Source: Rhizobium sp. Q54
GTDB taxonomy: Bacteria > Pseudomonadota > Alphaproteobacteria > UBA828
DNA length: 64,000 bases
Assembly (NCBI GenBank): GCA_945892755.1
Contig: CAMDDO010000004.1
Coordinates: forward strand, 3,099 to 67,098
Direction of reading: 5' to 3'
Part shown: positions 1-64,000 of the stretch, piece by piece
Position numbering within the stretch: the first letter of the stretch is position 1
How the letters are laid out: each line of letters opens with the position of its first letter
Notes under the pieces: generated by a model
What the model was told of the DNA's origin: nothing
The model's input: only the letters and a program-made list of their open reading frames with translations
Databases searched by the model: none
Position numbers and translations under genes: made by a program

Positions 1-906
1 GGCGGTTTGCTTCGCTCCGCAAAGGCGGCGCCATTTTGGCGAAGGTGCGATAATCGCCGACCGCCGCGTCATTGAGCACGAAATGATGCGGCGCCGCCTC
101 GCACGATACGTTGAGCCCGCGCTTCTTGCCCTGGCGCACGGCGTCAATCGCGAGCGCGGTCGAAATGTGCGCGACGTGATAGCGCCCGCCGGTCAGCTCG
201 ACGAGGCGAATGTCGCGCTCGACCACGATCGCTTCCGAAACATCGGGAATGCCGGGCAGGCCGAGCCGGGTCGCGATTTCACCCTCCGCCATGCAGCCGC
301 AGCCGGTGAGCGAAAGATCCTCGGCATGTTGGCTCACCATCATGTCGAAGGCCCGCGCATAGCTCAGCGCGCGGCGCATCACGAGGCTATCGGCAACCGG
401 CATGCCATCGTCGGTGAAGGCAAGCGCGCCGGCTTCCGCCAACATGCCCATTTCCGTCATTTCCTTGCCGGCGAGCCCGCGCGTGATCGCGGCAAACGGG
501 TAGACCTTGACGAGGCTGGTTTCGCGCGCGCGGCGCTGCACGAACTCGACCAGCGCGACATCGTCGATCACCGGTTTGGTGTTGGGCATGCAGGCGAGCG
601 TGGTCACGCCGCCGACCGCCGCGCTGTAACTTCCGGTCGCGATAGTCTCCTTGTGCTCGTGGCCGGGTTCGCGCAAATGCACGTGCATGTCGATCAGGCC
701 GGGGCAAAGAATCTGCCCGCCGCAATCGACCGTCTCGACGCCTTCGGGCACGCCGTTGTTGAACAAGGCTGGGCCGAAATCGGCGATGATCTTGCCGTCC
801 GTCAGAAGCGCGCCCCTCGCGTCGAGCCGGCTCTCCGGGTCGATCAGCCGCGCATTGATGAAGGCGGTTCGGCCGGGTGGCGAGCGGTCTGGTTTGGGCG
901 TCGGCA
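1..906 (-). CDS. pyrC: dihydroorotase (3' end runs off window)
   Basis: Minus-strand translation from the ATG at 906-904 gives MPTPKPDRS...VDCGGQILCPGLIDMHVHLREPGHEHKETIATGS, the DHOase HxH metal motif. It lies directly downstream of pyrB. The + ORF 83..1012 is its shadow. Confidence 0.8.
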
Positions 907-917
907 TCGGGGGGGGC

Positions 918-1874
918 CTAGCGATTGTGATCGAGGGCGGGCAGGTTGCGCGCCAACACTTCAAGACAAGCCTGGCGCACCGCGACGCCTAGCTCGACCT
1001 GATCGAGAATGACGCTTCGCGTGATGTCATCGGCCACCACCGAATCGATTTCGACGCCCCGATTCATCGGCCCGGGATGCATGATCAGTGCGTCGGGCTT
1101 CGCGAGCGCGAGCTTCTCCTCGTCGAGCCCGTAGAAGTGGAAATATTCGCGCTGCGACGGCACGAAGGTGCCGGCCATGCGCTCCTGCTGGAGCCTGAGC
1201 ATCATGATGATATCAACCCCGGCGAGGCCTTTCCGCATATCGTGGAAGACCTCGACGCCAAAGGTCTCGACCGCGGTTGGCAATAGCGTTGGCGGCGCGA
1301 TCAGGCGCACGCGCGCGCCGAGCTTCTTGAGCAGCAGCATGTTCGAGCGCGCGACGCGGCTGTGCAGAATATCGCCGCAGATCGCGACCGTCAGACCAGC
1401 GATCGGTCCCCTGCGTCGGCGAATGGTGAGTGCGTCCAAGAGCGCCTGGGTCGGGTGCTCATGGCTGCCATCGCCGGCATTGATCACCGCGCAATTGACA
1501 TGACGCGCGAGCAGGTTGACCGCGCCCGCCTCGGGGTGGCGCACCGCAAGCACATCGGGATGCATGGCGTTCAACGTCATCGCGGTGTCGATCAGCGTCT
1601 CGCCCTTTTTGATCGCGCTCATCTGCACGGAGATGTTGATCGTGTCGGCGCCCAGCCGCTTGCCGGCAAGCTCGAACGAGGTGCGTGTGCGCGTCGAGGT
1701 CTCGAAAAACAAGAGGATCAGACTTCGCCCCTTGAGCACGTCCGACTTTTTGTGGGCATGGCGATTGAGCGCGACATAACCCTCAGCCAAATCGAGCATG
1801 TGTTCGATCTCGGCGGCGCTTAATTGTTCGATGCCCAAGAGATGTTGGTGGGCGAAGAGGGCGGCCGGCGGCAT
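918..1874 (-). CDS. pyrB: aspartate carbamoyltransferase catalytic subunit
   Basis: STRTR carbamoyl-phosphate binding motif, HPxQ, overall ATCase/OTCase fold. Operonic with pyrC. Confidence 0.9.
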
Positions 1875-2031
1875 GGGCCAACCTTATCGCAGCCCCTTTA
1901 CGAGCCTGCAAGGGCGCGGCGCGGGGCGTGGCGGAAGCCCGCGAGTCGGCTCGACCGAGCAGGCGCGCGACGGCGCGACTCGGGGGCCGCCGGCCGCGCC
2001 GGTTTGCGCCCGGCGCTGGAAGCGGGCAAGG

Positions 2032-2988
2032 ATGCCGGTCATGACGATCGATCTCGAAGCGCCGGCCGTCGTGCGCGGCACGCTCCATGTTCATGCCTTG
2101 ATGGTGTTCGCTTCGTTCACCGTCGCGGGCTCGTTCGTGGCGAGCGCCGCAATCACGGATCGGCTCGACCCCGGCGTGCTCAATTTGATTCGCTTCACGA
2201 TCGCGGCCATCGCCATGGGCATAGTGGTCGGCTTCAAATACGGCATTCGCTGGCCCGGGTGGCGCTCATTGGGGCGTTACACAGTTCTGAGTTTCCCGCT
2301 GGTCGCGTTCTTTTGGTGCTTGTTCGTCGCCTTGCATACCACCACCGCGCTCAACACCAGCGCGATCCTGACCATCGTGCCGGGGATCGCCGCGCTCATC
2401 GCCGCGGTGCTGATAAAGGAGCGGCTCGGCTGGTCCAAGATCGCGGCGCTATTGATCGGCTTGGTTGGCGCGCTCTGGGTGATCTTCCGCGGCGATCCGG
2501 AGCGCCTCCTGTCGTTTTCCATCACGATCGGCGATGGCATCTACTTCGCCGGCTGCGTCGCCATGGCGTTCTACACGCCGCTCGGCCGTACACTGCATCG
2601 CGGCGAACCGGCGCCGGTTGTGACGTTCTGGGTGCTGGTCACGAGCCTGGTCTGGTTGCTGATCGCCTCGAATGTTCACCTGGCCGAAACCGATTGGGGC
2701 AGCATCTCGCTATCGACCTGGGGCGGCATCGTCTATCTCGCGCTTCTGCCGACCGTGGTGACGTTCTTTGCCTATCAATATGCCACGCTCCGCATCGGGC
2801 CGACCCGCGTGACCGCCTATTACTACATCAACCCAACCCTCGTTGTGCTGCTCGAGGCCGCGCTAGGCCGCGGCTTCCCCTCGGTCATGACGATTCCGGG
2901 GGTCGTCATCGTGATCGCGGCGAGTTTCGTGATCGAACGCGGTGCGGCGACTCCGGCGGCGAGCCTGAATTCGAGACCGGTGACATAG
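2032..2988 (+). CDS. DMT/EamA-family transporter (10 TM)
   Basis: Two EamA-like hydrophobic repeats. The ATG at 2032 is in frame with ORF 1798..2988. Confidence 0.75.
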   Translation: MPVMTIDLEAPAVVRGTLHVHALMVFASFTVAGSFVASAAITDRLDPGVLNLIRFTIAAIAMGIVVGFKYGIRWPGWRSLGRYTVLSFPLVAFFWCLFVALHTTTALNTSAILTIVPGIAALIAAVLIKERLGWSKIAALLIGLVGALWVIFRGDPERLLSFSITIGDGIYFAGCVAMAFYTPLGRTLHRGEPAPVVTFWVLVTSLVWLLIASNVHLAETDWGSISLSTWGGIVYLALLPTVVTFFAYQYATLRIGPTRVTAYYYINPTLVVLLEAALGRGFPSVMTIPGVVIVIAASFVIERGAATPAASLNSRPVT

Positions 2989-3052
2989 GGGTGCAAGCGC
3001 CACCGTCGAGCCCTTTGCGCTCGCGCACGGTTGCAGGCAAGCTGACAAATCA

Positions 3053-4021
3053 ATGTCCTCAATACCGCCCCTTGCGTCTCTCGATGTCCCGCCGGCGCCC
3101 GCTTCACAAAGCACCGCGCATTGGATCGCCTTCGCCGCGATGGTCGTGATCGCCACGACCTTTCCGGTTGGCGACATGATCACCGATGAGATCGACCCCT
3201 TCGTGCTTCAGGCGCTTCGCTTCGTCATCGCGACGGCGATCTTCGCGCCGATCGTAGCGTGGAAGAACGGCCTGCTCTGGCCGGGCCTTTCGGGGCTCGC
3301 GCGCTTCGGTGCGATCGCCTTCTGCATGGATGTGTTCTTCTGGACCATGTATGAGGGCCTGCGCACGACCGACAGTTTGAACACCGGCGTGATCTCGACC
3401 ACCATTCCGGGCTTCACCGCGCTGTTCTCGGCCGTTCTACTGCGCGAGCGGCTTGGCCGAAATCGGCTCTTCGCGCTCGCCCTCGGCATGGTCGGCTCGG
3501 CCTGGGTGATTTTTCGCGGCTCGCCCGAACGGATGCTCGCGCTCGAGTTGCATTACGGCGATGTGTTGTTTCTGGTCGGCTGCGTCGCCATGGGGCTCTA
3601 TGCCACGCTGGTGCGCTTTCTGCATCGGGGCGAGCCGGTCATGCGCATGAGTTTCTGGATCATGGCGATGGCGGGGATTTGGTTTTTGCTCGCCGCCAAT
3701 GTGAAGCTTTGGACCACCGATTATGGCGCCCTTGGAACGGGGGTTTGGGGCGGCATGCTTTGGCTCGCCATCGGCCCGACCGTGATCACCTTCTTCATGA
3801 TCCAATCCTCGACCATCACGATCGGCGCGACGCGGGTGCAGGCCTATTCCTATTTCATTCCCGTCTTCGTGATCTTGATCGACTGGGCCTTGGGGCGCGG
3901 CCTGCCGCCGCTCATGACACTGCCCGGCGTCGCGATCGTGTTGCTCGCGAGCGTCGTGGTGCAGCGCGGCGTGATCGGCCTCGCGCCCGGGTATGGCAGC
4001 CGTGCAAGGCAAGTCGAATGA
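3053..4021 (+). CDS. DMT/EamA-family transporter, tandem paralog of the preceding gene
   Basis: Colinear similarity to 2032..2988 (GDxxxxEIDPxVL..RF, FRGxPERxL, LHRGEP, GPTRV motifs). Confidence 0.75.
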   Translation: MSSIPPLASLDVPPAPASQSTAHWIAFAAMVVIATTFPVGDMITDEIDPFVLQALRFVIATAIFAPIVAWKNGLLWPGLSGLARFGAIAFCMDVFFWTMYEGLRTTDSLNTGVISTTIPGFTALFSAVLLRERLGRNRLFALALGMVGSAWVIFRGSPERMLALELHYGDVLFLVGCVAMGLYATLVRFLHRGEPVMRMSFWIMAMAGIWFLLAANVKLWTTDYGALGTGVWGGMLWLAIGPTVITFFMIQSSTITIGATRVQAYSYFIPVFVILIDWALGRGLPPLMTLPGVAIVLLASVVVQRGVIGLAPGYGSRARQVE

Positions 4022-5190
4022 CTGAATTCGGTCAGGCGCGTCGCGCCGATTTCGGCTTCGAGGAACGCCTCGTATTTCTGAACCACGGCTCGTTCGGCGC
4101 GACGCCGAACATCGTATTGGCGGCGCAAGCCGAGTGGCGCGCGCGGCTCGAGCGCAACCCGCCGCAATTCATGCGCGGTGTGTTGCCCAAGGCGCTCGAT
4201 GACTCACGCGCGGCGCTCGCGGCCTATGTTGGTGCGCGGACTGAGGACATCGGCTTCGTCGACAACGCGACCGCCGGCTGCAACGCGGTCTTGCGCTCGC
4301 TCGCGCTCGAGCCGGGCGATGAGGTGCTCTCGACCAGCCATGTCTATAACGCGGTCAGGAACGCGATTCGTTATGTCTGCCGCCGCGCGGGCGCGCGCTA
4401 TGTCGAGGCCGCGCTCGCGTTCGATCGACCGCGTGTCGACGATGTGGTGGCGGCGTTGACCGAGCGCATGGGCGCCAAGACGCGCCTCGTGGTGGTCGAT
4501 CACATCGCTTCCGATTCGGCGCTGATCTTTCCGCTCGCGCGGATTGCCTCGCTTTGCCGCGAGCGCGGCGTCAGGCTTTTGATCGACGGCGCGCATGGGC
4601 CCGGCCATGTGCCGCTCGCGCTCGACGACCTGGGCGCCGATTATTATGCCGGCAATTGCCATAAATGGCTTTGCGCGCCGAAGGGCGCGGCGTTCCTCTG
4701 GGTGCGGCGCGACCGCCAGATCGGCGTGCACCCGCCGATCGTCTCGCATTTCATGGATCAGGGCTTCGCCCCCGAATTCGGCTGGCAGGGCACGCGCGAC
4801 CCGACCGCCTGGCTCTGTGTGAAAGACGTGCTCGACTGGCGCGCGGGTCTCGGCGAGGCGGCGCTGCGTGATTATTGCGGCGCGCTATTGGGCCGTGCCG
4901 TTGGCACGCTGGAAGCCGCGTGGAACGTCGGCGCGCTGACGCCGAAGGACGCGCGCGCCTTCATGGCGTCGCTGCCCGTGCCGGGCGCTCCACCCGCCAG
5001 CCATGCGTTGGCCGAGAAATTACGCACCGCGCTGCTCGACCATGATCATCTGGAAACGCAAATCAAGGCGGTCGATGGCGTGCTGTTCATCCGCATCACC
5101 GCGTTCGTCTACAATTCGGACGAGGACTATGCGCGCCTCGCCAAGGCGCTGCCCAAGCGGCTGCGTGACATCGGCTCAGACCCGGCCTAG
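4018..5190 (+). CDS. class-V-fold PLP-dependent aminotransferase (isopenicillin-N-epimerase/cysteine-desulfurase-like)
   Basis: NCHKW PLP-lysine motif, fold-type I layout. The ATG at 4018 overlaps the stop of the upstream gene. Confidence 0.7.
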   Translation: MTEFGQARRADFGFEERLVFLNHGSFGATPNIVLAAQAEWRARLERNPPQFMRGVLPKALDDSRAALAAYVGARTEDIGFVDNATAGCNAVLRSLALEPGDEVLSTSHVYNAVRNAIRYVCRRAGARYVEAALAFDRPRVDDVVAALTERMGAKTRLVVVDHIASDSALIFPLARIASLCRERGVRLLIDGAHGPGHVPLALDDLGADYYAGNCHKWLCAPKGAAFLWVRRDRQIGVHPPIVSHFMDQGFAPEFGWQGTRDPTAWLCVKDVLDWRAGLGEAALRDYCGALLGRAVGTLEAAWNVGALTPKDARAFMASLPVPGAPPASHALAEKLRTALLDHDHLETQIKAVDGVLFIRITAFVYNSDEDYARLAKALPKRLRDIGSDPA

Positions 5191-5640
5191 CGCATCGAGC
5201 GCGCCTTGCAAAATGTAGACCGCCGCGAGCTTGTCGACCACTTCGGCGCGGCGCTTGCGCGATAAATCGGCCTCCAACATGGTGCGCGTCACCGCCATGG
5301 TCGAGAGCCGCTCGTCCCAAAAGACGATCGGCAGGTCGATCGCTTTGCCAAGGTCGGTCGCGAACTGACGCACCGATTGGCAGCGCGGCCCCTCGGAGCC
5401 GTCCATGTTGAGCGGCAGGCCGATCACGAGGCCGCCGACGCCATCATCGCTCACCAAGCGCGCCAGCGTGCCGAGGTCCTTTTTTAGCTTTGTCCGCGCG
5501 ATGGTCTGGCGCCCGCTCGCCACCACGCGCCGTTCGTCGGAAATCGCGATGCCGATGGTCTTGCTGCCGACATCGAGCCCAAGCAGACGGGCCTTTGGCC
5601 CGAGCGCGGCGGCGAAGTCCTGTATGTTGCGGAGCAGCAT
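5176..5640 (-). CDS. ruvX: Holliday-junction resolvase-like YqgF/RuvX
   Basis: [15 protein letters not shown] and [14 protein letters not shown] motifs. An internal Met at 5640 gives the typical ~154 aa length; the longest ORF extends to 5679. Confidence 0.8.
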
Positions 5641-5746
5641 GACGGGTGTTAGCTTCGCGTCCTTCGCGCCGGTCGGCAAGGCAATCCAACCATTTGGTCG
5701 TCATGCCCCGGCGAATCAGGCGGCTTCATCGGTTGGGAACGACAGC

Positions 5747-6034
5747 ATGGCGATCGATCGGGCGACGGTGCTCAAGATCGCGCGTTTGGCGCGCATCGAG
5801 GTCAGGCCCGAGGAGTGCGACCATTTGGCGAAGGAAATCTCCGGTATCCTCGCCTGGGTCGAGCAGCTTGGCGAGGTCGATACCCGCAACGTCGAGCCGA
5901 TGACCAGCGTGGTGGCGATGGAATTGCCGCGCCGCGCCGACGAGGTGACCGACGGCAATATCAGGGACGCGATCTTGGCCAATGCGCCCGAGGTTGAAGG
6001 CGGATTTTTCGTGGTGCCCAAGGTGGTCGAATAG
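5747..6034 (+). CDS. gatC: Asp/Glu-tRNA amidotransferase subunit C
   Basis: 95-aa protein with the ARLARI..EE..L..IL.WV..L motif, immediately upstream of gatA. Confidence 0.85.
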
Positions 6035-7518
6035 TGGCCAAGCTCACCGATCTGACATTGAAGGCCGCGCGCGAGGGGCTTGCCGCGCGGAACTTCTCCG
6101 CGCGCGAACTCGCGGAGGCGCACATCAAGGCGTGCGAGGCGGCGCGGCCCTTGAACGCCTATATGGCCGAGACCTTCGATCAAGCGCGCGCCATGGCCGA
6201 TGGCTCCGATCGGCGGCTCAAGGCGGGCGAGGGCGGGCTGCTCGAAGGCATTCCGCTCGCGATCAAGGATTTGTTCTGCACCAAGGGCGTGCTCTCGACC
6301 TCAAGCTCGAAAATCCTGAAAGGCTTCAAGCCGCCCTATGAATCGACGGTCACCGCGAAATTGTGGCAGGCCGGCGCGGTGATGGTCGGCAAGACCGGCA
6401 TGGATGAATTCGCCATGGGCTCGTCCAACATGACGAGCTGCTATGGCGCGGTGACCAATCCCTGGCGCCGCAAGGGCGATAACAAGCCCTTGGTGCCGGG
6501 CGGCTCGTCGGGCGGCTCGGCCGCCGCGGTCGCGGCGCGCACCTGCCTCGGCGCGACCGGCACCGATACCGGCGGCTCGATCCGCCAACCGGCGGCGTTT
6601 TGCGGTTTGGTTGGGTTGAAGCCGACCTATGGCCGCTGTTCGCGCTGGGGCATCATCGCCTTCGCCTCCTCGCTCGATCAGGCCGGGCCGCTCGCGCGCG
6701 ATGTCCACGATACCGCGCTCCTGATGCGCGCCATGGCGGGCTATGATCCGAAGGATTCAACCTCGGTCGATCGTCCCGTGCCCGATTACGCCGCGGCCCT
6801 GAACGGCAGGGTGAAGGGCTTGCGCATCGGCGTGCCCAAGGAATATCGCGTCGATGGCATGCCGGCTGAGATCGAGGCGCTCTGGCAAAAGGGCATTGAA
6901 TGGTTCAAGGCGGCGGGCGCCGAGATCGTCGACATTACCTTGCCGCACACCAAATACGCGCTGCCGACCTATTACGTCATCGCGCCGGCCGAATGTTCGT
7001 CGAACCTCGCGCGCTATGATGGCGTGCGCTACGGCCTGCGCGAGAAGGGCGCTGATTTGGCCGAGCTCTATAGCAAGACGCGCGCCGCCGGCTTCGGCCC
7101 CGAAGTGCGCCGGCGTATTCTGATCGGCACCTATGTGCTCTCGGCCGGCTATTACGACGCTTATTATCTGAAGGCCCAGCAGGTACGCACGCGCATCGCC
7201 GACGATTTTCGCACCGGCTTCGAGCGCGTCGATCTGGTCTTGACGCCGACCGCGCCGTCGCCGGCCTTCGGGATCGGCGAGATGATGGACGATCCGGTCG
7301 CGATGTATTTGAACGATGTCTTCACCGTGCCGGCCTCGCTCGCCGGTCTGCCCGCGATCTCGGTGCCGGCGGGCCTGAGCGCGGACGGTCTGCCGCTCGG
7401 TCTGCAATTGATCGGCCGGCCGTTCGACGAGGAAACCGTGCTGCGTGCCGCCGGCTTCATGGAAGAGGCCGCCGCGTTCAAAGCGGAGCCCGCCTGGCTC
7501 GGCGAGGGCCGCGCATGA
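6034..7518 (+). CDS. gatA: Asp/Glu-tRNA amidotransferase subunit A (amidase)
   Basis: Amidase signature [27 protein letters not shown] start overlaps the gatC stop. Confidence 0.95.
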
Positions 7519-8969
7519 GCGCGATCGTCGAAGGCCGCACCGGGCCGTTCGAAATGGTCATCGGGCTTGAGGTGCATGCCCAGGTGATCTCGAAGGCGAA
7601 GCTGTTCTCCGGCGCCTCGACCGCGTTCGGCGCGGAGCCCAACACGCAGGTCTCGTTCATCGATGCCGGCATGCCGGGCATGCTGCCGGTGATCAACGGC
7701 CTATGCGTCGAACAGGCGGTCAAGACGGGTCTGGCGCTCAACGCCCAAATCAATTTGGTCTCGGTCTTCGATCGCAAGAATTATTTTTATCCCGACCTGC
7801 CGCTCGGCTATCAGATCTCGCAATTCACCAAACCGATCGTGGGCAAGGGCATCGTCACCATCGACCTGCCCGATGGCTCGACCAAGGATATCGGCATCAC
7901 GCGGCTTCACCTCGAAATGGATGCCGGCAAGAGCATTCACGACATTCGCCCCGATGCCACGCACGTCGATCTCAATCGCGCGGGCGTCGCGCTGATGGAA
8001 ATCGTCTCCGAGCCCGATATCCGCACGCCCGAGGAAGCCGGCGCCTATGTGAAAAAACTGCGCTCGCTGCTCCGTTATATCGATACGTGCGACGGCAATA
8101 TGGACGAAGGCTCGATGCGCTGCGATGTCAACGTCTCGGTGCGCCGGCCGGGCGAGGGCTTCGGCACGCGCTGCGAGATCAAGAACGTCAATTCGGTGCG
8201 TTTCGTCATGCGCGCGATCGAATATGAGGCAGCGCGTCAGGTCGGCATCATCGAGGCGGGCGGCACGATCGATCAGGAAACCCGCCTGTTCGATTCGCAG
8301 AAGGGCGAGACGCGCCCCATGCGCTCAAAGGAAGAGGCGCACGACTATCGCTATTTCCCCGATCCCGATCTCTTGCCGCTGAGACTCGATCCCGCCTGGG
8401 TGGCGCGCATCAAGGCGGCGTTGCCTGAGCTCCCCGATGCGCGGAAAGAGCGCTTCGTGCGCGATTTCGGGCTCTCGCCCTATGACGCGAGCGTGCTCGT
8501 CGCCGAGAAGGAGAACGCCGCTTTTTTCGAAACCGTCGCCAAGGGCCGCGATGGCAAGATGGCGGCCAATTGGGTGATGACGGAATTGTTCGGCGCGCTC
8601 AACAAGAAGGGGCTCGATGTCACGCGCTCGCCGGTCAAGGCCGAGGCGCTTGGCGGCCTGATCGACCGCATCAAGGACAACACGATCTCGGGCCGCATCG
8701 CCAAGGAGGTTTTCGAGATCATGGTCGAGACCGGGCGAGATGCCGATGCAATCATCGAAGAGAAGGGCCTGCGCCAGGTGACGGACACCGGCGCGATCGA
8801 GGCCGAGGTGGACAAGGTGATCGCCGCCAACGCCGACAAGGTCGCGCAAATCCGCGCCGGCAAGGAGGCGCTCAAAGGCTGGTTCGTCGGCCAGGTGATG
8901 AAGGCGACCCAAGGCAAGGCCAACCCCGCCGCGGTCAATCAGATTCTCGATAAAAAGCTGAAGGGCTGA
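7515..8969 (+). CDS. gatB: Asp/Glu-tRNA amidotransferase subunit B
   Basis: [22 protein letters not shown] and C-terminal GatB/YqeY domain. ATGA overlap with gatA. Confidence 0.95.
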
Positions 8970-9001
8970 ACCGCGCCTCCCGAGCGAGCCGGGCCTTGCC
9001 A

Positions 9002-9018
9002 GCGCGCGGCCCGCGCGC
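9002..9018 (+). terminator. GC-rich hairpin after gatB (7-bp stem GCGCGCG / CGCGCGC, 3-nt loop), no U-tract
   Basis: Inverted repeat read directly in the gatB-GST intergenic region. Confidence 0.3.
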
Positions 9019-9047
9019 CATCCTGCCCGCCTCCTTAAGGGCAAGCC

Positions 9048-9740
9048 ATGATCGATCTCTATTATTGGCCGACGCCGAATGGCTGGAAGATCTCGATCGC
9101 GCTGGAGGAGCTCGGCCTCGCCTATGAAGTGAAGCCGATCAACATCGCGAAGGGCGAGCAATTCGCGCCCGATTTTCTGAAGATCGCGCCCAACAACCGC
9201 ATCCCCGCGATCGTCGACCATGACGGCCCGCGCGGCGCGCCTTTCGCGCTGTTCGAATCGGGCGCGGTCCTCCTCTATCTCGGCGAGAAGGTCGGAAAAC
9301 TCATCGGCACCACGCCGCGTGCGCGCTATGAGGTGCTGGTCTGGCTGATGTGGCAGATGGGCGGCGTCGGCCCGATGTTCGGCCAAGCCAATCATTTTTC
9401 GCGCTATGCGCCGCAAAAAGTGCCCTATGCGATCGAACGCTATGAGAACGAGGCGCGCCGTCTGACCGGCGTGCTCGATAAACGTCTCGCCGGGCGCGAT
9501 TTTGTCGCGGGCGATTATTCGGTGGCCGATATCGCGATCTTCGGCTGGATGCGGGATTATGCCAGCGGCCGTTCCTTGGCCGATTTCGCCAATGCGCGGC
9601 GCTGGTTCGATGCGCTTTCGGCGCGCCCGGCGGTGCAGCGCGGCGTGGCGCTTGGCGCCGAGCTCCGCGTCGCGCCCGCTCAACTCGATCAGGCGGCGCG
9701 CGACACGCTATTCGGCAAGCGTCAATTGGAACGTCGATAG
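9048..9740 (+). CDS. glutathione S-transferase (Nu-class, YfcG/YghU-like)
   Basis: N-terminal thioredoxin-like fold YxxPTPNGxKISI, NNRIPAI, ESGAILxYL motifs. Confidence 0.85.
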   Translation: MIDLYYWPTPNGWKISIALEELGLAYEVKPINIAKGEQFAPDFLKIAPNNRIPAIVDHDGPRGAPFALFESGAVLLYLGEKVGKLIGTTPRARYEVLVWLMWQMGGVGPMFGQANHFSRYAPQKVPYAIERYENEARRLTGVLDKRLAGRDFVAGDYSVADIAIFGWMRDYASGRSLADFANARRWFDALSARPAVQRGVALGAELRVAPAQLDQAARDTLFGKRQLERR

Positions 9741-9774
9741 AAATTTCGATCTCATAAACAAAGGGAGGTCTCTC

Positions 9775-10482
9775 ATGGCCAAGCAAGCGAAGAAGAGAAA
9801 CGTCGCCGCCAAATCGAAGACCAAGGCGAAGGCAAAAACCAAATCGAAGGCGCAAGCGAAGCAGCCGAAGGTTCACCTCTATGGCGTCTGGCTGTCGCAG
9901 CCGACCCAGCGCGTCGCGCTCATGCTCAATATGGCGAAGGTGCCGCACGCCTATCACCATGTCGATCTGTTCCAGGGCGAGCACAAGAAGCCTGACTATT
10001 TGAAGATCAACCGGTTCGGCCAGGTGCCGGCGCTGGTCTGCAAGGGCGAGGCGATGTGCCAATCGAACCGCATTCTGGAATTCCTCGCGGCGAGCACCGG
10101 CAAGTTCGACGGCGGTTCTCCCAAGGACAAGCGGGCGGTGCGCGAATGGTTGAATTGGTGCGACGATCGGCTGGTCAACGTCAATCGCGCACGGGCGCAA
10201 ATTCGTTTCCAGAAGGGTGGACCCGAAATCGTGGCGTTCTGCCAGGCCAATGCCAGGGCGGCGCTCGATGTGCTGGAGGCGCATATGAAGGGCCGCAAAT
10301 TCATCGTCGGCGCCAAGCCCACCATCGCCGATATCGCGGCCTATGCGCAGATCGCGCTGTTGGATGAGGCGCAGCTCGATATCAAGACCTGGCCGAGCAT
10401 CGCGGAATGGTGCGCGCGCGTGGCGAAACTGCCCGGCTCAAGCCATCCCTATGAGGCGCTGCCGAAGGAATCGCGCGCGTGA
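9775..10482 (+). CDS. glutathione S-transferase with 30-aa Lys/Ala-rich N-terminal tail
   Basis: MAKQAKKRNVAAKSKTKAKAKTKSKAQAKQPK tail, then a GST fold (VPALV, ES..IL.FL). AAAGGGAGG RBS precedes the ATG at 9775. Confidence 0.8.
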   Translation: MAKQAKKRNVAAKSKTKAKAKTKSKAQAKQPKVHLYGVWLSQPTQRVALMLNMAKVPHAYHHVDLFQGEHKKPDYLKINRFGQVPALVCKGEAMCQSNRILEFLAASTGKFDGGSPKDKRAVREWLNWCDDRLVNVNRARAQIRFQKGGPEIVAFCQANARAALDVLEAHMKGRKFIVGAKPTIADIAAYAQIALLDEAQLDIKTWPSIAEWCARVAKLPGSSHPYEALPKESRA

Positions 10483-11099
10483 TCGAGCTTTACACCTGGG
10501 GCACGCCGAATGGCCGCAAGGTCTCCATCATGTTGGAGGAGACCGGGCTGGAATATGGCGTGCACAGCGTGAATATCGGAACCGGCGAGCAGCACAGGCC
10601 TGATTTTCTGGCGCTCAGCCCGAACAATCGTATCCCCGCGATCGTCGATCCCGAAGGGCCGGATGGCGCGCCGATCAGTCTCTTTGAATCGGGCGCCATC
10701 CTGGTCTATCTCGCCAACAAGACCGGCAAGTTCTTGCCCGGCGATCCAGTGCGCCATTATGACGTCATGCAATGGCTGATGTTCCAGATGGGCAATGTCG
10801 GGCCGATGTTCGGCCAGCTCCATCATTTCAAGCGCAACGCGCCCGAGCCTTTGCCCTATCCGCTTGAGCGCTATACGCGCGAGGCGAAGCGGCTCTATGG
10901 CGTGATGAACCAGCGTCTGTCCGAGAGCGCCTATCTTGCTGGCGCTGATTACAGCATCGCCGATATCGCGACCTACCCCTGGGTCGCGCGTCATGATTGG
11001 CAGGAGATCGAGCTCAAGGACTATCCGGCCGTCAAGCGCTGGTACGATGAGATCGGCGCGCGACCCGCAGTGCAGCGGGGCTACAAGGTGCCGGCCTAA
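10479..11099 (+). CDS. glutathione S-transferase (Nu-class), paralog of 9048..9740
   Basis: Near-colinear with the first GST (TPNGRKVSI, NNRIPAIVD, ESGAILVYL, MFGQ). GTG start overlaps the upstream stop. Confidence 0.85.
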   Translation: MIELYTWGTPNGRKVSIMLEETGLEYGVHSVNIGTGEQHRPDFLALSPNNRIPAIVDPEGPDGAPISLFESGAILVYLANKTGKFLPGDPVRHYDVMQWLMFQMGNVGPMFGQLHHFKRNAPEPLPYPLERYTREAKRLYGVMNQRLSESAYLAGADYSIADIATYPWVARHDWQEIELKDYPAVKRWYDEIGARPAVQRGYKVPA

Positions 11100-11112
11100 C
11101 GCGAGGAGGACC

Positions 11113-11604
11113 GTGTCGGCGCTCGACAATCCTTCGGTCCAACGAGTCCAGGCGGCGCTTGAAGCCGCCGGCTCCGCCGCCCGCGTGATCGCCCTGGTCG
11201 ATATTGCGCGCAGCGCCGAAGACGCCGCACGCGCGATCGGCACTGCGCTCGGCAGCATCGTCAAATCGCTTGTGTTCATGGTCGATGGGCAGGCGGTGAT
11301 GGCGCTGATCGCGGGTGACCGGCGTTGCGATATCGCGGCCTTGCCGGCCGCGCTTGGCCTTACGGGCAAGGCCAAACGCGCGGATGCCGAGATCGTGCGC
11401 GCCGCGACCGGTTTTGCCATCGGGGGTGTCGCGCCGGTTGGCCACGTGAACCAGCTGCCCATCGCGATCGATTCCAGCCTCCGGCGTTTTGATGCGATCT
11501 ATGCCGCGGCCGGTCATCCGCATTGCGTGTTTCCGACCAGTGTTGATGAATTGAGACGCCTGACCGGCGGGCGCGAGGTCGTGGGCATTGGCGTCGAGGC
11601 CTGA
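11113..11604 (+). CDS. YbaK/ProX-type aminoacyl-tRNA deacylase domain protein
   Basis: KSLVF...GxxxxAxxxGxRRxD and GGVAPxGH motifs typical of YbaK/EbsC. GAGGAGGA RBS precedes the GTG at 11113. Confidence 0.65.
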   Translation: MSALDNPSVQRVQAALEAAGSAARVIALVDIARSAEDAARAIGTALGSIVKSLVFMVDGQAVMALIAGDRRCDIAALPAALGLTGKAKRADAEIVRAATGFAIGGVAPVGHVNQLPIAIDSSLRRFDAIYAAAGHPHCVFPTSVDELRRLTGGREVVGIGVEA

Positions 11605-11804
11605 GTGGCGACTTGGTCGCGTGCGCCTTCGCGGCGACCGGGTCTTCACGCGGCGTTTAGGCTCTTGGCCTAGAATCCATGGGGTCCGCGCCATTCGCCG
11701 GTCGCGATTGACAGGGCTGGCGGCGGCGGATAGGAAGGCCGGCGCAGGCCGCTAGCGGCCGAAAGGAAGCGTTCCACGCCAGCGACGTGGGCCGAGGCGA
11801 GCAT

Positions 11805-11898
11805 GGACGGGTGGCCGAGCGGCTGAAGGCGGCGGTTTGCTAAACCGTTATACGGGCCTAAACCTGTATCGAGGGTTCGAATCCCTCCCCGTCCGCCA
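11805..11898 (+). tRNA. tRNA-Ser(GCU): tRNA-Ser (anticodon GCU), class II with long variable arm
   Basis: Acceptor GGACGGG/CCCGTCC, D-arm GCCGAGCGGCTGAAGGC, anticodon stem-loop GCGGT-TTGCTAA-ACCGT (anticodon GCT), long variable arm, T-arm GAGGG-TTCGAAT-CCCTC, discriminator G plus encoded CCA. Confidence 0.85.
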
Positions 11899-11964
11899 TC
11901 TCGGGTCTGTCCGGCCCGGAGACATAGGGAACGGAACGTACCCAAGACATGGGCGACAACCCGA

Positions 11965-12574
11965 CTATCCGGTCGCGCTTCGGCGCGCGGCCGCGTGGTA
12001 ATCACGATGACTTGGCGGTCGCGCGCGGCCGTCGACCCAATCCCAGAACTGCGAAGCGTCGCGGGCGAACGGCAACAAGGGCTGAAGCACCTTGCGGGCG
12101 TTCGGCAGTGCTATGGCTGTGCGTCGGTCAAGGTCGGGCCATAATGTCAGAACATCGCCGGACGCGACCAGGCCGCGGCACCTTGGGGCGCCGCATCGGC
12201 ACGCCATCGGCTCGATCAAATTGAGGTGGCCGTACTCGCAGGTGACCTGCTCGTCGGCCGCGATGTCGCGCACGGCGATCTCGAAGTCGCCGCCGACAGC
12301 AAGCATCGCCGGCTCACAGCTGTGATTGACGTAACGGCCATGGTCCCAGCACAAGATCACGCGACCTTCCGCGTCGATGTATGAATACTGCTCGAGGACC
12401 GGCTGATAGGGTGGCGGGAACGCCGCCACTTCCTTGGGCGTAAAAATCATGTCGAGGCGGCACAGCACCCAGAGGATCGTGCCGCGTGGGATCGGCTCGC
12501 GGGCAAAAACACCGTAGCCGATCTCTTCGCTGATGAAGCGCAATTCGGTGGCTGGATGGATCATCGCTCGCTCA
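11965..12574 (-). CDS. SET-domain protein lysine methyltransferase (bacterial)
   Basis: GYGVFA (GxG), RYVNHSCEPA (NHSC), EQVTCEYG (ELxxxY), and a Cys-rich post-SET CRCGAPRCRG. Convergent with the tRNA, 67 bp away. Confidence 0.75.
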
Positions 12575-12817
12575 TATGGTTCCCAGGGTGACAAGGTGGT
12601 CCCGATGCACCGCCTCCATGCGGGCGCGCGGCTCCGGCGCGTGCCGCAACAACAACTCGAACTGACGCCGTTGCAGCGATAGAAGCGTACACGGCATGAG
12701 GGTGCGCACGCTGGTCGTGCGTCGCACGGCGCGCAAAAGCGTGATCTCGCCAAAATGATCGCCCGCCTCAAGAACCGCGACTCGACGGCGGATGCCTTCC
12801 GCCTCGTCCCCCAACAC
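12572..12817 (-). pseudogene. C-terminal half of a cyclic-nucleotide-binding (CAP/Crp-type) domain, likely a remnant
   Basis: GDHFGEITLL..RTTSVRTL...LLSL.RRQFELLL matches the second half of a cNMP-binding domain. The N-terminal beta-strands are absent. It is in frame with the ALDH TGA stop (12854-12856), 36 nt upstream. Confidence 0.45.
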
Positions 12818-12853
12818 CTCGACCGCGCCGCCGACCCGCGGAGGGCAGTGCCC

Positions 12854-14278
12854 TCAGTGCTTGACCATGACGTGGCGGACGACGGTGTAGTCCTCGAGCG
12901 CGTACATCGAGAGGTCCTTGCCATAGCCCGAGTTCTTGATCCCGCCATGCGGCATCTCGTTGATCAGCATGAAGTGGCAATTGACCCAGGTGCAGCCATA
13001 TTGAAGCCGGGCCGCGGTCTGCATCGCCTTGCCGACATCCTTGGTCCAAACCGACGAGGCGAGGCCGTAATCCGAATCATTAGCCCAGCCGATGACCTCC
13101 TCGACGTCCTTGAAGCGCGTGACCGACACGACCGGACCGAACACCTCGCGACGAACGATCTCGTCCTCCTGGCGGGCGCCGGCGATCACGGTCGGCTCAT
13201 AAAAGAAGCCCTTGCCCGAGCTCGGGTGGCCGCCGGCCACGACGCTCATGTGCTTCTGCCCGGCGGCGCGCTCGACGAAGCTCGCGACGCGACTGCGCTG
13301 GCGCGCGCTGATCAAGGAGCCGATCTCGTTCTCGGCGTCCTCCGCCTTGTCGTAGCGGATGGTCTTTACGGCGCTCGCGAGGTCGGCGACGAAATTGTCG
13401 TGGATCTTGTTCGCGACATAGACCCGGCAGGCCGCCGTGCAGTCCTGCCCGGCATTGTAATAGCCAAAGGTCCGGATGCCCTCGACCACGGATTCGAGGT
13501 CGACATCGTCGAACACGATGACCGGCGCCTTGCCGCCGAGCTCGAGATGCGTGCGTTTCAAATTGCGCGAGGCGGCGGCCAGCACCTTCTGCCCGGTCGA
13601 GACATCGCCGGTGAGCGAGACCATGCGCACGCGCGGGTGGCCAACCAGCGCCGCGCCGACCGAGTCGCCACGCCCGACCACCACATTGAGCACGCCTTCG
13701 GGCAGAATGCCGGCCGCGAGCGCGGCGAATTTCAGCGTGGTCAGCGGCGTCTGCTCGGATGGCTTGAGCACCACCGTATTACCAGCGGCAAGCGCCGGCG
13801 CGAGCTTCCACGCAGCCATCATGAGCGGATAATTCCACGGCGCGATCGAACCCACGACGCCGACCGGATCGCGCCTAATCATCGAGGTGTGTCCGGCGAG
13901 ATACTCGCCCGCCGCGCTGCCCGATTGAACGCGCGCCGCGCCAGCGAAGAAGCGATAGCAATCGACCACCGCCGGAATCTCGTCGGCCAAGACCTTGTGA
14001 TAGGGCTTGCCGCAATTTTGCGCCTCGAGCCGGGCGAAGGCCTCGGCATCGGCTTCGATCGCAGCGGCGATTTGGAAGAGCTTTGATGAGCGCTCGGCTG
14101 GCGTGGTGCGCGACCAGCGCGCGAAGGCGTGTTCGGCGGCCGCGACCGCTTCGTCGACCTGCTCGGGGCTCGCCTCCGGCAGCTTGACAATGGTCTGGCC
14201 GGTCGCCGGGTTGAGGATGATCTCTTCGCCCTCGGTTCCGGCGACGAATTTGCCGCCGATCAACATGGCATTTTGCAT
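12854..14278 (-). CDS. NAD(P)-dependent aldehyde dehydrogenase
   Basis: ALDH catalytic motifs ELGGKAP and the GQDCTA Cys site. Start [11 protein letters not shown] is preceded by an AAGGGAGA RBS. Confidence 0.9.
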
Positions 14279-14306
14279 GGCTAGTCTCCCTTCATGGGGC
14301 GGGTGC

Positions 14307-15143
14307 TCAACGGCTCCCGCCGGCAATGTGTTCGCCGCGGCGCGTCAAATAATAGGCGCCGAGAATGGGCAGGGACGTGACCGCGATGATGAAGACCGCG
14401 ACCACGTTGGTGACCGGACGTTGGCGCGGTCTGACCAGCTCGTTCAGCATCCAGATCGGCAGCGTGCTTTGCTGGCCGGCGGTAAAGGTCGTGACGATGA
14501 CCTCGTCGAAGGAGAGCGCGAAGGCGAGCATGCCGCCGGCCAGGAGCGCCGTCGCGATGTTCGGCAGAAGAACGTGGCGGAAGGTCTGGAAGCCGTCCGC
14601 GCCGAGGTCCATCGAGGCCTCGAGCATCGAACCCGAGGTGCGTCGAAAACGCGCGATCACGTTGTTGTAGACGACGACGACGCAGAACGTCGCGTGACCG
14701 AGCACGATGGTCCAGAAGCTGAACGGAATCTCAGCCAGGCTGAACGCCGAACGCAGCGAGATGCCCGTGATGATGCCGGGCAGCGCGATCGGCAAGACGA
14801 GCAGCAGCGAGACCGATTCGCGGCCGAAAAAATTGAAGCGCCAGAGCGCGGCCGAGGCGAGTGTACCCAAGACCAACGCGACCACGGTCGAGATCGCCGC
14901 GACCTTGAGCGAGAGCCCGACCGCCTGCCAGATGTCGGGCCGTTCCCAGACCGCGGCGAACCACTTGGCGGTCAGGCCCGGCGGCGGGAACTGGTACGAC
15001 TTCTCCTCGGTGGTGAAGGCGTAGAGCAGAATGAGCAGGAGCGGGATGTGCAGGAAGGCGAGTCCGGCGATGACCGCCAGCCTCAGCGTCAACGCCGCGG
15101 GCTTCTTTTCCGCTGCCGCGCGCGCCTTGCGTCTAGAGCGCAT
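14307..15143 (-). CDS. ABC transporter permease (PotC/PotI-like)
   Basis: 6-TM permease with an EAA-like loop; part of a potABCD-like operon. Confidence 0.85.
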
Positions 15144-16077
15144 CGAAGGCTCCGAGCTTTTTCGCGCCGAACAAATAGATCGCCATGATCACGATCGGCA
15201 CGACGGTGAACGCCGCGGCGAGCGGGATGTTTCCGGCGGTGCCCTGGTGGATGAAGACCGCCTGGCCGATGAAGATGCGCGACTGACCGATGATCTGCGG
15301 AATGATGTAGTCGCCGAGCGTGAGCGAGAAAGTGAAGATCGAACCCGCGACAACGCCAGGGAAGGCAAGCGGCAGGATCACCTTGCGGAAGGTCTGGCGC
15401 GGTTTGGCGCCAAGATCGGCCGAGGCCTCCAGCAACGAGGCAGGCACGCGCTCGAGCGCGGCCTGAATCGGCAGTATCATGAACGGCAGCCAGATATAGA
15501 CGAAGACGATGAAGGTGCCGATATAGCTGATCGAAAGCGACGGTCCGCCGATCACCGGAATTGCCAGAATGCCGTCGAGCAGCCAGGCGAGCCCAAGTTG
15601 ATCGAAGACCCAGGTGACGATGCCTTCCTTGGCGAGGATCAGCTTCCAGGCATAGACCCGCACCAAATAGCTCGACCATAGCGGCAGCATGACGAGCAAA
15701 TAGAGCACGGCCTTGGTGCGCCCGGTCGCGTGCAACGCCATGTAGCGCGCGATCGGAAACGCGATGGCGGCGGCGGCGATGGTGACGGCGGCGGCCATCA
15801 TCACGGTGCGGCCGATGATGTCGAGATTGGCCGGGTGCGCGAGCTCGCCGTAGGTGCGCAACGTGAACTCGCGATTGACCACGCCGGAAAACTCGTCAAT
15901 CGAGAAGAAGCTTTGCAGCAGGAGCGCGATCAACGAGCCCAGATAGACCACGCCGAGCCAGAGGATTGGCGGCCCGAGCAACGCGAGCAGCAGAAGGTGC
16001 GGGTGGCGATAGAGCACGCCCGAGAGCCGGCGCAGGGGCGAGGTGCGCGGCATGGGCTCGAGCGCCAGCGCAGTCAC
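15133..16077 (-). CDS. ABC transporter permease (PotB/PotH-like)
   Basis: EAAxDLGA EAA loop, polyamine-type permease. Confidence 0.85.
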
Positions 16078-17108
16078 GGCGGCGCCTCCGAATCGGGCCC
16101 AAGTGGCGTCATGTCATCGAGCCGCCAAGCGAGGCGCACCCGACCATCGGCGCTCGCCGCCATGGGCTCGGCCTCGTTCTGACGCTGCGCGATGAGGACC
16201 AAGCCGTCGGTCAGTCTGATTTCATAGCGCGTATGGCTGCCGTGATACTGGGCCGCCACGACTTGGCCGTCGGTCATGGCCCAGCCGGTCTCCGGCATGG
16301 CGCCGCCCGCGGCAAAGCGAATCTTCTCCGGCCTGAGCGCGAAAGTGCCAGCTCGGCCGGCCAGGCGCTGGGCGCTAGCCGGCTCGATGATGTTCGCGTG
16401 GCCGACGAAATCGGCCACGAAGCGCGTGGCGGGGCGGGCATAGATGGTTTCGGGTGTATCGACCTGGGCGATGCGCCCCTTGTTGAACACGGCAACCCGA
16501 TCGCTCATCGAGAGCGCCTCGCCCTGGTCGTGCGTGACAAAGACGAAGGTGATGCCAAGCGAGCGTTGCAAGGTCTTCAACTCGCTCTGCATTTCCTCGC
16601 GCAGCTTAAGGTCAAGCGCGCCGAGCGGCTCGTCCAGCAAGAGCACCTTGGGTTGATTGATCAGCGCGCGCGCGAGCGCGACACGCTGGCGTTGGCCGCC
16701 CGAGAGCTGGCTCGGCCGGCGGGTCTCGAGGCCTTCGAGGCGGACCAGGTTGAGCATTTCGGCGCCGCGGCCATGGCGTTCCCGCCGTGACACGCGCCGC
16801 ACCATCAGCCCGTAGCAGACATTGTCGATGACGTTCATGTGCGGGAACAGCGCGTAGTCTTGGAACACGGTATTGACGTCGCGCTCGAACGGCGGCAGGC
16901 GGTCCGCCTGAACGCCGAAGATTTCGATATGGCCCGCGCTCGGGCGCTCGAAGCCGGCGATTAGCCTAAGACAGGTGGTTTTGCCCGAACCTGACGGGCC
17001 GAGCATGGCGAAGAATTCACCCGCGCGTACCTCGAGGCTGACGTCATCGACCGCGCGCACCTCGCCGAAATGACGCGAGACACGCTCGAAGCGAACGGCG
17101 ATATCCAC
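16074..17108 (-). CDS. ABC transporter ATP-binding protein (PotA/PotG-like)
   Basis: Walker [10 protein letters not shown], signature [15 protein letters not shown], Walker B LLLDEP, C-terminal TOBE domain. Confidence 0.9.
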
Positions 17109-17192
17109 GGCGCGATCCGCGTCACGCTCCCGGCACGAAACCGCGCCGCCGCCCGCTGCGGGCGACGACGCGGCTTCAAGCCGATCGCGATC

Positions 17193-18359
17193 TCAGCGAC
17201 CGCCGAGAACCGCGATGTAGTCGGTCACCCAGCGATAATAGGGCACGCAGGTGCCCTGGCTGGCGCATTTGGAAACCGGCGTGCGCCAGAAGTGGATGCG
17301 CTCGAAATTGTCGAGACCGTTGGTCTTGCAGCCCTCGTCGGTCAGCAGCGCATTGCCCTTACAGGCGTCGAGCACGGCGGGGACCGAGCCAAACCAGGCC
17401 GCAAGGTCGCCCTGGAGCTTCGGGTTGATCGAGTGCTCGAGCCATAGATAGGCGCAGTTCGGATGCGGCGCGTCGGCGTGCATCATGGTGGTATCGGCCC
17501 ACCCCGTGGCGCCCTCTTCGGGGACCGTGCTGCCGACCGGCTTCTTCTGCGAAGCGAGGATGTTGACCTGGAATGGCCAGGACGACGACGCGACCACGCC
17601 TTCGTTGGTGAAATCGTCGATCTGCACGAACGCGTCGTGCCAATAGCGCCCGACGATCTGGCGCTGCTGGCGCAGCAGCGTGAGCGCCGCCTTGTATTGA
17701 TCCTCGTTCAACTCATAGGGGTCCTTGATGCCGAGCTCGGGCTTGTGCTTCATCAGGTACATCGCCGCGTCGGCGATATAGATCGGGCCGTCGAAGGCCT
17801 GCACGCGGCCTTTGTTGGGCTTGCCGTCGGGCAGCGTGGTTTCCTCGAAGACGACCGACCAGCTCTTGGGTGGCTCCTTGAAAATGTTGGTGTTGTACAT
17901 CAGCACGTTCGAGCCCCACTGATAGGGCACGCCATAATGCACGCCGTCGACCGTGTGCCACGGCGCCTTCTGCAAGCGCGGATCCACCTTCTTCCAGCTC
18001 GGGATCAGGTCGACGTTGACGGGCTGCACGCGCTTGCCCGAGATCAGGCGGAGGCTGGCGTCGCCCGAGGCAGTAACCAGGTCGAAGCCGCCTTCGTTCA
18101 TGAGCGCGACCATTTCGTCGGACGTGCCCGCTGTCTTCACGTTGACCTTGCAACTCGTCTTCTTCTCGAAGTCGGTCACCCAGTCGAAATTCTTGTCGGT
18201 CTCGCCGCGCTCGAGATAGCCGGGCCACGCGACGATATCGACCGCGCCTTCGCCGGCGCCAATTTTCTTGACCATATCAGCGGCGTCTGAGGGGCTGGTC
18301 GACGAGACGGCGATGAGGGCCGTAGCGGCCAGCACACCGAACACAGTGCTCCGGAGCAT
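17193..18359 (-). CDS. periplasmic polyamine-type (PotD/PotF family) substrate-binding protein
   Basis: Signal peptide and PotD/PotF-like fold, first gene of the transporter operon. Confidence 0.85.
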   Translation of the reverse strand: MLRSTVFGVLAATALIAVSSTSPSDAADMVKKIGAGEGAVDIVAWPGYLERGETDKNFDWVTDFEKKTSCKVNVKTAGTSDEMVALMNEGGFDLVTASGDASLRLISGKRVQPVNVDLIPSWKKVDPRLQKAPWHTVDGVHYGVPYQWGSNVLMYNTNIFKEPPKSWSVVFEETTLPDGKPNKGRVQAFDGPIYIADAAMYLMKHKPELGIKDPYELNEDQYKAALTLLRQQRQIVGRYWHDAFVQIDDFTNEGVVASSSWPFQVNILASQKKPVGSTVPEEGATGWADTTMMHADAPHPNCAYLWLEHSINPKLQGDLAAWFGSVPAVLDACKGNALLTDEGCKTNGLDNFERIHFWRTPVSKCASQGTCVPYYRWVTDYIAVLGGR

Positions 18360-18467
18360 GAGCGTCCTCCCAATGGTTGTTTGTGGCGCGGCGCGCTGCG
18401 GTCGCGCGCCACTGGGTAAATCCTAGAGAAGCCCGGCTCACTTCGCCATTTCAAAAATCAGAATGGT

Positions 18468-18488
18468 AAATTCGGAAATACCGAATTT
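18468..18488. promoter_or_regulatory. AT-rich palindrome AAATTCGG-N5-CCGAATTT overlapping the LysR stop, upstream of the transporter operon
   Basis: Perfect 8-bp inverted repeat inside an unusually AT-rich stretch. On the minus strand it is followed by a TTTTT run, so it could instead be the lysR terminator. Confidence 0.3.
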
Positions 18489-19413
18489 ATCCTTCGGCCG
18501 AACCTATGTGCCGGGGCTGTGGCCGATGTTCGCGCGCGACCTCCAGGAAATTGGCCGCCGCCAGGGTCAGCGGCGCACCCCGCCGCCATGACAGACCGAC
18601 ATCGAGCGTCGGCAATCTATCGGCGAGTGAGCGGATCTCGAGCCGATCGCCCTCGAGCGACCACGGCCGAAACGCGAGATCGGGCAGGATCGTGACGCCG
18701 GCGCCAGTCGCCACCAGGCTGCGCACCGCCTCGACCGAGCTGGTGCGAAGCGCGATCGGCGGCCTGATGCCCGCGGCGCGTAAATAGGCGGCCGAGGACT
18801 GCTCGAGCTCGTCAACGGCAAGAACGATCAGCGGCTCCTCGCTCAAATCGTGCAGCGGCACGCTGTCGCGCGCCAGCAAGGCATGGCTCGCTGGCAACCA
18901 AAGGCGATAGGACGAAGTGACCAAAACCTCGGATTCGAGCGCCATCTGGTTTGCGAGGTTCGAGACGATGAGAGCCGCGATATCGAGTTCGCCATTGACC
19001 AGGAGATGTTCGACATAGTCGCGGCTGTCCTCGACCACCGTGACCCTTACCTCGGGATAGGCGCGTCGATAACGGGCCAGCAAGTCGGCCAGATAATAGC
19101 CCGCGACCAGGCTCGTCACGCCCAGATTGACCACGCCCTCGACCGGAATGTCGTCGACATGCAGCGCGCGTTCGGCACTGCCGACCGTCGCCAGGATATT
19201 CTCGGCGTGGCGCAAGAACTGGTGGCCCTTGTGAGTGAGCGTGAGGCCCTTTGCCGAGCGATAAAAGAGCGTCGCGCGCAGATGTTCTTGCAGCGCCTTG
19301 AGGGCTTCGGCCACCGTCGAGGGCGAGGCACCGATATCGTGCGCCGCACGGGTCAACGATCCGCGCTCGGCGACCGCGACGAAATAGCGTACTTGTCTTA
19401 GCGAAAGCGCCAT
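18487..19413 (-). CDS. LysR-family transcriptional regulator
   Basis: N-terminal wHTH (LRQVRYFVAVAERGSLTRAA) plus LysR substrate-binding domain. Confidence 0.9.
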   Translation of the reverse strand: MALSLRQVRYFVAVAERGSLTRAAHDIGASPSTVAEALKALQEHLRATLFYRSAKGLTLTHKGHQFLRHAENILATVGSAERALHVDDIPVEGVVNLGVTSLVAGYYLADLLARYRRAYPEVRVTVVEDSRDYVEHLLVNGELDIAALIVSNLANQMALESEVLVTSSYRLWLPASHALLARDSVPLHDLSEEPLIVLAVDELEQSSAAYLRAAGIRPPIALRTSSVEAVRSLVATGAGVTILPDLAFRPWSLEGDRLEIRSLADRLPTLDVGLSWRRGAPLTLAAANFLEVAREHRPQPRHIGSAEG

Positions 19414-19504
19414 CGAACCGCCTCGACCGATCGTCGATCGGCCTCATCGTGGCGGCGCTTCGCGGCGCGGTGCAGTCGCGAAGAGTCGCGCTCACACCGG
19501 CTGT

Positions 19505-19828
19505 TCACAACACGGAACTGTAATCCAAGGGCGAGACTGCTCTGATCGCTTCCCGCCGCTTGTAGCGCTCGACCAGGTTGGAAACCTCGACCACCGAAAG
19601 CGTCAAGAGAAACAGGCGATGTTCCGGCTCCTTCATGGCGTCGATCGGAAACTTGTCGAGATGGGCGACGATCTCTTCCATACGCGGGAACACCGCCTCA
19701 TAGAATGCGCGGACCTCATCCATCGTGCTGGCCTCGCGCTTCTCGGTGCGCTGGCGTTCGCGCTCCAACGACCAGTCGAGGAAAGGCTCGAGGTCGCGAA
19801 ACGGCGCCGGCAATGCATGATCGCTCAT
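19505..19828 (-). CDS. hypothetical 107-aa protein translationally coupled to the Rieske oxygenase
   Basis: ATGA overlap with the oxygenase stop. No recognisable motif. Confidence 0.5.
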   Translation of the reverse strand: MSDHALPAPFRDLEPFLDWSLERERQRTEKREASTMDEVRAFYEAVFPRMEEIVAHLDKFPIDAMKEPEHRLFLLTLSVVEVSNLVERYKRREAIRAVSPLDYSSVL

Positions 19829-21069
19829 CGCGATGCCTCAATCTGCGGAGCCGGTTTGGCGTTCCGGTAGAAGCCCACATGGTCTTCCATAACCTTGTGG
19901 AAATAGCGGATCATGATTTCCTCGTCGCCGAATTGCAGATGCGTCTTGGCCCGCGAGGCCAAGCCTCTATAGAGCGCTTCATGGGCGATTGAATCTTCCT
20001 GTTGCACGTCGCGGATCAGGCACTTGAAGAATTCCTGCGAAATCCGCCGCCCGGCCTTCATCGCCGTCGGAAAATAATAGCGGATCTCCCAAATCGTCCG
20101 ATCGACCGCGAGCGGCCAGAAATTGTAGGTCGCGAAACCGTCTTCGCTTGGACCGTGGAACAGGATGATGACCATGTTGGGGAACAGCACGTAGAAGTCG
20201 AACTCGCCGACGAGCTGCTTGATGCGCAAGCCCTCGGGGCCACGGTCGATCTTGCCGAGCAAGGTCTCAAGCGACGACAGTTTGTATTCGGGTACGAACT
20301 CGCATGACCACAGCGTGTGACGCTCGTAGAGCCTTACGTCCAAGAGCCTGGTATGCTTTTTCTCGTTCAGCAGAAAGGTGTGGCCGATCAAAAGCGGATG
20401 CTGGAACGGCAGGTGATAGACCTCGTTTTGTGCGTCGAGTGCGATCTTCCAGTTGGTGCGTTCTTCGACCTTGTACGTCTGCAACAACGCCATCTCGTTG
20501 AACGGGCAACCCTCCAGCTGATCGGCGACGCCGCCAAGATAGTCACGCAAGCTCTGAGTCGGTTTCGGATCGAGATAAACGAAAATGAAGCCGCCCCAGA
20601 CATCGCTATTGACCGGCGTCAGGCCGTGTTTCGTTTTGTCGATTCCGAAGAAACTCTCCTCGTCGGGCACGCCGACAAGCTCGCCCCTATCGTTGTACTG
20701 CCAATTGTGGAAGGGACAGAACAAGCCAACCGAACATTGGCCGCTTTCCTGCGGGACGACCAAATTTCCCCGGTGCGAACAGACATTGTGGAACACACGG
20801 ATCACATTGTCCTTGCCGCGAATGACCAGCAGAGAGGCCTTGCACACCGCCAGATCGCGCACGAAGAAGCTGCCCGGTTTCGGCACGTCGTCGATTCGGC
20901 AGAGATTGACCCAGGTGCGGCGGAAGACCCGGTCGCGCTCGAGCTCGAAATATTCCGGTGAAATACAAGGCTCGGCCGGGACGGGGCCCTTGCCCAGATC
21001 GGGGTACTTATCGGCCCACTGTGTATTGCGCAGCAGCGTCTTCATCGTGCACCCCTCGAAAAAGGCCAA
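19825..21069 (-). CDS. Rieske [2Fe-2S] non-heme iron oxygenase alpha subunit
   Basis: Rieske motif CSHRG...CPFHNW and a mononuclear iron site N-E-VYH-LPFQH in the catalytic domain. Confidence 0.85.
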   Translation of the reverse strand: MAFFEGCTMKTLLRNTQWADKYPDLGKGPVPAEPCISPEYFELERDRVFRRTWVNLCRIDDVPKPGSFFVRDLAVCKASLLVIRGKDNVIRVFHNVCSHRGNLVVPQESGQCSVGLFCPFHNWQYNDRGELVGVPDEESFFGIDKTKHGLTPVNSDVWGGFIFVYLDPKPTQSLRDYLGGVADQLEGCPFNEMALLQTYKVEERTNWKIALDAQNEVYHLPFQHPLLIGHTFLLNEKKHTRLLDVRLYERHTLWSCEFVPEYKLSSLETLLGKIDRGPEGLRIKQLVGEFDFYVLFPNMVIILFHGPSEDGFATYNFWPLAVDRTIWEIRYYFPTAMKAGRRISQEFFKCLIRDVQQEDSIAHEALYRGLASRAKTHLQFGDEEIMIRYFHKVMEDHVGFYRNAKPAPQIEASR

Positions 21070-21195
21070 TCGGAGAAGCCTGTTGGGCGGAAATCATAGG
21101 TTTTGCCGGGCCCTGACGCCAGTGTGCTCGTGCCGCCGACGCGACCTAGACCGGGCTCCGTGTTCGTTTTCTGAACATTGCGCTTGACTAGCCTC

Positions 21196-21210
21196 GTTCA
21201 CTTCGTGAAC
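21196..21210. promoter_or_regulatory. dyad GTTCAC-TTC-GTGAAC containing a LysR-type T-N11-A box, in the divergent intergenic region
   Basis: Perfect palindrome about 127 bp upstream of the Rieske gene start and about 230 bp upstream of the glycan cluster. A TTGACT -35-like hexamer lies at 21184-21189 in a locally AT-rich stretch. Confidence 0.35.
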
Positions 21211-21439
21211 ATGAAAAATGCTCGGGCGGACAAGGTGATGTCGGCACGCGCGCGCTCGAATAGCAGCCGGGGCCTAGGGCACCCGAACGGCGGTAGCGTG
21301 GCCAGCCGGCGCTGCAACCGCGTAAGTCTTTGACAAATCACCACTACTGACCGGTCCAGCACGCCTCGGCGCACGCCGCTTGGGCGCGGGGCCATGACAT
21401 CGCGCAGGTGACAGGACGGACGATGTCGGCGACAGCGCC

Positions 21440-22153
21440 ATGAACTTGGTCGTGCTGACCACCGACACATTGCATCACCGCCAATTCGTCCGGGCGGTTC
21501 AAGCCTCGAAGCCGATTGCCCGCGTCTTTGTCGAGACCGAAGCGCGCGCGCGCGCCGGCTTCGAAACCGCGCATCCGTTCGAGACCGCGCGCGAGCGGTA
21601 CGAAGCCCTGCATTGGTTTGGCGGCTCGCCGCCAGCGCTGGCTTCATTGGCGCCGAGCGAATCCTTCTCCAATCTGAATGCGCCGGAAGCCGTGCGGGCG
21701 ATCGCCCAGGCAAAGCCTGACGCGCTCATCGTGTTCGGCACTGGGCGATTGAACGAAGCGATCATCACCCTTTGCCCGGAACGCGCACTCAATCTGCACG
21801 GCGGCAACCCCGAGGATTATCGTGGCCTCGATACGCACCTCTGGGCAATTTATCACGGCGACTTCGCGGCGCTGGTCACCACGCTGCATCGACTCGCTTC
21901 CAAGCTCGATACCGGCGATGTCATCCAGATGCTGCCGCTCCCGCTCGTGCGCGACCTGGCGCTTCATGAGCTGCGCCGCGTCAACACCGATATCTGCGTC
22001 AAGCTCACGCTCGATGCGCTGGCCGAACTCGAACGGAATGGGCGATTTTCCGGCCGTGTGCAGCGCCGTGTCGGGCGCTATTACTCGTTCATGCCCGCTG
22101 TTTTGAAAGCGCTTTGCGTCGAGCGCTTTGCCCGCCATACGAGCCGGCTGTGA
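21440..22153 (+). CDS. formyltransferase-domain protein (Fmt N-terminal-domain-like, putative sugar N-formyltransferase)
   Basis: NLHGGNPEDYRGLDTHLWAIYHGD...TGDVIQ matches the N(I/L)H.SLLP.YRG...H..gD..TG formyl_trans_N core. Confidence 0.6.
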   Translation: MNLVVLTTDTLHHRQFVRAVQASKPIARVFVETEARARAGFETAHPFETARERYEALHWFGGSPPALASLAPSESFSNLNAPEAVRAIAQAKPDALIVFGTGRLNEAIITLCPERALNLHGGNPEDYRGLDTHLWAIYHGDFAALVTTLHRLASKLDTGDVIQMLPLPLVRDLALHELRRVNTDICVKLTLDALAELERNGRFSGRVQRRVGRYYSFMPAVLKALCVERFARHTSRL

Positions 22154-23067
22154 CCGAGCCTGAGCCGCAAACTTATGCGTCGCGCCTCGCGGCCGATGCG
22201 TTGACGATCTTTCTGTTTCACGGCGTCGTCGAGCGGCACGTGCACAAGATACGTAATTACACACGCAAACATATTGCGGCCAGGCGTTTCGCCAGCATTC
22301 TCGAGGCGTTGACAGCCGCTGGCACGGCGGTTTCGCTCGACGACGTGATCAAGATCGCGGCTGGGAAGGGGCGGTTGCCCGCGAATGCGTTCGCAATCAC
22401 CTTCGACGACGGGTTCCGGAACAACTTCACCGTCGCGGCGCCCATACTTGAGGCGAGGCAAATTCCAGCGACCTTCTACCTGACCACGGGATTCGTCGAA
22501 CACAATGGCATGTCGTGGATCGACCGCATCGAATACGCCATCGAATGCGTGCCGCAGGGGCGCGTCGCGCTGCCGGTCGGTGAGCGTGACTATCGAGACG
22601 CGGAAGGCGCGCGAGTCTTGCTCGAAGAAATTCGTACGGTGGTGAAAGCGGATCCTGGTATAGATGCCGACCGCTTTGCGAGTGAGGTGCAGCACGGGCT
22701 CGGCGTGCCCGAAACGCATGGCAGCAACGATCCGCTCGATCAAAAGCTCAATTGGGCCGAGGTTCGTGCCCTCGCGGCCGAAGGGCTGTTTCACGTTGGC
22801 GGACATTCCCACCGTCACGTCAATCTCGCTTTCCTGGACGCGGCGAGCCTCGCTCGCGAGATCGAGACCAGCCGCACACTGCTCGCCGAGCGCGCGGGAC
22901 TTAGCTGCCGGCATTATTCCTATCCCGAGGGGACGCCGAACGCCTATTCCGACACAGTCATCGCGGCGTTGAAGGGCATTGGCGTGCAATGTTGCCCCAC
23001 CGCAGAGGACGGTATCAATCCTCCGCCGTTCGATCTGTTTCGGCTCAAGCGCGTCATGGTGGTGTGA
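22114..23067 (+). CDS. polysaccharide deacetylase (NodB homology domain)
   Basis: AITFDDGFRNNF..ILE...IPATFY..TG. An alternative GTG start at 22150 overlaps the upstream stop. Confidence 0.75.
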   Translation: MRRALCPPYEPAVTEPEPQTYASRLAADALTIFLFHGVVERHVHKIRNYTRKHIAARRFASILEALTAAGTAVSLDDVIKIAAGKGRLPANAFAITFDDGFRNNFTVAAPILEARQIPATFYLTTGFVEHNGMSWIDRIEYAIECVPQGRVALPVGERDYRDAEGARVLLEEIRTVVKADPGIDADRFASEVQHGLGVPETHGSNDPLDQKLNWAEVRALAAEGLFHVGGHSHRHVNLAFLDAASLAREIETSRTLLAERAGLSCRHYSYPEGTPNAYSDTVIAALKGIGVQCCPTAEDGINPPPFDLFRLKRVMVV

Positions 23068-24077
23068 TGAAGCTGTTTGGAAAAGATTTGCCGCGCGAAG
23101 TCGCTATCGTCGCCGAGATCGGCGTCAATCACGAGGGCGATCCCGAAGCGGCGTTGAGGCTCATCAGGCTTGCGGCCGAGGCCGGTGCCGACGCGGTCAA
23201 GTTCCAAAGCTATACGCCGGCGCGTTATGCCGCATCGAACGATGCCGAGCGGCTCGCGCGCGTCGGTCGCTTCGCGCTCGACGAGACGACGCATGAGCGC
23301 CTCGCCGCCGAGGCCAAGGCGCGCGGCATTCACTTCTTTTCCACGCCCTTGAGCGAGGATTGGGTGCCGGTGATTGCGCGCTTGGGCGCGGCGATCAAGA
23401 TCGCGAGCGGCGATCTGACGTTCGAGCCCGTGATTCGTGCCGCCGCGCGCACTGGCAAGCCGGTGATCGTCTCGACCGGGCTCGGCACCGATGAGGAGAT
23501 CGACCGCGCGGTCGGCTGGCTCACGGAGGAAATCGGCGCCGGGCAGCTCGGTGAGCGGGTCGTGTTGCTCCATTGCGTGGTTGCCTACCCGACGCCGATC
23601 GAGGAGGCCAATCTCCTGGCGATCCCGTTTCTCGCCGAGCGCTATCGCGTGCCGATCGGCTATTCCAATCATGTCATGGGGCTCGATGCGTGCTTCGGCG
23701 CGGTTGCGCTCGGCGCCTGCGTGCTCGAGGTCCACGTGACGGATCGGCGCGAGGGCCGCACGTTCCGCGATCATCAATTGTCGCTGCTGCCGGACGAGCT
23801 CGCCGAGCTGGTGCGCCGCACGCCGGGTTTCCGCGCGGCGCGCGGCGGCTTCGGCAAGCCGCGCCAACCGAGTGAGCTCGCGGCCCTGCAGGCCGTGCGA
23901 AAAGGCGTCGTCGCGGCGCGTGATCTTGCGGCCGGCACCGTGCTCGCACGCGACGATCTGATGTATGCGCGGCCGGCGACCGAGTTCGCCGCGAGCGAGC
24001 TTGGCACGCTGATCGGCCGTCGACTCAAGGCGGACCTCAAAAGCGGCATGCTCGTGCCGCGTGGTGGTGTCGCCTAG
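23067..24077 (+). CDS. NeuB/LegI-family nonulosonic acid synthase (N-acylneuraminate-9-phosphate synthase fold + SAF domain)
   Basis: IVAEIGVNHEGD (NeuB-type IAEIGxNHxG motif), PIGYSNH, C-terminal SAF domain. Confidence 0.85.
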   Translation: MKLFGKDLPREVAIVAEIGVNHEGDPEAALRLIRLAAEAGADAVKFQSYTPARYAASNDAERLARVGRFALDETTHERLAAEAKARGIHFFSTPLSEDWVPVIARLGAAIKIASGDLTFEPVIRAAARTGKPVIVSTGLGTDEEIDRAVGWLTEEIGAGQLGERVVLLHCVVAYPTPIEEANLLAIPFLAERYRVPIGYSNHVMGLDACFGAVALGACVLEVHVTDRREGRTFRDHQLSLLPDELAELVRRTPGFRAARGGFGKPRQPSELAALQAVRKGVVAARDLAAGTVLARDDLMYARPATEFAASELGTLIGRRLKADLKSGMLVPRGGVA

Positions 24078-24079
24078 GC

Positions 24080-25903
24080 ATGTGCGGGATTGCCGGCGTA
24101 ATCGCCGCCGCGCCGCCCGATCCGGCGCGCGTGCGCGCGGCGCTTGCGACCATGAAACAGCGCGGACCCGATGCCGAGGGCGTGCATCAGGGCCGGCTCG
24201 GCAATCATGCCGTCACGCTCTTGCACACGCGACTCTCGATCATCGATCTCGATCCGCGCGCCAATCAGCCCTTCGTGCGCGATGGGCTCGCGCTTAGCTA
24301 TAATGGCGAGCTCTATAATTACCTCGAAGTGCGCGCCGCGCTCGAAGCGCTTGGCCATCGCTTCACCACGCAATCCGATACCGAGGTGCTCATCGAGGCC
24401 TATCGCGCCTGGGGCGAGGCGTGTCTCAACCGCTTCGAGGGCATGTGGGCGTTCGCGCTGCTCGACGAGGCGAAGGGAAGGCTGTTCCTGAGCCGCGACC
24501 GCTTCGGCGAGAAGCCGCTTTATACGATGCGGAAGGATGGCGCGCTTTATTTCGCCTCCGAAGTGAAGGCGCTGGCCGCGCTCGCCGGCTCATGGCCCGC
24601 GCCCGATCGCGCGCAAATCAGGCGCTATCTGGTGAACGGCTATAAGGCGCTCTACAAACAACCGGCGAGCTGGTTCGAGGGCGTGCGCGAGCTGCCGGCG
24701 GCGCATTATGCCGCGATCACCGAGCCGCTCAGGGTCGAGCCCAAGCGCTATTGGAGGCTCAGCTATTCGCCCGAGGCCATGTCGCTCGCCGACGCGCGGG
24801 ATGGCGCGCGCGAGCGCCTGTTCGAGGCGGTGAAACTGCGTCTTCGCGCCGACGTGCCGATCGCGTTTTGTCTGTCCGGCGGCATCGATTCGAGCGCGCT
24901 CGCCGGCATCGCGGCCAAGCATTTCGGGCAAGAGCTGCACGCCTTCTCGGTGGTCGATTCCGATCCGCGCTATGACGAGCGCGACAACATGACCGCGACG
25001 GTCGATTTTCTGGGCTGCGCGCATCATGTCGCTCATACCTCGACCGAAGGCTTCTTCGACCGGCTTGACCGCCAGATCGCCTATCACGACGCCCCGGTCG
25101 CCACCATCACCTATTACATGCACGCCTTCCTTTCCGAGGCGATTCACCAAGCGGGCTTCAAGGTGGCGATCTCGGGCACCGCGGCCGATGAGATGTTCAC
25201 CGGCTACTACGACCATTATGGCTTCTGGCTCGCCGAGATGAGCGCGCGGCGGGATTTTCCCGCGCTGCTCGACGATTGGCGCGGGAGTTACGGCCGATAT
25301 GTCCGAAACCCGGTGCTGCAAGACCCGCTCGTCTTCCAAAACAACCCCGATGAGCGCGGTCATATTTTTCTCAATGCCGAATTGTTCACCGGTTTTCTGG
25401 CCGCGCCGTTCGACGAGGGCTTCGAGGAAGCGCCCTATGGCGACAACCTCTTGCGCAAGCGCATGCTGAACGAGCTGTTCCACGAGTGCGTGCCGGTCAT
25501 CCTGCACGAGGACGATCTGAATTCGATGATGGTCTCGGTCGAGAATCGCTCGCCCTATCTCGATCGCGCGCTGACCGAGTTTCTGTTCCGCGTGCCGGCC
25601 GAACACCTGATCAAGGATGGCTATGTCAAGTTCCTGCTGCGCGCGGCGGTCGACGGGCTGGTGCCGGATTCGGTCCGGCTCGACAAGAGGAAGCGCGGCT
25701 TCAACGCCTCGATCGATTCATTGATCGACAGAAAAAACCCGGACACGCGCGCGCGGCTGCTCGATGGCAGCCCGATTTTCGATCTGGTGCGGCGCGAGGC
25801 GGTCGAACGCTTTCTTGACGCCGATATGACCGATAACTCGTTCTCGAAATTCCTGTTCAGCTTCGTCTCGGCCAAGATCTTCATGGACCGGCACGCGGCC
25901 TGA
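24080..25903 (+). CDS. asparagine-synthetase-family (AsnB-like) glutamine amidotransferase
   Basis: MCGIAG N-terminal nucleophile and SGGIDSS PP-loop. Typical of PseA-like amidotransferases in nonulosonate loci. Confidence 0.85.
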   Translation: MCGIAGVIAAAPPDPARVRAALATMKQRGPDAEGVHQGRLGNHAVTLLHTRLSIIDLDPRANQPFVRDGLALSYNGELYNYLEVRAALEALGHRFTTQSDTEVLIEAYRAWGEACLNRFEGMWAFALLDEAKGRLFLSRDRFGEKPLYTMRKDGALYFASEVKALAALAGSWPAPDRAQIRRYLVNGYKALYKQPASWFEGVRELPAAHYAAITEPLRVEPKRYWRLSYSPEAMSLADARDGARERLFEAVKLRLRADVPIAFCLSGGIDSSALAGIAAKHFGQELHAFSVVDSDPRYDERDNMTATVDFLGCAHHVAHTSTEGFFDRLDRQIAYHDAPVATITYYMHAFLSEAIHQAGFKVAISGTAADEMFTGYYDHYGFWLAEMSARRDFPALLDDWRGSYGRYVRNPVLQDPLVFQNNPDERGHIFLNAELFTGFLAAPFDEGFEEAPYGDNLLRKRMLNELFHECVPVILHEDDLNSMMVSVENRSPYLDRALTEFLFRVPAEHLIKDGYVKFLLRAAVDGLVPDSVRLDKRKRGFNASIDSLIDRKNPDTRARLLDGSPIFDLVRREAVERFLDADMTDNSFSKFLFSFVSAKIFMDRHAA

Positions 25904-27027
25904 TGCGTTATTGCACGCGCTGCATTCTGCCCGACACGCGGCCCGGCATCACGCTCGATGGTTCAGGCGTGTGTTCGGCCTGTCGCGGCCATGACGACAA
26001 GGAACATCGCATCGATTGGGCGGCGCGGCGCGCGGCGTTCGAGCGCCTCGTGGCGGAGACCAAGGCGCACAACGCCGCCTATGACTGCGTGGTGCCGGTC
26101 TCGGGCGGCAAGGATAGCTGGTATCAAGTGATCACCGCGCGGCGCCACGGCCTGAAGCCGCTCGGCGTGACTTGGAAGCCGCCCGGGCGAACTCCACTCG
26201 GGCAAAAAAATCTCGATGCCATGATCGCCGCGCTCGGCATCGATCATATCGACTACACGATCTCGCCCGACATCGAGCGGCGTTTCATGAAAGCCGCGTT
26301 CGAGCGCAAGGGCGCCTCGGCGATCCCGATGCACATGGCGCTGTTCGCGATTCCAATTCGGCTCGCCACGCAATTCGGTATTCCGCTCATGGTCTGGGGC
26401 GAAAACCCGCAACTCGAATTCGGCGGCGCGGAGGCTGATCGGCTCGCCACTGATCTCGACCTCGACTGGGTGCGCCGCCATGGCGTGACCAACGGCACCG
26501 CGGTCGATGATTGGATCGGCGCCGAAGGCCTCGGCGTCGAGGATCTCGCCGCCTTTCGTCTGCCAGCGGCCGATTCGTTCAAATCGGGCGTGCGCTCGAT
26601 CTTCCTCGGGTCTTATTTCAAATGGAGCAGCTTCGAAAACGCGCGCCTCGCCGCCGAGCACGGCTTCACGCTGGGCGACGCGCCGGCGACGGGGGCGTGG
26701 AACTTCGCCGATCTCGACGACCGCTTCATCTCGATCCATCACTTTCTCAAGTGGCACAAATTCGGCCTGACGCGCGCCTTCGATAATCTCTCCGTGCAAA
26801 TCCGCTTCGGCCGGACGACGCGCGACGAGGCGATCAAGACGCTGAGGTCTCTCGGCGTGCAGGAGCCGCGCGAGGATATCGAGGCGTTTTGCGAATTCGT
26901 GCGGCAACCGCTTCCTTGGTTCCATGAGATCGCCGAGCGCCACCGCAATCCGGCGATCTGGCAAAAGCGCGGCAATAATTGGGTGATCGACGGCTTCCTG
27001 ATCGAGGATTGGGACTGGTCGCAATGA
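25903..27027 (+). CDS. N-acetyl sugar amidotransferase (WbuX/LPS-biosynthesis PP-loop family)
   Basis: N-terminal CxxC...CxxC zinc ribbon (CTRCILPDT...GVCSAC) and PP-loop VPVSGGKDSWYQ. Confidence 0.75.
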   Translation: MRYCTRCILPDTRPGITLDGSGVCSACRGHDDKEHRIDWAARRAAFERLVAETKAHNAAYDCVVPVSGGKDSWYQVITARRHGLKPLGVTWKPPGRTPLGQKNLDAMIAALGIDHIDYTISPDIERRFMKAAFERKGASAIPMHMALFAIPIRLATQFGIPLMVWGENPQLEFGGAEADRLATDLDLDWVRRHGVTNGTAVDDWIGAEGLGVEDLAAFRLPAADSFKSGVRSIFLGSYFKWSSFENARLAAEHGFTLGDAPATGAWNFADLDDRFISIHHFLKWHKFGLTRAFDNLSVQIRFGRTTRDEAIKTLRSLGVQEPREDIEAFCEFVRQPLPWFHEIAERHRNPAIWQKRGNNWVIDGFLIEDWDWSQ

Positions 27028-27821
27028 GTGAGGCCTGCCCGATGTGCGACGGCGCGGCGCTTGCGCTCCTTCATCGGTTCGACGCGCGGCCCGAGGGCGA
27101 AAACGATTTCGGCTTCATGCCCTATCGGCGCGAATTATGGCGCTGCGGGGCCTGCGGGCATGTCATCAACCGGCATGATTTTCCGCTCGATCGGCTCTAT
27201 GCCGCGAGCTATGTCGACGCGGTCTATGGCGCGCGCATGGAACAGGATTTCGCGCGCATCATGGCGTTGCCGCCCGAGCGCTCCGACAATCGCCAGCGCC
27301 TGAATCGCGTCGAGGCCTATGTCGCGGCGCGCGGCCCCGGCCTGCCGCGCCGCGCGCTCGATGTCGGCGCGGGCCTCGGCGTGTTTCCCGCCGCGCTCGT
27401 CGAAGCGGGATGGGACTGCCTCGCGATCGACCCCGACCCGCGCGCGACCGCCCATATCGAGACGCATACGCGCGCCACGGCGCGCTGCGGCGATTTCGCC
27501 GCTTTGCCGCCCGAGCGGCGCTTCGCGCTGGTGAGTTTCAACAAGGTGCTCGAGCATGTGCGCCCGATGGTCACGATGCTCGCGCGCTCGAAGGAGTGGC
27601 TGTTGCCCAGGGGTCTCGTCTATGTCGAATTGCCCGATGGCGAAGCCGCGCTCGAGGCCGGCCCCGCGCGCGAGGAATTCTTCGTCGAGCATTTTTGCGC
27701 CTTCAGCCTGGCGTCCTTCGCGCTGCTCGCCTTGAAGGCGGGCTTTCGCGCCGAGCGCGTGGAGCGCATTCGCGAGCCGAGCGGCAAATACACGCTCTTT
27801 GGGTTTCTGTCGGCGGCATGA
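27024..27821 (+). CDS. class I SAM-dependent methyltransferase with N-terminal Cys4 zinc ribbon
   Basis: CPMCDG...CGACGH, then a LDVGAGLGVF glycine-rich SAM motif. Confidence 0.7.
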   Translation: MSEACPMCDGAALALLHRFDARPEGENDFGFMPYRRELWRCGACGHVINRHDFPLDRLYAASYVDAVYGARMEQDFARIMALPPERSDNRQRLNRVEAYVAARGPGLPRRALDVGAGLGVFPAALVEAGWDCLAIDPDPRATAHIETHTRATARCGDFAALPPERRFALVSFNKVLEHVRPMVTMLARSKEWLLPRGLVYVELPDGEAALEAGPAREEFFVEHFCAFSLASFALLALKAGFRAERVERIREPSGKYTLFGFLSAA

Positions 27822-28570
27822 GCGAAGCGGCACGCAAGGACGTGGAAAGCGCCGTGTTGGAGCCGCAGCCCTTCGAGGCGGAATTTCTGGGCGGGCCGTG
27901 CTTTCGGCTCGTCACGTCAGCCGAGGCAGGCGCCAAGGAGATTGGACGCGCCATGACCGGCTTGATGGCGCGGCCGGAAATTCGTGGCGCGAAACTGATC
28001 ACGGCGCGCGTGCCGGGGCCCGATGCGGGCACGATCGGCGCGCTGGAGCGCGCGGGCTTTCGGCGCATCGAAACATTGATCACCTTCGAGCGCGCGCTGA
28101 ACGACTCCGATACGCCGGAGGCGGGCGATGTCGTGCGCCAGGCGCGACCCGACGATGCCGCCGCCTGCATCGAGATCGGCCGCTCGGCGTTTCATACCGA
28201 CCGCTTCCACGCCGATCCGCGCATCCCGAAGGCGGCGGCCGATGCGCTCAAGGCGCGCTGGGTCGCCAATGATCTGAACGGCCGGGCCGATGCCGCGTTC
28301 GTCGCTCTGGCCGAGGGGCGCCCGGCCGGTTTCAACCTGTGCCTGAAGCGCCAATCGGTCGCCGTGATCGATTTGATCGCCGTGGACCAGGCGCGGCGCG
28401 GGCGGGGCCTCGGCGCCGCCTTGGTCGCGGCGAGTCTCGCTCATTATGCGAAGAGCGCGCGCACCATGCAGGTTGGCACCCAGGCCAATAACGCCGCCTC
28501 GATCGCGCTTTATCGGCGCTTCGGCTTCGCGCCCATCGCCGAAGCCGTGACCTTGCATTGGATGGCATGA
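27818..28570 (+). CDS. GNAT-family N-acetyltransferase (WecD/PseH-like)
   Basis: C-terminal GNAT core VDQARRGRGLGAALV...ALYRRFGF. Confidence 0.7.
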   Translation: MSEAARKDVESAVLEPQPFEAEFLGGPCFRLVTSAEAGAKEIGRAMTGLMARPEIRGAKLITARVPGPDAGTIGALERAGFRRIETLITFERALNDSDTPEAGDVVRQARPDDAAACIEIGRSAFHTDRFHADPRIPKAAADALKARWVANDLNGRADAAFVALAEGRPAGFNLCLKRQSVAVIDLIAVDQARRGRGLGAALVAASLAHYAKSARTMQVGTQANNAASIALYRRFGFAPIAEAVTLHWMA

Positions 28571-29571
28571 TGCGCGCGCTCAAGGCCGGCGTGATCGGGC
28601 TCGGGGTCGGCGAGCGCCATGGCGCCGCCTATCAGGCCGAGCCCGGCTGCGAGCTGGTCGCGCTCTGCGATCTCGATGAGAAGCGCCTGAAAGAGGTCGG
28701 CGACCGGCTCGGCGTCGCGGAACGCCACACCGATTGGCGCCGCATCACCGAGCATCCCGAGCTCGATGTCATCTCGATCTGCTCCTATGACGATTGCCAT
28801 GCCGAGCAAGCGGTTTCCGCGTTTCGTCATGGCAAGCACGTCATGGTCGAAAAGCCGGCGGCGCTGCACCGCGCCGAGGCCGAGGCGATGCTGCGCGCCA
28901 TGACCGACAGCAAACGTCTGATCACTTCGAATTTGATCCTGCGCAAGAGCCCGCGCTTCATCGCCGTGCGCGACATGATTCGTGACGGGCGTTTCGGTGA
29001 AATCTTCTATCTCGAAGGCGATTACATCCACGAGATTCTGTGGAAGATCGTCACGGGCTGGCGCGGCCGCATGCCGTTCTACTGCGTTACCTATGGCGGC
29101 GGCATTCATTTGATCGACCTGATGCGCTGGCTGATGGGGCAGGAGATCGTCGAGGTTTCCGGCATGGGTAACAAGCTGGCCTCGCGCGGCGCCGACTTTC
29201 CCTATCCTGACACCATCGTCAATCTCATGCGCTTCGAGGGCGGCGCGCTGGCCAAGAGCCTCACCACCTTCGCGCCGCAACGCCCGCAAATTCACGCGCT
29301 CTCGATCTATGGCTCGCGCGCGACCTTCGTCAACGACATGCCCAACGCCAAATTGTTCGGCGGCAGCAAGCCGGAAGACGAAACCCCGATGCGCGCGCCC
29401 TATCCGGCGATCGAGAAGGGCGCGCTGCTGCCCGATTTTCTCGCCGCAATCCGCGAGGGGCGCGAGCCCGAAATCGGCGCGCGAGATATTTTTCGCGTCA
29501 TGGATGTGTGCTTCGCGGCCTGGGAATCGGTCGAGGCCGGGCACACGGTCAAGGTGAGCTATCTGATCTGA
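28567..29571 (+). CDS. Gfo/Idh/MocA-family NAD(P)-dependent oxidoreductase
   Basis: KAGVIGLGVGERHGAAY Rossmann start and EKP motif (VMVEKPAA). Confidence 0.8.
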   Translation: MMRALKAGVIGLGVGERHGAAYQAEPGCELVALCDLDEKRLKEVGDRLGVAERHTDWRRITEHPELDVISICSYDDCHAEQAVSAFRHGKHVMVEKPAALHRAEAEAMLRAMTDSKRLITSNLILRKSPRFIAVRDMIRDGRFGEIFYLEGDYIHEILWKIVTGWRGRMPFYCVTYGGGIHLIDLMRWLMGQEIVEVSGMGNKLASRGADFPYPDTIVNLMRFEGGALAKSLTTFAPQRPQIHALSIYGSRATFVNDMPNAKLFGGSKPEDETPMRAPYPAIEKGALLPDFLAAIREGREPEIGARDIFRVMDVCFAAWESVEAGHTVKVSYLI

Positions 29572-30731
29572 TGAGCGAGCCCAGGATCATTCCGTTCGGC
29601 CGGCCGATGATCGGCGCGGAGGAACAGGCGGCGGTCGCGCGCGTGCTCGCCGGCCCGCAGCTCGTGCACGGGCCGGCCGCCCATGATTTCGAGACCCGCT
29701 TCGCCGCCCGGGCCGGCGTCGCGCACGCCGTTTCGGTGTCATCCTGCACGGCGGGACTGCATCTTGCGTTGCATGTTCATGGCATCGGGCCGGGCGATGA
29801 GGTGATCGTGCCGGCCATGACCCATGTCGCGACCGCGCACGCGGTCGAATATTGCCGGGCGAGGCCGGTCTTCGTCGATGTCGATCCCACGAGCGGTAAT
29901 CTCGATCTCGAGGCGCTCGAGGCGGCGATCGGACCGAACACGCGCGCCATCATGGTGGTGCATTTTCTCGGCCTGCCGCCCGACATGACGCGGCTGCGCG
30001 CGATCGCGAAAAAGCACGATTTGCTCGTGGTCGAGGATGCCGCGCTCGCGCTTGATGCGAGCTATGATGGCGTCAAGGCCGGCGGACTTGGCGATGTGGC
30101 GAGTTTCTCGTTTTACCCGACCAAGCACATGACGACCTCCGAAGGCGGCATGGTGACGACCAACGATGCCGAAATCGCCCGGCGTGTCGCCGCGATGAAG
30201 GCGTTCGGCTATGACAAGACGCTCGACGAGCGCACCCGCCCCGGCATCTATGACGTGACCGCGCTCGGCTACAACTACCGCATGAGCGAGGCCCACGCGG
30301 CGATCGGGCTGGCGCAATTGGCGAAGCTCGATGGCTTTCAGGCCGCGCGCGCCGCGAACTTCAAGGCGCTCAGCGACGGCCTCGCCGATTGCGCCGAGCT
30401 CATGGTGTTCGCGCCCGCGCAAGGCAAGGGGCGCTCGTCGCATTATTGCCTGAACGCGATGCTGCCGCGCGATGGCGGGATCGCGCGCGACGATGTGGTG
30501 GCGCAGCTAAAAGCCAAGGGCATCGGCACCAGCGTGCATTATCCGAGCGCGGTGCCGCTATTCGCCTATTATCGCGAGAAATATGGCTACCGCGCGGGTC
30601 AGTTTCCGGTCGCCGAATGGCTCGCCCGGGCGACCATCTCGCTGCCGGTCGGACCGCATCTCGAACCGGGCGATCCGGCGCGCATCGCCAATTCGCTCAA
30701 GGCCGCGGTCGCGGTCGCCGAGGCGCGCTAG
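29571..30731 (+). CDS. DegT/DnrJ/EryC1/StrS-family PLP sugar aminotransferase
   Basis: SFSFYPTKHMTTSEGG with PLP lysine; fold-type I sugar aminotransferase. Confidence 0.85.
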   Translation: MSEPRIIPFGRPMIGAEEQAAVARVLAGPQLVHGPAAHDFETRFAARAGVAHAVSVSSCTAGLHLALHVHGIGPGDEVIVPAMTHVATAHAVEYCRARPVFVDVDPTSGNLDLEALEAAIGPNTRAIMVVHFLGLPPDMTRLRAIAKKHDLLVVEDAALALDASYDGVKAGGLGDVASFSFYPTKHMTTSEGGMVTTNDAEIARRVAAMKAFGYDKTLDERTRPGIYDVTALGYNYRMSEAHAAIGLAQLAKLDGFQAARAANFKALSDGLADCAELMVFAPAQGKGRSSHYCLNAMLPRDGGIARDDVVAQLKAKGIGTSVHYPSAVPLFAYYREKYGYRAGQFPVAEWLARATISLPVGPHLEPGDPARIANSLKAAVAVAEAR

Positions 30732-30738
30732 GCGCGCC

Positions 30739-31845
30739 ATGAGACAGGAGACAAGAACCGCCGTGATCGATCCGTCCTATCAAGCCGCGCTCGACCGCCT
30801 GAAGCCGCATCGCATTCTGTTGGTCGGCGGGGCCGGCTTCATCGGACACAATCTCGCGCTCGAACTCGGCCGCCATGGCCAGAGCGTCATGGTCGCCGAC
30901 AATCTGATGGTGAACAATCTGGTGCAGAACGTGTCGTCGGCGCAAATGGCGCCGGTGCAACGCAGGCTCTATCAGAATTTCCTGCTCGACCGATTCATCT
31001 TGATGCGCGACGGCGGCGTCAATTTTCGCAATGTCGATGCGCGCAATTCGATTGAGATCGCGCGCGTGTTCGACGAGTTTCAGCCGACCAAGATTGTCCA
31101 TCTGGCTGCCATCGCGAGCGCGGTGGAGGCACGGAAGGATCCCGGCCTGGCTTTCGATCTTCAGCTCGTCACGTTTAGGAACGTGCTCGAGCAAGCGCGA
31201 CTGAGCCATGGCCGGGTCAACCAGGTCATGTTCATGAGTTCGAGCACGGTCTATGGCGATTTCGAGGGGGCGGAAGTTGACGAGATGACCCGGCCGCAGC
31301 CTGAGGGCATTTATGCCAATGGCAAGTATATGGGTGAACGATTAGCCCGCACCTATGCGACGCAACACAATGTTCCTTCGATCATTGTGCGACCTTCGGC
31401 GCTTTATGGCGAGCGCTGTGTGAGCCGTCGGGTCTCACAAGTCTTTGTCGAGAATGCATTGTCGGGTAAGCCCTTGCTGCTCGAAGGCGGCGGCGATGGC
31501 CGTCTCGACTTCACTTACATCAAGGACCTTGTCGATGGGATGGTGCGCGGCTTGGCTATTGATTGCCAAGCCGGGTACACCAACACCTACAATCTGACTT
31601 ATGGCAACGCTCGCACGGTGGCGGACCTGGCCGCGGTGGTAAAAAGCGTGGTGCCGGAAGCTAAGCTCGAGGAACGGCCGCGCGCCGCCGATAAGCCGAT
31701 TCGCGGCACGCTTTCGACCCAACGCGCCGCGCAAGAACTCGGCTTCCGCGCGGCTTGGCCGCTCGAAACCGGATACCGTCGATACTGTGAATGGTACGTC
31801 GCTGAGTGGCGCAAGGCGGAGGCTCAGTGCCGCTCGGCCTCGTAG
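30739..31845 (+). CDS. NAD-dependent epimerase/dehydratase (extended SDR)
   Basis: ILLVGGAGFIGHNL Rossmann motif, YxxxK region (YANGKY). Visibly lower GC than neighbours. Confidence 0.8.
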   Translation: MRQETRTAVIDPSYQAALDRLKPHRILLVGGAGFIGHNLALELGRHGQSVMVADNLMVNNLVQNVSSAQMAPVQRRLYQNFLLDRFILMRDGGVNFRNVDARNSIEIARVFDEFQPTKIVHLAAIASAVEARKDPGLAFDLQLVTFRNVLEQARLSHGRVNQVMFMSSSTVYGDFEGAEVDEMTRPQPEGIYANGKYMGERLARTYATQHNVPSIIVRPSALYGERCVSRRVSQVFVENALSGKPLLLEGGGDGRLDFTYIKDLVDGMVRGLAIDCQAGYTNTYNLTYGNARTVADLAAVVKSVVPEAKLEERPRAADKPIRGTLSTQRAAQELGFRAAWPLETGYRRYCEWYVAEWRKAEAQCRSAS

Positions 31846-32552
31846 TTTTCGCGCGCATGGATTCGCGCCGGCTGCCTGGCAAGGCGTTGTGCGATATCGC
31901 CGGTCGGCCATTATTGGGACGCGTGCTCGACCGCGTACGCGCGGTTCACTCCGCGCCGCCGATTGTCGTGGCCACTTCGGCGCGCGCGGTCGACGATCCG
32001 ATCGCGCGCTTCGCCAAGGCGGAGGGTGTGGGATTGTTCAGGGGTGATGCCGCGGATGTGCTCGGCCGCGCTCTGGCCTGCGCGGATCATTTCGCATTTT
32101 CGGCGATCATCCGCATCTCAGGCGATAGTCCTTTCATAGACCCCGGCCTGATCAAGCAGTGCGTCACCCGCTTCGAGGCCGTGCCGGAGATCGATTTGGT
32201 GACCAATGCCATGCCCAAGACATTCGCACCCGGATTGAGCGTCGAGGTGATCGCGACCGAGGCTCTGCGCCGCGCTTCAAGAGAGGCCACCGCAACCGAT
32301 GAGCGGGAGCATGTGACGCTATATTTGTATCGGCACGCGGCACGGTTTCGAATCGAGAATATCGCGGCGCCCGATGAGCGTTACCTTGGCATCACGCTCA
32401 CCATCGATGAACCGGGCGATCTTGACCGCGCGACCTGGATCGCCCAGGCGCTCGGGCCACGCGCCGCGAGCGCGCCGCTCGACGAGGTGGTCGCCCTCGC
32501 GCGCCGCTTCGGTGCCGAACGCTCGCCGGAGGTCGTGCATGGACGTGCGTGA
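31806..32552 (+). CDS. acylneuraminate cytidylyltransferase-family protein (SpsF/PseF-like), copy 1
   Basis: VVFARMDSRRLPGKAL motif of the CTP_transf_3 family. An alternative GTG start lies at 31825. Confidence 0.75.
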   Translation: MAQGGGSVPLGLVVFARMDSRRLPGKALCDIAGRPLLGRVLDRVRAVHSAPPIVVATSARAVDDPIARFAKAEGVGLFRGDAADVLGRALACADHFAFSAIIRISGDSPFIDPGLIKQCVTRFEAVPEIDLVTNAMPKTFAPGLSVEVIATEALRRASREATATDEREHVTLYLYRHAARFRIENIAAPDERYLGITLTIDEPGDLDRATWIAQALGPRAASAPLDEVVALARRFGAERSPEVVHGRA

Positions 32553-32916
32553 GCGAAAACCACCCCGTCGGTTTGCGGTCGGTCCGAAGGGGGCACAGGC
32601 GACGCTCGCCCATTGTGCCGACGTCGCGCTCGAGCCTGACGAGATGGTCAGCTTCGTTACCGCGAGCGGCACCGAGTTCGACGTGGTGCGCAAGGCCTGG
32701 GGCTATTACGCGACGCCCTCGCTCAATGCGCGACTGCCCGAGAAGGGCCTGCGGCCGGCCCTGGTCGGCAGCACGACGCGGCGTTATGTATTGCTGGCCG
32801 AACCCGCCAGGCTCGATGAATTCCACGCCTATCTGAAGAGTCAGCACATGACGGTCATCGCCTGGCTCGATGTCGACGAGGTGGTGTCGGTGAAATCGGC
32901 CAGTGAGCATTCCTGA
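32539..32916 (+). CDS. small (125-aa) uncharacterised protein, tandem paralog A
   Basis: GGAGG RBS 7 nt upstream, 14-nt overlap with the upstream gene. No known motif. Confidence 0.5.
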   Translation: MDVRERKPPRRFAVGPKGAQATLAHCADVALEPDEMVSFVTASGTEFDVVRKAWGYYATPSLNARLPEKGLRPALVGSTTRRYVLLAEPARLDEFHAYLKSQHMTVIAWLDVDEVVSVKSASEHS

Positions 32917-32940
32917 CATGAGCCGGCATGGAGATCGTGG

Positions 32941-33297
32941 ATGAAGGCCAAGCTGAGAAGCGAGCCGCGCCGCTTCACGCCGCTTGTGGGCCTCGAGATC
33001 CGCGACTGCGGCGCTATCGAGCTCGGTATCGACGAGCAGATCACGGTTACGACCGAGACGGGCATCGGCAACGACATCGTCCGCAAGGAGTGGGGCTTCT
33101 ACCTCTCGAACTCGCTGAACGCCAATCTCACCGCCAAGGGTTTCAAGACCGCGCTCGTCGTGAGCCATGCCAGCACCCCGCCGCGCACTTATCTCAACCT
33201 CGTCGAGCGCGACAAGATGGCGGCATTCGAGGCGTATCTGCGCGCGTTCAACGCGCGTGTCGCCTGTTGGCTCGACGAATGGCCGACCTCTGGTTGA
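32941..33297 (+). CDS. small (118-aa) uncharacterised protein, tandem paralog B
   Basis: Aligns colinearly with paralog A (VRKxWGxYxxxSLNAxLxxKG..xALV.....RxYxxLxE...xxxFxAYL.....xxxWLD). Confidence 0.5.
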   Translation: MKAKLRSEPRRFTPLVGLEIRDCGAIELGIDEQITVTTETGIGNDIVRKEWGFYLSNSLNANLTAKGFKTALVVSHASTPPRTYLNLVERDKMAAFEAYLRAFNARVACWLDEWPTSG

Positions 33298-33311
33298 GTT
33301 TGTAGAGAGAC

Positions 33312-35147
33312 ATGACACGCATCGCCGGAATCGCAAGCGGCGCCCCGCCAGACATCGCGGCTGCCATGGTATCGCGTATGACGGTGGGGAGTACCGCATG
33401 CGTGAGCCTATGTGTTGCACAGATCGGGCTGGCCTCCAGCGATGCCAAGAATGGCTGGTTCGATGACGGCCACGTCGTCGTTGCTTTCGATGGGCTGGTC
33501 TATAACCGTGACGAGTTCGACGCGCTTGAAACGATGTCCGATGCCGCCGTGCTCGCCGCGCTCTACCGGCGCTACGGCATGCCCGGCGCGCTTCACCGAC
33601 TGAACGCGGATTTTGCCTGTGCGCTCTTCGATCGCGCGCAACGGAGGCTCTACCTGGCGCGCGATCGCTTCGGCGTGAAGCCGATGTACTACGTTGCGAG
33701 CGGCGCATTGGTCGCGTTCGCGTCGCGGCTTGCGGGGCTGTTTTGCCTGCCGGGCGTCGATCTTGCCCCCCGTCCGGACTATCTGGCCACGATGGCGGCC
33801 GGACACTATCGCTTTTTCGACAATCCGCCCGAGGCCACGCCCTATCGCGGACTCGCCCAATTGGCCCCCGGCATGGTGCTCACCATCGCCAATGGCTCGG
33901 CGTCATTGTCGCGTTGGTACGCGCTTGAGGATCAAGGTGACGATCCGCGTTCGTTCCAAGATTTGACGGAAGCCTATCGGGTGTTGTTTTTCGACTCGGT
34001 CAAGCGTCGCCTGGCGCGCGTCGATCGGCCTGCCTTCTCGCTTTCGGGCGGTCTCGATTCGAGCTCGGTCGCGACCAGTGCGGCGCTTATCTCGGGGACG
34101 CCGTCACGGGCCTATTCGACTGTCTATGATGGCGCCGCCTATGACGAGACGGCCGAGATTCGCGATGTTCTTGAAGGCGGCAGGATCGAGTGGCAACCAA
34201 TCGAACTCGGCACCTTCGATCTCTTTGCCGAGGTCGCACGCCTTACGGCGCGGCACGATCAGCCGCTCTCGACCGTCACCTGGCTGGCGCACGCGGTGCT
34301 CTGCGAAAAAATCAAAGCGTCGGGTCATGGCGGGATCTTGGGTGGTCTCGGTGGCGATGAGCAACACGCCGGCGAGTATGATTATTTTTTCTATTTCTTC
34401 GCTGATTTGAAGGCCGCCGGTGATGAGGCGCGACTTGCCCACGAAATCGCGTGTTGGCAGCGCCATCACGATCACCCGGTCTGGCGCAAGACGCCGGGGG
34501 TGGCCGCGATGAAGATGGCACGGTTGACCGATTGCTCCGTGCCCGGCCGGGTGATCGCGGACGTCGATTTGCTGGCACGCTATCAAGAAGCGCTGTCGCC
34601 GGATGCGCGCTCGGCGGTCGCGCCGACGCTTGAAAACCCATTCCAGAGCTACCTCAAGAGCCACGCCTACAACGAAATCTATCGCGAGACGATGCCCTGT
34701 TGCTTACGCGCCTCGGAGCGCAACACCGAAGCACTCGGGCTCACCGACGCATTTCCGTTTTTCGATCACCGACTGGTCGAGCTCGCCTTTCGTGTGCCAA
34801 GTGTGCTCAAGATCAGGGACGGCGTGACGAAGCAACTCTTGCGCACCGCGATGAAGGGGACGCTACCGGAGAAAACGCGCACGCGGATCGCCAAGACAGG
34901 GTGGAATGCGCCGCTCCATCAGTGGCTGGCGGCGCGCTATAAGGCGCCCCTGCTCGATCTGGTGCGCAGCCGCGCCTTCCGCGAGCGCGGACTCTATCGG
35001 GCGAACGTCGTCGAACATTTGATCGAGGAGCATGCCACGATCGTTGAAAGCGGTGCGCCGCGCGACAACCACATGATGTTCTTGTGGCAGTTGATCGGCC
35101 TCGAGCTTTGGCTGAACGGCTTGGCCCAGGCCAGAAAGGCAGCCTAG
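33312..35147 (+). CDS. AsnB-like amidotransferase paralog lacking the N-terminal Cys nucleophile
   Basis: Starts MTRIAGI instead of MCGIAG; the PP-loop LSGGLDSS is retained. Confidence 0.8.
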   Translation: MTRIAGIASGAPPDIAAAMVSRMTVGSTACVSLCVAQIGLASSDAKNGWFDDGHVVVAFDGLVYNRDEFDALETMSDAAVLAALYRRYGMPGALHRLNADFACALFDRAQRRLYLARDRFGVKPMYYVASGALVAFASRLAGLFCLPGVDLAPRPDYLATMAAGHYRFFDNPPEATPYRGLAQLAPGMVLTIANGSASLSRWYALEDQGDDPRSFQDLTEAYRVLFFDSVKRRLARVDRPAFSLSGGLDSSSVATSAALISGTPSRAYSTVYDGAAYDETAEIRDVLEGGRIEWQPIELGTFDLFAEVARLTARHDQPLSTVTWLAHAVLCEKIKASGHGGILGGLGGDEQHAGEYDYFFYFFADLKAAGDEARLAHEIACWQRHHDHPVWRKTPGVAAMKMARLTDCSVPGRVIADVDLLARYQEALSPDARSAVAPTLENPFQSYLKSHAYNEIYRETMPCCLRASERNTEALGLTDAFPFFDHRLVELAFRVPSVLKIRDGVTKQLLRTAMKGTLPEKTRTRIAKTGWNAPLHQWLAARYKAPLLDLVRSRAFRERGLYRANVVEHLIEEHATIVESGAPRDNHMMFLWQLIGLELWLNGLAQARKAA

Positions 35148-35151
35148 CGCG

Positions 35152-36702
35152 ATGAGCCAGGAATCGCGGCGCGACCGACCGGTGGTCATCATCCAGATGA
35201 TGAACCAATATGCCGATCTCCTGAGCGCGCTCGCCAAGGCACTGAGCGAGAATTACGGCATCGGCTCGATCCTGATCCATCGCGGGCCGGGCGATCTGCC
35301 CAACCCGAAGCGCTATCATTTTGACAAGACGGCGTTCGATGAGTTGCTCGACATCGAATCTATCCTCGCGCCACGCGCCATTGAAAATTTACCCCGCACC
35401 GCCGCGCTCGCGGCCGAGATCGCGACGGTCGAGCAGAGGCTTTCGATCAAATTGCTTGAAGCGGTGCGCGCGGATCGCCATCTCGGTCGCGGCTTTGTCG
35501 TCGGCGCGGTCTATGCGCGTTCGCGCTATGGTATTTCAGTCGATTTCGATCAGAGCCTCGATATCGCGCTCCGCCTCGCATGTCGATTCGAAGAGCTTTA
35601 TCGCTCCCGCGAGGTCGTGGCGGTGATCGGCGCGATATCTTCGATCCATGGCAATCTGATGGTCAGCGTGGCCGAGGGCCTCGGCCTGCCGGTGCGGCAG
35701 CCCAATTTGACGAACAACACGCGGCTTTATTGGGCGGTCGATCGCCATTTCCGGCCGCTTGATTTCGAGGCCTCGCTGGCGCGCGCGCTGCAACAAGGCA
35801 ATGCGCGCGCCGAACTCGGCACCACCGCGCGCGCGGCCGGCGTGATCGCGAGCCTGCCTCGGCAAACCACCTGGCGCTATCTCGCGCGAGCCATCTATCG
35901 CGCGACGCGGCGCGAACTCGGCCATCGGCTCAAGCGGCGCGATCAGGTCTATGGCAAATATCTCTGGGGCGATCTGCTGAAGACGATCATCGGCACATGG
36001 CGGCTGCGTCGTGCCGCGCGCAAGGCGACGCCCGTATTGCCGACGCTGCCCGCCGGCCTGCCCTATGTGTTTCTGCCGTTTTCGGTCGAGCCCGAATCGA
36101 CCCTGATGGCCGAATCGCCGACCTGCGACAATCAACTTGCCTTGATCGATTGGGTCGCCAAGGCGATGCCGAGCGGCTGGCGCCTCCTCGTCAAGGAACA
36201 CCCGGCCTTCACCGCGCCCCGCCCCGCGGGCTTCTGGGAGCGGGTGCGCGCCTACCCGAACGTGGTCGTGTTAGCGCCGCTCGAGCGCGGCGAAGATGCC
36301 ATGCGCGGCGCCAAGGCGCTCGCGATCATCCGCAGTTCGCTCGGCTTCCAGGCCGCCGCGCTCGGCATTCCGGTCGTCACGCCGCATCCGGCCTATTATG
36401 GCGCGAGCCTGCCGCACGTCTTCATCGTCGAATCCTATCGCGCGATGGAAGCGGCCTTGCGCAAGATCGCGCGCGACGAGCTGCCGCCGATCGCGCTGCG
36501 AATCCAAGCGTTTCAGGCCTTGCACACTGTCTTCGACGAGGCGAGCCTGCCGATCGCCGATCCGAACCTGATTCGCGGCGTGGCCGGCGGGCGGGAGATC
36601 GACCCGGGCGAGGTGGGCCTAATCGTCCGATCGCTCGCCGAGAGTCTGAACCTCGGGTCCGGCGAAGTGGCGCGCGCGCTTCTGCTAAAGGGTGTCAGAT
36701 GA
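35152..36702 (+). CDS. capsule-polysaccharide-biosynthesis (KpsC/KpsS/LpsZ/RkpZ-like) putative glycosyltransferase
   Basis: LLVKEHP motif and surrounding GT-B-like C-terminal half resemble the Capsule_synth family. Assignment is from memory of the motif. Confidence 0.5.
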   Translation: MSQESRRDRPVVIIQMMNQYADLLSALAKALSENYGIGSILIHRGPGDLPNPKRYHFDKTAFDELLDIESILAPRAIENLPRTAALAAEIATVEQRLSIKLLEAVRADRHLGRGFVVGAVYARSRYGISVDFDQSLDIALRLACRFEELYRSREVVAVIGAISSIHGNLMVSVAEGLGLPVRQPNLTNNTRLYWAVDRHFRPLDFEASLARALQQGNARAELGTTARAAGVIASLPRQTTWRYLARAIYRATRRELGHRLKRRDQVYGKYLWGDLLKTIIGTWRLRRAARKATPVLPTLPAGLPYVFLPFSVEPESTLMAESPTCDNQLALIDWVAKAMPSGWRLLVKEHPAFTAPRPAGFWERVRAYPNVVVLAPLERGEDAMRGAKALAIIRSSLGFQAAALGIPVVTPHPAYYGASLPHVFIVESYRAMEAALRKIARDELPPIALRIQAFQALHTVFDEASLPIADPNLIRGVAGGREIDPGEVGLIVRSLAESLNLGSGEVARALLLKGVR

Positions 36703-36745
36703 TTCCTTTCGCGCCAATCGATGCGTCCCTCCAAGAGATTACGTC

Positions 36746-37555
36746 GTGAGAACCGCCATCGTCGTCGAATCTCGACTGAGCTCGCGCCGCTTGCCGGGGA
36801 AGGCGCTGCGCCCGATCGCCGGCGAGCCCATGTTGGGCGTGCTGCTTGATCGGCTCAAGCGTTCGCGCCTTGCCGACGTGATCTGCGTCGCCACCTCGAC
36901 CGAGCCCAATGACGCCGCCATCGCGGCGCTCGCGCGCGCCAAGGGCGTCGAGGCCTTTCTCGGCTCTCTTGACGACGTCCTTGGTCGCGTGTTGGGCGCG
37001 CTTGATTTTGTGGCCGCCGATTTGATCGTCGAGATCACAGGCGATTGCCCGCTCGTGGACCCGCTCCTCATCGATCAGGCCATTGCGCGTTACCTCGCGG
37101 GGGGCGCCGACTACCTCGCCAACATGCTCAATCGGCTGACCTACCCGATCGGCATGGATGTGCAAATTTATTCCCGCGCGCTGCTCGCCAGTGTCGATCT
37201 TCTGTGCCTCGAGCCGGACATGCGCGTCGACGTGACGCCCTATATTTATCGTCATGGCGAACGGTTCCGCTTGCTCAATATTCTGGCGCCGCCGCCCCTG
37301 AGCCGGCCGAATTACCGGTTGTGTGTCGATGTCAAGGAAGATTTCGAGTTGATCGAAGCGGTGCACCACGCGCTCGGCCGTCGTGGAACGGCCTACGGTC
37401 TCGCCGAGATCGTCGCCTTCCTCGATGCAAACCCTGCGCTCGCACGTCACAATCTGAACCAGCCCGACGCCTTCGCCTGTCCACGCACTGTCGGGCCGCT
37501 GCGCGAGGAAGAAATGCCACTTCCGGCCGACGATCCGAGGCTCGCCGCCGCATGA
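36746..37555 (+). CDS. acylneuraminate cytidylyltransferase-family protein (SpsF/PseF-like), copy 2
   Basis: AIVVESRLSSRRLPGKAL, colinear with copy 1. GTG start at 36746. Confidence 0.75.
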   Translation: MRTAIVVESRLSSRRLPGKALRPIAGEPMLGVLLDRLKRSRLADVICVATSTEPNDAAIAALARAKGVEAFLGSLDDVLGRVLGALDFVAADLIVEITGDCPLVDPLLIDQAIARYLAGGADYLANMLNRLTYPIGMDVQIYSRALLASVDLLCLEPDMRVDVTPYIYRHGERFRLLNILAPPPLSRPNYRLCVDVKEDFELIEAVHHALGRRGTAYGLAEIVAFLDANPALARHNLNQPDAFACPRTVGPLREEEMPLPADDPRLAAA

Positions 37556-38535
37556 CGCGCGCGCTGATCATTGGCTGTGGCCAAATCGCCGGTGGCTTTA
37601 ATGAGAGCGACGAGACCAGCACTTTGAGCCATGTCGTGGCGCTGCGGCACGCGGGGGCCGACGTGATCGGGTGCATGGATCATGATCCCACCCGCGCGCG
37701 CCGCTTTGCCGAGCGCTGGAACATTGGCGAACACGGCACAGTGCTTGCTGCGATGCTGGAGCGCCTGGCGCCCGACCTTGTGGTCGATTGCACGCCGCCC
37801 AGCGTACGCCTCAGCATTGTCTCGGCTGCGCTCGTCGCGCCGAGCGTGCGCGCACTCTTGATCGAGAAGCCGTTGGCGAGCAGTGCCGCCGAGGCGGTCG
37901 CGATGCGTAGCCGTGTTCGCTCGGCCAACAAACCAGTGATCGTCGCCTATCAACGTGCTTTCGACGCGTGCTATGTCGCGGCCGAGACGATGGTGCGGCA
38001 GGGCGGACTCGGGCGATTGGTTCGTATTACTGCGATCGCTTATGGCGGCGCGCTCGCCAATATGTCGCATCTGCTCGAGCGCACGTTCGCGATGGCCGGT
38101 TGGCCACGCGAGGCCGCCCTAATTGGTGCACCGATTCTCGAAGACGCCAACGATCCCGGTCTTAGCTTCCGCGCCAGCTTCGCTGATGAGGTAGAGGGTG
38201 TCTTTCTCGCCGTGCCGCGCGCCGGGCCCGCCGTGATTGAACTCGAACTAATCGGCAGCGAGGGCCGGCTGCGCATCCTCGATTCCGAGCGGCGCGTCGA
38301 ATTGAGCCGTGCGTTGCCCTCGCGCGATGGCGTGGCGCGGCTTGTCGAGTCCGTAGCACCCACACCCCTGCCGGCCCCTGATTGGGAGGCGATTCGTCAC
38401 GTCGCCAAGGCCGCAATTGCCGCGTCCAGCGGAGCGATGCTCGATGTCGCCATGATCGAGCGCGCGACCGAGGCCGTGATCTTGATCGACAGCTTAAGAC
38501 ATACCGGCGTTTTCGCACGGAAGAACGCGGCGTGA
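37552..38535 (+). CDS. Gfo/Idh/MocA-family oxidoreductase, copy 2
   Basis: LIIGCGQIAGG Rossmann start, EKP motif (LLIEKPLA). Confidence 0.7.
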   Translation: MTRALIIGCGQIAGGFNESDETSTLSHVVALRHAGADVIGCMDHDPTRARRFAERWNIGEHGTVLAAMLERLAPDLVVDCTPPSVRLSIVSAALVAPSVRALLIEKPLASSAAEAVAMRSRVRSANKPVIVAYQRAFDACYVAAETMVRQGGLGRLVRITAIAYGGALANMSHLLERTFAMAGWPREAALIGAPILEDANDPGLSFRASFADEVEGVFLAVPRAGPAVIELELIGSEGRLRILDSERRVELSRALPSRDGVARLVESVAPTPLPAPDWEAIRHVAKAAIAASSGAMLDVAMIERATEAVILIDSLRHTGVFARKNAA

Positions 38536-39800
38536 TGCGAAACACCACACTTGCCATCAATGGTGGCGCGCCGACCATAGATCGATCGTTCCCGCCCTAT
38601 CGAACAATCGGTGAGGCCGAAGAGCGCGCGGCGCAACGCGTGCTACGCTCTGGCGTGTTGAGCGCGTTCTATGGTTCGATCGGCGATAATTTTCTCGGTG
38701 GCCCTGAGGTTAAACGCTTCGAGGCGGCCTGGGCGGCGCATTTTCAAGTGCGCCATGCGGTCTCGATGAACAGCGCGACGAGCGGGTTGATTGCGGCCGT
38801 GCAGGCACTCGGGCTTGGGCCGGGCGATGAGATGATCGTGCCGCCTTTTAGCATGATCGCGTCGGCCACGGCGGCGACGATCAACGGCGCGACACCGGTC
38901 TTCGTCGATATCCGCCCTGATATTTTCACGCTTGATCCAGCCATGGTCGAAGCCGCCATCACGCCACGCACCAAGGCGATCATGGTGGTCAATCTATTTG
39001 GCCAGCCGGCGGATCTCGATGCGCTGATCGCACTGGCCCGGCCGCGCGGCATCCGCGTGATCGAGGACAACGCGCAAGCCCCCGGCGCGCTCTATCACGG
39101 CCGTCAGGCTGGCACGATCGCCGATATCGGCATTTTCTCGCTCAATTGCCACAAAACGATCCAGACCGGCGAAGGGGGCTTTGCCTGCACCAATGACGAT
39201 GACCTGGCGTTGCGGCTTCAACTGATTCGCAATCACGGCGAGGCGGTGGTACGCGAGCTTGGCTATCGCAACGCGCCGGAGCGGATCACCGGATATAACT
39301 TCCGTCTGGGCGAGATCGAAGCCGCGATTGGCTATGAGCAATTGGCGAAGCTCGATGCCCTCACGCGGCCGCGCCAGCGTCTTGCCGCCTTCTTTGCCGA
39401 GCGCCTCGCGGCTCTGCCAGGCCTTTCCGTCCCCAAGGTCGAAACCGGGCGCAGTCACGTCTATTACGTCCATGCGCTGAAGCTTGATTCAAGGCGCGCG
39501 GGTTTCTCGCGGCGTTCCTTGGTTCGCGCGCTCGGCGCGGAGGGGCTCGAGGCCTATGAGGGCTATTGCAAGCCGCTCTATCTCGAACCGTTATTTTCGA
39601 ACAACGCGCGCAATCACGCCGGCCTTTGTCCGGTCACCGAACGGCTCCATGAGAGCGAATTGTTCTTTCATCCCTGGCTCTATGAGGCGATCGAGCCAAA
39701 GGCCGAATTGATCGTGCGAGCGTTCGAGAAAGTTTGGGATAATGCGACCGCGCTCGCCGCGCTTGATGATGATGGACGACGTGCTGTTCGCCGCCGCTGA
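38535..39800 (+). CDS. DegT/DnrJ/EryC1-family PLP sugar aminotransferase, copy 2
   Basis: FSLNCHKTIQTGEGG PLP-lysine region. Confidence 0.85.
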   Translation: MRNTTLAINGGAPTIDRSFPPYRTIGEAEERAAQRVLRSGVLSAFYGSIGDNFLGGPEVKRFEAAWAAHFQVRHAVSMNSATSGLIAAVQALGLGPGDEMIVPPFSMIASATAATINGATPVFVDIRPDIFTLDPAMVEAAITPRTKAIMVVNLFGQPADLDALIALARPRGIRVIEDNAQAPGALYHGRQAGTIADIGIFSLNCHKTIQTGEGGFACTNDDDLALRLQLIRNHGEAVVRELGYRNAPERITGYNFRLGEIEAAIGYEQLAKLDALTRPRQRLAAFFAERLAALPGLSVPKVETGRSHVYYVHALKLDSRRAGFSRRSLVRALGAEGLEAYEGYCKPLYLEPLFSNNARNHAGLCPVTERLHESELFFHPWLYEAIEPKAELIVRAFEKVWDNATALAALDDDGRRAVRRR

Positions 39801-40872
39801 ACCCGGTGGCGCCAATGTGCTGGCGAGCTTCCACGCCGGCGCGAAGCGTCGCTATCGGGCGTGTCCGGCATGGGCAACGCCGGGCGCAAGCCCCGTGTTC
39901 GAGGCCGCGGGCCTCAAAGTCGAGCGGCTCGAGGCCTTGCCGTCGGTCGCGGAGGTCGAACGGCGCTGGGCCGCGATCGAGAAGCCGGGCGCGGTTGTCA
40001 CGGGCACCTCGCTCGATGGCACGCTCGAAGCCACGCTCTGGCGCCTCGCCGCGCGCGATGGCGTTCCCGCGCTTGCCTGGATCGATCAATGGATGAACCT
40101 CGATCATCGATTTCGAAAGGGCCGCCCGGCCTGGGTCGCCGCGCTCGACGCGGCACAGCGCGATGCGCTGATCGCAATAGGCTTTGAGCATGACCGCGTC
40201 ATTTTGGGCGGCCATCCGCATCTTCACGCCATGATGTCGTGCCCGCTCGACGCCGCGCCTCATACCGATCGAGAAGGCATACAAACCGTCCTCTTTGTGA
40301 GCGAGTCCTATACCGAGGACTATCGCCTCGGCAGACTAAGCCCGCTTGGCTATGACGAACATGAGGTGTTCGACATCGTGGCCCATGGGATTGAGGCCGC
40401 CAAGCGCGCAGACCCAGACCGGCGCATCGATCTCGTGGTCAAATTTCATCCGCTCGAAGGCGAGCCGCGTCGGTTCATCGAACGCCTGGAATCAAGGCCG
40501 TGGCCCAAGAATGTTACCGCGCGTTGGTTGCCGGGCCCGGCATCGGGGCGTGAGGCCGCGGCGGCGGCTGATCTCGTCATCGGAATGAGTTCGATCTTGT
40601 TGCTTGAGGCGCTCCTAATGGAGCGACCTGTGCTCAGCCTGACGCCGGGGCATGAGGGCGAGGATCCCTTCATCGCGAGCCGGCTTGGCGCGGTGCATGC
40701 CGCTCATGAACGCGAGGCCGGGATTGTTCTTGTGCGCCGCGCCCTTGTCGAACCGGGCTTTCGTGCCGCGGCGCTTGAGCGCCAAAAGCGCTTCCTCGAT
40801 GCTATGCCCGAAGATGGCTCGGCCCTGGTCGTTGCTTGGCTCGATCGCGCGGGAACCCATGCCGGCGGCTGA
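39766..40872 (+). CDS. GT-B-like protein with K.HP motif (KpsC/KpsS/TagF-like), copy 2
   Basis: DLVVKFHPLEG then IGMSSILLLEALLMERPVL, resembling the C-terminal half of Capsule_synth/TagF transferases. Low certainty. Confidence 0.4.
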   Translation: MMMDDVLFAAAEPGGANVLASFHAGAKRRYRACPAWATPGASPVFEAAGLKVERLEALPSVAEVERRWAAIEKPGAVVTGTSLDGTLEATLWRLAARDGVPALAWIDQWMNLDHRFRKGRPAWVAALDAAQRDALIAIGFEHDRVILGGHPHLHAMMSCPLDAAPHTDREGIQTVLFVSESYTEDYRLGRLSPLGYDEHEVFDIVAHGIEAAKRADPDRRIDLVVKFHPLEGEPRRFIERLESRPWPKNVTARWLPGPASGREAAAAADLVIGMSSILLLEALLMERPVLSLTPGHEGEDPFIASRLGAVHAAHEREAGIVLVRRALVEPGFRAAALERQKRFLDAMPEDGSALVVAWLDRAGTHAGG

Positions 40873-41398
40873 ACCTATCGAAACCGCACGCTTGCGCCTC
40901 GAACCGTTCGGCGAGGCGCACTTGACCGAGATTTATGTTGCTTGGCTGAATGATCCCGAGATCGTGCGCTATAGCGAGCAACGCCATCGGCGGCACAATC
41001 TCGAAGGCAGTCGCCTTTGGGTTCAGTCCATGCGTGCGGGTGGCCATCCGCTCTGGGCGATCGAGGCAAAGAATCCACCGCTTGGTCATATCGGCAATAT
41101 TGCGGCCTATGTTGATGCGCCCAACCGGCTTGCGGATGTCAGCATTTTGATCGGCGCGCGCGCGGCGTGGGGCAAGGGCCTTGGCGCGGAGGCCTGGCGC
41201 GCGGCGTGTGACTGGCTGCTCGACTGCGCGCTCTTGCGTAAAGTCACCGGCGGTACCATGGCAGCCAATCGCGCGATGGTGCGCGTGATGGAACGCACCG
41301 GCATGCGCCCCGATGGCATGCGCGCCGGGCAATTTCTCCTCGATGGCGAAGCCGTCGATCTCGTGCACTATGCGCGCTTCGCGCCCAATCAAAGCTAG
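40859..41398 (+). CDS. GNAT-family acetyltransferase (RimL-like)
   Basis: RLEPFGEAHLTEIYVAWLNDPEIVRYSE N-terminus paralogous to the GNAT at 45741. GNAT core WGKGLGAEA. Confidence 0.7.
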   Translation: MPAAEPIETARLRLEPFGEAHLTEIYVAWLNDPEIVRYSEQRHRRHNLEGSRLWVQSMRAGGHPLWAIEAKNPPLGHIGNIAAYVDAPNRLADVSILIGARAAWGKGLGAEAWRAACDWLLDCALLRKVTGGTMAANRAMVRVMERTGMRPDGMRAGQFLLDGEAVDLVHYARFAPNQS

Positions 41399-41448
41399 AT
41401 CTCTCGGTCGCGATACGCCGCGGCCCGCCCAAACATCGGAGCATCCTT

Positions 41449-42522
41449 TTGTCGCCCAGGACGTCTGAGAACAAGCCGCGCCAAGCCAGCCAATTCGGAG
41501 CGCGTCGCTTCGATGCGCCGACACCAGAGCTCGATGGCAAAACCATCCTTGTTACCGGCGGCACGGGCTCGTTCGGCAAGGCCTTTGTGCGCCATGTGCT
41601 CAGTCATCATCGGCCGCGCAAGGTGATCGTGTTCTCGCGCGATGAGTTCCGCCAATACGAGATGGCGCAGACCATCGGTACCGAGCCGGGTCCGGCGATC
41701 CGCTATTTTATCGGCGACGTGCGCGACGGCGACCGGCTCGAATTCGCCATGCGCGATGTCGATCATGTGATCCACGCCGCGGCGCTCAAACATGTGCCGA
41801 CCGCCGAGTACAATCCGTTCGAATGTATCCAGACCAATATTCACGGCGCCGAAAATGTCGTGAAGGCGGCGATCCGTACCGGCGTGACGCGCGTCGTCGC
41901 GCTTTCGACCGACAAGGCGGCAAATCCAATCAATCTCTATGGCGCAAGCAAGCTCGCCTCTGACAAGATCTTCGTTGCCGCGAACAGCCTTGCCGGGCGG
42001 AGCCCGACGCGGTTCTCGGTCGTTCGTTATGGCAATGTGCTCGGTTCGCGCGGCAGCGTGATCCCGTTCTTCGAGAAGCTCATCGCCGACGGGGCCACGG
42101 CGCTGCCGATCACCGATCCGCGCATGACGCGATTCTGGATCACGCTGAGCCAAGGCGTGCGTTTCGTGTTGTCGTCGCTCGCCATGACCAGCGGTGGCGA
42201 GATTTTTGTGCCGCGCATACCGAGCATGAAGATGGTCGATGTCGCGTCGGCGCTCGCGCCTAACCTGAAGCACGACATCATCGGCATTCGTCCGGGTGAG
42301 AAGCTCCATGAGATGATGATCGGCGAAGATGACGGACGCACCACATTGGCGCTCGATGATCGCTATGTGATCGAACCGGCCTTTTCCTATTGGACGCGCG
42401 AATCCGCCGCCAAATATGGCGGTCGCCCGGTCGAAAGCGGGTTCTGCTATGCCAGCGACAGCAATGATGAATGGCTCGGCGCCGAGGCCTTGCGCACGCT
42501 CCTGAAGGAGCCGCGCACCTGA
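41449..42522 (+). CDS. pseB: UDP-GlcNAc 4,6-dehydratase (inverting), PseB/FlaA1/CapD family
   Basis: ILVTGGTGSFGKAF, short-chain dehydratase layout with the characteristic C-terminal extension. Probable TTG start. Confidence 0.85.
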   Translation: MSPRTSENKPRQASQFGARRFDAPTPELDGKTILVTGGTGSFGKAFVRHVLSHHRPRKVIVFSRDEFRQYEMAQTIGTEPGPAIRYFIGDVRDGDRLEFAMRDVDHVIHAAALKHVPTAEYNPFECIQTNIHGAENVVKAAIRTGVTRVVALSTDKAANPINLYGASKLASDKIFVAANSLAGRSPTRFSVVRYGNVLGSRGSVIPFFEKLIADGATALPITDPRMTRFWITLSQGVRFVLSSLAMTSGGEIFVPRIPSMKMVDVASALAPNLKHDIIGIRPGEKLHEMMIGEDDGRTTLALDDRYVIEPAFSYWTRESAAKYGGRPVESGFCYASDSNDEWLGAEALRTLLKEPRT

Positions 42523-42547
42523 GCGCATCGATGTCGAAGCAACTCCA

Positions 42548-43771
42548 ATGACGTTTCTGCCCTATGGTCGCCAGCAGATCGATGACGACGATATCGCCGC
42601 CGTCACGGCGGTGCTGCGCGGCGATTGGCTCACCACCGGCCCAGCGGTCGAGGCCTTCGAGCGCGCGTTTGCTGAAAGAGTGGGCGCGCCTTATGCCGTC
42701 GCCTGCTCGAGCGGCACAGCGGCACTGCACCTTGCAATGCTCGCGCTTGGGTTCGGCCCGGGCGACATCGCGATCGTGCCCGCACTTACCTTTGTCGCGA
42801 CCGCTAATGCCGCGCGCTATGTTGGCGCAGACGTGGTCTTCGCCGATGTCGAGCCCGCGACCGGGCTGATGGGGCCGGCACATTTGAGCGACGCCATAGC
42901 GCAAGCGCACCGCATCTTTCCGACGAGTCGTGTCCGGATCGCGCTGCCCGTGCATCTGAATGGCCAAGCGTGCGACATGGCGGGCCTCGCGCGCATTGCA
43001 GATGCCGAGGGAATTGCGCTGGTCGAGGACGCTTGCCATGCCCTGGGCGGCATGGCGGGCGCTGCGCCGGAGGATCGTATTGGCGCGTGCCGACACAGCG
43101 CCATGGCCACCTTTTCGGGACATCCGGTCAAAACGATTGCGATGGGTGAAGGTGGTGTGGTGACCACGCGAGACGGGGCGATCGCCGCAAAACTACTCCG
43201 ACTGCGCGCGCATGGCATTACGCGCGAGTCGTCGCGCTTCACTGAACGGGTACAGGCCTTTGACGGCGACGGGCAGGTGAATGCCTGGTATCACGAGCAG
43301 GTCGAGCTGGGCTTCAATTATCGGGCGAGCGACCTGCATTGTGCCCTCGGCCTGAGCCAGCTCAAGAAGCTCGATCGTTTCATCGCGGCGCGTGATCGGT
43401 TGGTCGGGCACTATCGAAAAGCGCTGGCGCCTTTTGCACCTATTGTCCGACCACTCGGTCTCGCCGGTCACGGAACGCCGGCTTGGCATTTGTTCGTCGC
43501 GCTGATCAATTTCGATGCCGCCGGCATCTCACGCAACACGACGATGGCGCGACTGAAGGCCAAGGGAATTGGCACGCAGGTTCATTATTTGCCGGTCAAT
43601 CGCCAGCCTTATTACCGCGCGCGCTATGGCGTGACCACGTTGCCGGGCGCCGATGCCTATTATGCCCAAGCGCTCTCTCTGCCGCTTCATGCAGAAATGA
43701 CAGAAAACGACGTCGACCGCGTGCTCGTTGCGCTGGGCGAGATACTTGGGCAATCGGGGCGATCGACATGA
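42548..43771 (+). CDS. pseC: UDP-4-keto-6-deoxy-sugar aminotransferase (PseC/DegT family)
   Basis: DegT fold, TFSGHPVKTIAMGEGG PLP lysine region, immediately after pseB. Confidence 0.85.
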   Translation: MTFLPYGRQQIDDDDIAAVTAVLRGDWLTTGPAVEAFERAFAERVGAPYAVACSSGTAALHLAMLALGFGPGDIAIVPALTFVATANAARYVGADVVFADVEPATGLMGPAHLSDAIAQAHRIFPTSRVRIALPVHLNGQACDMAGLARIADAEGIALVEDACHALGGMAGAAPEDRIGACRHSAMATFSGHPVKTIAMGEGGVVTTRDGAIAAKLLRLRAHGITRESSRFTERVQAFDGDGQVNAWYHEQVELGFNYRASDLHCALGLSQLKKLDRFIAARDRLVGHYRKALAPFAPIVRPLGLAGHGTPAWHLFVALINFDAAGISRNTTMARLKAKGIGTQVHYLPVNRQPYYRARYGVTTLPGADAYYAQALSLPLHAEMTENDVDRVLVALGEILGQSGRST

Positions 43772-45744
43772 CGGCCGCAGACCAGAATCGGGTCGGGGCG
43801 ATTGTCGAGTCCGCCTTGGGTATGGACCACGCGATTGCCCGATTTGGCGAGGCCAATACGCTGATCTCGACAACGTCGCCGTTCGTGCTTGAGAAATGCC
43901 GAATTCTTGGGCGCCGCTGCTTCGCGATCGATGGTTCATTGCCGCAAGCCAAGGCCGATTCGATCGGTTACGCATCACTGCGCGCGACGAGCGATATCAC
44001 GGATCTCGTGGATTCCGCCGCGACAAGTGATGAGCCGCCCTTTGGTTGGGCCTTGCTGCCCCAGCTGCACCGGATGCTGACTGCCTTTCTTTACAAGGCC
44101 CATCTACTTGATCACGTGATGCGGGAGTGCGCGAATGACGGACGCTTGTGGACCGTCGGTCATTCCGAAGCGCGAGCGGTGCGCGGCTTCAACGTCATGA
44201 TCAACCGTTTCGACACGCTTTTTACAGTGCTGGGTGCACGGCGTGGCATTCCACATATCGGACTAGAAGCGCCAGAGCCGTCGGGCGCTGCTGAAACCGG
44301 CGATTTTATGCGGCCATCAATCTGGACTCGGATGGTCACTGTGATGAATGCGCCGGCGACGAGCGTGTTCTATCGGCTGTGGCGCGGGCCTCTGAAGGGT
44401 CGTGCCTTGGCGCTTGTGCCGGGGTGGAACCGTAATCCGATCGTTGTCGTGCACCGTGGCAACGAAATGATCGAAGAAATCCTACCGAGGCTTCTCTTGC
44501 GCGGCTGTGAAATTCGCCGCTTGCCGCGCTTGCATTCTACGTCCGACGAGGTTGATGCGCCCCCGACGGTCAGCCTCGAAGCCATCACGGCTCGGATTAA
44601 ACGCCGCTGTGTCGATGCCGAGTTAGGCTGGAGCGATACCCTCCAGATCGCGGCGATGCAGGCTGGGGAGCGCCTGCGCACGGCGTTGCGTCATGGTCCG
44701 AGCTTGTGGCGCTCCACCGAGGTTTGTGTCGAAGAATTGAAGCGCGACGCGCGCGGTCGGCCGCTCGGTCTTTTGACCAATGCCATGGCCAGTGGGCAAG
44801 AGCGCCTGCTGCGCCATGCGCTCGACCGACATGGTATTCAATCGTTCGTTGCAGAGCACGGCGTTGCGCCAGGTTTGAGCCCGATGCATGAAGCGCTCTA
44901 CGCCATCGACAAGGTGGCAAGCCTGCGGCGTACGCTGCTCTATACGCCGGCGCAACACCGTCTTTATGAGCGATCCATCGGCGTGGCGGAGGCGGCCAAT
45001 TGTCCGGTGGTTGGTGTGCCGCGCCTGGTTCGCAAAATCGGCATGCGGCCAATTCAGCGCGTCGCGGTGCGTGCCGCGCTCGGTGCCAAAGGTCGCCTCG
45101 CGATATGGTGCACCGCGCTTTATCCGAACAATTTTCAGTTTCTGCCGCATTATTGGCGTGACACGCCGTACCACGAAATAAGGCGTCGCGTGGTCACCGA
45201 CGTCTTTGGCAAAATTTCCGACCATGTCGTGCTCAAGCTCTACCCAACCTATCGCTATGTCGATCCTGATCCGCTTGCTGGGCTTATGACTCTACCGCCC
45301 AATTGTCGGGTCGAGCAATTCACCGATTTTCGCAATCTGCGCGCAGCGGCGGACCTGATTGTCGTCGATGGCCCCGGCAGTGTGATGGCGTGGGCGTGGA
45401 GCACGAATGTGCCGTTCATCTACCTCGAAACCGGCATGTATGGGCTCGACGCAACGGTGCGACAGGCGCTAGAACGCAGTGCCTTTGTGGTGGACGTCGC
45501 CGACCAGGATTGGGCGGACCGATTCTTGGCGTTGCTTCGGCTCGACCATAGGGCGCTGGTGGCGCGTTTCGCGGCAAAAAGCGCGGAGCGCGAGAGTTTC
45601 GCGACGGAATATGCGCTTGGTCCCAAGGGCGGGGCCGGCCGGCTGGGCAGTGCCTACATTCATGCGAGCTTGACGAAGCGAGAAGGACAGGGCGTGCAAA
45701 CGGTCGCGCTCAGCAACGAACCGCGCGCGGAACCGCGGTCATGA
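43768..45744 (+). CDS. large (658-aa) uncharacterised protein, possibly TagF/Capsule_synth-like transferase
   Basis: C-terminal LKLYPTYRYVD...IVVDGPGSVMAWAWSTNVPFIYLETG resembles the LYAPTWR region of CDP-glycerol glycerophosphotransferase-like GT-B enzymes. Weak. Confidence 0.4.
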   Translation: MTAADQNRVGAIVESALGMDHAIARFGEANTLISTTSPFVLEKCRILGRRCFAIDGSLPQAKADSIGYASLRATSDITDLVDSAATSDEPPFGWALLPQLHRMLTAFLYKAHLLDHVMRECANDGRLWTVGHSEARAVRGFNVMINRFDTLFTVLGARRGIPHIGLEAPEPSGAAETGDFMRPSIWTRMVTVMNAPATSVFYRLWRGPLKGRALALVPGWNRNPIVVVHRGNEMIEEILPRLLLRGCEIRRLPRLHSTSDEVDAPPTVSLEAITARIKRRCVDAELGWSDTLQIAAMQAGERLRTALRHGPSLWRSTEVCVEELKRDARGRPLGLLTNAMASGQERLLRHALDRHGIQSFVAEHGVAPGLSPMHEALYAIDKVASLRRTLLYTPAQHRLYERSIGVAEAANCPVVGVPRLVRKIGMRPIQRVAVRAALGAKGRLAIWCTALYPNNFQFLPHYWRDTPYHEIRRRVVTDVFGKISDHVVLKLYPTYRYVDPDPLAGLMTLPPNCRVEQFTDFRNLRAAADLIVVDGPGSVMAWAWSTNVPFIYLETGMYGLDATVRQALERSAFVVDVADQDWADRFLALLRLDHRALVARFAAKSAERESFATEYALGPKGGAGRLGSAYIHASLTKREGQGVQTVALSNEPRAEPRS

Positions 45745-46328
45745 GCGAGAAGCTTTATGCCGAACGTCTGGTCGGCGAACGGGTCGTGCTCAAGCGCCTG
45801 CACGAAGCGGCGGTTGACGAGGCCTATTTGCGCTGGATGAACGATCCCGAGGTAACACGCTATCTCCAGGCGCGCTTCGAGCCGCGTGACATGGCGAATT
45901 TGCGCGCCTTCGTGGCGGGATTCGATCATCGCGATCGCTTTATCTTCGGCGTCCACGCCGATGACCGATTCATCGGAACCGGCACGCTCCGAGTCAATCC
46001 GAACCATCGCTTCTCGAGTATCGGCTATTTGATCGGTGAAACGGACTATTGGCGCGGCGAGATCTCGCTGGATGTCTGCCGCACACTGCTCGATTTCGTC
46101 TTCTTCGAACGCAATGTAAGGAAAGTGGTCGAACCGACCACCGAGAATCACGTCGCCTCGAACTTCAATTTCAAGCGCCTGGGGTTCACGCTGACCGCGC
46201 GCATTCCTGACCTATACTGGGGCGGTGACCGCTATCACGCAGCGATCTATTGGTCGATGGCGATTGAGGAATGGGCGCGGCTGCGTGGTCGCGGAGTTCC
46301 AACGATACCCCATCCGGCCGTGGCATGA
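45741..46328 (+). CDS. GNAT-family acetyltransferase (RimL/PseH-like)
   Basis: GNAT fold, paralogous to 40859..41398. Confidence 0.7.
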   Translation: MSEKLYAERLVGERVVLKRLHEAAVDEAYLRWMNDPEVTRYLQARFEPRDMANLRAFVAGFDHRDRFIFGVHADDRFIGTGTLRVNPNHRFSSIGYLIGETDYWRGEISLDVCRTLLDFVFFERNVRKVVEPTTENHVASNFNFKRLGFTLTARIPDLYWGGDRYHAAIYWSMAIEEWARLRGRGVPTIPHPAVA

Positions 46329-47512
46329 CAGTTCTGCCAGCCCTTGGCACAAGGCGAGAGCTTGCGGTTGAGGTGACCGAAGCGCTGATCGAGCGTTTCG
46401 GTGCGCTGACCGGCGATCGCAACCCAATGCATTTCGATGATGCGTTCGCGCGTGCCCATGGCCTGCCGGGCCGGGTGGCGCACGGTATGGCCTACGTGTC
46501 TTTTCTTTCAACCCTCGTCGGAATGCATCTGCCGGGTCCGGGTGCGTTGTGGGCGTCGCAGACCTTACGATTTCTGAAACCGGTGCGTCCTGGCGACCGA
46601 GTCGTACTTAGTGGCGTCGTGACGCGACGCTCCGAGCGAACCGGCGCGCTGGCGATCGAGATCACGGGCGTCGATCAAGGCGGCATAGCTGTATTCTCCG
46701 GTGAAGCGGAGGTGCTGGTACCGACGGCCGCAGCGGCACCGACCATGACCGAGAGCAACGCGGCTGCGAAGGATCGAAGCGACCCGCGCGCGGCCTATGT
46801 CTTCGGCGCCTCGGGCGCGCTTGGCAGCGCCATCGCGACGCGGCTCGCGCGTGCCGGTCATCCGGTCGGTTTGGTTGGCCGGCGGCTTGATGTCTTGGAG
46901 CGGCTGGGCGCCGATCTGCGCGGTCCTTCCATGGCGGTTTACGGTGATTTGGCCGATGCGGCGAGTATCGGTTCCGCCGCGACCGAGCTCACCGCGCGGC
47001 TCGGGGCACCGGTCATCGTGGTGCATTGCGCGAGCGCGCCGTTACGCCGCCAAGGCATGGAGGACGTCGGTTGGGCCGATTTGGCGCCACACTTCGCCGT
47101 GCAGGCCGGTGGTCTGGTCAATCTCGTCCAAGCCTTCCAGGCCCCAATGCGTGATGCCGGCGGTGGTGTCTTTATCTATGTCGGTAGCGTCGCGACGCAT
47201 GGCACCCCGCCGGCCAAGCTCGCCGCCTATGCCGCCGCAAAGGCGGCGGGCGCCTCGCTGCTACGCTCGATGGCGCTCGAGTTCGCGCCATTCGGGATTC
47301 GCGCCAACATCGTCTCCCCAAGTTTTCTGGCGACGGACCTGAACGCGCATGTCGATGAACGCACGCGCAAGCTGGTCGCCGCCCAGACTCCGATGCGGCG
47401 CCTCGCCGCGCTCGATGAGATTGCCGCGGCGGTCGCCTTCCTCGCCGGGGCCGACGGTTCGTTCGTCAACGGCCACGACCTCGTGGTCGATGGCGGCGTG
47501 GCGATGCAATGA
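46325..47512 (+). CDS. MaoC-like (R-hydratase hot-dog) :: SDR (FabG-like reductase) fusion
   Basis: N-terminal GDRNPMHFD...VAHGM hot-dog motif. C-terminal SDR with GASGALGSAIA and a YxxxK region (AAYAAAKAA). Confidence 0.75.
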   Translation: MTVLPALGTRRELAVEVTEALIERFGALTGDRNPMHFDDAFARAHGLPGRVAHGMAYVSFLSTLVGMHLPGPGALWASQTLRFLKPVRPGDRVVLSGVVTRRSERTGALAIEITGVDQGGIAVFSGEAEVLVPTAAAAPTMTESNAAAKDRSDPRAAYVFGASGALGSAIATRLARAGHPVGLVGRRLDVLERLGADLRGPSMAVYGDLADAASIGSAATELTARLGAPVIVVHCASAPLRRQGMEDVGWADLAPHFAVQAGGLVNLVQAFQAPMRDAGGGVFIYVGSVATHGTPPAKLAAYAAAKAAGASLLRSMALEFAPFGIRANIVSPSFLATDLNAHVDERTRKLVAAQTPMRRLAALDEIAAAVAFLAGADGSFVNGHDLVVDGGVAMQ

Positions 47513-49284
47513 TTGACCCGATGGCGCTAACCGCTGCCGCGCGTTCGGCGTTTCGGAGCGAGCTGCGCCATGACGCGAGGCTGATGAGCTATCTCAAGGC
47601 GCTCAAGCGCCTGCCTGAAGCGGGCGCCGCGCGCCGGGTGCTATTCGCGTCGTCCTACAGCGTGCGACCGCTCGAGCCCTATTTGTGCGTCGAGGCGGCC
47701 CTCGCGGGCTGGCGACTTGAGCCGCGATTTGTTGAATACGGCCAATGGCAGCAGGCGCTGATTGCGGGCTCGGGTGGGGCAGAGCCCGACGCCTATGTGC
47801 TCATGCTCCACCCGGAGAGTTTGCTCGCCGCCGCCGGCAACATGGCGACGCACATTGACGCTGCTGAAACTTCGATCGCCGCCGTGTTCCGCTCCTTCCG
47901 CGCACGCTCGAGGACGCCGTTCTTTGTGCTTCATCTGCCTCCGCCTCGACCGCTCGGCGCCATTGGTTTCGGCCAAGGCGGCACGCCGCGGCGTATCGAT
48001 GCGGCGACTGAGCTCTGCCATCGGATCGCGACGCTCGCGAAGAATCTTGATGCAACCTACGTGATCGATCTCTCGGCCACGCCAAAGGTTGCCGGCGCAT
48101 GGCAAGACGATAAGGGGCTTCAGGCCTCGTTATCACCCGTAGCGAGCCATGCCGCGCCCCTGATCGCCGAGGCTATTGCTCGCTCGGTCGCACCTTTGTT
48201 CCGGCCGCGCCGCAAGATTCTGGTTGTCGACCTCGACAACACGCTTTGGGGCGGCGTTGTCGGCGAAGTCGGCAGTGAGGGCGTGAGCCTCGGCGCGGGT
48301 TGGCCCGGGGCCGCCTATTTAGCGTTTCAGCGGATCATCCGTGAGCTCGGGGAAAGTGGCGTCTTGCTGGCGCTTAACAGCAAGAACAATGAATCCGATG
48401 CGCGCGCGGTGTTCGAAACGCGCACCGAGATGGTCCTGCAATGGAACGATTTCGCGGCGCGCCGTGTGAATTGGTGTGATAAGGCCGAAAATCTCGCGAG
48501 TATCGCCGATGAATTGTCGCTCGGGATCGAGAGTTTTGTGTTCGCCGACGATAGCCCCGTCGAATGCGCACGAATTCGAGCAGCATTTCCCGATGTCGAG
48601 GTGATCCAATTGTCCGACGACCCGACGGGGTTGGTCGAAGCATTGTTAGGCTGTCCGGGTTTTGACATGCTGAGCGTGACCGACGAAGACCGGGGGCGCA
48701 CGGAGAGCTACCGTTCGGAATCCGAACGAAGCGCGCTGCGCCAAACGACAGGAGATTACCGCGCGTTCCTGCGCTCCCTGTCCCTGGAGATCGACATCAC
48801 ACCCTGTGACGGTAGTTCATTGGAGCGTCTGCATCAGCTTTTGCTCAAGACGAATCAGTTCCATTTCACGCTCGAGCGACCGGCCAAAACCGAACTGGGC
48901 GCGCGGGCCAATCGGCTCTTCTCGGTACGTTTGCGCGATCGCTTTGGTGACTATGGCATCATCGGCGTGCTGGAGACCGCCGTGCGGCGCGATGCGGTCG
49001 AGATCGTCAATCTCGCGCTCAGCTGTCGCGCGTTGGGGCGTCTGGTCGAGGAAACGGTACTGGCGTTCGTCGCCGAAATCGCGCGTGCGACCGGTGTTGC
49101 GGCGCTCAGCGCCAGATCGGTGGTCGGGCCGCGCAACCAGCCGGCCCTCGATTTTCTCGACAAAGCCGGCTTCCGTCCGCACGGACCGGTACTTCGGCTA
49201 CCGATCGGTCCGGACGCTCCGGCCTATCCCGCCGAGGCGATGGTAAGCCGGCCCGAGCCGGTAATCTTGGAGCGTACATGTTAG
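47509..49284 (+). CDS. FkbH-like protein (HAD-superfamily IIIC phosphatase domain)
   Basis: KILVVDLDNTLWGGVVGEVG signature of the FkbH domain (glyceryl-ACP forming enzymes). Confidence 0.75.
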   Translation: MIDPMALTAAARSAFRSELRHDARLMSYLKALKRLPEAGAARRVLFASSYSVRPLEPYLCVEAALAGWRLEPRFVEYGQWQQALIAGSGGAEPDAYVLMLHPESLLAAAGNMATHIDAAETSIAAVFRSFRARSRTPFFVLHLPPPRPLGAIGFGQGGTPRRIDAATELCHRIATLAKNLDATYVIDLSATPKVAGAWQDDKGLQASLSPVASHAAPLIAEAIARSVAPLFRPRRKILVVDLDNTLWGGVVGEVGSEGVSLGAGWPGAAYLAFQRIIRELGESGVLLALNSKNNESDARAVFETRTEMVLQWNDFAARRVNWCDKAENLASIADELSLGIESFVFADDSPVECARIRAAFPDVEVIQLSDDPTGLVEALLGCPGFDMLSVTDEDRGRTESYRSESERSALRQTTGDYRAFLRSLSLEIDITPCDGSSLERLHQLLLKTNQFHFTLERPAKTELGARANRLFSVRLRDRFGDYGIIGVLETAVRRDAVEIVNLALSCRALGRLVEETVLAFVAEIARATGVAALSARSVVGPRNQPALDFLDKAGFRPHGPVLRLPIGPDAPAYPAEAMVSRPEPVILERTC

Positions 49285-49553
49285 TGGCACCTCCGCGGGA
49301 AGAAGTACGGCGAACTCTCGTCGATATATTCGTCACGGTTCTCGGCCTTCCGGAATCCGCAATCAGGGACGGGCTCTCGCCGGACAATTGCACGACGTGG
49401 GATTCGCTCCGCCATATCCAGCTGTGCACTGCGATCGATCAAAGCTTCGGCATTGCGCTCGATATCGCGCAGCAGGTCGAGATGCTGAATTTCGGCTTGG
49501 CGCTCGATACGGTGCTCCGCGCGCTGGAGCCGGCCGGTCCGAGGGAAAGGTGA
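49278..49553 (+). CDS. acyl carrier protein
   Basis: 91 aa, acidic, with DSL phosphopantetheine attachment motif (WDSLRHIQL). Confidence 0.65.
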   Translation: MLVAPPREEVRRTLVDIFVTVLGLPESAIRDGLSPDNCTTWDSLRHIQLCTAIDQSFGIALDIAQQVEMLNFGLALDTVLRALEPAGPRER

Positions 49554-49557
49554 TCGC

Positions 49558-50232
49558 ATGAGGCAGAGCGCCAACGCCGATGAGTTGATGTGGCGGATCT
49601 TCAATCAGTTCCACTATCACTGCGACACGCACAGATTCCAAAAGCTTCTGGCGCGCGCCGAGATGGTGCGACGTGTCGCCGACGTGCCGGGTGACATCGT
49701 CGATTGCGGCACGTTCAAGGGCATCAGCACGATCCAGTTCGCCCACTTTCTCGAGATTTATCGGCCGCATGGCCTCGCCAAAGTGGTCAGCTTCGATACC
49801 TTCGAAGCAATGTTCCCGCGCGTGCGCGCTGACGAAACGAAGAGCGCCAAGGAGCACATGGACAAGCTCTACGAAGAGCGTGCGCTCGATCAAATCACCG
49901 AGGCCGTTGGGCGGCTCAGCCTCGGCCATCGCGTCGAGATCATCAAGGGCGATATCGTCGAGACCCTGCCGGCATTCCTGGCCGACAAGCCGGGTTTCCG
50001 CATCAGCCTCCTGCATTGCGATCTCGACGTCTATGAGGCGACCAAGACGGTGCTCAAACTGGCCTGGCCGCGCGTCTCGCGCGGCGGTGTCGTGTTGTTC
50101 GACGAATATGCCGTGCGCAATTGGGGCGAATCGGACGCGGCGGACGAGTTCCTCGCCACGCTGCCCAATCCGCCGCGGCTGCGCACGCTCGACCGCACGC
50201 CGACCCCGACCGCCTATCTGATCAAGGAATAG
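49558..50232 (+). CDS. class I SAM-dependent O-methyltransferase (TylF/MycF macrocin-O-MT-like)
   Basis: GDIVDCGTFKGIST glycine motif and GGVVLFDEY acidic motif. Confidence 0.7.
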   Translation: MRQSANADELMWRIFNQFHYHCDTHRFQKLLARAEMVRRVADVPGDIVDCGTFKGISTIQFAHFLEIYRPHGLAKVVSFDTFEAMFPRVRADETKSAKEHMDKLYEERALDQITEAVGRLSLGHRVEIIKGDIVETLPAFLADKPGFRISLLHCDLDVYEATKTVLKLAWPRVSRGGVVLFDEYAVRNWGESDAADEFLATLPNPPRLRTLDRTPTPTAYLIKE

Positions 50233-50248
50233 AGGTCGAACGCCAGCG

Positions 50249-51751
50249 ATGAAGTGGTTCAAGCAGGTCGAGGCCGGGCGGCGCGCCTATCACGCGGACG
50301 CCACGCTCAATAGCGTGCACCGCTCCTCGCTCCTTGTGCCGAGGCTCGATGGCGCGGCGGTCGATATCAGTTTCCTCAACCACTTCCTCCTGAAACGCGG
50401 CTATGGCGAGGTCGCCTGCCGCGTGACCAAAATCGACGGCGCCGGCAAGCGCATTCAATCTCGGTTTATCAAGGTCGACGCGCCAAGGGCGTATACGTTC
50501 GCACTCGGCGACGAGGCGCATGACGAGGCGGCCGACTTCATGGTCGAGTTTTTCGCCGCCGACAATCTGTTCATCCCGTTTCCCGCCGTGATGGTGAACC
50601 ATCGCGGCCCGCGCTTCCTCAACACCGTGCATGCCTATAATCGCGTGCTGAATGACGTGTTCGAGGACGACAGCATCAACACGAAGCCGCAGCTTGAGGC
50701 CGCGATCGATGTGCGCCTCGATGACGCGGCGTCGACCATGCTGGTGGTCCAGGCCGGGCAACAGCGCTGCGCGGGCGCGCTCGATATCCGGCTCAAACAG
50801 GGCGCGGCGGAGCATCGCAAGGACGTGCCGATCGATGTGCCGCGCTTCGGCCATCGGGAGATCGCGCTCGGCGATTTGTTCGCGCATCTGGGCACGATAC
50901 AGGGCGGCATTCTCACGGTCGGACAGCCCCAACAGACGATGTTTTTCGGGCGTCTTCTGGTTGGCCAGCGCGCGCGCGACGGCGCGTTCTCGGCCAATCA
51001 CAGTTATTATGATTCATCCGATGTCGCCGAATATTGGGACGATTCGCGACCCTCGATCAGGCTCTACCCCTATATCGCCGAGCTTGAGACCTTGATCCGG
51101 TTCTACCCGATCCAATCGCCCGGCCGGCTCAATATCGAGATCGTCGCTCATGGCGCGGATGGCGCGCGCCTGTCGACCCACGAGGCCGGCGAATTGGTTT
51201 CGCCCGGCACGCGCCATCTCGACCTATCGGTCAGCGGGCTTTTGCGCCGGCAGGGCGCGCGCGCCGCCGATGTCTCGGCCTTCGCCGTCAGCGCGCGCCC
51301 GATCGATGGCAAGACGCCGACACGCATCAACCATCAGCTCGTCTATCGCGATGGCGGGCTTGAATCATCGATCAACATGTCGCTGACCAATCCGAATATT
51401 TTCGCCCCCGCCGGCAAACGCGGCTATGCCTGGGGTCAGTTGCCGGTCGGGACGGCGATCGATTCGTGGCTCGGCATCACCACCAACACGCCCGAGGGCG
51501 AGGCGTGCGCCGTCGCGCTCTCGATCTATGACGAGAGCGGGCTCCGCGCGCGGCGCGACCTCTCCTTGCGTCCGGGCGCCGCCCATGTCCTCCGCCTGCA
51601 TGACATCTTGCCCGATGGCGCGCTCGCGCGCGCGGACACCGCGCTCGATTATCTCTGGTTCACGCTGGAATCAGCCCGGGCGGATGTGTTCGGCTATGCC
51701 GTCACCAGGCACAAGCTGTCGCGGCAATGCTCGGGCGAGCATGCGTTCTGA
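50249..51751 (+). CDS. hypothetical 500-aa protein, no recognisable domain
   Basis: Tightly packed between the O-MT and pseG; no known motifs. Confidence 0.5.
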   Translation: MKWFKQVEAGRRAYHADATLNSVHRSSLLVPRLDGAAVDISFLNHFLLKRGYGEVACRVTKIDGAGKRIQSRFIKVDAPRAYTFALGDEAHDEAADFMVEFFAADNLFIPFPAVMVNHRGPRFLNTVHAYNRVLNDVFEDDSINTKPQLEAAIDVRLDDAASTMLVVQAGQQRCAGALDIRLKQGAAEHRKDVPIDVPRFGHREIALGDLFAHLGTIQGGILTVGQPQQTMFFGRLLVGQRARDGAFSANHSYYDSSDVAEYWDDSRPSIRLYPYIAELETLIRFYPIQSPGRLNIEIVAHGADGARLSTHEAGELVSPGTRHLDLSVSGLLRRQGARAADVSAFAVSARPIDGKTPTRINHQLVYRDGGLESSINMSLTNPNIFAPAGKRGYAWGQLPVGTAIDSWLGITTNTPEGEACAVALSIYDESGLRARRDLSLRPGAAHVLRLHDILPDGALARADTALDYLWFTLESARADVFGYAVTRHKLSRQCSGEHAF

Positions 51752-51769
51752 GATCGTCGAAATTGCGCG

Positions 51770-52789
51770 ATGAACGCGCCGCTCGCGTTGTTTCGGCTTG
51801 ATGCGACGCCTTCGCTCGGCGTCGGCCATTTGGCGCGCTGCCACGTGCTGGCCGAGGCGTTGAAGGGAGAGGGCTGGCGCACGCGCTTCGCGGTCTCGGC
51901 CGAAACCGCGTCGAGCGTCGGCGCGCCGCGTGACGCGATCATCGTGCCACCCGAATCGATGGACGAGCCGCGCGCGCTTGGCGACGCGGAGCCAAAGGGA
52001 TGCGATCTTCTGGTGGTCGATCATTATGGCCGCGACGCGGCGTTCGAACGCGCCTGCCGGCCCTGGGCGCGGCATATTCTCGTGCTCGACGATCTGGCCG
52101 ATCGGGCCCACGACGCCGACGCTCTGCTCGACCCCACACCAGGCCGGAATCCGGCGGATTACGCCAACCTCGTGCGGACCGACACGCGCCTCCTGCTCGG
52201 GCCGAGCCATGCACTGCTCGACGCGCGCTTTGCCGCCGCCCGACCCATGGCGCTGGCGCGGCGTCGCGCGGGCGGTGCGGCCGCGCGCGTTCTCATCAGC
52301 CCGGGCGGCACCGATCCGGCCGATGTGGCGAGCCTCGCGCTCGATGCCCTTGTCGGCCTGGAGCCGGCGCTCGTCGCCGACGTGGCGCTGCTGCCGAGCG
52401 CGCCGCATCTTGCGCGCACGCGCGCACGCGTCGGACCGCGCGTCACCTTGCATTGTCCCGCCGAGGACATGGCGGCTTTGATGGTCGAGGCCGATGTCGC
52501 GATCGGCGCAGCGGGCGGCAGCGCCTGGGAGCGTTGCTGCCTCGGCCTGCCAATGCTGCTCGTCATCACGGCCGAGAATCAGCGGCTCAATGCGCGACGC
52601 CTGGAAGACGCAGGCGCCGCTCTTGTCGTTGGTGAGGCAAGCCACGTGACGGTTGAGAGCTTTCGCCGAGAGATCGTCGAGTTGGTGAGCGATGCGAGTC
52701 GCCGTCGACGCATGGCCGAAGCGGCGGCATTATTATGCGATGGCGAAGGCGTACGCCGCGTGCTCTCGATCATCAAGGAAGGCGTATGA
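51770..52789 (+). CDS. pseG: UDP-2,4-diacetamido-2,4,6-trideoxy-beta-L-altropyranose hydrolase
   Basis: FRLDATPSLGVGHLARCHVLAEAL N-terminus typical of PseG. MurG-like GT-B fold. Confidence 0.8.
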   Translation: MNAPLALFRLDATPSLGVGHLARCHVLAEALKGEGWRTRFAVSAETASSVGAPRDAIIVPPESMDEPRALGDAEPKGCDLLVVDHYGRDAAFERACRPWARHILVLDDLADRAHDADALLDPTPGRNPADYANLVRTDTRLLLGPSHALLDARFAAARPMALARRRAGGAAARVLISPGGTDPADVASLALDALVGLEPALVADVALLPSAPHLARTRARVGPRVTLHCPAEDMAALMVEADVAIGAAGGSAWERCCLGLPMLLVITAENQRLNARRLEDAGAALVVGEASHVTVESFRREIVELVSDASRRRRMAEAAALLCDGEGVRRVLSIIKEGV

Positions 52790-53847
52790 GCCTACCCTCG
52801 CTGCAGCCAGTCGCCATTGCCGGCCGCACCATCGGGCCCGGTTCGCCGCCTTACGTTGTTGCCGAACTCTCGGCCAACCACAAGGGCACGCTCGATCACG
52901 CCATCGCGATCATGCGCGCGGCCAAGGCGGCCGGGGCGGATGCGATCAAGCTGCAAACCTATACCGCGGATACCATCACGATCGCGCACAATGGCCCTGG
53001 CTTCCGCATCGAGCAGGGCCTATGGCGCGGCCGCACGCTGCATGAGCTTTATCAAGAGGCTCACACGCCATGGGTGTGGCATGACGCGCTGTTCGCGGAA
53101 GGCCGCGCGCTCGGCCTGCCGGTGTTCTCGACACCGTTCGATGCTAGCGCGATCGCCTTTCTCGAGCCTTTCGATCCGCCGGCCTACAAGATCGCGAGCT
53201 TCGAGCTGATCGATCTCGGTCTTATTCGCGCCGTCGCGGTGACTGGCAGGCCGCTCATCCTATCGACCGGCATGGCGAGTTATGCCGAAATCGAGGAAGC
53301 GGTCGGCGCTGCGCGCGGCGCGGGCGCGCGCCAGATCGTGCTTTTGCATTGCACCAGCGGTTATCCTACGCCGCCCGATGAGGCCAATCTCCGCACCATT
53401 CCGCATCTCGCCGAGAGCTTTGGCGTGCCGATCGGCCTGTCTGACCACACGCTCGGCATCGGCGTCGCGCTCGCCGCGGTGGCGCTCGGCGCCTGCCTGA
53501 TCGAGAAGCATTTGACGCTCCGCCGCGCCGATGGCGGGCCGGATGCCGCGTTCTCGCTCGAACCCGACGAACTCAAGAGCCTGGTCGACAATGCGCGCCT
53601 CGCTCATGCCGCGCTCGGCATGGTTACCTATGAGCGGCGCGCGAGCGAAGCCGGCAATATAGAATTTCGCCGCTCGCTCTATATCGTGCGCGACATGAAG
53701 GCCGGTGAACCGCTGACGCCCGAGACGCTGCGCTCGATCCGCCCGGGCCATGGCCTCCATCCGCGCCATTACGAGGCATTGCTCGGCAAGCGCGTGACGC
53801 GCGATGTCGCGCGCGGCACGCCGATGGCATGGGAATTGATCCGCTGA
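52786..53847 (+). CDS. pseI: pseudaminic acid synthase
   Basis: VVAELSANHKGTLDHA (PseI-type ELSANH motif), GLSDHT, C-terminal SAF domain. Confidence 0.9.
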   Translation: MSLPSLQPVAIAGRTIGPGSPPYVVAELSANHKGTLDHAIAIMRAAKAAGADAIKLQTYTADTITIAHNGPGFRIEQGLWRGRTLHELYQEAHTPWVWHDALFAEGRALGLPVFSTPFDASAIAFLEPFDPPAYKIASFELIDLGLIRAVAVTGRPLILSTGMASYAEIEEAVGAARGAGARQIVLLHCTSGYPTPPDEANLRTIPHLAESFGVPIGLSDHTLGIGVALAAVALGACLIEKHLTLRRADGGPDAAFSLEPDELKSLVDNARLAHAALGMVTYERRASEAGNIEFRRSLYIVRDMKAGEPLTPETLRSIRPGHGLHPRHYEALLGKRVTRDVARGTPMAWELIR

Positions 53848-54593
53848 TGGGCAAGACCGTCGCGATCATCCAGGCGCGCATGACCTCGAGCCGCCTACCC
53901 GGCAAGGTGCTGGCCGATCTCGGCGGCAAGCCGCTGATCGAGCGCATGATCGCGCGCGTGCGCCGCGCCCGCGCGCTGGACGCGATCTGGCTCGCTACCA
54001 CCGCCAAGACGACCGACGATCCGCTCGCGACCTTGTGCGACCGGCTCGGCGTACCCGTTCATCGCGGCGATGAGCATGATGTTCTGGCGCGCTTTCTCGG
54101 CGCCGCGCGGGCCGCCGAGGCCGATATCGTGGTCCGGCTCACGGCGGATTGTCCGATGAGCGACCCGGCGCTGATCGACGAGATCGTCGCCGATTATGGG
54201 AAGGGTGGCGCCGATTACGTCTCCAACGTGTTGGTGCGCACCTATCCCGATGGCCTCGACGTCGAGGTATTTTCATGCGCCGCGCTCGAAGACGCGGCGG
54301 CCAACGCGACGGAGCCGTTTCATCGCGAGCACGTCACGCCCTGGTTGCAAACCGGCTTTCGGCCCGGCTTGGCGACCGGGCGCTTTCGCGTGCGTCATGT
54401 CGTGAACGACATCGATCTCGGCGTCATGCGTTGGACGGTCGATGAGGCCGAGGATCTCGACTTAATTCGAAAGTTGTTCGCGGCCCTGCCCGAGGGCTTC
54501 GCCTGGCGCGACGCGCTCGCGCTGGTCAGCGTCAATGGCGAATTGGCCCGCCGCTCGCGCGTGCCCGAGGCTTATCTGAAGGCGGCGTCATGA
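53847..54593 (+). CDS. pseF: pseudaminic acid cytidylyltransferase-family protein (copy 3 of SpsF/PseF-like)
   Basis: VAIIQARMTSSRLPGKVL, directly after pseI. Confidence 0.7.
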   Translation: MGKTVAIIQARMTSSRLPGKVLADLGGKPLIERMIARVRRARALDAIWLATTAKTTDDPLATLCDRLGVPVHRGDEHDVLARFLGAARAAEADIVVRLTADCPMSDPALIDEIVADYGKGGADYVSNVLVRTYPDGLDVEVFSCAALEDAAANATEPFHREHVTPWLQTGFRPGLATGRFRVRHVVNDIDLGVMRWTVDEAEDLDLIRKLFAALPEGFAWRDALALVSVNGELARRSRVPEAYLKAAS

Positions 54594-56377
54594 AGGTCCG
54601 AGCGGTCATATGCGAGGACGCCGAGCGGCTCTTCGCCTGGTTGAACGCGCCCGATCGGCAAGCGGCGAGCCTGGCGACGAACGCGCCGGTCGCTTGGGCC
54701 GATCATCTGGCGTGGCTCGAGGCCCGGCTCGACGATCCGTGTAGCGCGCTCTGGATGGCGGAGATCGACGACAAGCCGGTCGGCCAGGCGCGATTGCAGT
54801 GGGTGGAGCCCGGGCTCGAAGTTTCGCTCTATGTCGCGCCTGAGGCACGCCGGCAGGGTGTCGGCCGCGCGTTGCTCAATCACGCGGCGCGGGCCGGGGC
54901 GCGTCTTTGGCCGGGCCGGGCGCTGCGTGCCAAGGTGCGTCCCGAGAACGCGGACTCGCTCGCGCTATTTCATCGCGCGGGCTATCGGGAAATCGCGCGC
55001 CCGCCCGATCATGTTTTGCTGAGCCTCGACCCCGCGCTCGATAACATGCCAATGCCAGCGCGCCGGTTCGGGCGTTCGCTCGCGCTGCATCAACGCGCGC
55101 TCGACACCATCCCGACCGGCTCGCAGACCTTCTCGAAATCGTCGTGGAATTTCGTCAAGGGCGCGACGCCTTTGATGCTCGAGCGCGGCGTGGGCGCGCG
55201 CGTGTGGGATGTGGACGGCAATGACTATGTCGATCATGTGCTTGGCCTGCTCGCGATCGTGCTCGGCTATCGCGATGCGACGGTCGATGGCGCGATCCGC
55301 GCGCAACTTGAGCGCGGCATCTCGTTCTCGCTCGCGACCGAGCTCGAAGCCGCGCTGGCCGAGCGCCTGCGCGCGCTCATTCCCTGCGCTGAAATGGCGC
55401 GCTTCGGCAAGAACGGGTCGGATGCCACCTCTGGGGCGGTTCGCCTCGCGCGCGCCCATACCGGGCGCGACAAGATCGCGTTGTCGGGCTATCACGGCTG
55501 GCATGATTGGTATATCGGCACCACCGCGCGCCGGCTCGGCGTGCCCGACGCGGTCCAGGCGCTTTCGACCAGCTTTCCCTTCAACGACGCCGATGCGCTT
55601 GAGCGGCTCTTGGTCGCCGAACCGAACGCCTATGCCGCGGTCATTCTCGAACCCGCCGGTATCGAGGCGCCGGCGCCAGGCTTTCTCGAACGCGTGCGCG
55701 CGCTGACCGAGCGTTTTGGCGTGGTCTTGGTATTCGACGAGATCATCACCGGCTTTCGCGTCGCGCTCGGCGGCGCGCAAAAGCATTACAATGTAGTGCC
55801 CGATCTCGCCTGTGTCGGCAAGGCGATGGGCAATGGCATGCCGATCTCGGCGGTGGTCGGTCGCAAGGCGATCATGCGGCGCATGGAGGATATCTTCTTC
55901 TCCGGCACGTTCGGCGGCGAGACGCTCTCGCTCGCCGCCGCGCTCGCCACCATCGATGCGCTCGAACGCCAAGACGGCATCGCGCGGATGCACGCGCTTG
56001 GCGCACGATTGCGCGCTGCGCTTGGCGCTCTCTTGACGCGGCATGGGCTGAGCCAGGCATTCAAGGCGACCGGTCCCGATTGGTGGCCGCGCCTCGCCGT
56101 CATGCCCGACGAGCGTACGCCGGGGCCCGTTCTGCAAAGCTTGATGCAACAGGAATTGGCCGAGGACGGTGTCCTGATCGGCGCCGGGCTCACGCTCAAC
56201 CTCTGCCTCGCCCACGATCACCCGGCGATCGAGGCGATGACGCTCGCGTCCTTCGATCGCGCCATGGCGCGCTGCGCCGAGGCGTTGGCGCGGCCCGATC
56301 CGGCGACGGCGCTACGCGGCGAACCCATCCGGCCGATCTTCCAGGTGCGGCCGATCCGACCGGCGACGCGCGCCTGA
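54590..56377 (+). CDS. GNAT acetyltransferase :: class-III aminotransferase (glutamate-1-semialdehyde aminomutase/HemL-like) fusion
   Basis: N-terminal ~140 aa GNAT (RRQGVGRALL). C-terminal FGKNGSDATSGAVRLARAHTGRDKI, VFDEIITGFRV, DLACVGKAMGNGMPISAV match the HemL family. Confidence 0.8.
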   Translation: MKVRAVICEDAERLFAWLNAPDRQAASLATNAPVAWADHLAWLEARLDDPCSALWMAEIDDKPVGQARLQWVEPGLEVSLYVAPEARRQGVGRALLNHAARAGARLWPGRALRAKVRPENADSLALFHRAGYREIARPPDHVLLSLDPALDNMPMPARRFGRSLALHQRALDTIPTGSQTFSKSSWNFVKGATPLMLERGVGARVWDVDGNDYVDHVLGLLAIVLGYRDATVDGAIRAQLERGISFSLATELEAALAERLRALIPCAEMARFGKNGSDATSGAVRLARAHTGRDKIALSGYHGWHDWYIGTTARRLGVPDAVQALSTSFPFNDADALERLLVAEPNAYAAVILEPAGIEAPAPGFLERVRALTERFGVVLVFDEIITGFRVALGGAQKHYNVVPDLACVGKAMGNGMPISAVVGRKAIMRRMEDIFFSGTFGGETLSLAAALATIDALERQDGIARMHALGARLRAALGALLTRHGLSQAFKATGPDWWPRLAVMPDERTPGPVLQSLMQQELAEDGVLIGAGLTLNLCLAHDHPAIEAMTLASFDRAMARCAEALARPDPATALRGEPIRPIFQVRPIRPATRA

Positions 56378-57282
56378 TGGACGAGCCTCGCCCGACCTGG
56401 CTCAGCCTCGGCACGGCCGGGCTCGGCATGGATTACGGCGTTGTCGCGCCGACCAGGCAACCTTCCGATGCGACGGCGCACGCATTGCTTGAGCGCGCCT
56501 GGGCCCTCGGTATTCGCTCGATCGACACCGCGCGCGCCTATGGCGAGGCCGAGGCTCGCATTGGGTCGTGGAGTGGGCGTTCGGGGAATCGGCCCTTCAT
56601 CGTGACCAAGATTCCCGCCCTCCCTGACAACGGCGGCGAACGCATCATCGAGCAATCGCTGCAGGCCTCACTCGCGGCGTTGCGCGCCGATCGGGTTGAG
56701 CTCTGCCTGCTGCACCGCGCGGGTGACCTCCATCGACCCGGCATCGCCGCCAAACTGCGTGAGATTGCCAGCAATGACCTCATCGGCGGTTTCGGTGTAT
56801 CCATCTATGAAGGCGCTGAGATTGAAGCAGCCCTCAGTATTGAAGGGCTCGCCGCGGTTCAGGCGCCGGTCAGCCTCTTGGACCGCCGGCTTGTCGAGTC
56901 GGGAGTGCTGGGGCGGGCCAAGGCGCGTGGCGTTCTCGTTTTCGCGCGCAGCGTGTTTCTCCAGGGGGCCTTGTTTGTCGCTCCAGAAAAATTGCCCTCG
57001 TTCCTCCGCCCGCTCGCCGAACCCTTGTCGCGCTTGACCACGCTTGCCGAGAGCTCGGGCGTCTCACCCATGGCCTTGTCACTTGCCTATTTGCGCGCAA
57101 GCGGCGTGATCGACTCGCTGGTGATCGGCGCGACGACATCCGAAGAGCTCGAAGCGGATGTGCGGCTGGCGAACCAATCCTTAGACCCAGAGCTGATTGA
57201 AAGGGCGTGCGCCATCGTACAGATCGTTGACCCTGCCTGCCTCGACCCGCGCCGCTGGCCGGCGTCGATCGCCGTCCCATGA
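56377..57282 (+). CDS. aldo/keto reductase
   Basis: LDTARAYG, AKR TIM-barrel layout. Confidence 0.8.
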   Translation: MDEPRPTWLSLGTAGLGMDYGVVAPTRQPSDATAHALLERAWALGIRSIDTARAYGEAEARIGSWSGRSGNRPFIVTKIPALPDNGGERIIEQSLQASLAALRADRVELCLLHRAGDLHRPGIAAKLREIASNDLIGGFGVSIYEGAEIEAALSIEGLAAVQAPVSLLDRRLVESGVLGRAKARGVLVFARSVFLQGALFVAPEKLPSFLRPLAEPLSRLTTLAESSGVSPMALSLAYLRASGVIDSLVIGATTSEELEADVRLANQSLDPELIERACAIVQIVDPACLDPRRWPASIAVP

Positions 57283-57289
57283 ATCGGCA

Positions 57290-57304
57290 CCGTACTGAGT
57301 ACGG
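57290..57304. promoter_or_regulatory. palindrome CCGTAC-TGA-GTACGG between AKR and sulfotransferase::ABC genes
   Basis: Perfect 6-bp inverted repeat in the 34-bp intergenic gap. Confidence 0.2.
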
Positions 57305-57316
57305 GCTCGTGATGCC

Positions 57317-60300
57317 ATGCGATCAAACATGAAGACGAATTTGACGCCCCTGCCGCCCGAAGTCCGAAACATGTCGATTCCGTCCGCCGATGTGCTTGGT
57401 CGGCTGGTCTATGTCGTCGGCAGCGCGCGCGGCGGTACCACCATGCTCGGCGAATGTGTCGCACTCCACGATCGCATTCTCGCTTTGCCGGAGAACAGTA
57501 ATTTTCTCGGCCAAGTCTGGCGTTATGCGCGCAAAGTGGACGACCGCATGCTACGCCTGCTCATCGCGCAGCCGCGTTACTATAAGCGGCGAGAAGCGAT
57601 GGCACGGCTTGGCGACAGCGCGGGTCGCGCGCTTCTGGGTCACATTACGCGCTTGGTCAGGCAACGCGACCTCGCCGGCCTCTACACGCTGTACCCGATC
57701 GTCCATGCGCTTGTCGGCGAGGAAGGTCGCGATATCGGCGCGCTCCGTGCCTGGGCAGACAAAGCGACGGATACCAGGGGCCTAGGCGCGCTCGAGCGGG
57801 CCTTCCCCGAGCTTCGCGTCGTCTTTATCGTGCGTGACCCGAGAGCCTGCGTCGCTTCTTTGACGGCGAGAGCCTTCGCACGCGAGGCGCGCGAGCAGGG
57901 GTCCGACCGGCTCGACCTCCTCGTGGACCAGGCCCTTCATTGGCGCCGGGTAACCCAGGACATGCTTCACCATGCGCGCCGTCTTGGCTCGCGCGCCATT
58001 ACAGTGCGCTACGAAGATTTCGTTCGAGAGCCGGTCGAGCAGCTTAACCGTATCTTCGAGTTCGCCGTCGGCGAGAGACTATCGGCCGCCGAGCTGGAAC
58101 GGCAGCTCGGCGGTATCCCTTATTTCGCCAGCGCCAGCGGCGGCGCCTGCGCGACAGGCATCAGGACCGACTCGATCGACCGCTGGCGTAAGACCCTGCA
58201 GGACGATGAGCAGGGCCTGATCGAGGCGCTCTGCGGGCGCCTCGCGCGCCAACTTGGTTACGACACGTCCTCGGTCTCGCCGCTCGTCACGGCAGTTCGA
58301 CTGGGCCGAGTCGAGCAGTCACGCCGGCAAAAGCTCCTTGCTTTCGCCAGACTCGGCTATCTGGCTATCAGCGTGCCGATCAAGCTCCGAAGCCCGCTTC
58401 GGGCCGACACGTTCGCCATGCTGCCTTTGCCCGATCGAAAGCCGCGCCCGGCCGAGCAACCTCAGCCACCACGAAATGTCCGTGAGTCGAGCCCGGTGTC
58501 GCCCGCCGCTCCGCCGCCCGAAACGGCGGCTCGCGAACGCCCGTCTATCCGTCGGATCTTGGACTTTGCTAACGATATCGGATTGCCCCGAGCCCGCGTC
58601 GCCGTCCTCCTGCTGTTTCATTTGGTCGGAACTTTGTTCGAGAGTTTCGGTCTTGGCATGTTGCTGCCGGTCTTTGATCTAATCCAGAAAGGCGGCGACG
58701 CGTCCGCGCTTGCGGCACAGTCGAGCCTTTGGCGCGTGATCGTTGGCGTCTATGGCGCCTTCGGGCTCGACGCTAGCCTGCTGGCGCTACTGATTACGAG
58801 TTTCCTTGCCATCTTGGCGCGCCAGGCGATGTTTTATGTCCGGATGCTCTACACCGCAAGGGCATCCCTCGCAATTGGGCGCACCATCCGGACACGTGTG
58901 TTTGGCGGTATCCTTGGCGCACGCTTGGCGGTTCTTGAAGGCGATCGGCGCGGTCATATTTTGAACGACATCACGACCGAGGCCGATCGAACCACGCAAT
59001 ATGCCATCAGTGTCATTGCGCTGGGCGGCCATCTGGTTTTGGGATTGGTCTATTTCGTCATGATGCTGCTGCTGTCGCCATCGATGACCGGCGCCGCAGT
59101 CGCCGTCCTGGCGGTCGCCGCCCTGCCGGCGGTACGGTTGACGCGGCATTCCGCGACGGTGAGCCGCGACATCGTCGATGCCAATCGCGCGCTAATCGAC
59201 TTCTTCGCCCAGCGATTAAGTGCCATTCGTTTCGTTCGGCTCAGTGGCGCCGAGACCGCCGAACGGGCGGAGCTCGACCGTCGAGTGACCCGTCAGAACA
59301 AGCGCGTCTATCAAAGCAACGTACTGCTTGCCCGCACCAAGGTGGTGATCGAGCCGATCGTTGTTGCCGCAGCTTTCGTCTTCCTGTTTGTCGGATATTC
59401 CGTGTTTGGTGTCGGCCTCGAAGAGCTCGGGCTGTTCTTACTAATCCTGCTCCGATTGGTGCCAGTCATGCGCGAGGTAATGATCTTGCGTAGTGGCATG
59501 GCGCTGACTCGACATAGTCTAGTGACGCTGCAGCGTCGTTTCAGCGCGCTGGATCAGTCTCCCGAGGACGCGGGCGGCACGCGTGCGCTTGGCGTGCTCC
59601 GCCAAGGCATCCGCTTTGAGCACGTATCGTTCAGCTATGGGACCACCGCCGCGCCCGCGCTTAATGACGTCAGCGTGACCCTACCTGCGCGGCGCTTGAC
59701 CGCCCTGGTCGGTCCCTCGGGCAGCGGCAAGTCGACCTTGATCGATTTGTTGCCGCGCTTGCGCGAGCCGACCGGGGGCGTCGTGCTGTTCGATGGCATC
59801 CCCGCGTCGGAGTTTTCGTTACAGAGCCTTCGCGCGGGGATCGCCTATGCGCCGCAATCGCCGCAACTGTTCGATACCACGGTCATTGAGCATATCCGCT
59901 ATGGTCGGCCTGACGCGAGCGTTGCCGACATTGAACAGGCGGCCCGGCATGCGGGCGCTCATGATTTCATCGCCGCCCTGCCAATGGGCTATGAGACCAG
60001 GCTTGGCGAGAGCGGTGGTTTGCTTTCGGGCGGGCAGCGCCAGCGCGTCGATCTCGCGCGCGCGCTGGTCAAGAACGCGAGCGTGCTCATTCTCGACGAG
60101 CCGACCAGCCAGCTCGACGCCGAATCGGAGGAAATCTTCAAGGCCAGCATTCGGCGCCTTCGTGACGCCGGCCAGCACACGATCGTCATGGTCGCGCATC
60201 GCCTGTCGACCGCGGCGATTGCCGATCAAATCGTCGTCCTGATCCGGGGCTGTGTCGTCGATGTCGGATCGCACCGCGAATTGCTGGTGCGTGGCGGCTG

Positions 60301-60409
60301 GTATGCCGAAGCCAACCGCCTACAGCAGAATGACAATTTCGGAGAGCTTGGTGCTTCGGCGGAATTTGGCGGCGCGGCCGGCATTGGCCGAGGCCGTCCG
60401 TTTCTATAG
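57317..60409 (+). CDS. sulfotransferase :: ABC exporter (6 TM + ATPase) fusion protein
   Basis: N-terminal 5'-PSB VVGSARGGTTML and 3'-PB RDPRACVAS PAPS-binding motifs, Pro-rich linker, TM domain. Then Walker [36 protein letters not shown]. Confidence 0.8.
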   Translation: MRSNMKTNLTPLPPEVRNMSIPSADVLGRLVYVVGSARGGTTMLGECVALHDRILALPENSNFLGQVWRYARKVDDRMLRLLIAQPRYYKRREAMARLGDSAGRALLGHITRLVRQRDLAGLYTLYPIVHALVGEEGRDIGALRAWADKATDTRGLGALERAFPELRVVFIVRDPRACVASLTARAFAREAREQGSDRLDLLVDQALHWRRVTQDMLHHARRLGSRAITVRYEDFVREPVEQLNRIFEFAVGERLSAAELERQLGGIPYFASASGGACATGIRTDSIDRWRKTLQDDEQGLIEALCGRLARQLGYDTSSVSPLVTAVRLGRVEQSRRQKLLAFARLGYLAISVPIKLRSPLRADTFAMLPLPDRKPRPAEQPQPPRNVRESSPVSPAAPPPETAARERPSIRRILDFANDIGLPRARVAVLLLFHLVGTLFESFGLGMLLPVFDLIQKGGDASALAAQSSLWRVIVGVYGAFGLDASLLALLITSFLAILARQAMFYVRMLYTARASLAIGRTIRTRVFGGILGARLAVLEGDRRGHILNDITTEADRTTQYAISVIALGGHLVLGLVYFVMMLLLSPSMTGAAVAVLAVAALPAVRLTRHSATVSRDIVDANRALIDFFAQRLSAIRFVRLSGAETAERAELDRRVTRQNKRVYQSNVLLARTKVVIEPIVVAAAFVFLFVGYSVFGVGLEELGLFLLILLRLVPVMREVMILRSGMALTRHSLVTLQRRFSALDQSPEDAGGTRALGVLRQGIRFEHVSFSYGTTAAPALNDVSVTLPARRLTALVGPSGSGKSTLIDLLPRLREPTGGVVLFDGIPASEFSLQSLRAGIAYAPQSPQLFDTTVIEHIRYGRPDASVADIEQAARHAGAHDFIAALPMGYETRLGESGGLLSGGQRQRVDLARALVKNASVLILDEPTSQLDAESEEIFKASIRRLRDAGQHTIVMVAHRLSTAAIADQIVVLIRGCVVDVGSHRELLVRGGWYAEANRLQQNDNFGELGASAEFGGAAGIGRGRPFL

Positions 60410-61402
60410 ATCGCGGAACCGAATCAGGCGCTGGCGATCTTCGCACCAAAGGGCGAGGGCCGCACATTTCAAAGTCCCCACCATGTCGAGTCGGCGCGCC
60501 CCTTGCGACAACTCCGGAAATCCATCGATGCAGGCCTGCAGCCGATAGTTCGGAATGCGGCTCGATAGATGGTGGACATGGTGCAGCCCAATATTGGCGG
60601 TCAGCCATTGCAGCGGCTTCGGCAATTTGAGGTAGGAGCTGCCCTGAAGCGCAGCTTCCTCGAAGTCCCACTGCTCTGGGGTGCGCCAGTAGCCGTCTTC
60701 GAATTGGTGCTGAACAAAAAAGAGCCAGACCCCGATCGTCGAGGCGACCACCATGATCGGCAACTGGATCTTCACAAGATCAGTCGGGCCGATGAGAGCG
60801 ATCATCGCCGTGATCAGACCTGCGAGCGCAAGATTGGTCGCTAGGATGCTGATCAGGGCGCTTCGCCGCTGTGCCGGGCGTTCGATCGGCAAGCGTCGCA
60901 GGATGACGAACAGGATCGTCGGCACCACCACAAACAACATGACCGGATTGCGATAGAGCCGATAGGCGCGTCTGCGCCAGGGCGAAAGCGCAAGGTATTC
61001 GCGAACCGTGAGCGTCTTGATGTCGCCGACGCCCCGACGACCGAGGTTGCCCGAGGTCGCGTGATGGGCGGCATGGGTGCTGCGCCAATAGTCATAGGGC
61101 GTCAGCGTCAAGACGCTTAGCGCGCGGCCGACCAGGTCATTGGCCGAACGCGTGGCGAAGTAAGAACCGTGGCCGCAATCATGCTGGAGGACAAAAAGCC
61201 GGATAAGAAAGGCGGCCGCCGGTATGGAGAGCAAAAGCGTCATCCAATAGGCGAGATCCAATGTCAGCCACATCGCCGTCCACAGAGCGCCGAACGCGAC
61301 CAAGGTGACCAGCAATTGGGCGACGCTTTGACCTAAGGTCGGGACGGCATAGGCCTTCAGGCGTGCCGAGAGGCCGACTGTTCGATCGACAGTCGGGCCC
61401 AT
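60404..61402 (-). CDS. membrane fatty acid desaturase
   Basis: Three His boxes HDCGH, HAAHH, HHVHH. Confidence 0.85.
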   Translation of the reverse strand: MGPTVDRTVGLSARLKAYAVPTLGQSVAQLLVTLVAFGALWTAMWLTLDLAYWMTLLLSIPAAAFLIRLFVLQHDCGHGSYFATRSANDLVGRALSVLTLTPYDYWRSTHAAHHATSGNLGRRGVGDIKTLTVREYLALSPWRRRAYRLYRNPVMLFVVVPTILFVILRRLPIERPAQRRSALISILATNLALAGLITAMIALIGPTDLVKIQLPIMVVASTIGVWLFFVQHQFEDGYWRTPEQWDFEEAALQGSSYLKLPKPLQWLTANIGLHHVHHLSSRIPNYRLQACIDGFPELSQGARRLDMVGTLKCAALALWCEDRQRLIRFRDL

Positions 61403-61518
61403 ATTCGGCCAATCAGCCGGGGCGGCAATGTTTTGGATGGGGGGCTCTCTTCAGATGTCTTGCGAAGCTGGAGGGCTCGCTTTCAGCGAGCCCTTGCAGC
61501 CTCGATCGCGGCCCTTCT

Positions 61519-61731
61519 TCAGTCGGCCAGCTTCAGGTTCTCTGCCGAGACCTTGCCATTTTGGCCGCGCTGCAGCTCGAAGGAGACGCGAGCGCCTTCG
61601 TTCAGCGTGGTCAATCCGGCGCGCTGCACCGCCGAAATGTGAACGAACGCATCTTTCGAGCCATCATCAGGCGCGATGAAGCCGAAGCCCTTGGTCGGGT
61701 TGAACCATTTGACGGTTCCAGTGGTCATATC
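61519..61731 (-). CDS. cspA: cold-shock protein CspA family
   Basis: [36 protein letters not shown]1/RNP2 motifs. Long 5' UTR region upstream. Confidence 0.85.
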
Positions 61732-61987
61732 GTGTGTCCTTGTCACGTGTTGCGAGCCACCGGCACACCCCGTGCCTGTGGGTATCAGCGCGCGAAAACC
61801 TGAGGTGCCTGGGCCTACCCACGCGGCGCTTAACGACATTGAATAGGCGCCGGGTCCTCGAAAGCTGATAGTCAACATATGGCATTGAACGGAAGGTTCT
61901 GCAAAGGGAAAGGCAGCCGCCCCGCCGGGCCCAGCGACACCAAGCGGCGTTTGAGTAGCCTACCCGGGCGCTCCGGACAGGCGGGAT

Positions 61988-63442
61988 TCAGCCTGCCAGT
62001 CCGGCCGAGAGATGGCGCGCGCTGACACCGTCATCCAGCCCGAGCACGAGCGAGCGAATACGCTCGGCGCGCGCCGAGGAGATCGCGCGTGTCGCGTTGG
62101 CGTGAAACTTCGCCTCTATTTCGGTGGCACTCAACGGTCGTTCGGCGCAACCTCGGTTCATCTGCTCGCGGTGGCGCAGCGTTCGGCCATCCGTCAATGT
62201 CACCACGACCTCGCCCGAGAAGTATTTCGGATAGGGTGAGTTCGGGTCGATCGAATAACACACCCGCTCGGCAAGCGCCTGAACCGCTGTATCGGCAATC
62301 GCCGCCGGCTCGATGTCGGCCAGCGTGAAACGCTGGCGGATCAAAGCGGCTGCGACGATATAGGGAATGCTAAACTGTGCCTCGTAGGGGCTGGTCGGGC
62401 GTTTCTTCTGGGCCGCCGGCTCGCAAACCACCGGCACGATCTCACGCGGCACGATGACCTCGACGCGCGCAATCCGATCGGCAGCAAGATCGTGGGTACG
62501 GCTCAGGATCATCGCCGCATCGGCCGCGGCGTGGGTCAGGTGGCAGGCCGGTAGCGGCTTCACGGCGACCGCCTCGGTTTGCCATATCGTGCTCAGGCCA
62601 GCGGTCGCGAGCGTGAGATCGCAGCCTTCGAAAAGTGCGCCGAGATGCGCCCGGTAGAGTCCATGCCGGCCCTCATAGGCCTGCCGCGCCCCCTCAAAGC
62701 CGTTCTTGGCGAGTGTCGCGGCCGTAATGCCTGAAAGCGCCGCCCAGCCGGGATGCAGCCGCTTGGTCCAAGCGCCGTCCTCGAGGAACTCCAGCGTACC
62801 GGCGCCCAAGCTCAACGCTATGCCTTGCGCATGAGCAAGCTGGGCCTCGGTCAGGCCAAGCAACGTTCCGGCGCCGACGGCGCACGAGTACGCGCCGAGC
62901 AAGCCGGTCGGGTGAAACCCCGCCTTGTGAAATCCGCCCTTCGCCGCCGTGCCGAGCCGGCAGGCAATTTCGACCGCAACCACATAGCCAAGCAAAAGCG
63001 CCCGACCATCGAGATCGAACCGGCTCGCCAAGCCGAGTGCGCACGGCAAGGCGCTCGCGGTGGCGTGGACAACGCCCTCGACATGGGTGTCGTCGAAATC
63101 GAGGCCGTGCACCAACACGCCATTCGCAACAATCGCATCGCGCCAGGGCAGTCCGGGCGAAATGCCGATCACGGTGCCGGCGTTCCCTTCGGTCGGATCG
63201 GAAAGCGCGCGCAGACCCGAGAGCGTACGGTGCGCGAAATCATACTGCGTGGAGGCGAAGGCAATGCCGATGGCATCGAGCATCAACAGCTTGGCGCGTT
63301 CGCGTGTTGAATCCGGCAGCGTTTCGAAGCTCGACCGATTGGCGAACGCCGCATAGGTCTCGGCGATCGTCGCTGCCTTCTCGTGTAGGGGCGCCTCTTG
63401 CTCGGTCACTTTGCGGAAGATCGGAGTGACGCGCTCGGCCAT
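61988..63442 (-). CDS. MmgE/PrpD-family protein (2-methylcitrate dehydratase-like)
   Basis: Full-length MmgE/PrpD fold with the N-terminal LLMLDAIG region. Confidence 0.8.
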   Translation of the reverse strand: MAERVTPIFRKVTEQEAPLHEKAATIAETYAAFANRSSFETLPDSTRERAKLLMLDAIGIAFASTQYDFAHRTLSGLRALSDPTEGNAGTVIGISPGLPWRDAIVANGVLVHGLDFDDTHVEGVVHATASALPCALGLASRFDLDGRALLLGYVVAVEIACRLGTAAKGGFHKAGFHPTGLLGAYSCAVGAGTLLGLTEAQLAHAQGIALSLGAGTLEFLEDGAWTKRLHPGWAALSGITAATLAKNGFEGARQAYEGRHGLYRAHLGALFEGCDLTLATAGLSTIWQTEAVAVKPLPACHLTHAAADAAMILSRTHDLAADRIARVEVIVPREIVPVVCEPAAQKKRPTSPYEAQFSIPYIVAAALIRQRFTLADIEPAAIADTAVQALAERVCYSIDPNSPYPKYFSGEVVVTLTDGRTLRHREQMNRGCAERPLSATEIEAKFHANATRAISSARAERIRSLVLGLDDGVSARHLSAGLAG

Positions 63443-63539
63443 GGACTGGCTCCTATGGGGCGGTTTTGGTTTGGACGCCCAGCTTGTAGAATCCGCGCAC
63501 AGGAGCGGCAGGTCAATGGGTGGTTCGGTGTCGGGCCCG

Positions 63540-64000
63540 TCAAAGGAAGGGCTTGAGCAACCGCGCGACGCCGTCGCGTAGGCGGCGCAAGAAGCCGCGA
63601 GCGCGCAGCCCCTCGAGCGTGATGGGTCGTGCGCGCGCGATCTTTGCGTCGACCAGCGCGCCGATTTCCTGCGCGAGCGCCGGGTCGACGCACTCGCAAT
63701 CCAGCTCGAAATTCAATCTCAAGCTGCGCGCATCCCAGTTCGATGAGCCGAACAAGATCCATTGACCGTCCGCCAAGGCGATCTTGGCGTGGTCGAATGG
63801 AGGCGCTTCGAGCCAGATTCGGCAACCGGCGCCGAGCAGGCGCGGAAATGCGGCCGCCTCGGCCCATTTCATGTAGAACTGGTTGCTCCTTTCTGGAAGC
63901 ACGATGTCGACCGCGACGCCCCTTAGCGCGGCGACCGCAAGCAGGCTGGTGATTTCCTCATCGGGCAGGAAATAGGGCGTCGCGATCCGCAAACTATGGC
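63540..64000 (-). CDS. phospholipase-D-family / cardiolipin synthase, C-terminal part (5' end beyond window)
   Basis: HKD motif HAKIALADGQWILFGSSNWD. Confidence 0.75.
   Translation of the reverse strand, partial: HSLRIATPYFLPDEEITSLLAVAALRGVAVDIVLPERSNQFYMKWAEAAAFPRLLGAGCRIWLEAPPFDHAKIALADGQWILFGSSNWDARSLRLNFELDCECVDPALAQEIGALVDAKIARARPITLEGLRARGFLRRLRDGVARLLKPFL

Follow-up and report, generated by a model that had tools for sequence, protein, structure and literature searches.

The gene set described here is the modification core of a nonulosonic-acid (sialic-acid-like; legionaminic/pseudaminic-like) sugar operon, which lies inside a nonulosonic-acid island of ~36 kb in the window, i.e., the whole 64-kb stretch of DNA that was analysed. 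Comparative genomics indicates that a Cys-containing AsnB-like protein of this operon (AsnB_Cys) probably supplies nitrogen from glutamine to a WbuX-type amidotransferase, in the place of HisH/HisF, while a Cys-less paralogue (AsnB_noCys) is better explained as a tailoring enzyme that acts downstream and forms an amide at the expense of ATP than as a channelling subunit. We give about even chances to the explanation as a whole, in which WbuX amidination is followed by methylation, AsnB_Cys is the nitrogen donor and AsnB_noCys acts in tailoring. The four genes on which the sequence-only reading was based (two AsnB-like genes, the WbuX-type gene and the methyltransferase gene) were all found where it had placed them, on the + strand, among the following features:

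21440..22153, + strand, formyltransferase-like gene (Pfam Formyl_trans_N E 1.8e-9; NCBIfam formyltransferase matches below cut-off)
22114..23067, + strand, polysaccharide-deacetylase-family gene (Pfam Polysacc_deac_1 E 1e-19), which recurs beside the formyltransferase-like gene
22989..24077, + strand, NeuB-family nonulosonic acid synthase, NeuB1 (Pfam NeuB E 3e-60 and SAF domain)
24080..25903, + strand, AsnB_Cys, class-II glutamine amidotransferase, 607 aa (MCGIAG start; TIGR01536 393 bits, cut-off 267)
25903..27027, + strand, WbuX-type N-acetyl sugar amidotransferase, 374 aa (PP-loop ATP pyrophosphatase with Zn tetracysteine site; TIGR03573)
27024..27821, + strand, Zn-ribbon SAM-dependent methyltransferase, MT_Zn, 265 aa (Methyltransf_23 E 1.2e-17)
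27818..28570, + strand, GNAT N-acetyltransferase of the sugar pathway (Acetyltransf_1 E 7e-15; 250-aa call in the syntenic locus L002)
28558..29571, + strand, Gfo/Idh/MocA oxidoreductase of the sugar pathway (Pfam GFO_IDH_MocA N- and C-terminal domains)
29568..30731, + strand, DegT-family PLP aminotransferase (DegT_DnrJ_EryC1 E 3e-116; 387-aa call in L002)
30766..31845, + strand, SDR epimerase/4,6-dehydratase-like (Pfam Epimerase, GDP_Man_Dehyd; weak LegB match TIGR04180, 64 bits)
31827..32552, + strand, cytidylyltransferase of the CMP-sugar synthetase family, first of three copies in the island (CTP_transf_3 E 7e-26)
32539..32916, + strand, small1, 125 aa, unannotated family, putative accessory domain of the Zn-ribbon methyltransferase
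32941..33297, + strand, small2, 118 aa, small1 paralogue (37% identity in the alignment)
33312..35147, + strand, AsnB_noCys, pseudo-glutaminase and adenylation domain, 611 aa (MTRIAGI start; TIGR01536 207.5 bits, below the cut-off of 267)
35152..36702, + strand, 516-aa protein, family unassigned (weak Capsule_synth match E 0.0095, below cut-off)

The markers of a nonulosonic-acid cluster, namely NeuB, CMP-transferases, DegT, SDR and GNAT, are all encoded at the locus. A chance arrangement is excluded, since the same gene set was seen again in 160 fetched loci, which are not phylogenetically independent and in which genes were assigned by tblastn thresholds. NeuB1 is located immediately 5' of the Cys-containing AsnB gene in most related loci, and in several of them the formyltransferase-like gene is found upstream of NeuB1. 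The formyltransferase-like gene probably belongs to the same sugar pathway; it occurs together with the deacetylase gene and NeuB1 in loci L012, L021, L056, L065, L067, L068, L075, L084, L103, L106, L132 and L143. The deacetylase-family product is a possible de-N-acetylase acting on the sugar. At the other end of the set, the gene of the 516-aa protein, possibly a CMP-sugar-dependent transferase, begins 5 nt past the AsnB_noCys stop; it is tied to AsnB_noCys in the closest relatives only, adjoining it in L001-L003 and L007, while in L004, L008 and L009 it has another place within the locus.

The assignment of the protein encoded downstream of AsnB_Cys to WbuX-type PP-loop amidotransferases held good: it scores 306.5 bits against TIGR03573 (cut-off 203), carries the PP-loop SGGKDS and the tetracysteine motif C4/C7...C24/C27, as defined for such enzymes (PMC10607449), and matches the structure of a Legionella N-acetyl sugar amidotransferase (8WEX, E 3.8e-36). 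It is followed directly, as had been reported, by the MT_Zn gene, the start of which overlaps the WbuX stop by 4 nt (the MT_Zn boundaries were set by synteny with L002) and the product of which has an N-terminal CPMC...CGAC ribbon. MT_Zn accompanies WbuX1, the WbuX subtype of the window, in 30 of 33 loci. By analogy with PtmH, its role would be N-methylation of an amidine. In the first step of the proposed mechanism, the WbuX-type enzyme with ATP would activate the N-acetyl carbonyl of the sugar, probably CMP-linked, and exchange O for NH to give an acetamidino group, which MT_Zn, aided by small1 and small2, would then N-methylate. This is known chemistry, assigned here by homology, and it parallels the PtmG/PtmH route, which leads by way of acetamidino to N-methylacetimidoyl. 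The route suggested by the sequence-only reading has a direct precedent: PtmG (Cj1324) and PtmH (Cj1325) in Campylobacter, and ORF28/ORF8 in Legionella, make CMP-Leg5Am7Ac and then CMP-Leg5AmNMe7Ac (PMC3766260; bioRxiv 10.64898/2026.04.20.719630). The mass shift of +41 given in that reading for detection needs correction: replacement of acetyl by acetimidoyl changes the mass by about -0.98 Da.

The ORFs at 32539-32916 and 32941-33297 were missing from the earlier description of this locus. Their predicted products appear to be accessory domains of the methyltransferase and part of the system. Fusions of small1 with MT_Zn account for 32 of the 148 best small1 representatives, and proteins composed of two such small domains in tandem occur elsewhere (e.g., P0241).

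In AsnB_Cys and its orthologues, Cys1, NGE[IL]YN and SGGxDS are retained, in agreement with the previous description of an AsnB-like enzyme with an MCGIAG start. The position of AsnB Glu348 is occupied by Thr/Ser (SGTAADE) and the Asp384/Arg387 motif by PV[IV]LHE; because these aspartate-site residues are replaced, AsnB_Cys is, as judged from them, not an asparagine synthetase. Its stop overlaps the WbuX start (position 25903), and the two genes are translationally coupled. Among 44 independent WbuX1-seeded metagenome loci, AsnB_Cys lies immediately 5' of WbuX1 in 33 and anywhere in the locus in 40; HisH/F is present in two of the four loci without it. Three arrangements were distinguished among 55 species-level loci with the Cys-less AsnB: WbuX1 and AsnB_Cys without HisH/F (26/55), HisH with a WbuZ/HisF::WbuX fusion and without AsnB_Cys (14/55), and WbuX1 without AsnB_Cys but with adjoining HisH/F (3/55). 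HisH/HisF partners were correctly described as absent here, no such sequence being detected in the 64-kb window by tblastn (best E 0.48) or by Pfam scans of large ORFs; hisH/hisF genes, housekeeping or paralogous, may still be present in other parts of the source genome. In the second step of the mechanism, AsnB_Cys would hydrolyse glutamine and thereby substitute, in this WbuX subtype, for the ammonia-delivery pair HisH/HisF (WbuY/WbuZ). To our knowledge, no class-II (Ntn) glutaminase delivers ammonia in trans, which speaks against this step. The new element is the pairing of AsnB_Cys with a WbuX subtype and its replacement by HisH and a HisF::WbuX fusion in another architecture. AsnB_Cys, which had been taken as an ordinary enzyme, appears to fill the HisH/HisF place.

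Since AsnB_Cys keeps its own PP-loop, it may complete an amidation by itself instead of feeding WbuX. It would then independently amidate a carboxylate (e.g., C-1 of the nonulosonate or an acyl substituent), and WbuX would use free ammonia or HisH/HisF encoded elsewhere. The conservation of the PP-loop, Cys1 and NGE fits such a self-contained two-domain amidotransferase, and all AsnB-family members known to us act on carboxylates. An AsnB gene is also present in the pseudaminic-acid glycan cluster of Tannerella, whose glycan reportedly contains an amidated uronic acid. We nevertheless regard this possibility as somewhat unlikely, given how regularly AsnB_Cys accompanies this WbuX subtype, its loss where HisH/HisF adjoin (L049, L077, L131, L155), and the many WbuX1 loci that show no other glutaminase within +/-10 kb. 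The decisive cases, with WbuX1 and HisH/F and no AsnB, number only ~5 and are partly related, and the complementary distribution of AsnB_Cys and HisH/F may in part be due to the separate inheritance of two cassettes rather than to functional substitution.

The start of AsnB_noCys at MTRIAGI was confirmed. The codons preceding it in frame are TAG(33303-33305)-AGA-GAC-ATG; as the TAG precedes the ATG by two codons, no upstream Cys-containing start, which the sequence-only reading had wished to see excluded, is possible. Nor is the lost Cys a sequencing artefact, since 99 of the 120 best homologues start with M-x-R-[ILV] (x is S in 52, A in 29, G in 6, T in 6 and P in 4), and 97 of these 99 have the N-terminus M-[SATGP]-R-I-A-G. 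The loss of Cys1 is thus a newly recognised, family-wide trait, extending over >15 phylum-level groups. In addition, D-G-L stands in place of N74-G-E76, and Arg49 is unmatched. SGGxDS, GGLGGDE, PCC-LR and K528 are invariant among 41 aligned homologues, and in a larger set of orthologues GGLGGDE occurs in 91/95 and PCCLRA in 86/95. When mapped onto AsnB/ASNS, the invariant residues comprise SGGxDS, the D/E metal ligands and the equivalents of Lys449 and Arg387, with Leu in the position of Glu348 and Cys in that of Asp384. The predicted adenylation site is therefore intact but re-tooled (GGLGGDE, PCCLRA). AsnB requires Glu348 to form the adenylate, and since the equivalent residue is Leu, the chemistry of AsnB_noCys may differ from carboxylate adenylation.

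One use of this site would be ammonia-dependent amidation, with free NH3, of a sugar carboxylate (e.g., C-1) to a carboxamide. AsnB itself still works with ammonia when Cys1 is mutated to Ala (C1A), and the adenylation machinery, including the equivalent of the carboxylate ligand Arg387, is kept in AsnB_noCys. The invariant Leu at the position of the catalytic Glu348 makes this improbable, as does the fact that all characterised Cys-less AsnB relatives known to us use substrate-borne amines, not ammonia. Furthermore, carboxylate amidation leaves unexplained why WbuX is found within 10 kb in 48 of 55 AsnB_noCys loci (none within 10 kb in 7).

The sequence-only reading had favoured a subunit of the amidine-forming machinery, which would either work with free ammonia or pass ammonia or substrate along between AsnB_Cys and WbuX. 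The two AsnB paralogues align collinearly, with subfamily-specific motifs in common (28% identity, E 6e-44), both are present in the 26 loci of the first arrangement, and AsnB_noCys keeps a pseudo-glutaminase domain in which R3, D60, G61 and N65 are (nearly) invariant, which could mean a retained binding or tunnel role. Yet AsnB_noCys is found with both nitrogen-donor types, including the 14 loci with HisH and HisF::WbuX but no AsnB_Cys, and is absent from 8 of the 20 WbuX1/AsnB_Cys loci with enough downstream sequence (present in 12). In the window, seven genes separate it from WbuX; elsewhere it lies behind methyltransferases, and its commonest direct neighbour is the methyltransferase MTc (41/66 loci), not WbuX or AsnB_Cys. 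A passive subunit would have no need of a strictly conserved adenylation site. Since AsnB_noCys occurs with either donor type and is optional for WbuX, we consider the channelling role highly doubtful. That it is optional for WbuX and yet almost always encoded near it is a further new observation. A decaying or purely structural pseudoenzyme without catalysis, suggested by the loss of the glutaminase nucleophile and Gln-binding residues and by the TIGR01536 score below cut-off, is hardly credible in so widespread a family with a mean column identity of 59% over 611 residues and ~90 invariant columns, including the PP-loop, metal ligands and lysine, among 41 homologues (down to 43% identity with the window protein).

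In the third, optional and downstream step of the preferred mechanism, AsnB_noCys would thus be devoid of glutaminase activity and stand outside ammonia delivery. Its full adenylation apparatus is kept, and, as do all characterised Cys-less AsnB relatives known to us (beta-lactam synthetase, CarA, lasso-peptide cyclases), it would most likely adenylate a carboxylate and join it in an amide to some nucleophile that is not ammonia from glutamine; it would act on the sugar after amidination. It would seem to be a distinct and hitherto uncharacterised type of tailoring enzyme, with members in many bacterial phyla.

The closest known systems are PtmG/PtmH and ORF28/ORF8 of the Legionella pneumophila LPS locus, where a WbuX-family amidotransferase likewise adjoins a SAM methyltransferase in a nonulosonic-acid cluster. 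The window differs from them by the AsnB-like glutamine amidotransferase gene before WbuX, by a methyltransferase (likened to PtmH by context) with a Zn ribbon and one or two small accessory proteins, and by the Cys-less AsnB. WbuX/WbuY/WbuZ of E. coli O145, WbpG with HisH2/HisF2 of P. aeruginosa O5, and AglX/Y/Z represent the same TIGR03573 PP-loop/tetracysteine family, converting N-acetyl to acetamidino. The classical system is an alternative architecture in relatives (HisH with a WbuZ::WbuX fusion, e.g., L020), whereas the window and ~40 related loci have a class-II (Ntn) AsnB-like amidotransferase instead of HisH/HisF.

Among solved structures, both paralogues are best matched by the hydroxyamidotransferase TsnB9 (7YLZ), E. 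coli AsnB (1CT9) and human ASNS (6GQ3), with the two-domain fold and PP-loop in common. They differ from AsnB_Cys, with Thr at Glu348 and PV[IV]LHE, and from AsnB_noCys, which also lacks Cys1, Asn74 and Glu76; neither paralogue is, on these residues, an asparagine synthetase. Beta-lactam synthetase (1JGT), carbapenam synthetase CarA (1Q15) and lasso-peptide cyclases, which need no glutamine to turn an adenylated carboxylate into an amide, resemble AsnB_noCys in having lost the N-terminal Cys and kept the PP-loop adenylation domain. The AsnB_noCys family profile matches 1JGT (E 1.7e-24) and 1Q15 (E 1.3e-5). However, AsnB_noCys is only remotely similar to these enzymes (NF033535 score 189 bits, cut-off 525), lacks the Tyr348/Glu382-type dyad of beta-lactam synthetase (Leu at the position), and occurs in the context of sugar biosynthesis, not of beta-lactam/RiPP clusters. 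Finally, the AsnB of Tannerella forsythia (Tanf_01265), which is similar, by its description, in being an AsnB-like gene of a pseudaminic-acid cluster (that of the Pse5Am7Gra O-glycan), was proposed by the authors of that work to make the acetamidino group alone, whereas in the module of the window the AsnB-like enzyme is paired with a WbuX-type enzyme.

The genes considered here lie in an island of sugar genes that occupies a single strand from ~21.4 kb to ~60 kb of the window, and their boundaries were compared with those in the syntenic metagenome contigs L002 and L003. The G+C content is uniformly high along the whole window (0.60-0.68) and gives no compositional signal of a foreign origin of the island, which was rejected.

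Genes of the island (position in the window, strand, product)
22989-24077, +, NeuB-family synthase (NeuB1)
24080-25903, +, AsnB-like protein with an MCGIAG start (AsnB_Cys)
25903-27027, +, WbuX-type amidotransferase
27024-27821, +, SAM methyltransferase (MT_Zn)
27818-28570, +, GNAT
28558-29571, +, Gfo/Idh/MocA oxidoreductase
about 29568-30731, +, DegT aminotransferase
about 30766-31845, +, SDR dehydratase/epimerase
about 31827-32552, +, cytidylyltransferase
32539-32916, +, small1, 125 aa
32941-33297, +, small2, 118 aa
33312-35147, +, second AsnB-like protein (Cys-less AsnB)
35152-36702, +, 516-aa protein without family
36692-41398, further nonulosonate-type set: CMP-transferase, Gfo, DegT, 376-aa protein without assigned family, GNAT
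41449-57282, Pse-type set: PseB/PseC-like to PseG-like proteins, second NeuB (PseI-like), third CMP-transferase; also a GNAT::class-III aminotransferase fusion and an aldo-keto reductase

In the gene order NeuB1-AsnB-WbuX-MT, stop and start codons overlap or adjoin at 25903, 27024-27027, and 27818-27821, so that the genes form a single operon. Two genes directly upstream of NeuB1 (21440-23067) encode a formyltransferase-like protein and a polysaccharide-deacetylase-family protein, and the trio that they form with NeuB1 is found again in ~12 distant loci (e.g., L012, L021, L056, L075, L103, and L143). The whole island encodes three cytidylyltransferases and two NeuB proteins. The genes upstream and downstream therefore place the region in the biosynthesis and modification of nonulosonic acids. 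Three large open reading frames, 43768-45744 (~660 aa), 47509-49284 (591 aa), and 50249-51751 (~500 aa), have no Pfam match and are possible glycosyltransferases; homologs of the 591-aa one adjoin DUF4910 genes in four related loci (L005, L028, L030, and L057). At its end (57317-60409), the island encodes a 1030-aa protein in which a sulfotransferase domain is fused to a complete ABC exporter (transmembrane and ATPase parts); weak homologs of this protein occur near Cys-less AsnB in L016, L029, L076, and L081.

The WbuX gene product matches the TIGR03573 (NASAT) profile with 306.5 bits (cut-off 203.2) over profile positions 1-342 of 344, and the sole solved family member, Legionella 8WEX, with an E value of 3.8e-36. 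Its PP-loop (SGGKDS, residues 67-72) and its tetracysteine Zn motif (C4-x2-C7 ... G22-V-C24-x2-C27) are both invariant across 19 orthologs; the family is defined by the PP-loop SGGxDS and the tetracysteine CxxCxn[GN]xCxxC (PMC10607449). The methyltransferase, whose start at 27024 overlaps the WbuX stop, has an N-terminal ribbon of the form CPMC...CGAC. A WbuX-family gene with an adjacent SAM methyltransferase inside a NeuB/CMP-transferase cluster is the arrangement of the PtmG/PtmH type, and PtmG/PtmH (Legionella ORF28/ORF8) convert the CMP-sugar to its acetamidino and then its N-methylacetimidoyl form (PMC3766260; bioRxiv 10.64898/2026.04.20.719630). By homology and this precedent, with MT_Zn placed by its gene context, the pair would follow the same logic: WbuX is predicted to convert a sugar N-acetyl to an acetamidino group in an ATP-dependent manner, and MT_Zn to N-methylate it. 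The amidine/N-methyl route itself is already known.

No HisH/HisF-like partners (WbuY/WbuZ) are encoded anywhere in the 64-kb window, and an AsnB-like gene lies upstream of WbuX instead. Hidden copies were rejected, as Pfam scans of the large open reading frames were negative and the best tblastn match to cyanobacterial HisH/HisF queries had an E value of 0.48. The missing HisH/HisF pair is a trait of this system, not of the WbuX protein family itself. The sequence-only reading had named a canonical AsnB-like enzyme, a WbuX-type amidotransferase followed directly by a Zn-ribbon SAM methyltransferase, and the absence of HisH/HisF-like partners, all of which our analysis bears out.

AsnB_Cys scores 393 bits against TIGR01536 (cut-off 267) and carries Cys1 (MCGIAG), the N-G-E glutamine site (YNGELYN), and the PP-loop (SGGIDS), all of which are kept in its orthologs. 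The positions of the catalytic and aspartate-site residues of AsnB (Glu348, Asp384, and Arg387) are altered: SGE of E. coli AsnB, containing Glu348, is aligned to SGT, and the orthologs have the motifs SG[TS][AG]ADE at the Glu348 position and PV[IV]LHE at the Asp384/Arg387 site. These motifs argue that proteins of this type, although in the asparagine synthetase superfamily, are probably not asparagine synthetases and would be dedicated enzymes.

Related loci were collected in a scan for Cys-less AsnB, with one genome per species, and in a converse scan of metagenomes, for which 19 aligned WbuX1 sequences served as the query (WbuX1 being the WbuX subtype of the window) and which yielded further loci; the best 80 loci of each scan, which are not phylogenetically independent and include many incomplete metagenome contigs, were compared. 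Genes were assigned by tblastn with the proteins of the window, with paralogs split by best score, so that assignments depend on the threshold. Two architectures were recognized. The first, that of the window, has the order AsnB_Cys - WbuX - small1 - MT_Zn - (MTb - MTc) - Cys-less AsnB, where MTb and MTc are further methyltransferases, and is contiguous in ~30 loci; in the lineage of the window (L002-L004, L009, and L011) an insertion of five sugar-pathway genes separates MT_Zn from small1. The second has the order DUF4910 - HisH - WbuZ/HisF::WbuX fusion - MTa - MTb - MTc - Cys-less AsnB. Its fusion in Leptolyngbya PCC 6406 is a single 689-aa protein matching both TIGR03572 (257 bits) and TIGR03573 (304 bits). 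In Algihabitans albus this second architecture has fliD and a gene for a TPR protein nearby. MTc is directly upstream of Cys-less AsnB in 41 of 66 loci, and a family search with MTb and MTc gave only generic class-I methyltransferase matches.

Gene content was counted within 10 kb of Cys-less AsnB in the 55 loci whose upstream sequence reaches 6 kb or more. WbuX1 occurs with AsnB_Cys and no HisH/HisF in 26 of them, and HisH with the HisF::WbuX2 fusion (WbuX2 being its WbuX part) and no AsnB_Cys in 14; three have both WbuX1 and WbuX2 with HisH/HisF and no AsnB_Cys. Among the WbuX1 loci with at least 2 kb of upstream sequence, AsnB_Cys is directly upstream of WbuX1 in 33/44 and elsewhere in the locus in 7/44, and HisH/HisF genes are adjacent in two of the remaining four. 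Because of this complementary distribution with HisH/HisF, we infer that AsnB_Cys is probably the nitrogen-donor partner of this WbuX subtype, in place of the WbuY/WbuZ pair of classical systems. The main caveat is that AsnB_Cys keeps a PP-loop of its own, and its role may therefore be an independent amidation rather than service to WbuX, which we consider possible though doubtful. If AsnB_Cys does act as the nitrogen donor, it offers a testable answer to the nitrogen supply of WbuX enzymes that have no HisH/HisF.

In five loci (L042, L100, L102, L107, and L142) the AsnB_Cys-WbuX1 and HisH-HisF::WbuX2 cassettes are both complete and stand side by side; since both are present, these genomes may install two amidines, e.g., at N-5 and N-7. 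The 689-aa WbuZ(HisF-like)::WbuX fusion (L020 5177-7246, with homologs in L018-L085) adjoins HisH, and as a natural fusion it supports a direct hand-over of ammonia from HisF to WbuX in the classical system.

The second AsnB-like protein begins with MTRIAGI. An in-frame TAG two codons upstream of its start, together with the family-wide N-terminal motif, rules out an upstream start or a sequencing error at 33312, so that the Cys-less N-terminus read from the sequence is confirmed and an upstream Cys-containing start is impossible. In public databases the identical protein, P0001 (581 aa), is called from Met31, 30 codons late and without the conserved MTRIAG N-terminus (33312-33401), which looks like a start-site mis-annotation. 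The protein is below every curated NCBIfam cut-off, including that of TIGR01536 (207.5 bits against 267.1), where its match begins at profile position 69. A search of a large protein collection gave >1,400 relatives, of which the best 120 score >570 bits with 43-80% identity. In 99 of these 120 the start is M-x-R-[ILV], and in 97 x is S, A, G, T, or P, residues that allow removal of the initiator Met; Ala, Gly, and Pro are not nucleophiles. The loss of Cys1 is a family-wide trait.

A 41-member alignment of the family has a mean column identity of 59% and ~90 invariant columns, and its residues were mapped onto E. coli AsnB, human ASNS, and the paralog AsnB_Cys. The glutamine site N74-G-E76 of AsnB is replaced by D-G-L (D60-G-L in the protein of the window) and the Arg49 motif is absent. 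The PP-loop (S245-G-G-L-D-S250) and the equivalent of the adenylate-binding Lys449 (K528) are invariant in the 41 sequences, as are in the family the D/E pair after the glycine-rich loop and the Arg387 equivalent (R466). Glu348 is replaced by an invariant Leu (GGLGGDE in 91/95 orthologs) and Asp384 by a Cys inside an invariant PCC motif (PCCLRA in 86/95). Because of this mapping, the protein can be described, from its sequence, as a predicted pseudo-glutaminase fused to an intact, re-specified adenylation domain.

The nearest solved relatives of Cys-less AsnB, all remote, are TsnB9 (7YLZ), ASNS, AsnB, beta-lactam synthetase, and CarA. With beta-lactam synthetase, CarA, and lasso-peptide cyclases it shares the missing Cys and the intact adenylation domain, and it may work like these Cys-less lactam synthetases and cyclases without being one of them. 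Membership was rejected because it scores only 189 bits against the lasso-peptide cyclase model NF033535 (cut-off 525), has Leu at the Tyr348/Glu348 position, and has only sugar-pathway neighbors.

A WbuX-type gene is present within 10 kb of Cys-less AsnB in 48 of the 55 loci and missing from seven. Conversely, Cys-less AsnB is found in 12 of the 20 WbuX1 loci with at least 8 kb of downstream sequence and missing from eight. As WbuX is nearly always beside it, is often found without it, and accompanies it with either nitrogen donor, this asymmetric dependency suggests that Cys-less AsnB is outside ammonia delivery. The ammonia-dependent or substrate-channelling subunit that the sequence-only reading had seen in it is thus not upheld; of the acetimidoyl and N-methyl route proposed there, the gene set still fits the PtmG/PtmH logic. 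Cys-less AsnB would instead perform an optional tailoring step after amidine formation. The conserved adenylation site and the behavior of every characterized Cys-less AsnB relative point to an ATP-dependent reaction that forms an amide bond with a nucleophile other than glutamine, either substrate-borne or of another kind. Candidate reactants include the sugar C-1 together with the nitrogen of the amidine or amino group, or an acid or amine from outside. With the invariant Cys-Cys pair there is also room for other chemistry. An obligate partnership with the downstream 516-aa protein was rejected, as this adjacency is limited to the closest relatives.

The small proteins small1 and small2 are paralogs (37% identity) with no Pfam or NCBIfam model and no fold relative in the PDB, and small1 is present with WbuX1 in 31 of 33 loci. 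An exhaustive profile search with small1 gave 472 cluster representatives. Among the best 148 of these, whose architectures were read, it stands alone in 109, precedes the Zn-ribbon methyltransferase as an N-terminal fusion in 32, and is tandemly duplicated, like the pair of the window, in four; the combinations small1 - MT_Zn - MTc, small1 with GNAT, and AsnB_Cys with small1 (P0378, probably a frameshifted read-through) occur once each.

In a Terriglobia locus (L005, the same as L025; 15328-20458) the genes after the module are those for DUF4910, an FkbH-like protein, a 76-aa ACP-sized open reading frame, and a MaoC/acyltransferase; this gene set suggests that the sugar also receives an acyl group of the glyceryl type, carried by an ACP. 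The second architecture, too, begins with DUF4910.

Results of our analysis define a conserved module of AsnB_Cys, WbuX, small1 with the Zn-ribbon methyltransferase, optional MTb and MTc, and Cys-less AsnB, the functions of whose genes were assigned from sequence and context. It is spread over environmental bacteria of many phyla: the best 80 Cys-less AsnB loci cover >15 phylum-level groups, including Alpha-, Beta-, and Gammaproteobacteria, Desulfobacterota, Myxococcota, Nitrospira, Cyanobacteria, Acidobacteria, Binatia, Verrucomicrobia, Actinobacteria, Bacteroidetes, Elusimicrobia, and Planctomycetota. Several carriers are cultured strains, among them Methylocystis sp. B8, Afipia birgiae 34632, Algihabitans albus ac2, and Leptolyngbya sp. 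PCC 6406. Flagella, S-layers, capsules, and LPS carry nonulosonic acids, whose N-acyl and amidino substituents determine surface charge and recognition by phages and the immune system. Cys-less AsnB forms a large, sharply defined subfamily (M-x-R-I-A-G, GGLGGDE, and PCCLRA) that is a candidate for a new sugar-tailoring reaction. The full proposal, in which AsnB_Cys as a class-II (Ntn) enzyme would supply nitrogen to WbuX in trans in place of HisH/HisF, and Cys-less AsnB would catalyze a new ATP-dependent reaction on amidino-nonulosonates, both without precedent, is put forward tentatively, and we consider it rather unlikely as a whole. That reaction could be an acylation or lactamization via the amidine or amino nitrogen, or chemistry with the two invariant active-site cysteines, and, if real, it would imply a class of bacterial sialic-acid-like sugars that is not yet described and is present in >15 phylum-level groups. 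The analysis also corrects the annotation of both AsnB-like genes, which carry the database label "asparagine synthase", and the late start in the Cys-less AsnB gene call.

Our literature search turned up no account of AsnB_Cys paired with WbuX, of small1 as an accessory domain, or of a Cys-less AsnB subfamily; the one statement found that comes close concerns a Tannerella AsnB, proposed without test to make Pse5Am. Among known systems, the last block of the island (41449-57282) resembles the gene list of the Legionella serogroup 6 O-antigen, and the deacetylase/formyltransferase arrangement resembles the nonulosonic-acid (NulO) cluster of Kuenenia, whose sugar products carry an amine that is free or formylated (bioRxiv 10.64898/2026.04.20.719630).

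Follow-up and report, generated by a model that had tools for sequence, protein, structure and literature searches.

Pseudaminic and legionaminic acid are examples of nonulosonic acids, the sugars that decorate flagella, capsules and LPS and whose own amidino and N-methyl decorations alter surface charge, phage recognition and host interaction. The amidino group is generated by enzymes of the WbuX family, which convert an acetamido to an acetamidino group. The closest described systems to the locus considered here are those of Campylobacter, with PtmG (Cj1324) and PtmH (Cj1325/6), and of Legionella pneumophila, with ORF28 and ORF8, for which two reports (PMC3766260, PMC13306086) describe a WbuX-type amidotransferase followed by a methyltransferase, the products being 5-acetamidino and then N-methyl-acetimidoyl legionaminic acid at the level of the CMP-sugar. 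By analogy, the same gene logic of a WbuX-type enzyme followed by a methyltransferase can be read in the window, the 64,000-nucleotide stretch of Rhizobium sp. Q54 DNA analysed here, and in related loci. Operons that combine the synthesis of a nonulosonic acid with its amidino and methyl tailoring are already known, and what appears to be new is one component, a small domain that we call FAM. A targeted term search of the two reports (PMC3766260, PMC13306086) returned no mention of a FAM-like component for the Campylobacter or Legionella systems. Furthermore, the window cassette differs from both in the presence of a GFO (Gfo/Idh/MocA) oxidoreductase and a WecD-like GNAT, and in the absence of LegG and PseG.

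A preliminary description of the window had placed two small proteins inside a sugar cluster. That placement holds and can be sharpened to a NeuB-type nonulosonic-acid operon with amidotransferase and methyltransferase tailoring genes, the assignment to a nonulosonic-acid pathway following from the NeuB-family nonulosonic acid synthase encoded at 22905-24077. All of the genes of the cluster are on the plus strand. A formyltransferase-like gene (21398-22153) precedes that of the synthase, which is followed by genes for AsnB1, a glutamine-dependent amidotransferase of the asparagine-synthase type with an intact N-terminal MCGIAG nucleophile (24080-25903), a PP-loop N-acetyl sugar amidotransferase of the WbuX family (25903-27027; 306 bits to TIGR03573, against a cut-off of 203), a class I SAM methyltransferase with a CxxC...CxxCGH zinc ribbon (27024-27821), the WecD-like GNAT (27878-28570), the GFO oxidoreductase (28558-29571), a DegT aminotransferase (29574-30731), an SDR (30736-31845) and a CTP_transf_3 cytidylyltransferase (31806-32552). 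The two FAM genes, FAM-A (32539-32916) and FAM-B (32941-33297), come next, followed by AsnB2, an asparagine-synthase homologue (33312-35147), and by a second, lineage-specific module from 35152 onward. The whole cassette is contained in the window at 22905-33297, and the same cassette is found in most of 80 loci fetched from other genomes. The WbuX gene at 25903-27027 has no Pfam-A match, and tables built on Pfam only list its product as a 370-aa unknown, for instance in L085 and L089-L091.

FAM-A is a protein of 125 amino acids that starts MDVRERKPPRRF and carries the signature WGYYATPSLN of the A subfamily, and FAM-B, of 118 amino acids, starts MKAKLRSEPRRF and carries the B signature WGFYLSNSLN. 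The preliminary description of A and B as adjacent, colinear paralogues of about 120 amino acids is borne out by BLASTP, which aligns them colinearly over 117 columns at 38% identity (E 4e-23), a likeness far above chance. It had also noted a good ribosome-binding site and coupling of A to the cytidylyltransferase gene, and both are confirmed: a GGAGG at 32528-32532 lies 6 nt from the ATG of A (32539), which is 14 nt within the cytidylyltransferase gene (stop codon at 32550-32552). B follows A after a gap of 24 nt and has its own GGAG at 32930-33 with a spacer of 7 nt, and a further 14 nt separate the end of B from the start of AsnB2. The same pair of 125-aa and 118-aa proteins is predicted by independent gene callers on four public contigs, and comparison with the orthologous pair in L095 (84% amino-acid identity for A and 82% for B) gives dN/dS values of 0.10 and 0.16, respectively. 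From these gene calls and dN/dS values, A and B are real genes under purifying selection. An antisense, Arg-rich ORF of 436 aa at 32398-33708 fails a codon-position composition filter (high GC3, low GC2) and is a shadow ORF of DNA with 64% GC.

Both proteins belong to a domain family of ~120 amino acids that had no earlier annotation. FAM was defined from an alignment (A1) in which a full-length profile match covers about 115-125 positions, and the family profile built from it recovers A at E 2.3e-49 and B at E 1.9e-43. Neither protein scores above a curated cut-off in Pfam-A, where the top match was HAD_SAK_2 (A only, 14.5 bits against 27.5), or in NCBIfam, where it was SflA (B only, 18.3 bits against 25). 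Scanning 149 aligned members of the family against Pfam and NCBIfam likewise gave sub-threshold matches with no family recurring, and the HAD_SAK_2 and SflA identities, being sub-threshold and non-recurrent, were taken as chance. Sequence and profile searches of the PDB with FAM returned no match at E <= 10, and a comparison of the predicted fold with the PDB returned no neighbour. The earlier statement that the pair matches no nameable family is upheld by all four comparisons, and a limited literature search found no description of FAM either and yielded no more than general background on the cassette and on the domains of TcaB9.

The family is nonetheless widespread. Word-indexed searches gave 29 B-like and 123 A-like clusters, all labelled 'hypothetical' and none with a Pfam domain, and a profile search run exhaustively over 1.84 billion representatives gave 470 proteins at E <= 1e-3, these being clusters at 50% identity, of which 344 remained at E <= 1e-10. 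When one genome per species was scanned, 298 species proved to have relatives. Culturable carriers are Marivibrio halodurans, Paramagnetospirillum marisnigri, Algihabitans albus and Rhabdaerophilum calidifontis (loci L011, L034, L035 and L058). Relatives occur in Alphaproteobacteria, Betaproteobacteria, Planctomycetes, Verrucomicrobia, Nitrospira, Actinobacteria, Solirubrobacterales, Binatia, Methylomirabilota, Omnitrophota, Bacteroidetes and cyanobacteria, and in one Methanomicrobiales MAG. In the latter (L015), a FAM gene at 3156-3638 shares its contig with AsnB, methyltransferase and WbuX genes, an arrangement that points to a horizontal move of the tailoring module between domains of life or, alternatively, to an error of binning.

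Across the family, L31, D48, K52 and Y57 are invariant, and near-invariant positions are R10, F12, D34, E35, T38, G44, R51, W54, G55, S61, L62, N63, L66, G70, E88, F95, Y98 and W109-L-D111. A and B both carry R10, F12, D34/E35, T38, D48, R51, K52, W54, G55, Y57, S61, L62, N63, E88, F95, Y98 and W109-L-D111. The motif on which the pair had originally been aligned, VRKxWGxY...SLNA.L..KG...F.AYL...WLD, proves to be the conserved core of the family, and the conserved positions make up a polar and aromatic patch that can be written as PRxF, DEQxT, D-x2-RKxWG[YF]Y-x3-SLN, E, F-x2-Y and WLD.

The preliminary description had further taken the pair to be a duplication, and this part does not stand. The B-type sequences (WGFYL[ST]NSLN, WLDeW), 30 in number, are monophyletic and are all stand-alone proteins, some of them in other phyla, so that A and B derive from two old subfamilies and a recent local duplication is ruled out. 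The two types are, moreover, not always adjacent. A and B are neighbours only in the lineage of the window and in L089, methyltransferase genes lie between them in L085 and L091, and L087 and L090 have B but no A copy. FAM is present as a single copy in all 80 fetched genome loci, and together with the loci that have only B this rules out an obligate tandem pair. In the window and in L085, L089, L090 and L091, the gene that immediately follows the B-type FAM encodes an AsnB homologue. The L087 cluster has no NeuB within its 20-kb locus and includes a DUF4910/DUF2172 gene and an Antibiotic_NAT gene.

Most FAM members stand alone at 110-130 aa. The preliminary description had proposed a search for single-copy homologues fused to larger enzymes, and these were found: about 30 of the best 150 representatives are fusions of ~400 aa in which an N-terminal FAM is followed by a CxxC...CxxCGH zinc ribbon and a class I SAM methyltransferase. 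Used as a query, one of these fusions gave at least 120 full-length clusters at 90% identity, annotated just as 'class I SAM-dependent methyltransferase' and without a Pfam domain in residues 1-120, so that at least 120 database proteins carry FAM as an unrecognised N-terminal domain. The fused methyltransferase shows matches to Methyltransf_23/11/12/25/31 only, and Methyltransf_14 (PF08484) is absent from both it and FAM. In the window, the zinc-ribbon methyltransferase is encoded as a gene separate from FAM, and its product (27024-27821) shares 44% identity with the last 270 aa of the fusions (E 1e-74). Less common arrangements are FAM-FAM tandem proteins (six representatives, with a degenerate first copy and an A-like second copy), one FAM-GNAT fusion inside an otherwise canonical cassette, and one representative in which FAM is followed by two methyltransferase domains. 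Without exception, the fused domain is of the A type.

An AlphaFold2 model of A, built on an alignment of 149 sequences (pLDDT 93.2, pTM 0.82), predicts an N-terminal five-stranded beta-meander followed by a beta-beta-alpha-beta unit. By this model FAM has an alpha/beta fold of its own, which matches neither the zinc knuckle of Trm112, nor the alpha/beta sandwich of PurS, nor the winged helix of RRE/PqqD-like proteins. A natural fusion of 399 aa, modelled on 120 aligned sequences, gave a compact prediction of similar quality (pLDDT 94.2, pTM 0.82), and this pTM suggests that FAM is packed in a fixed position on the enzyme and is not flexibly tethered to it.

In the 80 loci, FAM co-occurs with WbuX in 61, SDR in 60, DegT in 55, AsnB1 in 54, the cytidylyltransferase in 53, NeuB in 52, the zinc-ribbon methyltransferase in 51, GFO in 50 and GNAT in 43. 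The commonest order, CTP-GFO-DegT-SDR-GNAT-NeuB-AsnB1-WbuX-FAM-methyltransferase, is tightly packed with no other gene within it, and constitutes a compact ten-gene operon, with FAM as a fixed component, that is defined here alongside the domain itself. The gene immediately upstream of FAM is most commonly WbuX (38 of 80 loci), with the cytidylyltransferase in 22, and the gene immediately downstream encodes a methyltransferase in 49 of 80 (26 zinc-ribbon, 6 fused and 17 Methyltransf_11). In the closest relatives of the window (L001-L005 and L008), the order is CTP, FAM-A, a methyltransferase of the Methyltransf_11 type and AsnB2, and the slot of that methyltransferase is the one occupied by B in the window. 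No gene of the NeuC/LegG or PseG type lies within the ten-gene operon, and a scan of the cassette flanks in L062 and L041 for a NeuC- or PseG-like gene found none; these flanks encode extra methyltransferases, sulfotransferases and DUF4910/DUF2172 proteins.

Proteins with DUF4910/DUF2172/HTH_47 matches, which are M28-peptidase-like, recur beside FAM cassettes, as at 12335-13609 in L062, 14359-15717 in L041 and 10381-11781 in L087, where the gene comes directly after the B-type FAM. They are often accompanied by additional methyltransferases and sulfotransferases.

AsnB2, the product of the gene downstream of B, begins MTRIAGI, with Cys2 of the class II glutaminase replaced. Genes of this type in the fetched loci have A, G, S or T at position 2 in 18 of 26 cases and never Cys, the remaining 8 giving no match to the motif; the AsnB1 of the cassette, by comparison, has MCGIAG in at least 52 loci. 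The AsnB homologues that follow B-type FAM genes likewise never have the glutaminase nucleophile, position 2 being A, G, S or T or the whole domain being absent. AsnB2 scores under the NCBIfam asparagine-synthase (asn_synth) cut-off and also matches models of lasso-peptide and macrolactam cyclases. Judged from its sequence, AsnB2 probably works as an ATP-dependent ligase whose nucleophile is something other than ammonia derived from glutamine.

Beyond AsnB2, the gene at 35152-36702 encodes a 516-aa protein with a sub-threshold Capsule_synth (KpsC/KpsS-like) Pfam match only. Homologues of this protein, which may be the transferase for the CMP-sugar, were found only in 2 of the 80 loci and in L081, L082 and L095, which are close relatives. 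The second module at 36692-41398, comprising a second cytidylyltransferase, a second GFO, a second DegT, a 376-aa protein without a Pfam match (39742-40872) and an Acetyltransf_3 GNAT, is common only to L002, L005 and L089-like loci; because of this lineage-specific module, the cluster may yield two distinct activated sugars. At 41449-43771 lie genes for a PseB-like Polysacc_synt_2 dehydratase and a third DegT aminotransferase, so that the window also encodes early steps of the pseudaminic-acid type. Further along are two ORFs without a Pfam match (43483-45744, 753 aa, and 47509-49284, 591 aa), a MaoC-dehydratase/SDR fusion (46271-47512) and a TylF-type O-methyltransferase (49558-50232). On the other side of the sugar cluster, upstream of it, the minus strand carries an unrelated catabolic block at 12857-21093, with genes for an aldehyde dehydrogenase, an ABC transporter (two permeases, ATPase and binding protein), a LysR regulator and the alpha subunit of a Rieske ring-hydroxylating oxygenase.

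The existence of single-copy homologues fused to the zinc-ribbon SAM methyltransferase favours the view of FAM as a subunit over that of a free-standing protein. The reading that we put forward, tentatively, is that FAM is a substrate-recognition or docking subunit, with A serving the methyltransferase and B serving the AsnB-like ligase. As a non-catalytic subunit, FAM would recognise or present the substrate, and we infer that it docks physically onto tailoring enzymes that have no sugar-nucleotide-binding domain of their own. The partner of FAM-A would be the two-domain (zinc ribbon and Rossmann) SAM methyltransferase at 27024-27821, which, by analogy with PtmG/PtmH and with ORF28/ORF8 of Legionella, probably N-methylates the acetamidino group made by WbuX, and the partner of FAM-B would be the glutaminase-dead AsnB homologue at 33312-35147. 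The shared invariant patch of aromatic and polar residues would bind a sugar-nucleotide moiety common to both substrates, and residues specific to each subfamily would fit the different partner enzymes.

It is unlikely, although several observations speak for it, that FAM is instead a small enzyme of new fold that catalyses a further nonulosonic-acid step, such as release or isomerisation of a sugar precursor or an amidine step beside methylation, the fusions then joining consecutive enzymes. The compact operon has no NeuC/LegG-type or PseG-type gene, FAM and GFO are its sole components without an assigned role, and the fold of FAM matches nothing known. The set formed by D48, K52 and Y57 and the near-invariant R, S, N, E and W is as compatible with catalysis as it is with binding, and the fusions demonstrate functional linkage but not a non-catalytic role. 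Furthermore, the GNAT of the FAM-GNAT fusion should act earlier in the pathway, and this is a poor fit to a domain specific for the final CMP-sugar. Against this, 120 aa is small for an enzyme, the pathway may need no nucleotidase, and FAM is fused or adjacent to three unrelated types of transferase (zinc-ribbon methyltransferase, Methyltransf_11 and GNAT). B-type FAM, moreover, pairs with AsnB-like ligases and is also found in L087, where the 20-kb locus has no NeuB. It is because of these several transferase partners, the AsnB-like pairing and L087 that a shared adaptor is preferred over one fixed reaction. The stronger version of the catalytic reading, in which FAM is a new catalytic fold in a widespread nonulosonic-acid pathway and the two paralogues of the window act on different intermediates, we regard as quite improbable. 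Of the earlier suggestion that the pair is a candidate for a new enzyme or a chaperone-like subunit, the subunit-like character stands by virtue of the fusions found elsewhere.

Two further readings assign FAM an accessory role of another kind. A and B could be obligate partners in a heterodimer that works as one unit, for instance to scaffold or chaperone the operon enzymes, as might be imagined from their adjacency and close spacing in the window and from the natural FAM-FAM tandems with one degenerate copy, which imply that two copies can act together. In those tandems, however, the degenerate first copy is not B-like and the second is A-like, the fetched loci are uniformly single-copy, and a methyltransferase gene replaces B in the close relatives. 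Given the age and separateness of the two subfamilies, the splitting of A from B in L085 and L091 and the presence of B without A in L087 and L090, an obligate heterodimer is very unlikely. The second of these readings draws on PurS, a subunit of ~80 aa in the PurL/PurQ/PurS FGAM synthetase, which is an ATP-dependent amide-to-amidine amidotransferase, and has FAM coupling the delivery of ammonia or amine between AsnB1, WbuX and AsnB2. FAM sits between WbuX or AsnB and the next gene, WbuX enzymes (TIGR03573) usually have HisH/HisF-like partners, and PurS acts as a dimer and occurs in the large-type enzyme as a duplicated, fused domain, much as FAM is found in pairs and in FAM-FAM fusions. The strongest linkage of FAM and every one of its common fusions are with methyltransferases, however, and not with amidotransferases, and FAM has no similarity of fold to PurS, which makes a PurS-like adaptor highly doubtful.

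Whichever role applies, FAM is a widespread domain, missing from Pfam, NCBIfam and the PDB, that is an integral and often fused part of the tailoring machinery. If FAM is a substrate-recognition module, as we prefer, it would explain how two-domain methyltransferases and glutaminase-dead AsnB ligases choose their CMP-sugar, and would offer a handle for engineering nonulosonic-acid decorations.

Two known systems offer points of comparison for the pairing of FAM with a methyltransferase. TcaB9 (PDB 3NDI) is a zinc-domain C-3'-methyltransferase acting on dTDP-sugars, and the zinc-ribbon methyltransferase fused to FAM resembles it at a sequence identity of only 16%. In TcaB9 the extra domain (Methyltransf_14) is at the C-terminus and has no counterpart in the FAM fusions, whereas FAM, whose fold is unrelated, either sits at the N-terminus or is a protein of its own. 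Trm112 is a small activator subunit of several class I methyltransferases, and the enzyme part of the fusion has Trm9 of the Trm9-Trm112 complex (5cm2) as one of its structural neighbours. Unlike FAM, Trm112 is a zinc-knuckle protein that acts on tRNA, rRNA and protein methyltransferases, and the two are alike in neither fold nor sequence. What Trm112 shares with the role proposed here for FAM is its mode of action, that of a small separate protein that docks on class I methyltransferases and serves several partners.

Follow-up and report, generated by a model that had tools for sequence, protein, structure and literature searches.

Three remotely related GT-B proteins as candidate nonulosonic acid transferases in a Rhizobium sp. 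Q54 sugar island

Knowledge of the transferases cognate to nonulosonic acids (NulOs) is scarce (PMC5420450), and those named as characterized in the papers cited here are Maf proteins, enzymes of T. forsythia, and KpsS1 of family GT118 (PMC5420450, PMC12887879). BFO_1060 is orthologous to Tanf_01245 and TFUB4_00887, whose knock-outs lose the terminal Pse/Leg derivative (PMC5420450). In the retaining Kdo transferases, a key conserved element is QxxxD, which supplies a carboxylate-binding Gln and a nucleophilic Asp, and KpsS1 of Acinetobacter baumannii is a KpsS-like retaining Pse5Ac7Ac transferase, according to the description of Walklett et al. 2024 in the same source (PMC12887879). TagF-like polymerases (PF04464), represented by TagF (3l7i), TarL (8va1), and Cps3D (8qoy), carry two invariant catalytic His residues (H444 and H584 in TagF; H300 and H433 in TarL).

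The locus compared here with these systems lies in a 64,000-nucleotide stretch of Rhizobium sp. Q54 DNA (GCA_945892755.1 CAMDDO010000004.1:3099-67098), referred to as the window, and encodes three proteins, T1, T2, and T3 (Table 1).

Gene content of the nonulosonic acid island

The island spans ~21.4 to 60.4 kb of the window (~39 kb), has genes on the plus strand only, and is flanked by housekeeping and transport genes. Its predicted products are pseudaminic acid, for which PseB, PseC, PseG, and PseI all score above their NCBIfam cutoffs, and at least one other NulO. Further content includes three CTP_transf_3 genes, several GNATs, an FkbH-domain protein, a TylF methyltransferase, a MaoC-SDR fusion, and WbuX. 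The initial annotation envisaged a homopolymer, but the island encodes two or more NulO synthases along with three genes of the CMP-transferase type, which argues against a simple one. The island probably ends in export and modification functions, represented by a sulfotransferase-ABC fusion.

T1, T2, and T3 are the sole glycosyltransferase candidates found in the island, where no GT2 or GT4 domain occurs among the proteins scanned and three other ORFs are without assignment; ORFs 32539-32916, 32941-33297, and 50249-51751 (the last encoding 500 aa) have no relatives by sequence in the PDB. Neither an acceptor nor a gene for a primer-forming enzyme or a lipid carrier was found in the island. 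Two settings were considered and rejected: flagellin glycosylation, since the scanned proteins include no Maf-type domain or flagellin gene and the flanks are of the kind described above, and a group 2 capsule (KpsMTED), since the only exporter found is of the ABC_membrane type.

Table 1. Features of the island and of its three candidate transferases (window coordinates; residues refer to the encoded protein)
Feature	Position	Strand	Evidence or content
Second NulO pathway	22905..32552	+	NeuB-family synthase, AsnB-like protein, WbuX amidotransferase, methyltransferase, GNAT, Gfo, DegT, SDR dehydratase, cytidylyltransferase
T1, 516 aa, divergent Capsule_synth (KpsC/KpsS)-like GT	35152..36702	+	Sub-threshold PF05159 match; profile match to KpsC
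T1 S311-V-E-P-E315, positional equivalent of QxxxD	36082..36096	+	Gapless HMMER alignment to 6mgd
T1 LLVKEHP, HP (predicted CMP-binding) motif	36184..36204 (residues 345-351)	+	
SpsF-like cytidylyltransferase, Gfo/Idh/MocA oxidoreductase, DegT aminotransferase module	36692..39800	+	Domain assignments
T2, 368 aa, GT-B fold; member of a large family without a name, related to BFO_1060-type NulO transferases	39766..40872	+	
T2 LVVKFHP, HP motif	40432..40452 (residues 223-229)	+	
PseB, between T2 and T3	41449-42522	+	NCBIfam equivalog, 513.8 vs cutoff 407.75
PseC, between T2 and T3	42548-43771	+	NCBIfam equivalog, 464.3 vs cutoff 423.5
T3, 658 aa, unannotated family; ~330-aa N-terminal extension, then C-terminal GT-B module	43768..45744	+	
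T3 GT-B module, homologous to T2 superfamily	44752..45690 (residues 329-641)	+	hhalign, 83%, E 9e-6, 270 columns
T3 LYPTYRY, Y492-P493 at HP-motif position	45238..45258 (residues 491-497)	+	
PseG, PseI, CMP-NulO synthetase-type cytidylyltransferase block	51770..54593	+	
PseG	51770-52789	+	TIGR03590, 206 vs cutoff 153.55
PseI	within 51770..54593	+	TIGR03586, 475 vs cutoff 340
CMP-NulO synthetase-type cytidylyltransferase	third gene of 51770..54593	+	CTP_transf_3 domain
Sulfotransferase domain fused to ABC_membrane + ABC_tran exporter	57299..60409	+	Domain scan

Homology and motifs of the three candidate transferases

The three ORFs and their LLVKEHP, LVVKFHP, and LYPTYRY motifs had been described initially, the first two as sharing a K.HP-motif GT-B region and the third, with a TagF-like region, as probably belonging with them. 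The same three products were predicted independently on identical contigs from metagenomes, and the key residues of each motif are conserved within the respective family. All three are GT-B-type proteins, and their common element is an (H/Y)P motif that follows strand 2 of the C-terminal Rossmann domain. A GT-B fold (two Rossmann-like domains) was confirmed for T2 and T3 at the level of AF2 models by structure comparison. BLASTP among T1, T2, T3, and other unknowns of the island returned nothing significant, so that profiles were needed to link them: T1 and T2 were related with 92-93% probability in profile-profile comparison, and T3 was related to the T2 superfamily. The latter link is visible only with a 104-sequence T2 superfamily profile, as hhalign with small profiles did not connect T3 with T1 or T2. 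No curated family threshold was passed by any of the three in Pfam and NCBIfam scans, and the one sub-threshold match in these direct scans was that of T1.

T1 is, as judged from sequence, a divergent relative of the KpsC/KpsS superfamily and a candidate retaining CMP-nonulosonate transferase. PF05159 (Capsule_synth) reached 15.9 bits, below the gathering threshold of 20 (E 0.0095), and precomputed matches to this model exist in 5 of 15 homologues. A profile of 13 family members matched the C-terminal Rossmann domain of solved KpsC structures (E 3.8e-6 for 8fuw/8fux/6mgc, 0.004 for 6mgd, and 0.021 for 6mgb), and the N-terminal 300 residues had no detectable match. The HP motif, in which V347, K348, E349, and H350 are invariant in the family and P351 is found in ≥90% of sequences, aligns on VKVHP of KpsC. 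T1 thus resembles KpsC/KpsS (GT107) and WbbB (GT99) in its invariant K-x-H-P, its strand/SP/HP spacing, and the profile match, and by analogy its donor may likewise be a CMP-activated 3-deoxy-2-ulosonic acid.

In contrast to KpsC/KpsS, T1 lacks QxxxD. SVEPE lies opposite QVESD of KpsC, with S311 in place of Gln and Glu315 in place of the nucleophilic Asp. The family pattern at this site is [STAH]-x-[ED]-P-E (H-x-Q-P-E in distant relatives), in which P314 and E315 are invariant, i.e., Gln is exchanged for Ser, Thr, Ala, or His and Asp for an invariant Glu. KpsC, T1, and an S. sojae plasmid protein with a canonical QIEID all have this site at the same distance from the “SP” and “HP” landmarks; the plasmid protein, a match to T1, is a 1,013-aa fusion of GT4 and Capsule_synth-like parts outside any Pse locus and was set aside. 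T1 homologues, including distant plasmid relatives, adjoin PseB/PseC, NeuB, or pseC/F/G genes. Unlike KpsC/KpsS loci, the T1 locus makes NulOs and encodes no KpsM/T/E/D export system, and KpsS1, compared by its published description only, provides a functional precedent for a role of T1 in NulO transfer.

T2 belongs to a family of 4,614 representatives. The clusters of its 104 relatives (full length; E ≤1e-36 against the T2 profile) have member names that are absent or read “hypothetical protein” throughout. H228 and P229 are invariant within the family and across these relatives, which also share the N-domain motif L-D107-x-W109-x-N-Y-x-x-R115-F. NF046086 (BFO_1060 family glycosyltransferase) matches 74 of the 104 (best E 7.8e-17; counted without reference to the curated cutoff), TIGR04396 matches 68, and NeuC matches 11 (best E 3.8e-7). 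T2 itself has no match to NF046086 at an E of ≤1, so its link to BFO_1060 is transitive. T2 is like the T. forsythia enzymes in being GT-B/TagB-like, in its HP motif, and in its position beside CMP-NulO biosynthesis genes; however, those enzymes are longer (~445 aa) and serve protein O-glycosylation in Bacteroidota, whereas T2 is encoded in an alphaproteobacterium, in an island that includes an ABC exporter. The KpsC/KpsS kinship initially proposed for both T1 and T2 stands for T1, though without QxxxD, and not for T2, which is not specifically KpsC-like and had no match to PF05159, PF04464, or PF02350.

The nearest structural and Pfam neighbors of T2 are 2-epimerases, and T2 could instead be a nucleotide-sugar hydrolase or hydrolysing 2-epimerase, analogous to LegG, NeuC, or PseG, that feeds the second NeuB-family synthase and acts together with the adjacent cytidylyltransferase, Gfo/Idh/MocA, DegT, and GNAT genes. 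Consistent with this, weak Epimerase_2 matches occur in 3 of 9 close and 59 of 104 distant relatives, the superfamily aligns over its full length with NeuC-type epimerases (hhalign, 93.8% probability), and no NeuC, LegG, or PseG is recognizable in the 22.9- to 32.5-kb pathway. T2 homologues are always found within a biosynthetic-looking module, flanked by CTP_transf_3, Gfo, DegT, and acyltransferase genes of the type at 36692..39800, of which the CTP_transf_3/Gfo/DegT set is kept in loci L004, L007, and L008. However, the acidic catalytic residues of NeuC (D108, E133, and D139 in the L004 NeuC) fall opposite G85, W109 (an invariant residue), and N111 in T2 in an alignment that is remote and only indicative; comparison of the T2 profile with individual NeuC or PseG sequences by hhalign gave no useful information. 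Family members score against 2-epimerase, TagF, and polysialyltransferase models less strongly than against NF046086, and L004, a distant locus, has a bona fide Epimerase_2 gene as well as its T2 homologue. The specific proposal that T2 is a missing PseG was rejected, as the island encodes a genuine PseG, scoring above cutoff, elsewhere. On this evidence, an epimerase or hydrolase function for T2 is considered unlikely, and a role as a glycosyltransferase is preferred.

For T3, the initial annotation suggested a TagF-like protein, which the profile searches did not bear out. PF04464 matched none of T1, T2, and T3 and none of the 21 members of the T3 family at an E of ≤1; PF05159 did not match T3 either. 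The T3 sequence has no match in Pfam, NCBIfam, or the PDB, its profile retrieved only helical-repeat noise from the PDB, and tblastn against plasmids gave no match. Foldseek ranked generic GT1/GT4 enzymes ahead of TagF. K490-L-Y-P-T494, R496, and Y497 are invariant in the family, and the YP, also present in a 27%-identical homologue from L004, lines up with K-l-H-P in the T2 superfamily. An invariant H364 (A-E-H-G) after an N-domain strand could correspond to the first TagF-like catalytic His; the second is probably absent, since Y492 occupies the HP-equivalent position by hhalign.

T3 might nevertheless have a decorating function, as a phosphotransferase of the TagF type or otherwise, and attach a polyol-phosphate or a group derived from glycerate, either to the glycan or to a NulO. 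Its N-terminal extension is of a kind found in TagF-like polymerases, and FkbH-domain, TylF, GNAT, and MaoC-SDR genes, which suggest acyl or glyceryl substituents, lie downstream of T3 in several loci. Against such a function, which appears improbable, stand the replacement of the second essential His by Tyr492, the result with PF04464, and the fact that no gene of the TagD/TarI/TarJ type for making CDP-glycerol or CDP-ribitol was seen in the island. T3 homologues occur in Alphaproteobacteria, Nitrospirales, and Elusimicrobiota, in every case within PseB/PseC/NeuB/cytidylyltransferase clusters, and the Elusimicrobiota locus combines T3 with the plain set of these genes and no FkbH.

That K.HP/YP is coincidental, with functions unrelated to one another or outside glycan assembly, would accord with the six chance occurrences of K.HP when the window is translated in all six frames (by itself a weak signal) and with the BLASTP result but has a negligible probability in view of profile links of 83-93%, motifs invariant within each family, the GT-B folds of T2 and T3, and strict association with NulO loci across phyla.

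Proposed assembly of a NulO-rich glycan

The preferred reading, with a probability of roughly 55%, is that T1, T2, and T3 are distant GT-B relatives, all of them glycosyltransferases that use CMP-NulO donors and build a NulO-rich glycan for the ABC exporter. Homologues of all three are always located in NulO loci; L004 contains them at 50%, 30%, and 27% identity, respectively, together with an ABC exporter, and ABC exporters are also found in homologue loci L003 and L005. T1 and T3 have basic isoelectric points (9.8 and 9.4) and no transmembrane helices, which would suit peripheral enzymes whose target is an acidic glycan.

The analysis shows the fold of these proteins, their homology, the conservation of their motifs, and their genomic association; their donor, acceptor, stereochemistry, and processivity are features that we infer. 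[quoted passage not shown] T1 may act by double displacement, as in retaining ulosonic acid transferases of the KpsC/KpsS/KpsS1 type, with Glu315 substituting for the nucleophilic Asp. T2 would act in the manner of the Pse/Leg transferases of the T. forsythia BFO_1060/Tanf_01245 type. T3 would represent a new family in which Tyr replaces the phosphate-contacting His of the GT-B module and whose N-terminal extension of 330 residues gives an architecture that may resemble that of TagF-like polymerases. The NulO-rich glycan assembled by the three would then be handled by the ABC exporter at the end of the island. More speculative, and doubtful, is a glycan composed essentially only of differently N-acylated NulOs, assembled by three hitherto unrecognized lineages, namely a retaining KpsC-like one with a Glu nucleophile ([S/H]-x-x-P-E instead of QxxxD), a BFO_1060-related one, and a new YP GT-B one whose N-terminal extension is of polymerase type, and then sulfated and exported by the sulfotransferase-ABC fusion.

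Significance for NulO transferase families

The window holds three candidate NulO transferase families side by side. T3 is new in combining a lack of sequence matches in Pfam, NCBIfam, and the PDB with occurrence across phyla only inside NulO clusters, and T1 is new in the alteration of QxxxD, a catalytic motif listed as a key one in retaining ulosonic acid transferases (PMC12887879). Should the proposal be wrong, the finding would shrink to three hypothetical GT-B proteins within a sugar island. If it is correct, it would provide more CMP-NulO transferases for glyco-engineering, would improve the genome annotation of NulO loci, and would offer a test of Glu as a substitute for the Asp nucleophile in double displacement.

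The nonulosonic acid island

The three open reading frames (ORFs) named in the initial annotation, T1, T2 and T3, and their quoted motifs were confirmed by an ORF check and motif location (see the table), and gene calls on identical metagenome contigs yield the same products. They lie in a region of the window (G+C content, ~64%) between ~21.4 and 60.4 kb in which nearly all + strand proteins scanned belong to nonulosonic acid (NulO) metabolism. Among the island proteins scanned, PseB, PseC, PseG and PseI exceed NCBIfam equivalog cutoffs and, with a CTP_transf_3 cytidylyltransferase alongside them, complete the pseudaminic acid (Pse) set. A second NulO pathway comprises a second NeuB-family synthase, an SDR dehydratase, a DegT aminotransferase, a Gfo/Idh/MocA oxidoreductase, GNAT, a methyltransferase, a WbuX-type amidotransferase and its own cytidylyltransferase. 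The island also encodes a third, SpsF-like cytidylyltransferase, two AsnB-like amidotransferases, an FkbH-domain protein, a TylF O-methyltransferase and a MaoC-SDR fusion. At its end is an ABC_membrane/ABC_tran exporter that carries a fused sulfotransferase domain. The flanks carry housekeeping and transport genes (GatA and GatB among them), and the proteins scanned included no flagellin. No GT2 or GT4 domain was found among the island proteins scanned, and PseG acts as a hydrolase, which leaves T1, T2 and T3 as the only glycosyltransferase candidates found.

Features of the NulO island, by position in the window
Feature	Position	Strand	Product
First NeuB-family synthase	22905-24077	+	
Small gene	32539-32916	+	125 aa
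Small gene	32941-33297	+	118 aa
T1	35152-36702	+	516 aa; LLVKEHP, residues 345-351
SpsF-like module	36692-39800	+	SpsF-like cytidylyltransferase, Gfo/Idh/MocA oxidoreductase, DegT aminotransferase
T2	39766-40872	+	368 aa; LVVKFHP, residues 223-229
T3	43768-45744	+	658 aa; LYPTYRY, residues 491-497
FkbH gene run	45741-50232	+	GNAT, MaoC-dehydratase/SDR fusion, FkbH-domain protein (TIGR01686 above cutoff), TylF O-methyltransferase
500-aa protein	50249-51751	+	500 aa
Fused exporter	57299-60409	+	1036 aa, one ORF; N-terminal Sulfotransfer_3, ABC_membrane, ABC_tran (MsbA/PglK-type)

The first NeuB-family synthase falls well short of both equivalog cutoffs (NeuB, 260 against 400; PseI, 197 against 340), and no NeuC, LegG or PseG is recognizable in the 22.9- to 32.5-kb pathway; therefore, the second NulO may be of an unusual type. 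The SpsF-like module, which recurs in comparison loci L004, L007 and L008, might aminate a nucleotide-activated sugar or NulO at another position. The FkbH gene run is kept 3' of T3 homologues in L005, L011, L015 and L016 and is probably a unit for unusual NulO N-acyl substituents, e.g., of hydroxyacyl or O-methyl-glyceroyl type. The 500-aa protein has no relative in Pfam, NCBIfam or PDB; its homologues (34 to 73% identity) directly follow T3 homologues, or lie close to them, in L005, L011, L012, L014, L015 and L016 and, in L003, lie close to a T1 homologue. It looks like a conserved partner in these NulO islands. Exporters of the same ABC type as the fused exporter are plain (unfused) in L003, L004 and L005, and L007 has a separate sulfotransferase plus an ABC-2/Wzt pair, which hints that NulO glycan sulfation is coupled to export. 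The two small genes, flanked by the first cytidylyltransferase gene on one side and the second AsnB-like gene on the other, have high GC3 and are called on identical contigs, and their products have no sequence relatives in PDB.

T1, a divergent KpsC/KpsS relative

The initially proposed kinship with Capsule_synth proteins is seen in T1 as a sub-threshold Pfam score (15.9 bits versus a cutoff of 20); T2 and T3 themselves have no Pfam match. Precomputed PF05159 matches exist for 5 of 15 T1 homologues recovered by word-indexed search, and a 13-member family profile matches solved KpsC beta-Kdo transferase domains with E values of 3.8e-6 (8fuw and 6mgc) and 0.004 (6mgd). In the 6mgd alignment, which is gapless over ~50 residues, KpsC Q-V-E-S-D lies over T1 S311-V-E-P-E315, and the SP and HP landmarks that follow are equally spaced in both; an S. 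sojae plasmid protein with the canonical Q-I-E-I-D falls in the same register. [quoted passage not shown] T1 therefore retains HP but has Glu at the Asp-nucleophile site; in its family this Glu is invariant and the Gln position is occupied by Ser, Thr, Ala or His.

T1 homologues with 48 to 50% identity adjoin PseB-PseC or lie within a NulO cluster that has two synthases and an ABC exporter. More distant relatives on one plasmid each of Rhizobium sp. WL3 and Mariluticola carry H-x-Q-P-E ... V-K-E-H-P and sit among NeuB/NeuC or pseC/pseF/pseG genes.

On the Rhizobium sp. WL3 plasmid NZ_CP042825 (L009, 6545-12394), four tandem "hypothetical proteins" of 449 to 513 aa, each with a strand-x-H-P element, adjoin NeuB, KpsF, NeuC and a cytidylyltransferase. 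One is 37% identical to the HP region of T1; the other three are related to one another and to a 475-aa protein of L007, and all four may be further candidate NulO transferases. S. sojae pSJ05684b (L017, 9901-12939) has an unannotated ORF of ~1013 codons, stop to stop, with a GT4-like N-terminal half and a Capsule_synth-like C-terminal half bearing canonical QIEID and RPHP.

T2 and T3 as members of a large and an unannotated GT-B family

T2 itself matches nothing in Pfam or NCBIfam, and a profile of nine members gives only marginal PDB matches (RfaG, 0.024; KpsC, 0.04). Exhaustive HMM search recovered 4614 cluster representatives at E <= 1e-3 (425 at <= 1e-30), and nearly all of the best 150 are full-length matches of ~330 to 400 aa. 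W109, R115, D128, G149, H228 and P229 are invariant in 104 relatives. Unlike T2, 74 of these relatives match NF046086, "BFO_1060 family glycosyltransferase" (best, 7.8e-17), and 68 match TIGR04396, "surface carbohydrate biosynthesis protein." BFO_1060 (strain 92A2) is the orthologue of Tanf_01245/TFUB4_00887, which carry HP and D/E-D/E-G motifs and whose knockouts leave the Tannerella forsythia O-glycan without its terminal Pse or legionaminic acid (Leg) derivative (PMC5420450).

It is rather unlikely that T2 is instead a hydrolyzing epimerase or hydrolase analogue. The T2 superfamily aligns over its full length with NeuC-type epimerases (probability, 93.8%), 11 relatives match NeuC in NCBIfam, and weak single-sequence Pfam matches are led by Epimerase_2 (59, versus 18 for Glyphos_transf, 15 for polysialyltransferase and 6 for Capsule_synth), but in this remote alignment the three catalytic acidic positions of NeuC fall on G85, W109 and N111 in T2. 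T2 homologues always adjoin genes for an SpsF-like cytidylyltransferase, Gfo/Idh/MocA, DegT and an acyl- or formyl-transferase, a placement compatible with a transferase or a biosynthetic role alike.

No sequence in Pfam, NCBIfam or PDB matches T3 or any of 21 family members. The confident AF2 model of T3 (pLDDT, 88; pTM, 0.88) is GT-B (Foldseek E, 1.2e-6; probability, 1.00), with GT1/GT4 enzymes in the top ranks. The initial proposal is not refuted on its own terms, under which none of the three proteins would have a Capsule_synth/TagF score or any GT-B fold. T3 showed no link to small T1 and T2 profiles, and its residues 329 to 641 align with the 104-sequence T2 superfamily profile over 270 columns (probability, 83%; E, 9e-6), K-L-Y492-P lying over K-l-H-P. 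The Tyr-Pro is retained in a 27%-identical homologue.

The ~330-residue N-terminal extension of T3 recalls the extra N-terminal domain of TagF-like polymerases, whereas the His corresponding to Tyr492 touches the alpha-phosphate and is essential in TagF-like enzymes (PMC10901376); a TagF-type phosphotransferase or decoration enzyme is an improbable identity for T3. T3 homologues, from MAGs of Alphaproteobacteria, Nitrospirales and Elusimicrobiota, always lie among PseB, PseC, NeuB and cytidylyltransferase genes. A pattern-based scan of 185,579 species genomes turned up only six loci, a lower bound.

Relationship and proposed activity

hhalign links T1 to T2 over the HP region (92 to 93.5%) and T3 to the T2 superfamily (83%); all three belong to the GT-B superfamily of CMP-ulosonate and CDP-polyol transferases. 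On its own, K.HP carries little weight, with six occurrences when the whole window is translated in all six frames, but coincidence of the motifs is very improbable, the motif residues being invariant across each protein's own family. A distant metagenomic locus (L004) encodes homologues of T1 (50% identity), T2 (30%) and T3 (27%) and an ABC exporter. Other loci have only one of the families together with a NulO pathway, which suggests that T1, T2 and T3 are independent modules and do not form an obligate complex.

The analysis establishes the fold and homology of T1, T2 and T3, the invariance of their motifs and their association with NulO loci; their donor, acceptor, stereochemistry and any polymerization are inferred. 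We put at about 0.55 the probability that the three are CMP-NulO-dependent GT-B transferases, T1 retaining, T2 T. forsythia-like and T3 of a new lineage. The strand-K-x-(H/Y)-P loop of each protein would bind the CMP phosphate. T1 would use Glu315 as the nucleophile of a retaining double displacement, T2 would act in the manner of the T. forsythia NulO transferases, and T3 would possibly be processive. The two synthases and three cytidylyltransferases of the island argue against a simple homopolymer, the product initially proposed for retaining Pse/Leg transferases. T1 stands out by its altered catalytic motif and T3 by the lack of any sequence match in Pfam, NCBIfam and PDB, and all three make worthwhile candidates for an enzyme class with few members.

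What the first reader, a model, noticed from the sequence alone, without database searches (positions are those of the whole stretch)
46325..50232. FkbH-ACP-O-methyltransferase-MaoC/SDR acyl-ACP branch embedded in the pse module
An FkbH-like HAD protein (KILVVDLDNTLWGG), a stand-alone ACP (DSL motif), a TylF-like O-methyltransferase and a hot-dog-hydratase::FabG-reductase fusion lie between pseC and pseG. FkbH/ACP/O-MT is the enzymology that makes glyceryl- and methoxymalonyl-ACP in polyketide pathways. Here it is placed to supply a non-acetyl acyl group for N-acylation of the 5- or 7-amino group of the nonulosonate, for example (O-methyl)glyceroyl or 3-hydroxybutyryl. Such decorations are chemically known on Pse in other bacteria, but their genetic basis is poorly defined.
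Basis: partly seen in the sequence, partly recalled or inferred. Interest (0 to 1): 0.8.

Follow-up and report, generated by a model that had tools for sequence, protein, structure and literature searches.

The report
Hydroxyacyl-ACP branch in a pseudaminic-acid operon
Inside an operon that makes the sialic-acid-like sugar pseudaminic acid sits a four-gene cassette that uses the enzyme set polyketide synthases use to turn a glycolytic intermediate into carrier-bound lactate, and it most likely supplies an unusual N-acyl group, probably lactyl, for that sugar.

Summary
Window 46325-50232 encodes a MaoC-hydratase::SDR fusion, an FkbH-family protein (TIGR01686, 270 bits against a cutoff of 147, DLDNT motif intact), a 91-aa acyl carrier protein (invariant WDSL serine) and a TylF-family O-methyltransferase. 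All lie between pseC and pseG.

An acyl-ACP branch feeding N-acylation of the nonulosonate is well supported. In 9 of 9 sampled loci that carry the MaoC::SDR fusion, FkbH and the ACP follow it directly, always in NeuB/Pse- or Leg-type clusters. It is joined to its neighbours by ATGA overlaps.

MaoC, SDR, FkbH and ACP occur fused, in that order, at the start of two plasmid-borne PKS genes. This is the lactate-starter loading module, so I predict glyceryl-ACP is converted through pyruvoyl-ACP to lactyl-ACP. N-lactyl pseudaminic acid is chemically known (Psychrobacter marincola, 2020).

The methyltransferase is accessory (4 of 10 loci) and resembles sugar O-methyltransferases (CalS11), not FkbG. 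3-Hydroxybutyryl is unlikely because no ketosynthase is present.

I rate it a new variant of a known kind, with moderately high interest.

The parts
45741..46328 (+). GNAT_b: 195-aa GNAT (Acetyltransf_3) N-acyltransferase, the proposed acyl-ACP:amino-sugar N-acyltransferase.
   Evidence: PF13302 5e-15. No PseH match. ATGA overlaps with both neighbours. Lies directly upstream of MaoC::SDR in L001, L005, L006, L087, L088, L089 and L094, and directly upstream of FkbH in L078.
46325..47512 (+). MaoC (R-hydratase hot-dog)::SDR (FabG-like) fusion. Proposed glyceryl-ACP dehydratase plus 2-oxoacyl-ACP reductase, analogous to DH*-KR*.
   Evidence: PF01575 2.5e-21 and PF13561 3.8e-38. D31, H36 and G54 of the hydratase-2 motif and K306 are invariant, Y302 nearly so, in 34 homologues. 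The family has at least about 130 representative clusters at 50% identity with this ~390-430 aa fusion length. 31% identical (E = 7e-8) to the N-terminal MaoC domain of a PKS loading module.
47509..49284 (+). FkbH-family HAD-IIIC glyceryl transferase/phosphatase. Proposed to load a glyceryl unit from 1,3-bisphosphoglycerate onto the ACP.
   Evidence: TIGR01686 2e-80, 270.3 bits against a cutoff of 146.65. DLDNT at 241-245. D241, D243, S291, K292, D347, D348 and C506 are invariant in 30 homologues. The same motifs are invariant against two PKS FkbH domains. The HAD part matches PDB 3slr at 1e-32.
49278..49553 (+). Dedicated 91-aa acyl carrier protein.
   Evidence: The orthologue profile hits only ACPs in the PDB, best E = 1.6e-6. 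The WDSL serine (S43) is invariant. Its start overlaps the FkbH stop by 7 nt.
49558..50232 (+). TylF-family O-methyltransferase. An accessory tailoring enzyme; its substrate is unresolved (a sugar hydroxyl or the acyl hydroxyl).
   Evidence: PF05711 3.2e-17. Best solved relative is CalS11, a TDP-rhamnose 3'-O-methyltransferase, at 1.4e-20. Present in the window, L001, L005 and L088. Absent from L006, L087, L089, L094, L095 and L096.
50249..51751 (+). Conserved 500-aa protein of unknown function. It co-occurs with the TylF methyltransferase.
   Evidence: No Pfam, NCBIfam or PDB sequence match. Orthologues occur only in the loci that have TylF. The single-sequence AlphaFold model was unusable, pLDDT 34.
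43768..45744 (+). 658-aa GT-B-fold protein. A candidate transferase for a nucleotide-activated donor, co-conserved with the cassette in the alphaproteobacterial-type loci. It is not part of the acyl chemistry.
41449..43771 (+). pseB (41449-42522) and pseC (42548-43771). They make UDP-4-amino-4,6-dideoxy-beta-L-AltNAc, the proposed acyl acceptor.
   Evidence: TIGR03589 513.8 bits (cutoff 407.75) and TIGR03588 464.3 bits (cutoff 423.5).
51770..56377 (+). Rest of the Pse pathway: pseG (51770-52789), pseI (52786-53847), CTP_transf_3 cytidylyltransferase (53829-54593), and a PseH-like GNAT fused to a class-III aminotransferase (54590-56377).
   Evidence: PseG 206.3 bits (cutoff 153.55) and PseI 475.5 bits (cutoff 340.25). 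PF02348 7.9e-31. The GNAT domain's best match is PseH TIGR03585 at 1.5e-10, which is below the cutoff.

Best explanation
The block is a discrete-enzyme copy of the polyketide 'lactate starter' loading module, recruited into a pseudaminic-acid operon to supply a C3 hydroxyacyl N-substituent.

Proposed steps:
1. FkbH takes 1,3-bisphosphoglycerate, removes the phosphate through its HAD aspartates, and passes the glyceryl unit via the conserved C-terminal cysteine to the phosphopantetheine arm of the adjacent ACP. This is inferred from family membership and conserved residues.
2. The MaoC hot-dog domain removes the 3-OH and 2-H of glyceryl-ACP. The enol product tautomerises to pyruvoyl-ACP.
3. The fused SDR reduces the 2-keto group to give lactyl-ACP. 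Steps 2 and 3 are inferred from the domain fusions in PKS modules.
4. The GNAT encoded immediately upstream (45741-46328) transfers the acyl group from the ACP to an amino group of the Pse pathway. The most likely acceptor is the C4 amine of the PseC product, which becomes N7 of Pse. N5 is not excluded. This is inferred from synteny.
5. PseG, PseI and the cytidylyltransferase complete and activate the sugar.
6. The TylF-type methyltransferase is an optional tailoring enzyme. It acts either on a sugar hydroxyl or on the lactyl hydroxyl.

Gene identities, motifs, operon structure, co-occurrence and the PKS fusions are shown by tool results. Every chemical step is inferred.
For: - Family assignments and intact catalytic motifs.
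- ACP identity.
- Translational coupling: pseC, the GT-B gene, the GNAT, MaoC::SDR and FkbH are joined by 4-nt ATGA overlaps, and FkbH/ACP by a 7-nt overlap.
- Co-occurrence: 9 of 9 loci retrieved through FkbH or MaoC::SDR homologues carry MaoC::SDR-FkbH-ACP in a NeuB-containing cluster.
- In a phylum-wide sample of 80 FkbH loci, a MaoC homologue with FkbH appears in 13 loci (11 of them also with an SDR match). These include Acidobacteriota, Myxococcota, Burkholderiales, Nitrospinota, Patescibacteria and a thaumarchaeote.
- In the acidobacterial locus L055 the cassette lies beside PglF/PglE-type 4-amino-4,6-dideoxyhexose genes, a GNAT and NeuB. The common denominator is therefore a 4-amino-sugar / nonulosonate pathway plus an N-acyltransferase.
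- Rosetta-stone fusions: two PKS genes begin with MaoC-SDR-FkbH-PP-binding-KS in the same order, one on a Streptomyces anulatus plasmid (L090) and one on Ensifer canadensis pT173a (L092). Their sequences are similar to the window proteins.
- A published rule table gives '1,3-bpg + ACP -> D-lactate-ACP' for FkbH loading modules (PMC7901079). From my own knowledge, not retrievable here: He et al. 2014, Angew Chem, showed for FR901464 that DH* converts glyceryl-ACP to pyruvoyl-ACP and KR* converts that to L-lactyl-ACP.
- Chemical precedent: 5-N-[(R)-2-hydroxypropanoyl]-7-N-acetyl-Pse in the Psychrobacter marincola capsule, and N-(R)-2-hydroxypropionyl-perosamine in V. cholerae O144 (PMC7281560).
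- No ketosynthase, acyltransferase or CoA ligase that could load another acyl group was seen in any cassette locus.
Against: - No biochemical or glycan data exist for this organism, which is uncultured. Its closest genome is a Pacificispira MAG at 52% identity.
- Similarity of the MaoC and SDR domains to the PKS modules is low (25-31% identity). Those two PKS modules are not themselves characterised.
- A PseH-like GNAT domain is also present. The canonical N7 acetylation may therefore still occur, and the position of the new acyl group is unresolved. The known lactyl-Pse carries it on N5, and no deacetylase is recognisable in this window, although some other cassette loci have one.
- Use of an acyl-ACP donor by this GNAT is inferred from position only.
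- Glyceroyl and di-O-methylglyceroyl Pse are the better-documented C3 decorations (PMC5378307, PMC3068675). A methyltransferase lies next to the ACP here.
Confidence: 0.5

Rival explanations
1. FkbH and the ACP make glyceryl-ACP, which is transferred as N-glyceroyl or, after TylF-type methylation, as O-methylglyceroyl. The MaoC::SDR fusion only adjusts the unit, for example by inverting C2 stereochemistry through oxidation and reduction, or it acts elsewhere.
For: - Glyceroyl-Pse (Tannerella forsythia Pse5Am7Gra) and di-O-methylglyceroyl-Pse (C. jejuni 11168) are established structures whose genetics are unresolved.
- The C. jejuni flagellin glycosylation locus has an FkbH-domain gene, cj1302.
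- In this window the methyltransferase starts 4 nt after the ACP stop.
Against: - The methyltransferase is absent from 6 of 10 cassette loci, whereas MaoC::SDR is invariant.
- The methyltransferase's closest solved relatives methylate sugars: CalS11, MycF and NovP.
- The hot-dog catalytic Asp/His pair is invariant, so dehydration chemistry is under selection.
- The PKS fusions tie MaoC-SDR to FkbH-ACP as one processing line.
Confidence: 0.22
2. The cassette delivers a 3-hydroxyacyl group such as (R)-3-hydroxybutyryl. MaoC hydrates crotonyl-ACP, or the SDR reduces acetoacetyl-ACP. FkbH has some other role.
For: - 3-Hydroxybutyryl is the most common non-acetyl acyl group on Pse and Leg (my own knowledge; the abbreviation Hb is listed in PMC5378307).
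- The SDR's best family matches are FabG and acetoacetyl-CoA reductase, and the MaoC domain matches the (R)-specific enoyl-CoA hydratase 5cpg at about 1e-19.
Against: - No ketosynthase, malonyl/acyl transferase or CoA ligase was found in any of the cassette loci to build or load a C4 unit.
- FkbH is the only ACP-loading enzyme and is invariant next to the fusion (9 of 9 loci).
- This reading leaves the MaoC-SDR-FkbH-ACP fusions unexplained.
Confidence: 0.06
3. The acyl-ACP product is not destined for the pseudaminic acid nitrogen. It acylates another component of the island's glycan, for example the amino sugar implied by the GFO / DegT / GNAT set at 37549-41398, or an O-position, or a lipid.
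For: - The island encodes a second aminotransferase/GNAT module and a second NeuB set.
- FkbH-ACP pairs are used with MBOAT proteins for other glycan acylations, for example on S. meliloti pSymB next to rkpRST.
- A PseH-like domain could already fill N7.
Against: - The cassette is translationally coupled to pseC and to the GNAT.
- It travels with a 4,6-dehydratase, a C4 aminotransferase and NeuB in unrelated phyla, where the other modules differ.
- No MBOAT or membrane acyltransferase was seen in the cassette loci examined.
Confidence: 0.12

Closest known systems
PKS 'lactate starter' loading module, DH*-KR*-FkbH-ACP. FR901464/spliceostatin Fr9 and bryostatin BryA are cited from my own knowledge. 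Uncharacterised examples were found here on Streptomyces anulatus plasmid NZ_CP109126.1 and Ensifer canadensis pT173a.
   Same: The same four domain types (MaoC hot-dog, SDR, FkbH, carrier protein) occur in the same order. FkbH motifs are shared: DxDNTLW, SKN, DD, NQF and SCR. The MaoC hydratase motif is conserved.
   Different: Here the parts are three separate proteins (MaoC::SDR, FkbH, ACP). No ketosynthase follows. The product is handed to a GNAT within a sugar pathway, not to a polyketide chain. The hot-dog domain is single, not doubled. Sequence identity is only 25-40%.
Methoxymalonyl-/hydroxymalonyl-ACP extender-unit pathway: FkbG/H/I/J/K of FK506/FK520 and ZmaN/D/G/E of zwittermicin (my own knowledge).
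   Same: An FkbH homologue and a dedicated ACP load a glycolysis-derived C3 unit. An O-methyltransferase is nearby.
   Different: There is no FkbK-type 3-hydroxyacyl-CoA dehydrogenase and no FkbI-type acyl-CoA dehydrogenase. The methyltransferase is of the TylF/CalS11 type and is dispensable across loci. A MaoC::SDR fusion is present, which that pathway lacks.
[quoted passage not shown]
   Same: An FkbH-domain gene is embedded among pse genes. A C3 hydroxy-acid-derived N-acyl group replaces one acetyl on Pse: oxonium m/z 391 against 317, a difference of +74.
   Different: The only gene experimentally tied to that modification is cj1295. No role for cj1302 has been shown. I could not retrieve the C. 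jejuni sequences to compare them or to check for a MaoC::SDR fusion. The chemistry there is glyceroyl plus two methyl groups, not lactyl.
PseH (UDP-4-amino-4,6-dideoxy-beta-L-AltNAc N-acetyltransferase), the canonical N7 acylation step.
   Same: It has the GNAT fold, and the proposed acceptor is the same.
   Different: The cassette GNAT does not match the PseH model, whereas another domain in the operon does so weakly. Its proposed donor is an acyl-ACP, not acetyl-CoA.
MBOAT-ACP-FkbH glycan acylation sets, for example on S. meliloti pSymB next to rkpR/S/T (L091).
   Same: An FkbH-ACP pair has been recruited to surface-polysaccharide decoration.
   Different: That set has a membrane-bound O-acyltransferase partner, no MaoC::SDR and no GNAT, and it is not inside a nonulosonate pathway.

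Membership tests
FkbH family (TIGR01686; HAD-IIIC glyceryl transferase/phosphatase) | Full-length match to the FkbH domain model above the curated cutoff | tested here: met
   270.3 bits against a cutoff of 146.65, E = 2e-80, profile positions 3-320 of 323.
FkbH family (TIGR01686; HAD-IIIC glyceryl transferase/phosphatase) | HAD catalytic motifs: DxDxT nucleophile and acid, Ser/Thr, Lys and the acidic pair | tested here: met
   D241-L-D243-N-T, S291/K292 and D347/D348 are invariant in 30 homologues and in two PKS FkbH domains.
FkbH family (TIGR01686; HAD-IIIC glyceryl transferase/phosphatase) | Conserved C-terminal cysteine (SCR motif) for the acyl-enzyme intermediate, plus a cognate carrier protein | tested here: met
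   C506 is invariant. The ACP is encoded with a 7-nt overlap. The catalytic role of the cysteine is from my own knowledge.
FkbH family (TIGR01686; HAD-IIIC glyceryl transferase/phosphatase) | Loads a glyceryl unit from 1,3-bisphosphoglycerate onto the ACP | not testable with these tools
   Needs an in vitro assay with ACP mass spectrometry.
PKS lactate-starter loading module (DH*-KR*-FkbH-ACP) | MaoC-type dehydratase, SDR reductase, FkbH and carrier protein acting together, in that order | tested here: met
   The gene order MaoC::SDR-FkbH-ACP in the window is the same as the domain order in L090 and L092.
PKS lactate-starter loading module (DH*-KR*-FkbH-ACP) | Covalently part of a PKS, followed by a ketosynthase | tested here: not met
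   No ketosynthase occurs in the island or in any cassette locus. It works like this module but is not a member.
Methoxymalonyl-ACP pathway (FkbG/H/I/J/K) | FkbK-type 3-hydroxyacyl-CoA dehydrogenase and FkbI-type acyl-CoA dehydrogenase | tested here: not met
   No 3HCDH or acyl-CoA dehydrogenase domains occur among the operon proteins.
Methoxymalonyl-ACP pathway (FkbG/H/I/J/K) | FkbG-type O-methyltransferase acting on the ACP-bound unit | tested here: inconclusive
   The methyltransferase is TylF-family. Its nearest solved relative is CalS11, a TDP-rhamnose 3'-O-methyltransferase, at 1.4e-20. It is present in only 4 of 10 cassette loci.
Pseudaminic acid biosynthesis pathway (PseB/C/H/G/I/F) | PseB, PseC, PseG and PseI equivalogs above their curated cutoffs | tested here: met
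   513.8 against 407.75; 464.3 against 423.5; 206.3 against 153.55; 475.5 against 340.25.
Pseudaminic acid biosynthesis pathway (PseB/C/H/G/I/F) | PseH N-acetyltransferase and PseF cytidylyltransferase equivalogs | tested here: inconclusive
   The GNAT domain at 54590-55060 has PseH as its best match but below the cutoff (41.4 against 93.1). The CTP_transf_3 protein scores 21.5 against 205.7 for PseF.
Acyl carrier protein | Four-helix carrier fold family with a conserved DSL serine | tested here: met
   Pfam PP-binding alone is weak (E = 0.034). The orthologue profile hits only ACPs (1.6e-6), and WDSL is invariant.

The most novel reading that the evidence does not exclude
The GNAT-MaoC::SDR-FkbH-ACP cassette is the missing genetic basis of N-lactyl, and more broadly glycerate-derived C3 hydroxyacyl, nonulosonic acids. 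Under this reading, polyketide starter-unit chemistry has been co-opted as free-standing enzymes to decorate sialic-acid-like sugars in at least five bacterial phyla and apparently one archaeon. The reading also implies a new enzyme activity: a GNAT that uses an acyl-ACP donor, not an acyl-CoA donor, to N-acylate a nucleotide amino sugar.
Probability: 0.45. Interest if true: 0.72.

Novelty: new variant of a known kind. Interest (0 to 1): 0.62.

Why it matters
Nonulosonic acids on flagellins, capsules and LPS carry a wide range of N-acyl groups. These groups set antigenicity, phage recognition and surface charge. The genes that install anything other than acetyl or acetimidoyl are largely unknown. 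The Tannerella authors call the basis of the glyceroyl group 'a major challenge'.

This cassette gives a concrete pathway that can be tested in vitro from a glycolytic intermediate to an N-acylated Pse precursor. It also gives a genomic marker, MaoC::SDR next to FkbH, ACP and an N-acyltransferase gene inside a NeuB cluster. That marker can predict which organisms make lactyl-type rather than glyceroyl-type sugars.

It shows modular re-use of a PKS loading-module enzyme set in glycan biosynthesis. It would also provide enzymes for chemoenzymatic synthesis of modified Pse/Leg donors for vaccines and antibodies.

Tried and rejected
- Literature. 'FkbH + pseudaminic' gave one paper that only mentions cj1302. 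'FkbH + MaoC', 'FkbH + lactyl + dehydratase + ketoreductase', and cj1299-cj1303 gave nothing. The searches for BryA and FR901464 returned irrelevant papers. The DH*-KR* biochemistry is therefore cited from my own knowledge only.
- Profile search of 1.84 billion representatives with the MaoC::SDR fusion, hoping to reach PKS modules. The best 150 hits were mostly free-standing ~390-430 aa fusions. The ~525-570 aa hits tested were either MaoC-SDR proteins with a longer stretch between the two domains or tandem SDRs, and none was fused to a GNAT. The PKS fusions were found through plasmid tblastn.
- Organism identity. The genome-contig scan has no close match to this species. Cluster look-ups gave only unnamed MAG proteins.
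- The 658-aa unknown as an acyl-handling enzyme: rejected. It has a GT-B fold.
- The 500-aa unknown. There are no family or PDB hits. The single-sequence model was useless. The afdb50 library was unavailable.
- Flagellar context. There are no flagellar genes in the window. The island (about 22.9-60.4 kb) is bounded by housekeeping genes, so the glycan's carrier (flagellin, LPS or capsule) is unknown.

Full report
**What is there**

On the + strand, window 41.4-57.3 kb is one tightly packed operon.

| Coordinates | Product |
|---|---|
| 41449-42522 | pseB |
| 42548-43771 | pseC |
| 43768-45744 | 658-aa unknown |
| 45741-46328 | GNAT (GNAT_b) |
| 46325-47512 | MaoC::SDR fusion |
| 47509-49284 | FkbH-family protein |
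| 49278-49553 | 91-aa ACP |
| 49558-50232 | TylF-family O-methyltransferase |
| 50249-51751 | 500-aa unknown |
| 51770-52789 | pseG |
| 52786-53847 | pseI |
| 53829-54593 | CTP_transf_3 cytidylyltransferase |
| 54590-56377 | PseH-like GNAT fused to a class-III aminotransferase |
| 56377-57282 | aldo-keto reductase |
| 57317-60409 | sulfotransferase::ABC-exporter fusion |

From pseC through FkbH every junction is a 4-nt ATGA overlap, and FkbH and the ACP overlap by 7 nt.

**Checks on each protein**

- FkbH: TIGR01686 at 270 bits against a cutoff of 147. In a 30-sequence alignment D241, D243 (DLDNT), S291, K292, D347, D348 and C506 (SCR) are invariant. The same residues are invariant when the protein is aligned with FkbH domains from two PKS genes, from S. 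meliloti and from an acidobacterium.
- ACP: weak on its own (E = 0.034). A profile of seven orthologues hits only acyl carrier proteins in the PDB, down to 1.6e-6, and WDSL is invariant.
- MaoC domain: keeps the hydratase-2 motif. D31, H36 and G54 are invariant in 34 homologues.
- SDR domain: keeps its glycine motif and YxxxK.
- Methyltransferase: TylF family. Its nearest solved relative is CalS11, a TDP-rhamnose 3'-O-methyltransferase (1.4e-20), followed by MycF and NovP.

**Context elsewhere**

The organism is uncultured. The closest genome is a Pacificispira MAG at 52% FkbH identity.

I retrieved loci through FkbH homologues (L001, L005, L006) and through MaoC::SDR homologues (L087, L088, L089, L094, L095, L096). 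All nine show MaoC::SDR followed by a ~600-620-aa FkbH and a 60-87-aa ACP, always in a cluster with NeuB/PseI.

- In the alphaproteobacterial-type loci a ~190-215-aa Acetyltransf_3 GNAT lies directly upstream of the fusion (7 of 7 where that flank is on the contig).
- In the acidobacterial type (L055, L095) a 376-377-aa protein follows the ACP; the L055 copy has GNAT domains.
- In L078 (Myxococcota) the GNAT precedes FkbH.
- In L055 the neighbours are PglC/PglE/PglF-type genes, not PseB/PseC.

The constant companions are therefore a 4,6-dehydratase, a C4 aminotransferase, NeuB and an N-acyltransferase. In a phylum-wide sample of 80 FkbH loci, 13 carry a MaoC homologue alongside FkbH, 11 of them with an SDR match as well. 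These include Burkholderiales, Nitrospinota, Patescibacteria and a thaumarchaeote. The fusion family is large: most of the 150 best-scoring representative clusters at 50% identity have the same ~390-430 aa fusion length. The TylF methyltransferase and the 500-aa unknown occur together in 4 of 10 cassette loci and at varying positions, so they are accessory.

**What the cassette most likely makes**

The decisive lead came from plasmid tblastn. A trans-AT PKS gene on a Streptomyces anulatus plasmid begins MaoC_dehydratas (9-99), adh_short (288-472), FkbH (~699-1032), PP-binding (1137-1202), KS. A PKS gene on Ensifer canadensis pT173a has the same five-domain start. The window's MaoC and SDR align to these (31% over 115 aa, E = 7e-8; 25-29% over ~300 aa). 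Its FkbH aligns at 35-40%.

The window's three genes are thus the unfused form of a known kind of loading module, in the same order. For such modules a published rule table gives 1,3-bisphosphoglycerate + ACP -> D-lactate-ACP (PMC7901079). From my own knowledge, He et al. 2014 (Angew Chem) showed for FR901464 that DH* dehydrates glyceryl-ACP to pyruvoyl-ACP and that KR* reduces it to L-lactyl-ACP. Bryostatin BryA has the same domain set.

The chemistry fits a MaoC enzyme: glyceryl thioester has a 3-OH and a 2-H, the elements a (R)-hydratase removes. I therefore propose this sequence: FkbH loads glyceryl. MaoC gives pyruvoyl. The SDR gives lactyl. The adjacent GNAT transfers lactyl to an amine of the Pse pathway.

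N-lactyl Pse exists. Psychrobacter marincola capsule contains 7-N-acetyl-5-N-[(R)-2-hydroxypropanoyl]-Pse, reported as the first lactic-acid-decorated Pse, and V. cholerae O144 has N-(R)-2-hydroxypropionyl-perosamine (PMC7281560).

**What remains open**

1. The position of the acyl group. Synteny (pseC, GT-B gene, GNAT) favours the C4 amine of the PseC product, which becomes N7. A PseH-like domain is also present, and the known lactyl-Pse is N5-substituted. Some cassette loci encode a deacetylase (Polysacc_deac_1 in L055 and L095, PIG-L in L096), but none is recognisable in this window.
2. The methyltransferase target. Its family points to a sugar hydroxyl, but methylation of the acyl hydroxyl cannot be excluded. 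2-Methoxypropanoyl would be isobaric with 3-hydroxybutyryl.
3. Whether the GNAT truly uses an acyl-ACP donor.

**Rivals**

C. jejuni has an FkbH-domain gene, cj1302, in its flagellin glycosylation locus. This reading leaves the invariant, catalytically intact MaoC::SDR without a role and leans on the dispensable methyltransferase.
- 3-Hydroxybutyryl lacks any loading or condensing enzyme.
- A target other than the nonulosonate is possible, but the conserved pairing with 4-amino-sugar/NeuB genes in unrelated phyla argues against it.

**Neighbouring unknowns**

- The 500-aa protein has no detectable relatives of known function.

**Comparison with the known, and novelty**

The block works like a PKS lactate-starter module but is not one, because there is no ketosynthase. 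It shares FkbH and an ACP with the methoxymalonyl-ACP pathway but lacks FkbK and FkbI. I found no paper that links FkbH with MaoC or that assigns a function to FkbH-type genes in nonulosonate clusters.

I rate it a new variant of a known kind. The enzymology is familiar. The free-standing architecture, the sugar-pathway destination and the implied acyl-ACP-dependent GNAT are not. Interest is moderately high because it turns an open question, the genetic basis of non-acetyl N-acyl groups on Pse and Leg, into a short list of direct experiments.

Noticed in passing
window 22989-37555: A second nonulosonate gene set lies upstream in the same island. It comprises NeuB (22989-24077), two AsnB-like glutamine amidotransferases (24080-25903 and 33312-35147), a class-I methyltransferase (26979-27821), a GFO/IDH/MocA oxidoreductase (28558-29571), a DegT aminotransferase (29508-30731), an NAD epimerase/dehydratase (30583-31845), two unknowns (25903-27027 and 35152-36702) and a CTP_transf_3 cytidylyltransferase (36692-37555). 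The organism probably makes two different nonulosonic acids, as C. jejuni does.
   Followed up: partly
window 37549-41398: A module of a GFO/IDH/MocA oxidoreductase, a second DegT aminotransferase, a 376-aa unknown whose orthologue in L006 shows a very weak UDP-GlcNAc 2-epimerase-like (GT-B) hit, and a second Acetyltransf_3 GNAT. This resembles an oxidise-transaminate-acylate route to a further amino sugar. In L089 a formyltransferase replaces the GNAT.
   Followed up: partly
window 57317-60409: A 1030-aa fusion of an N-terminal sulfotransferase domain (Sulfotransfer_3, 7e-23) to an MsbA/PglK/HepA-like ABC exporter. In related loci a plain ABC exporter sits upstream of pseB, and L089 has a separate sulfotransferase. 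This hints at a sulfated, lipid-linked glycan.
   Followed up: no
window 53829-57282: A glutamate-1-semialdehyde-aminomutase-like class-III aminotransferase is conserved in the alphaproteobacterial-type Pse islands. It is fused here to a PseH-like GNAT and elsewhere to the CTP_transf_3 cytidylyltransferase, and it is followed here by an aldo-keto reductase. Its role in nonulosonate synthesis is unexplained. It is absent from the acidobacterial cassette loci.
   Followed up: partly
window 50249-51751: A 500-aa protein that is highly conserved among its four orthologues (69% mean column identity) and has many invariant His, Asp and Asn residues. It has no Pfam, NCBIfam or PDB relative. It is found only where the TylF methyltransferase is present.
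   Followed up: partly
window 43768-45744: A 658-aa protein with no sequence-family match but a confident GT-B model closest to the CDP-alditol-using teichoic-acid polymerases TagF and TarL. It is co-conserved with the cassette in the alphaproteobacterial-type loci and may be the transferase for the modified sugar.
   Followed up: yes
L091 (S. meliloti pSymB, CP140934.1 1032913-1037948): An MBOAT protein, a protein annotated as a TonB-dependent receptor, an ACP and a 628-aa FkbH-like protein sit just upstream of the capsule export genes rkpR/S/T. FkbH hits occur on 40 Sinorhizobium plasmid records; the Sinorhizobium meliloti and S. kummerowiae records listed match over the same stretch of the query, but only this one was inspected. 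This looks like a separate FkbH/ACP-dependent polysaccharide O-acylation system.
   Followed up: partly
L055, L095, L096: In other phyla the cassette is accompanied by a deacetylase (Polysacc_deac_1 or PIG-L). This would allow replacement of the original 2-N-acetyl group, which becomes N5 of the nonulosonate. It matches the N5 position of lactyl in the Psychrobacter structure.
   Followed up: no
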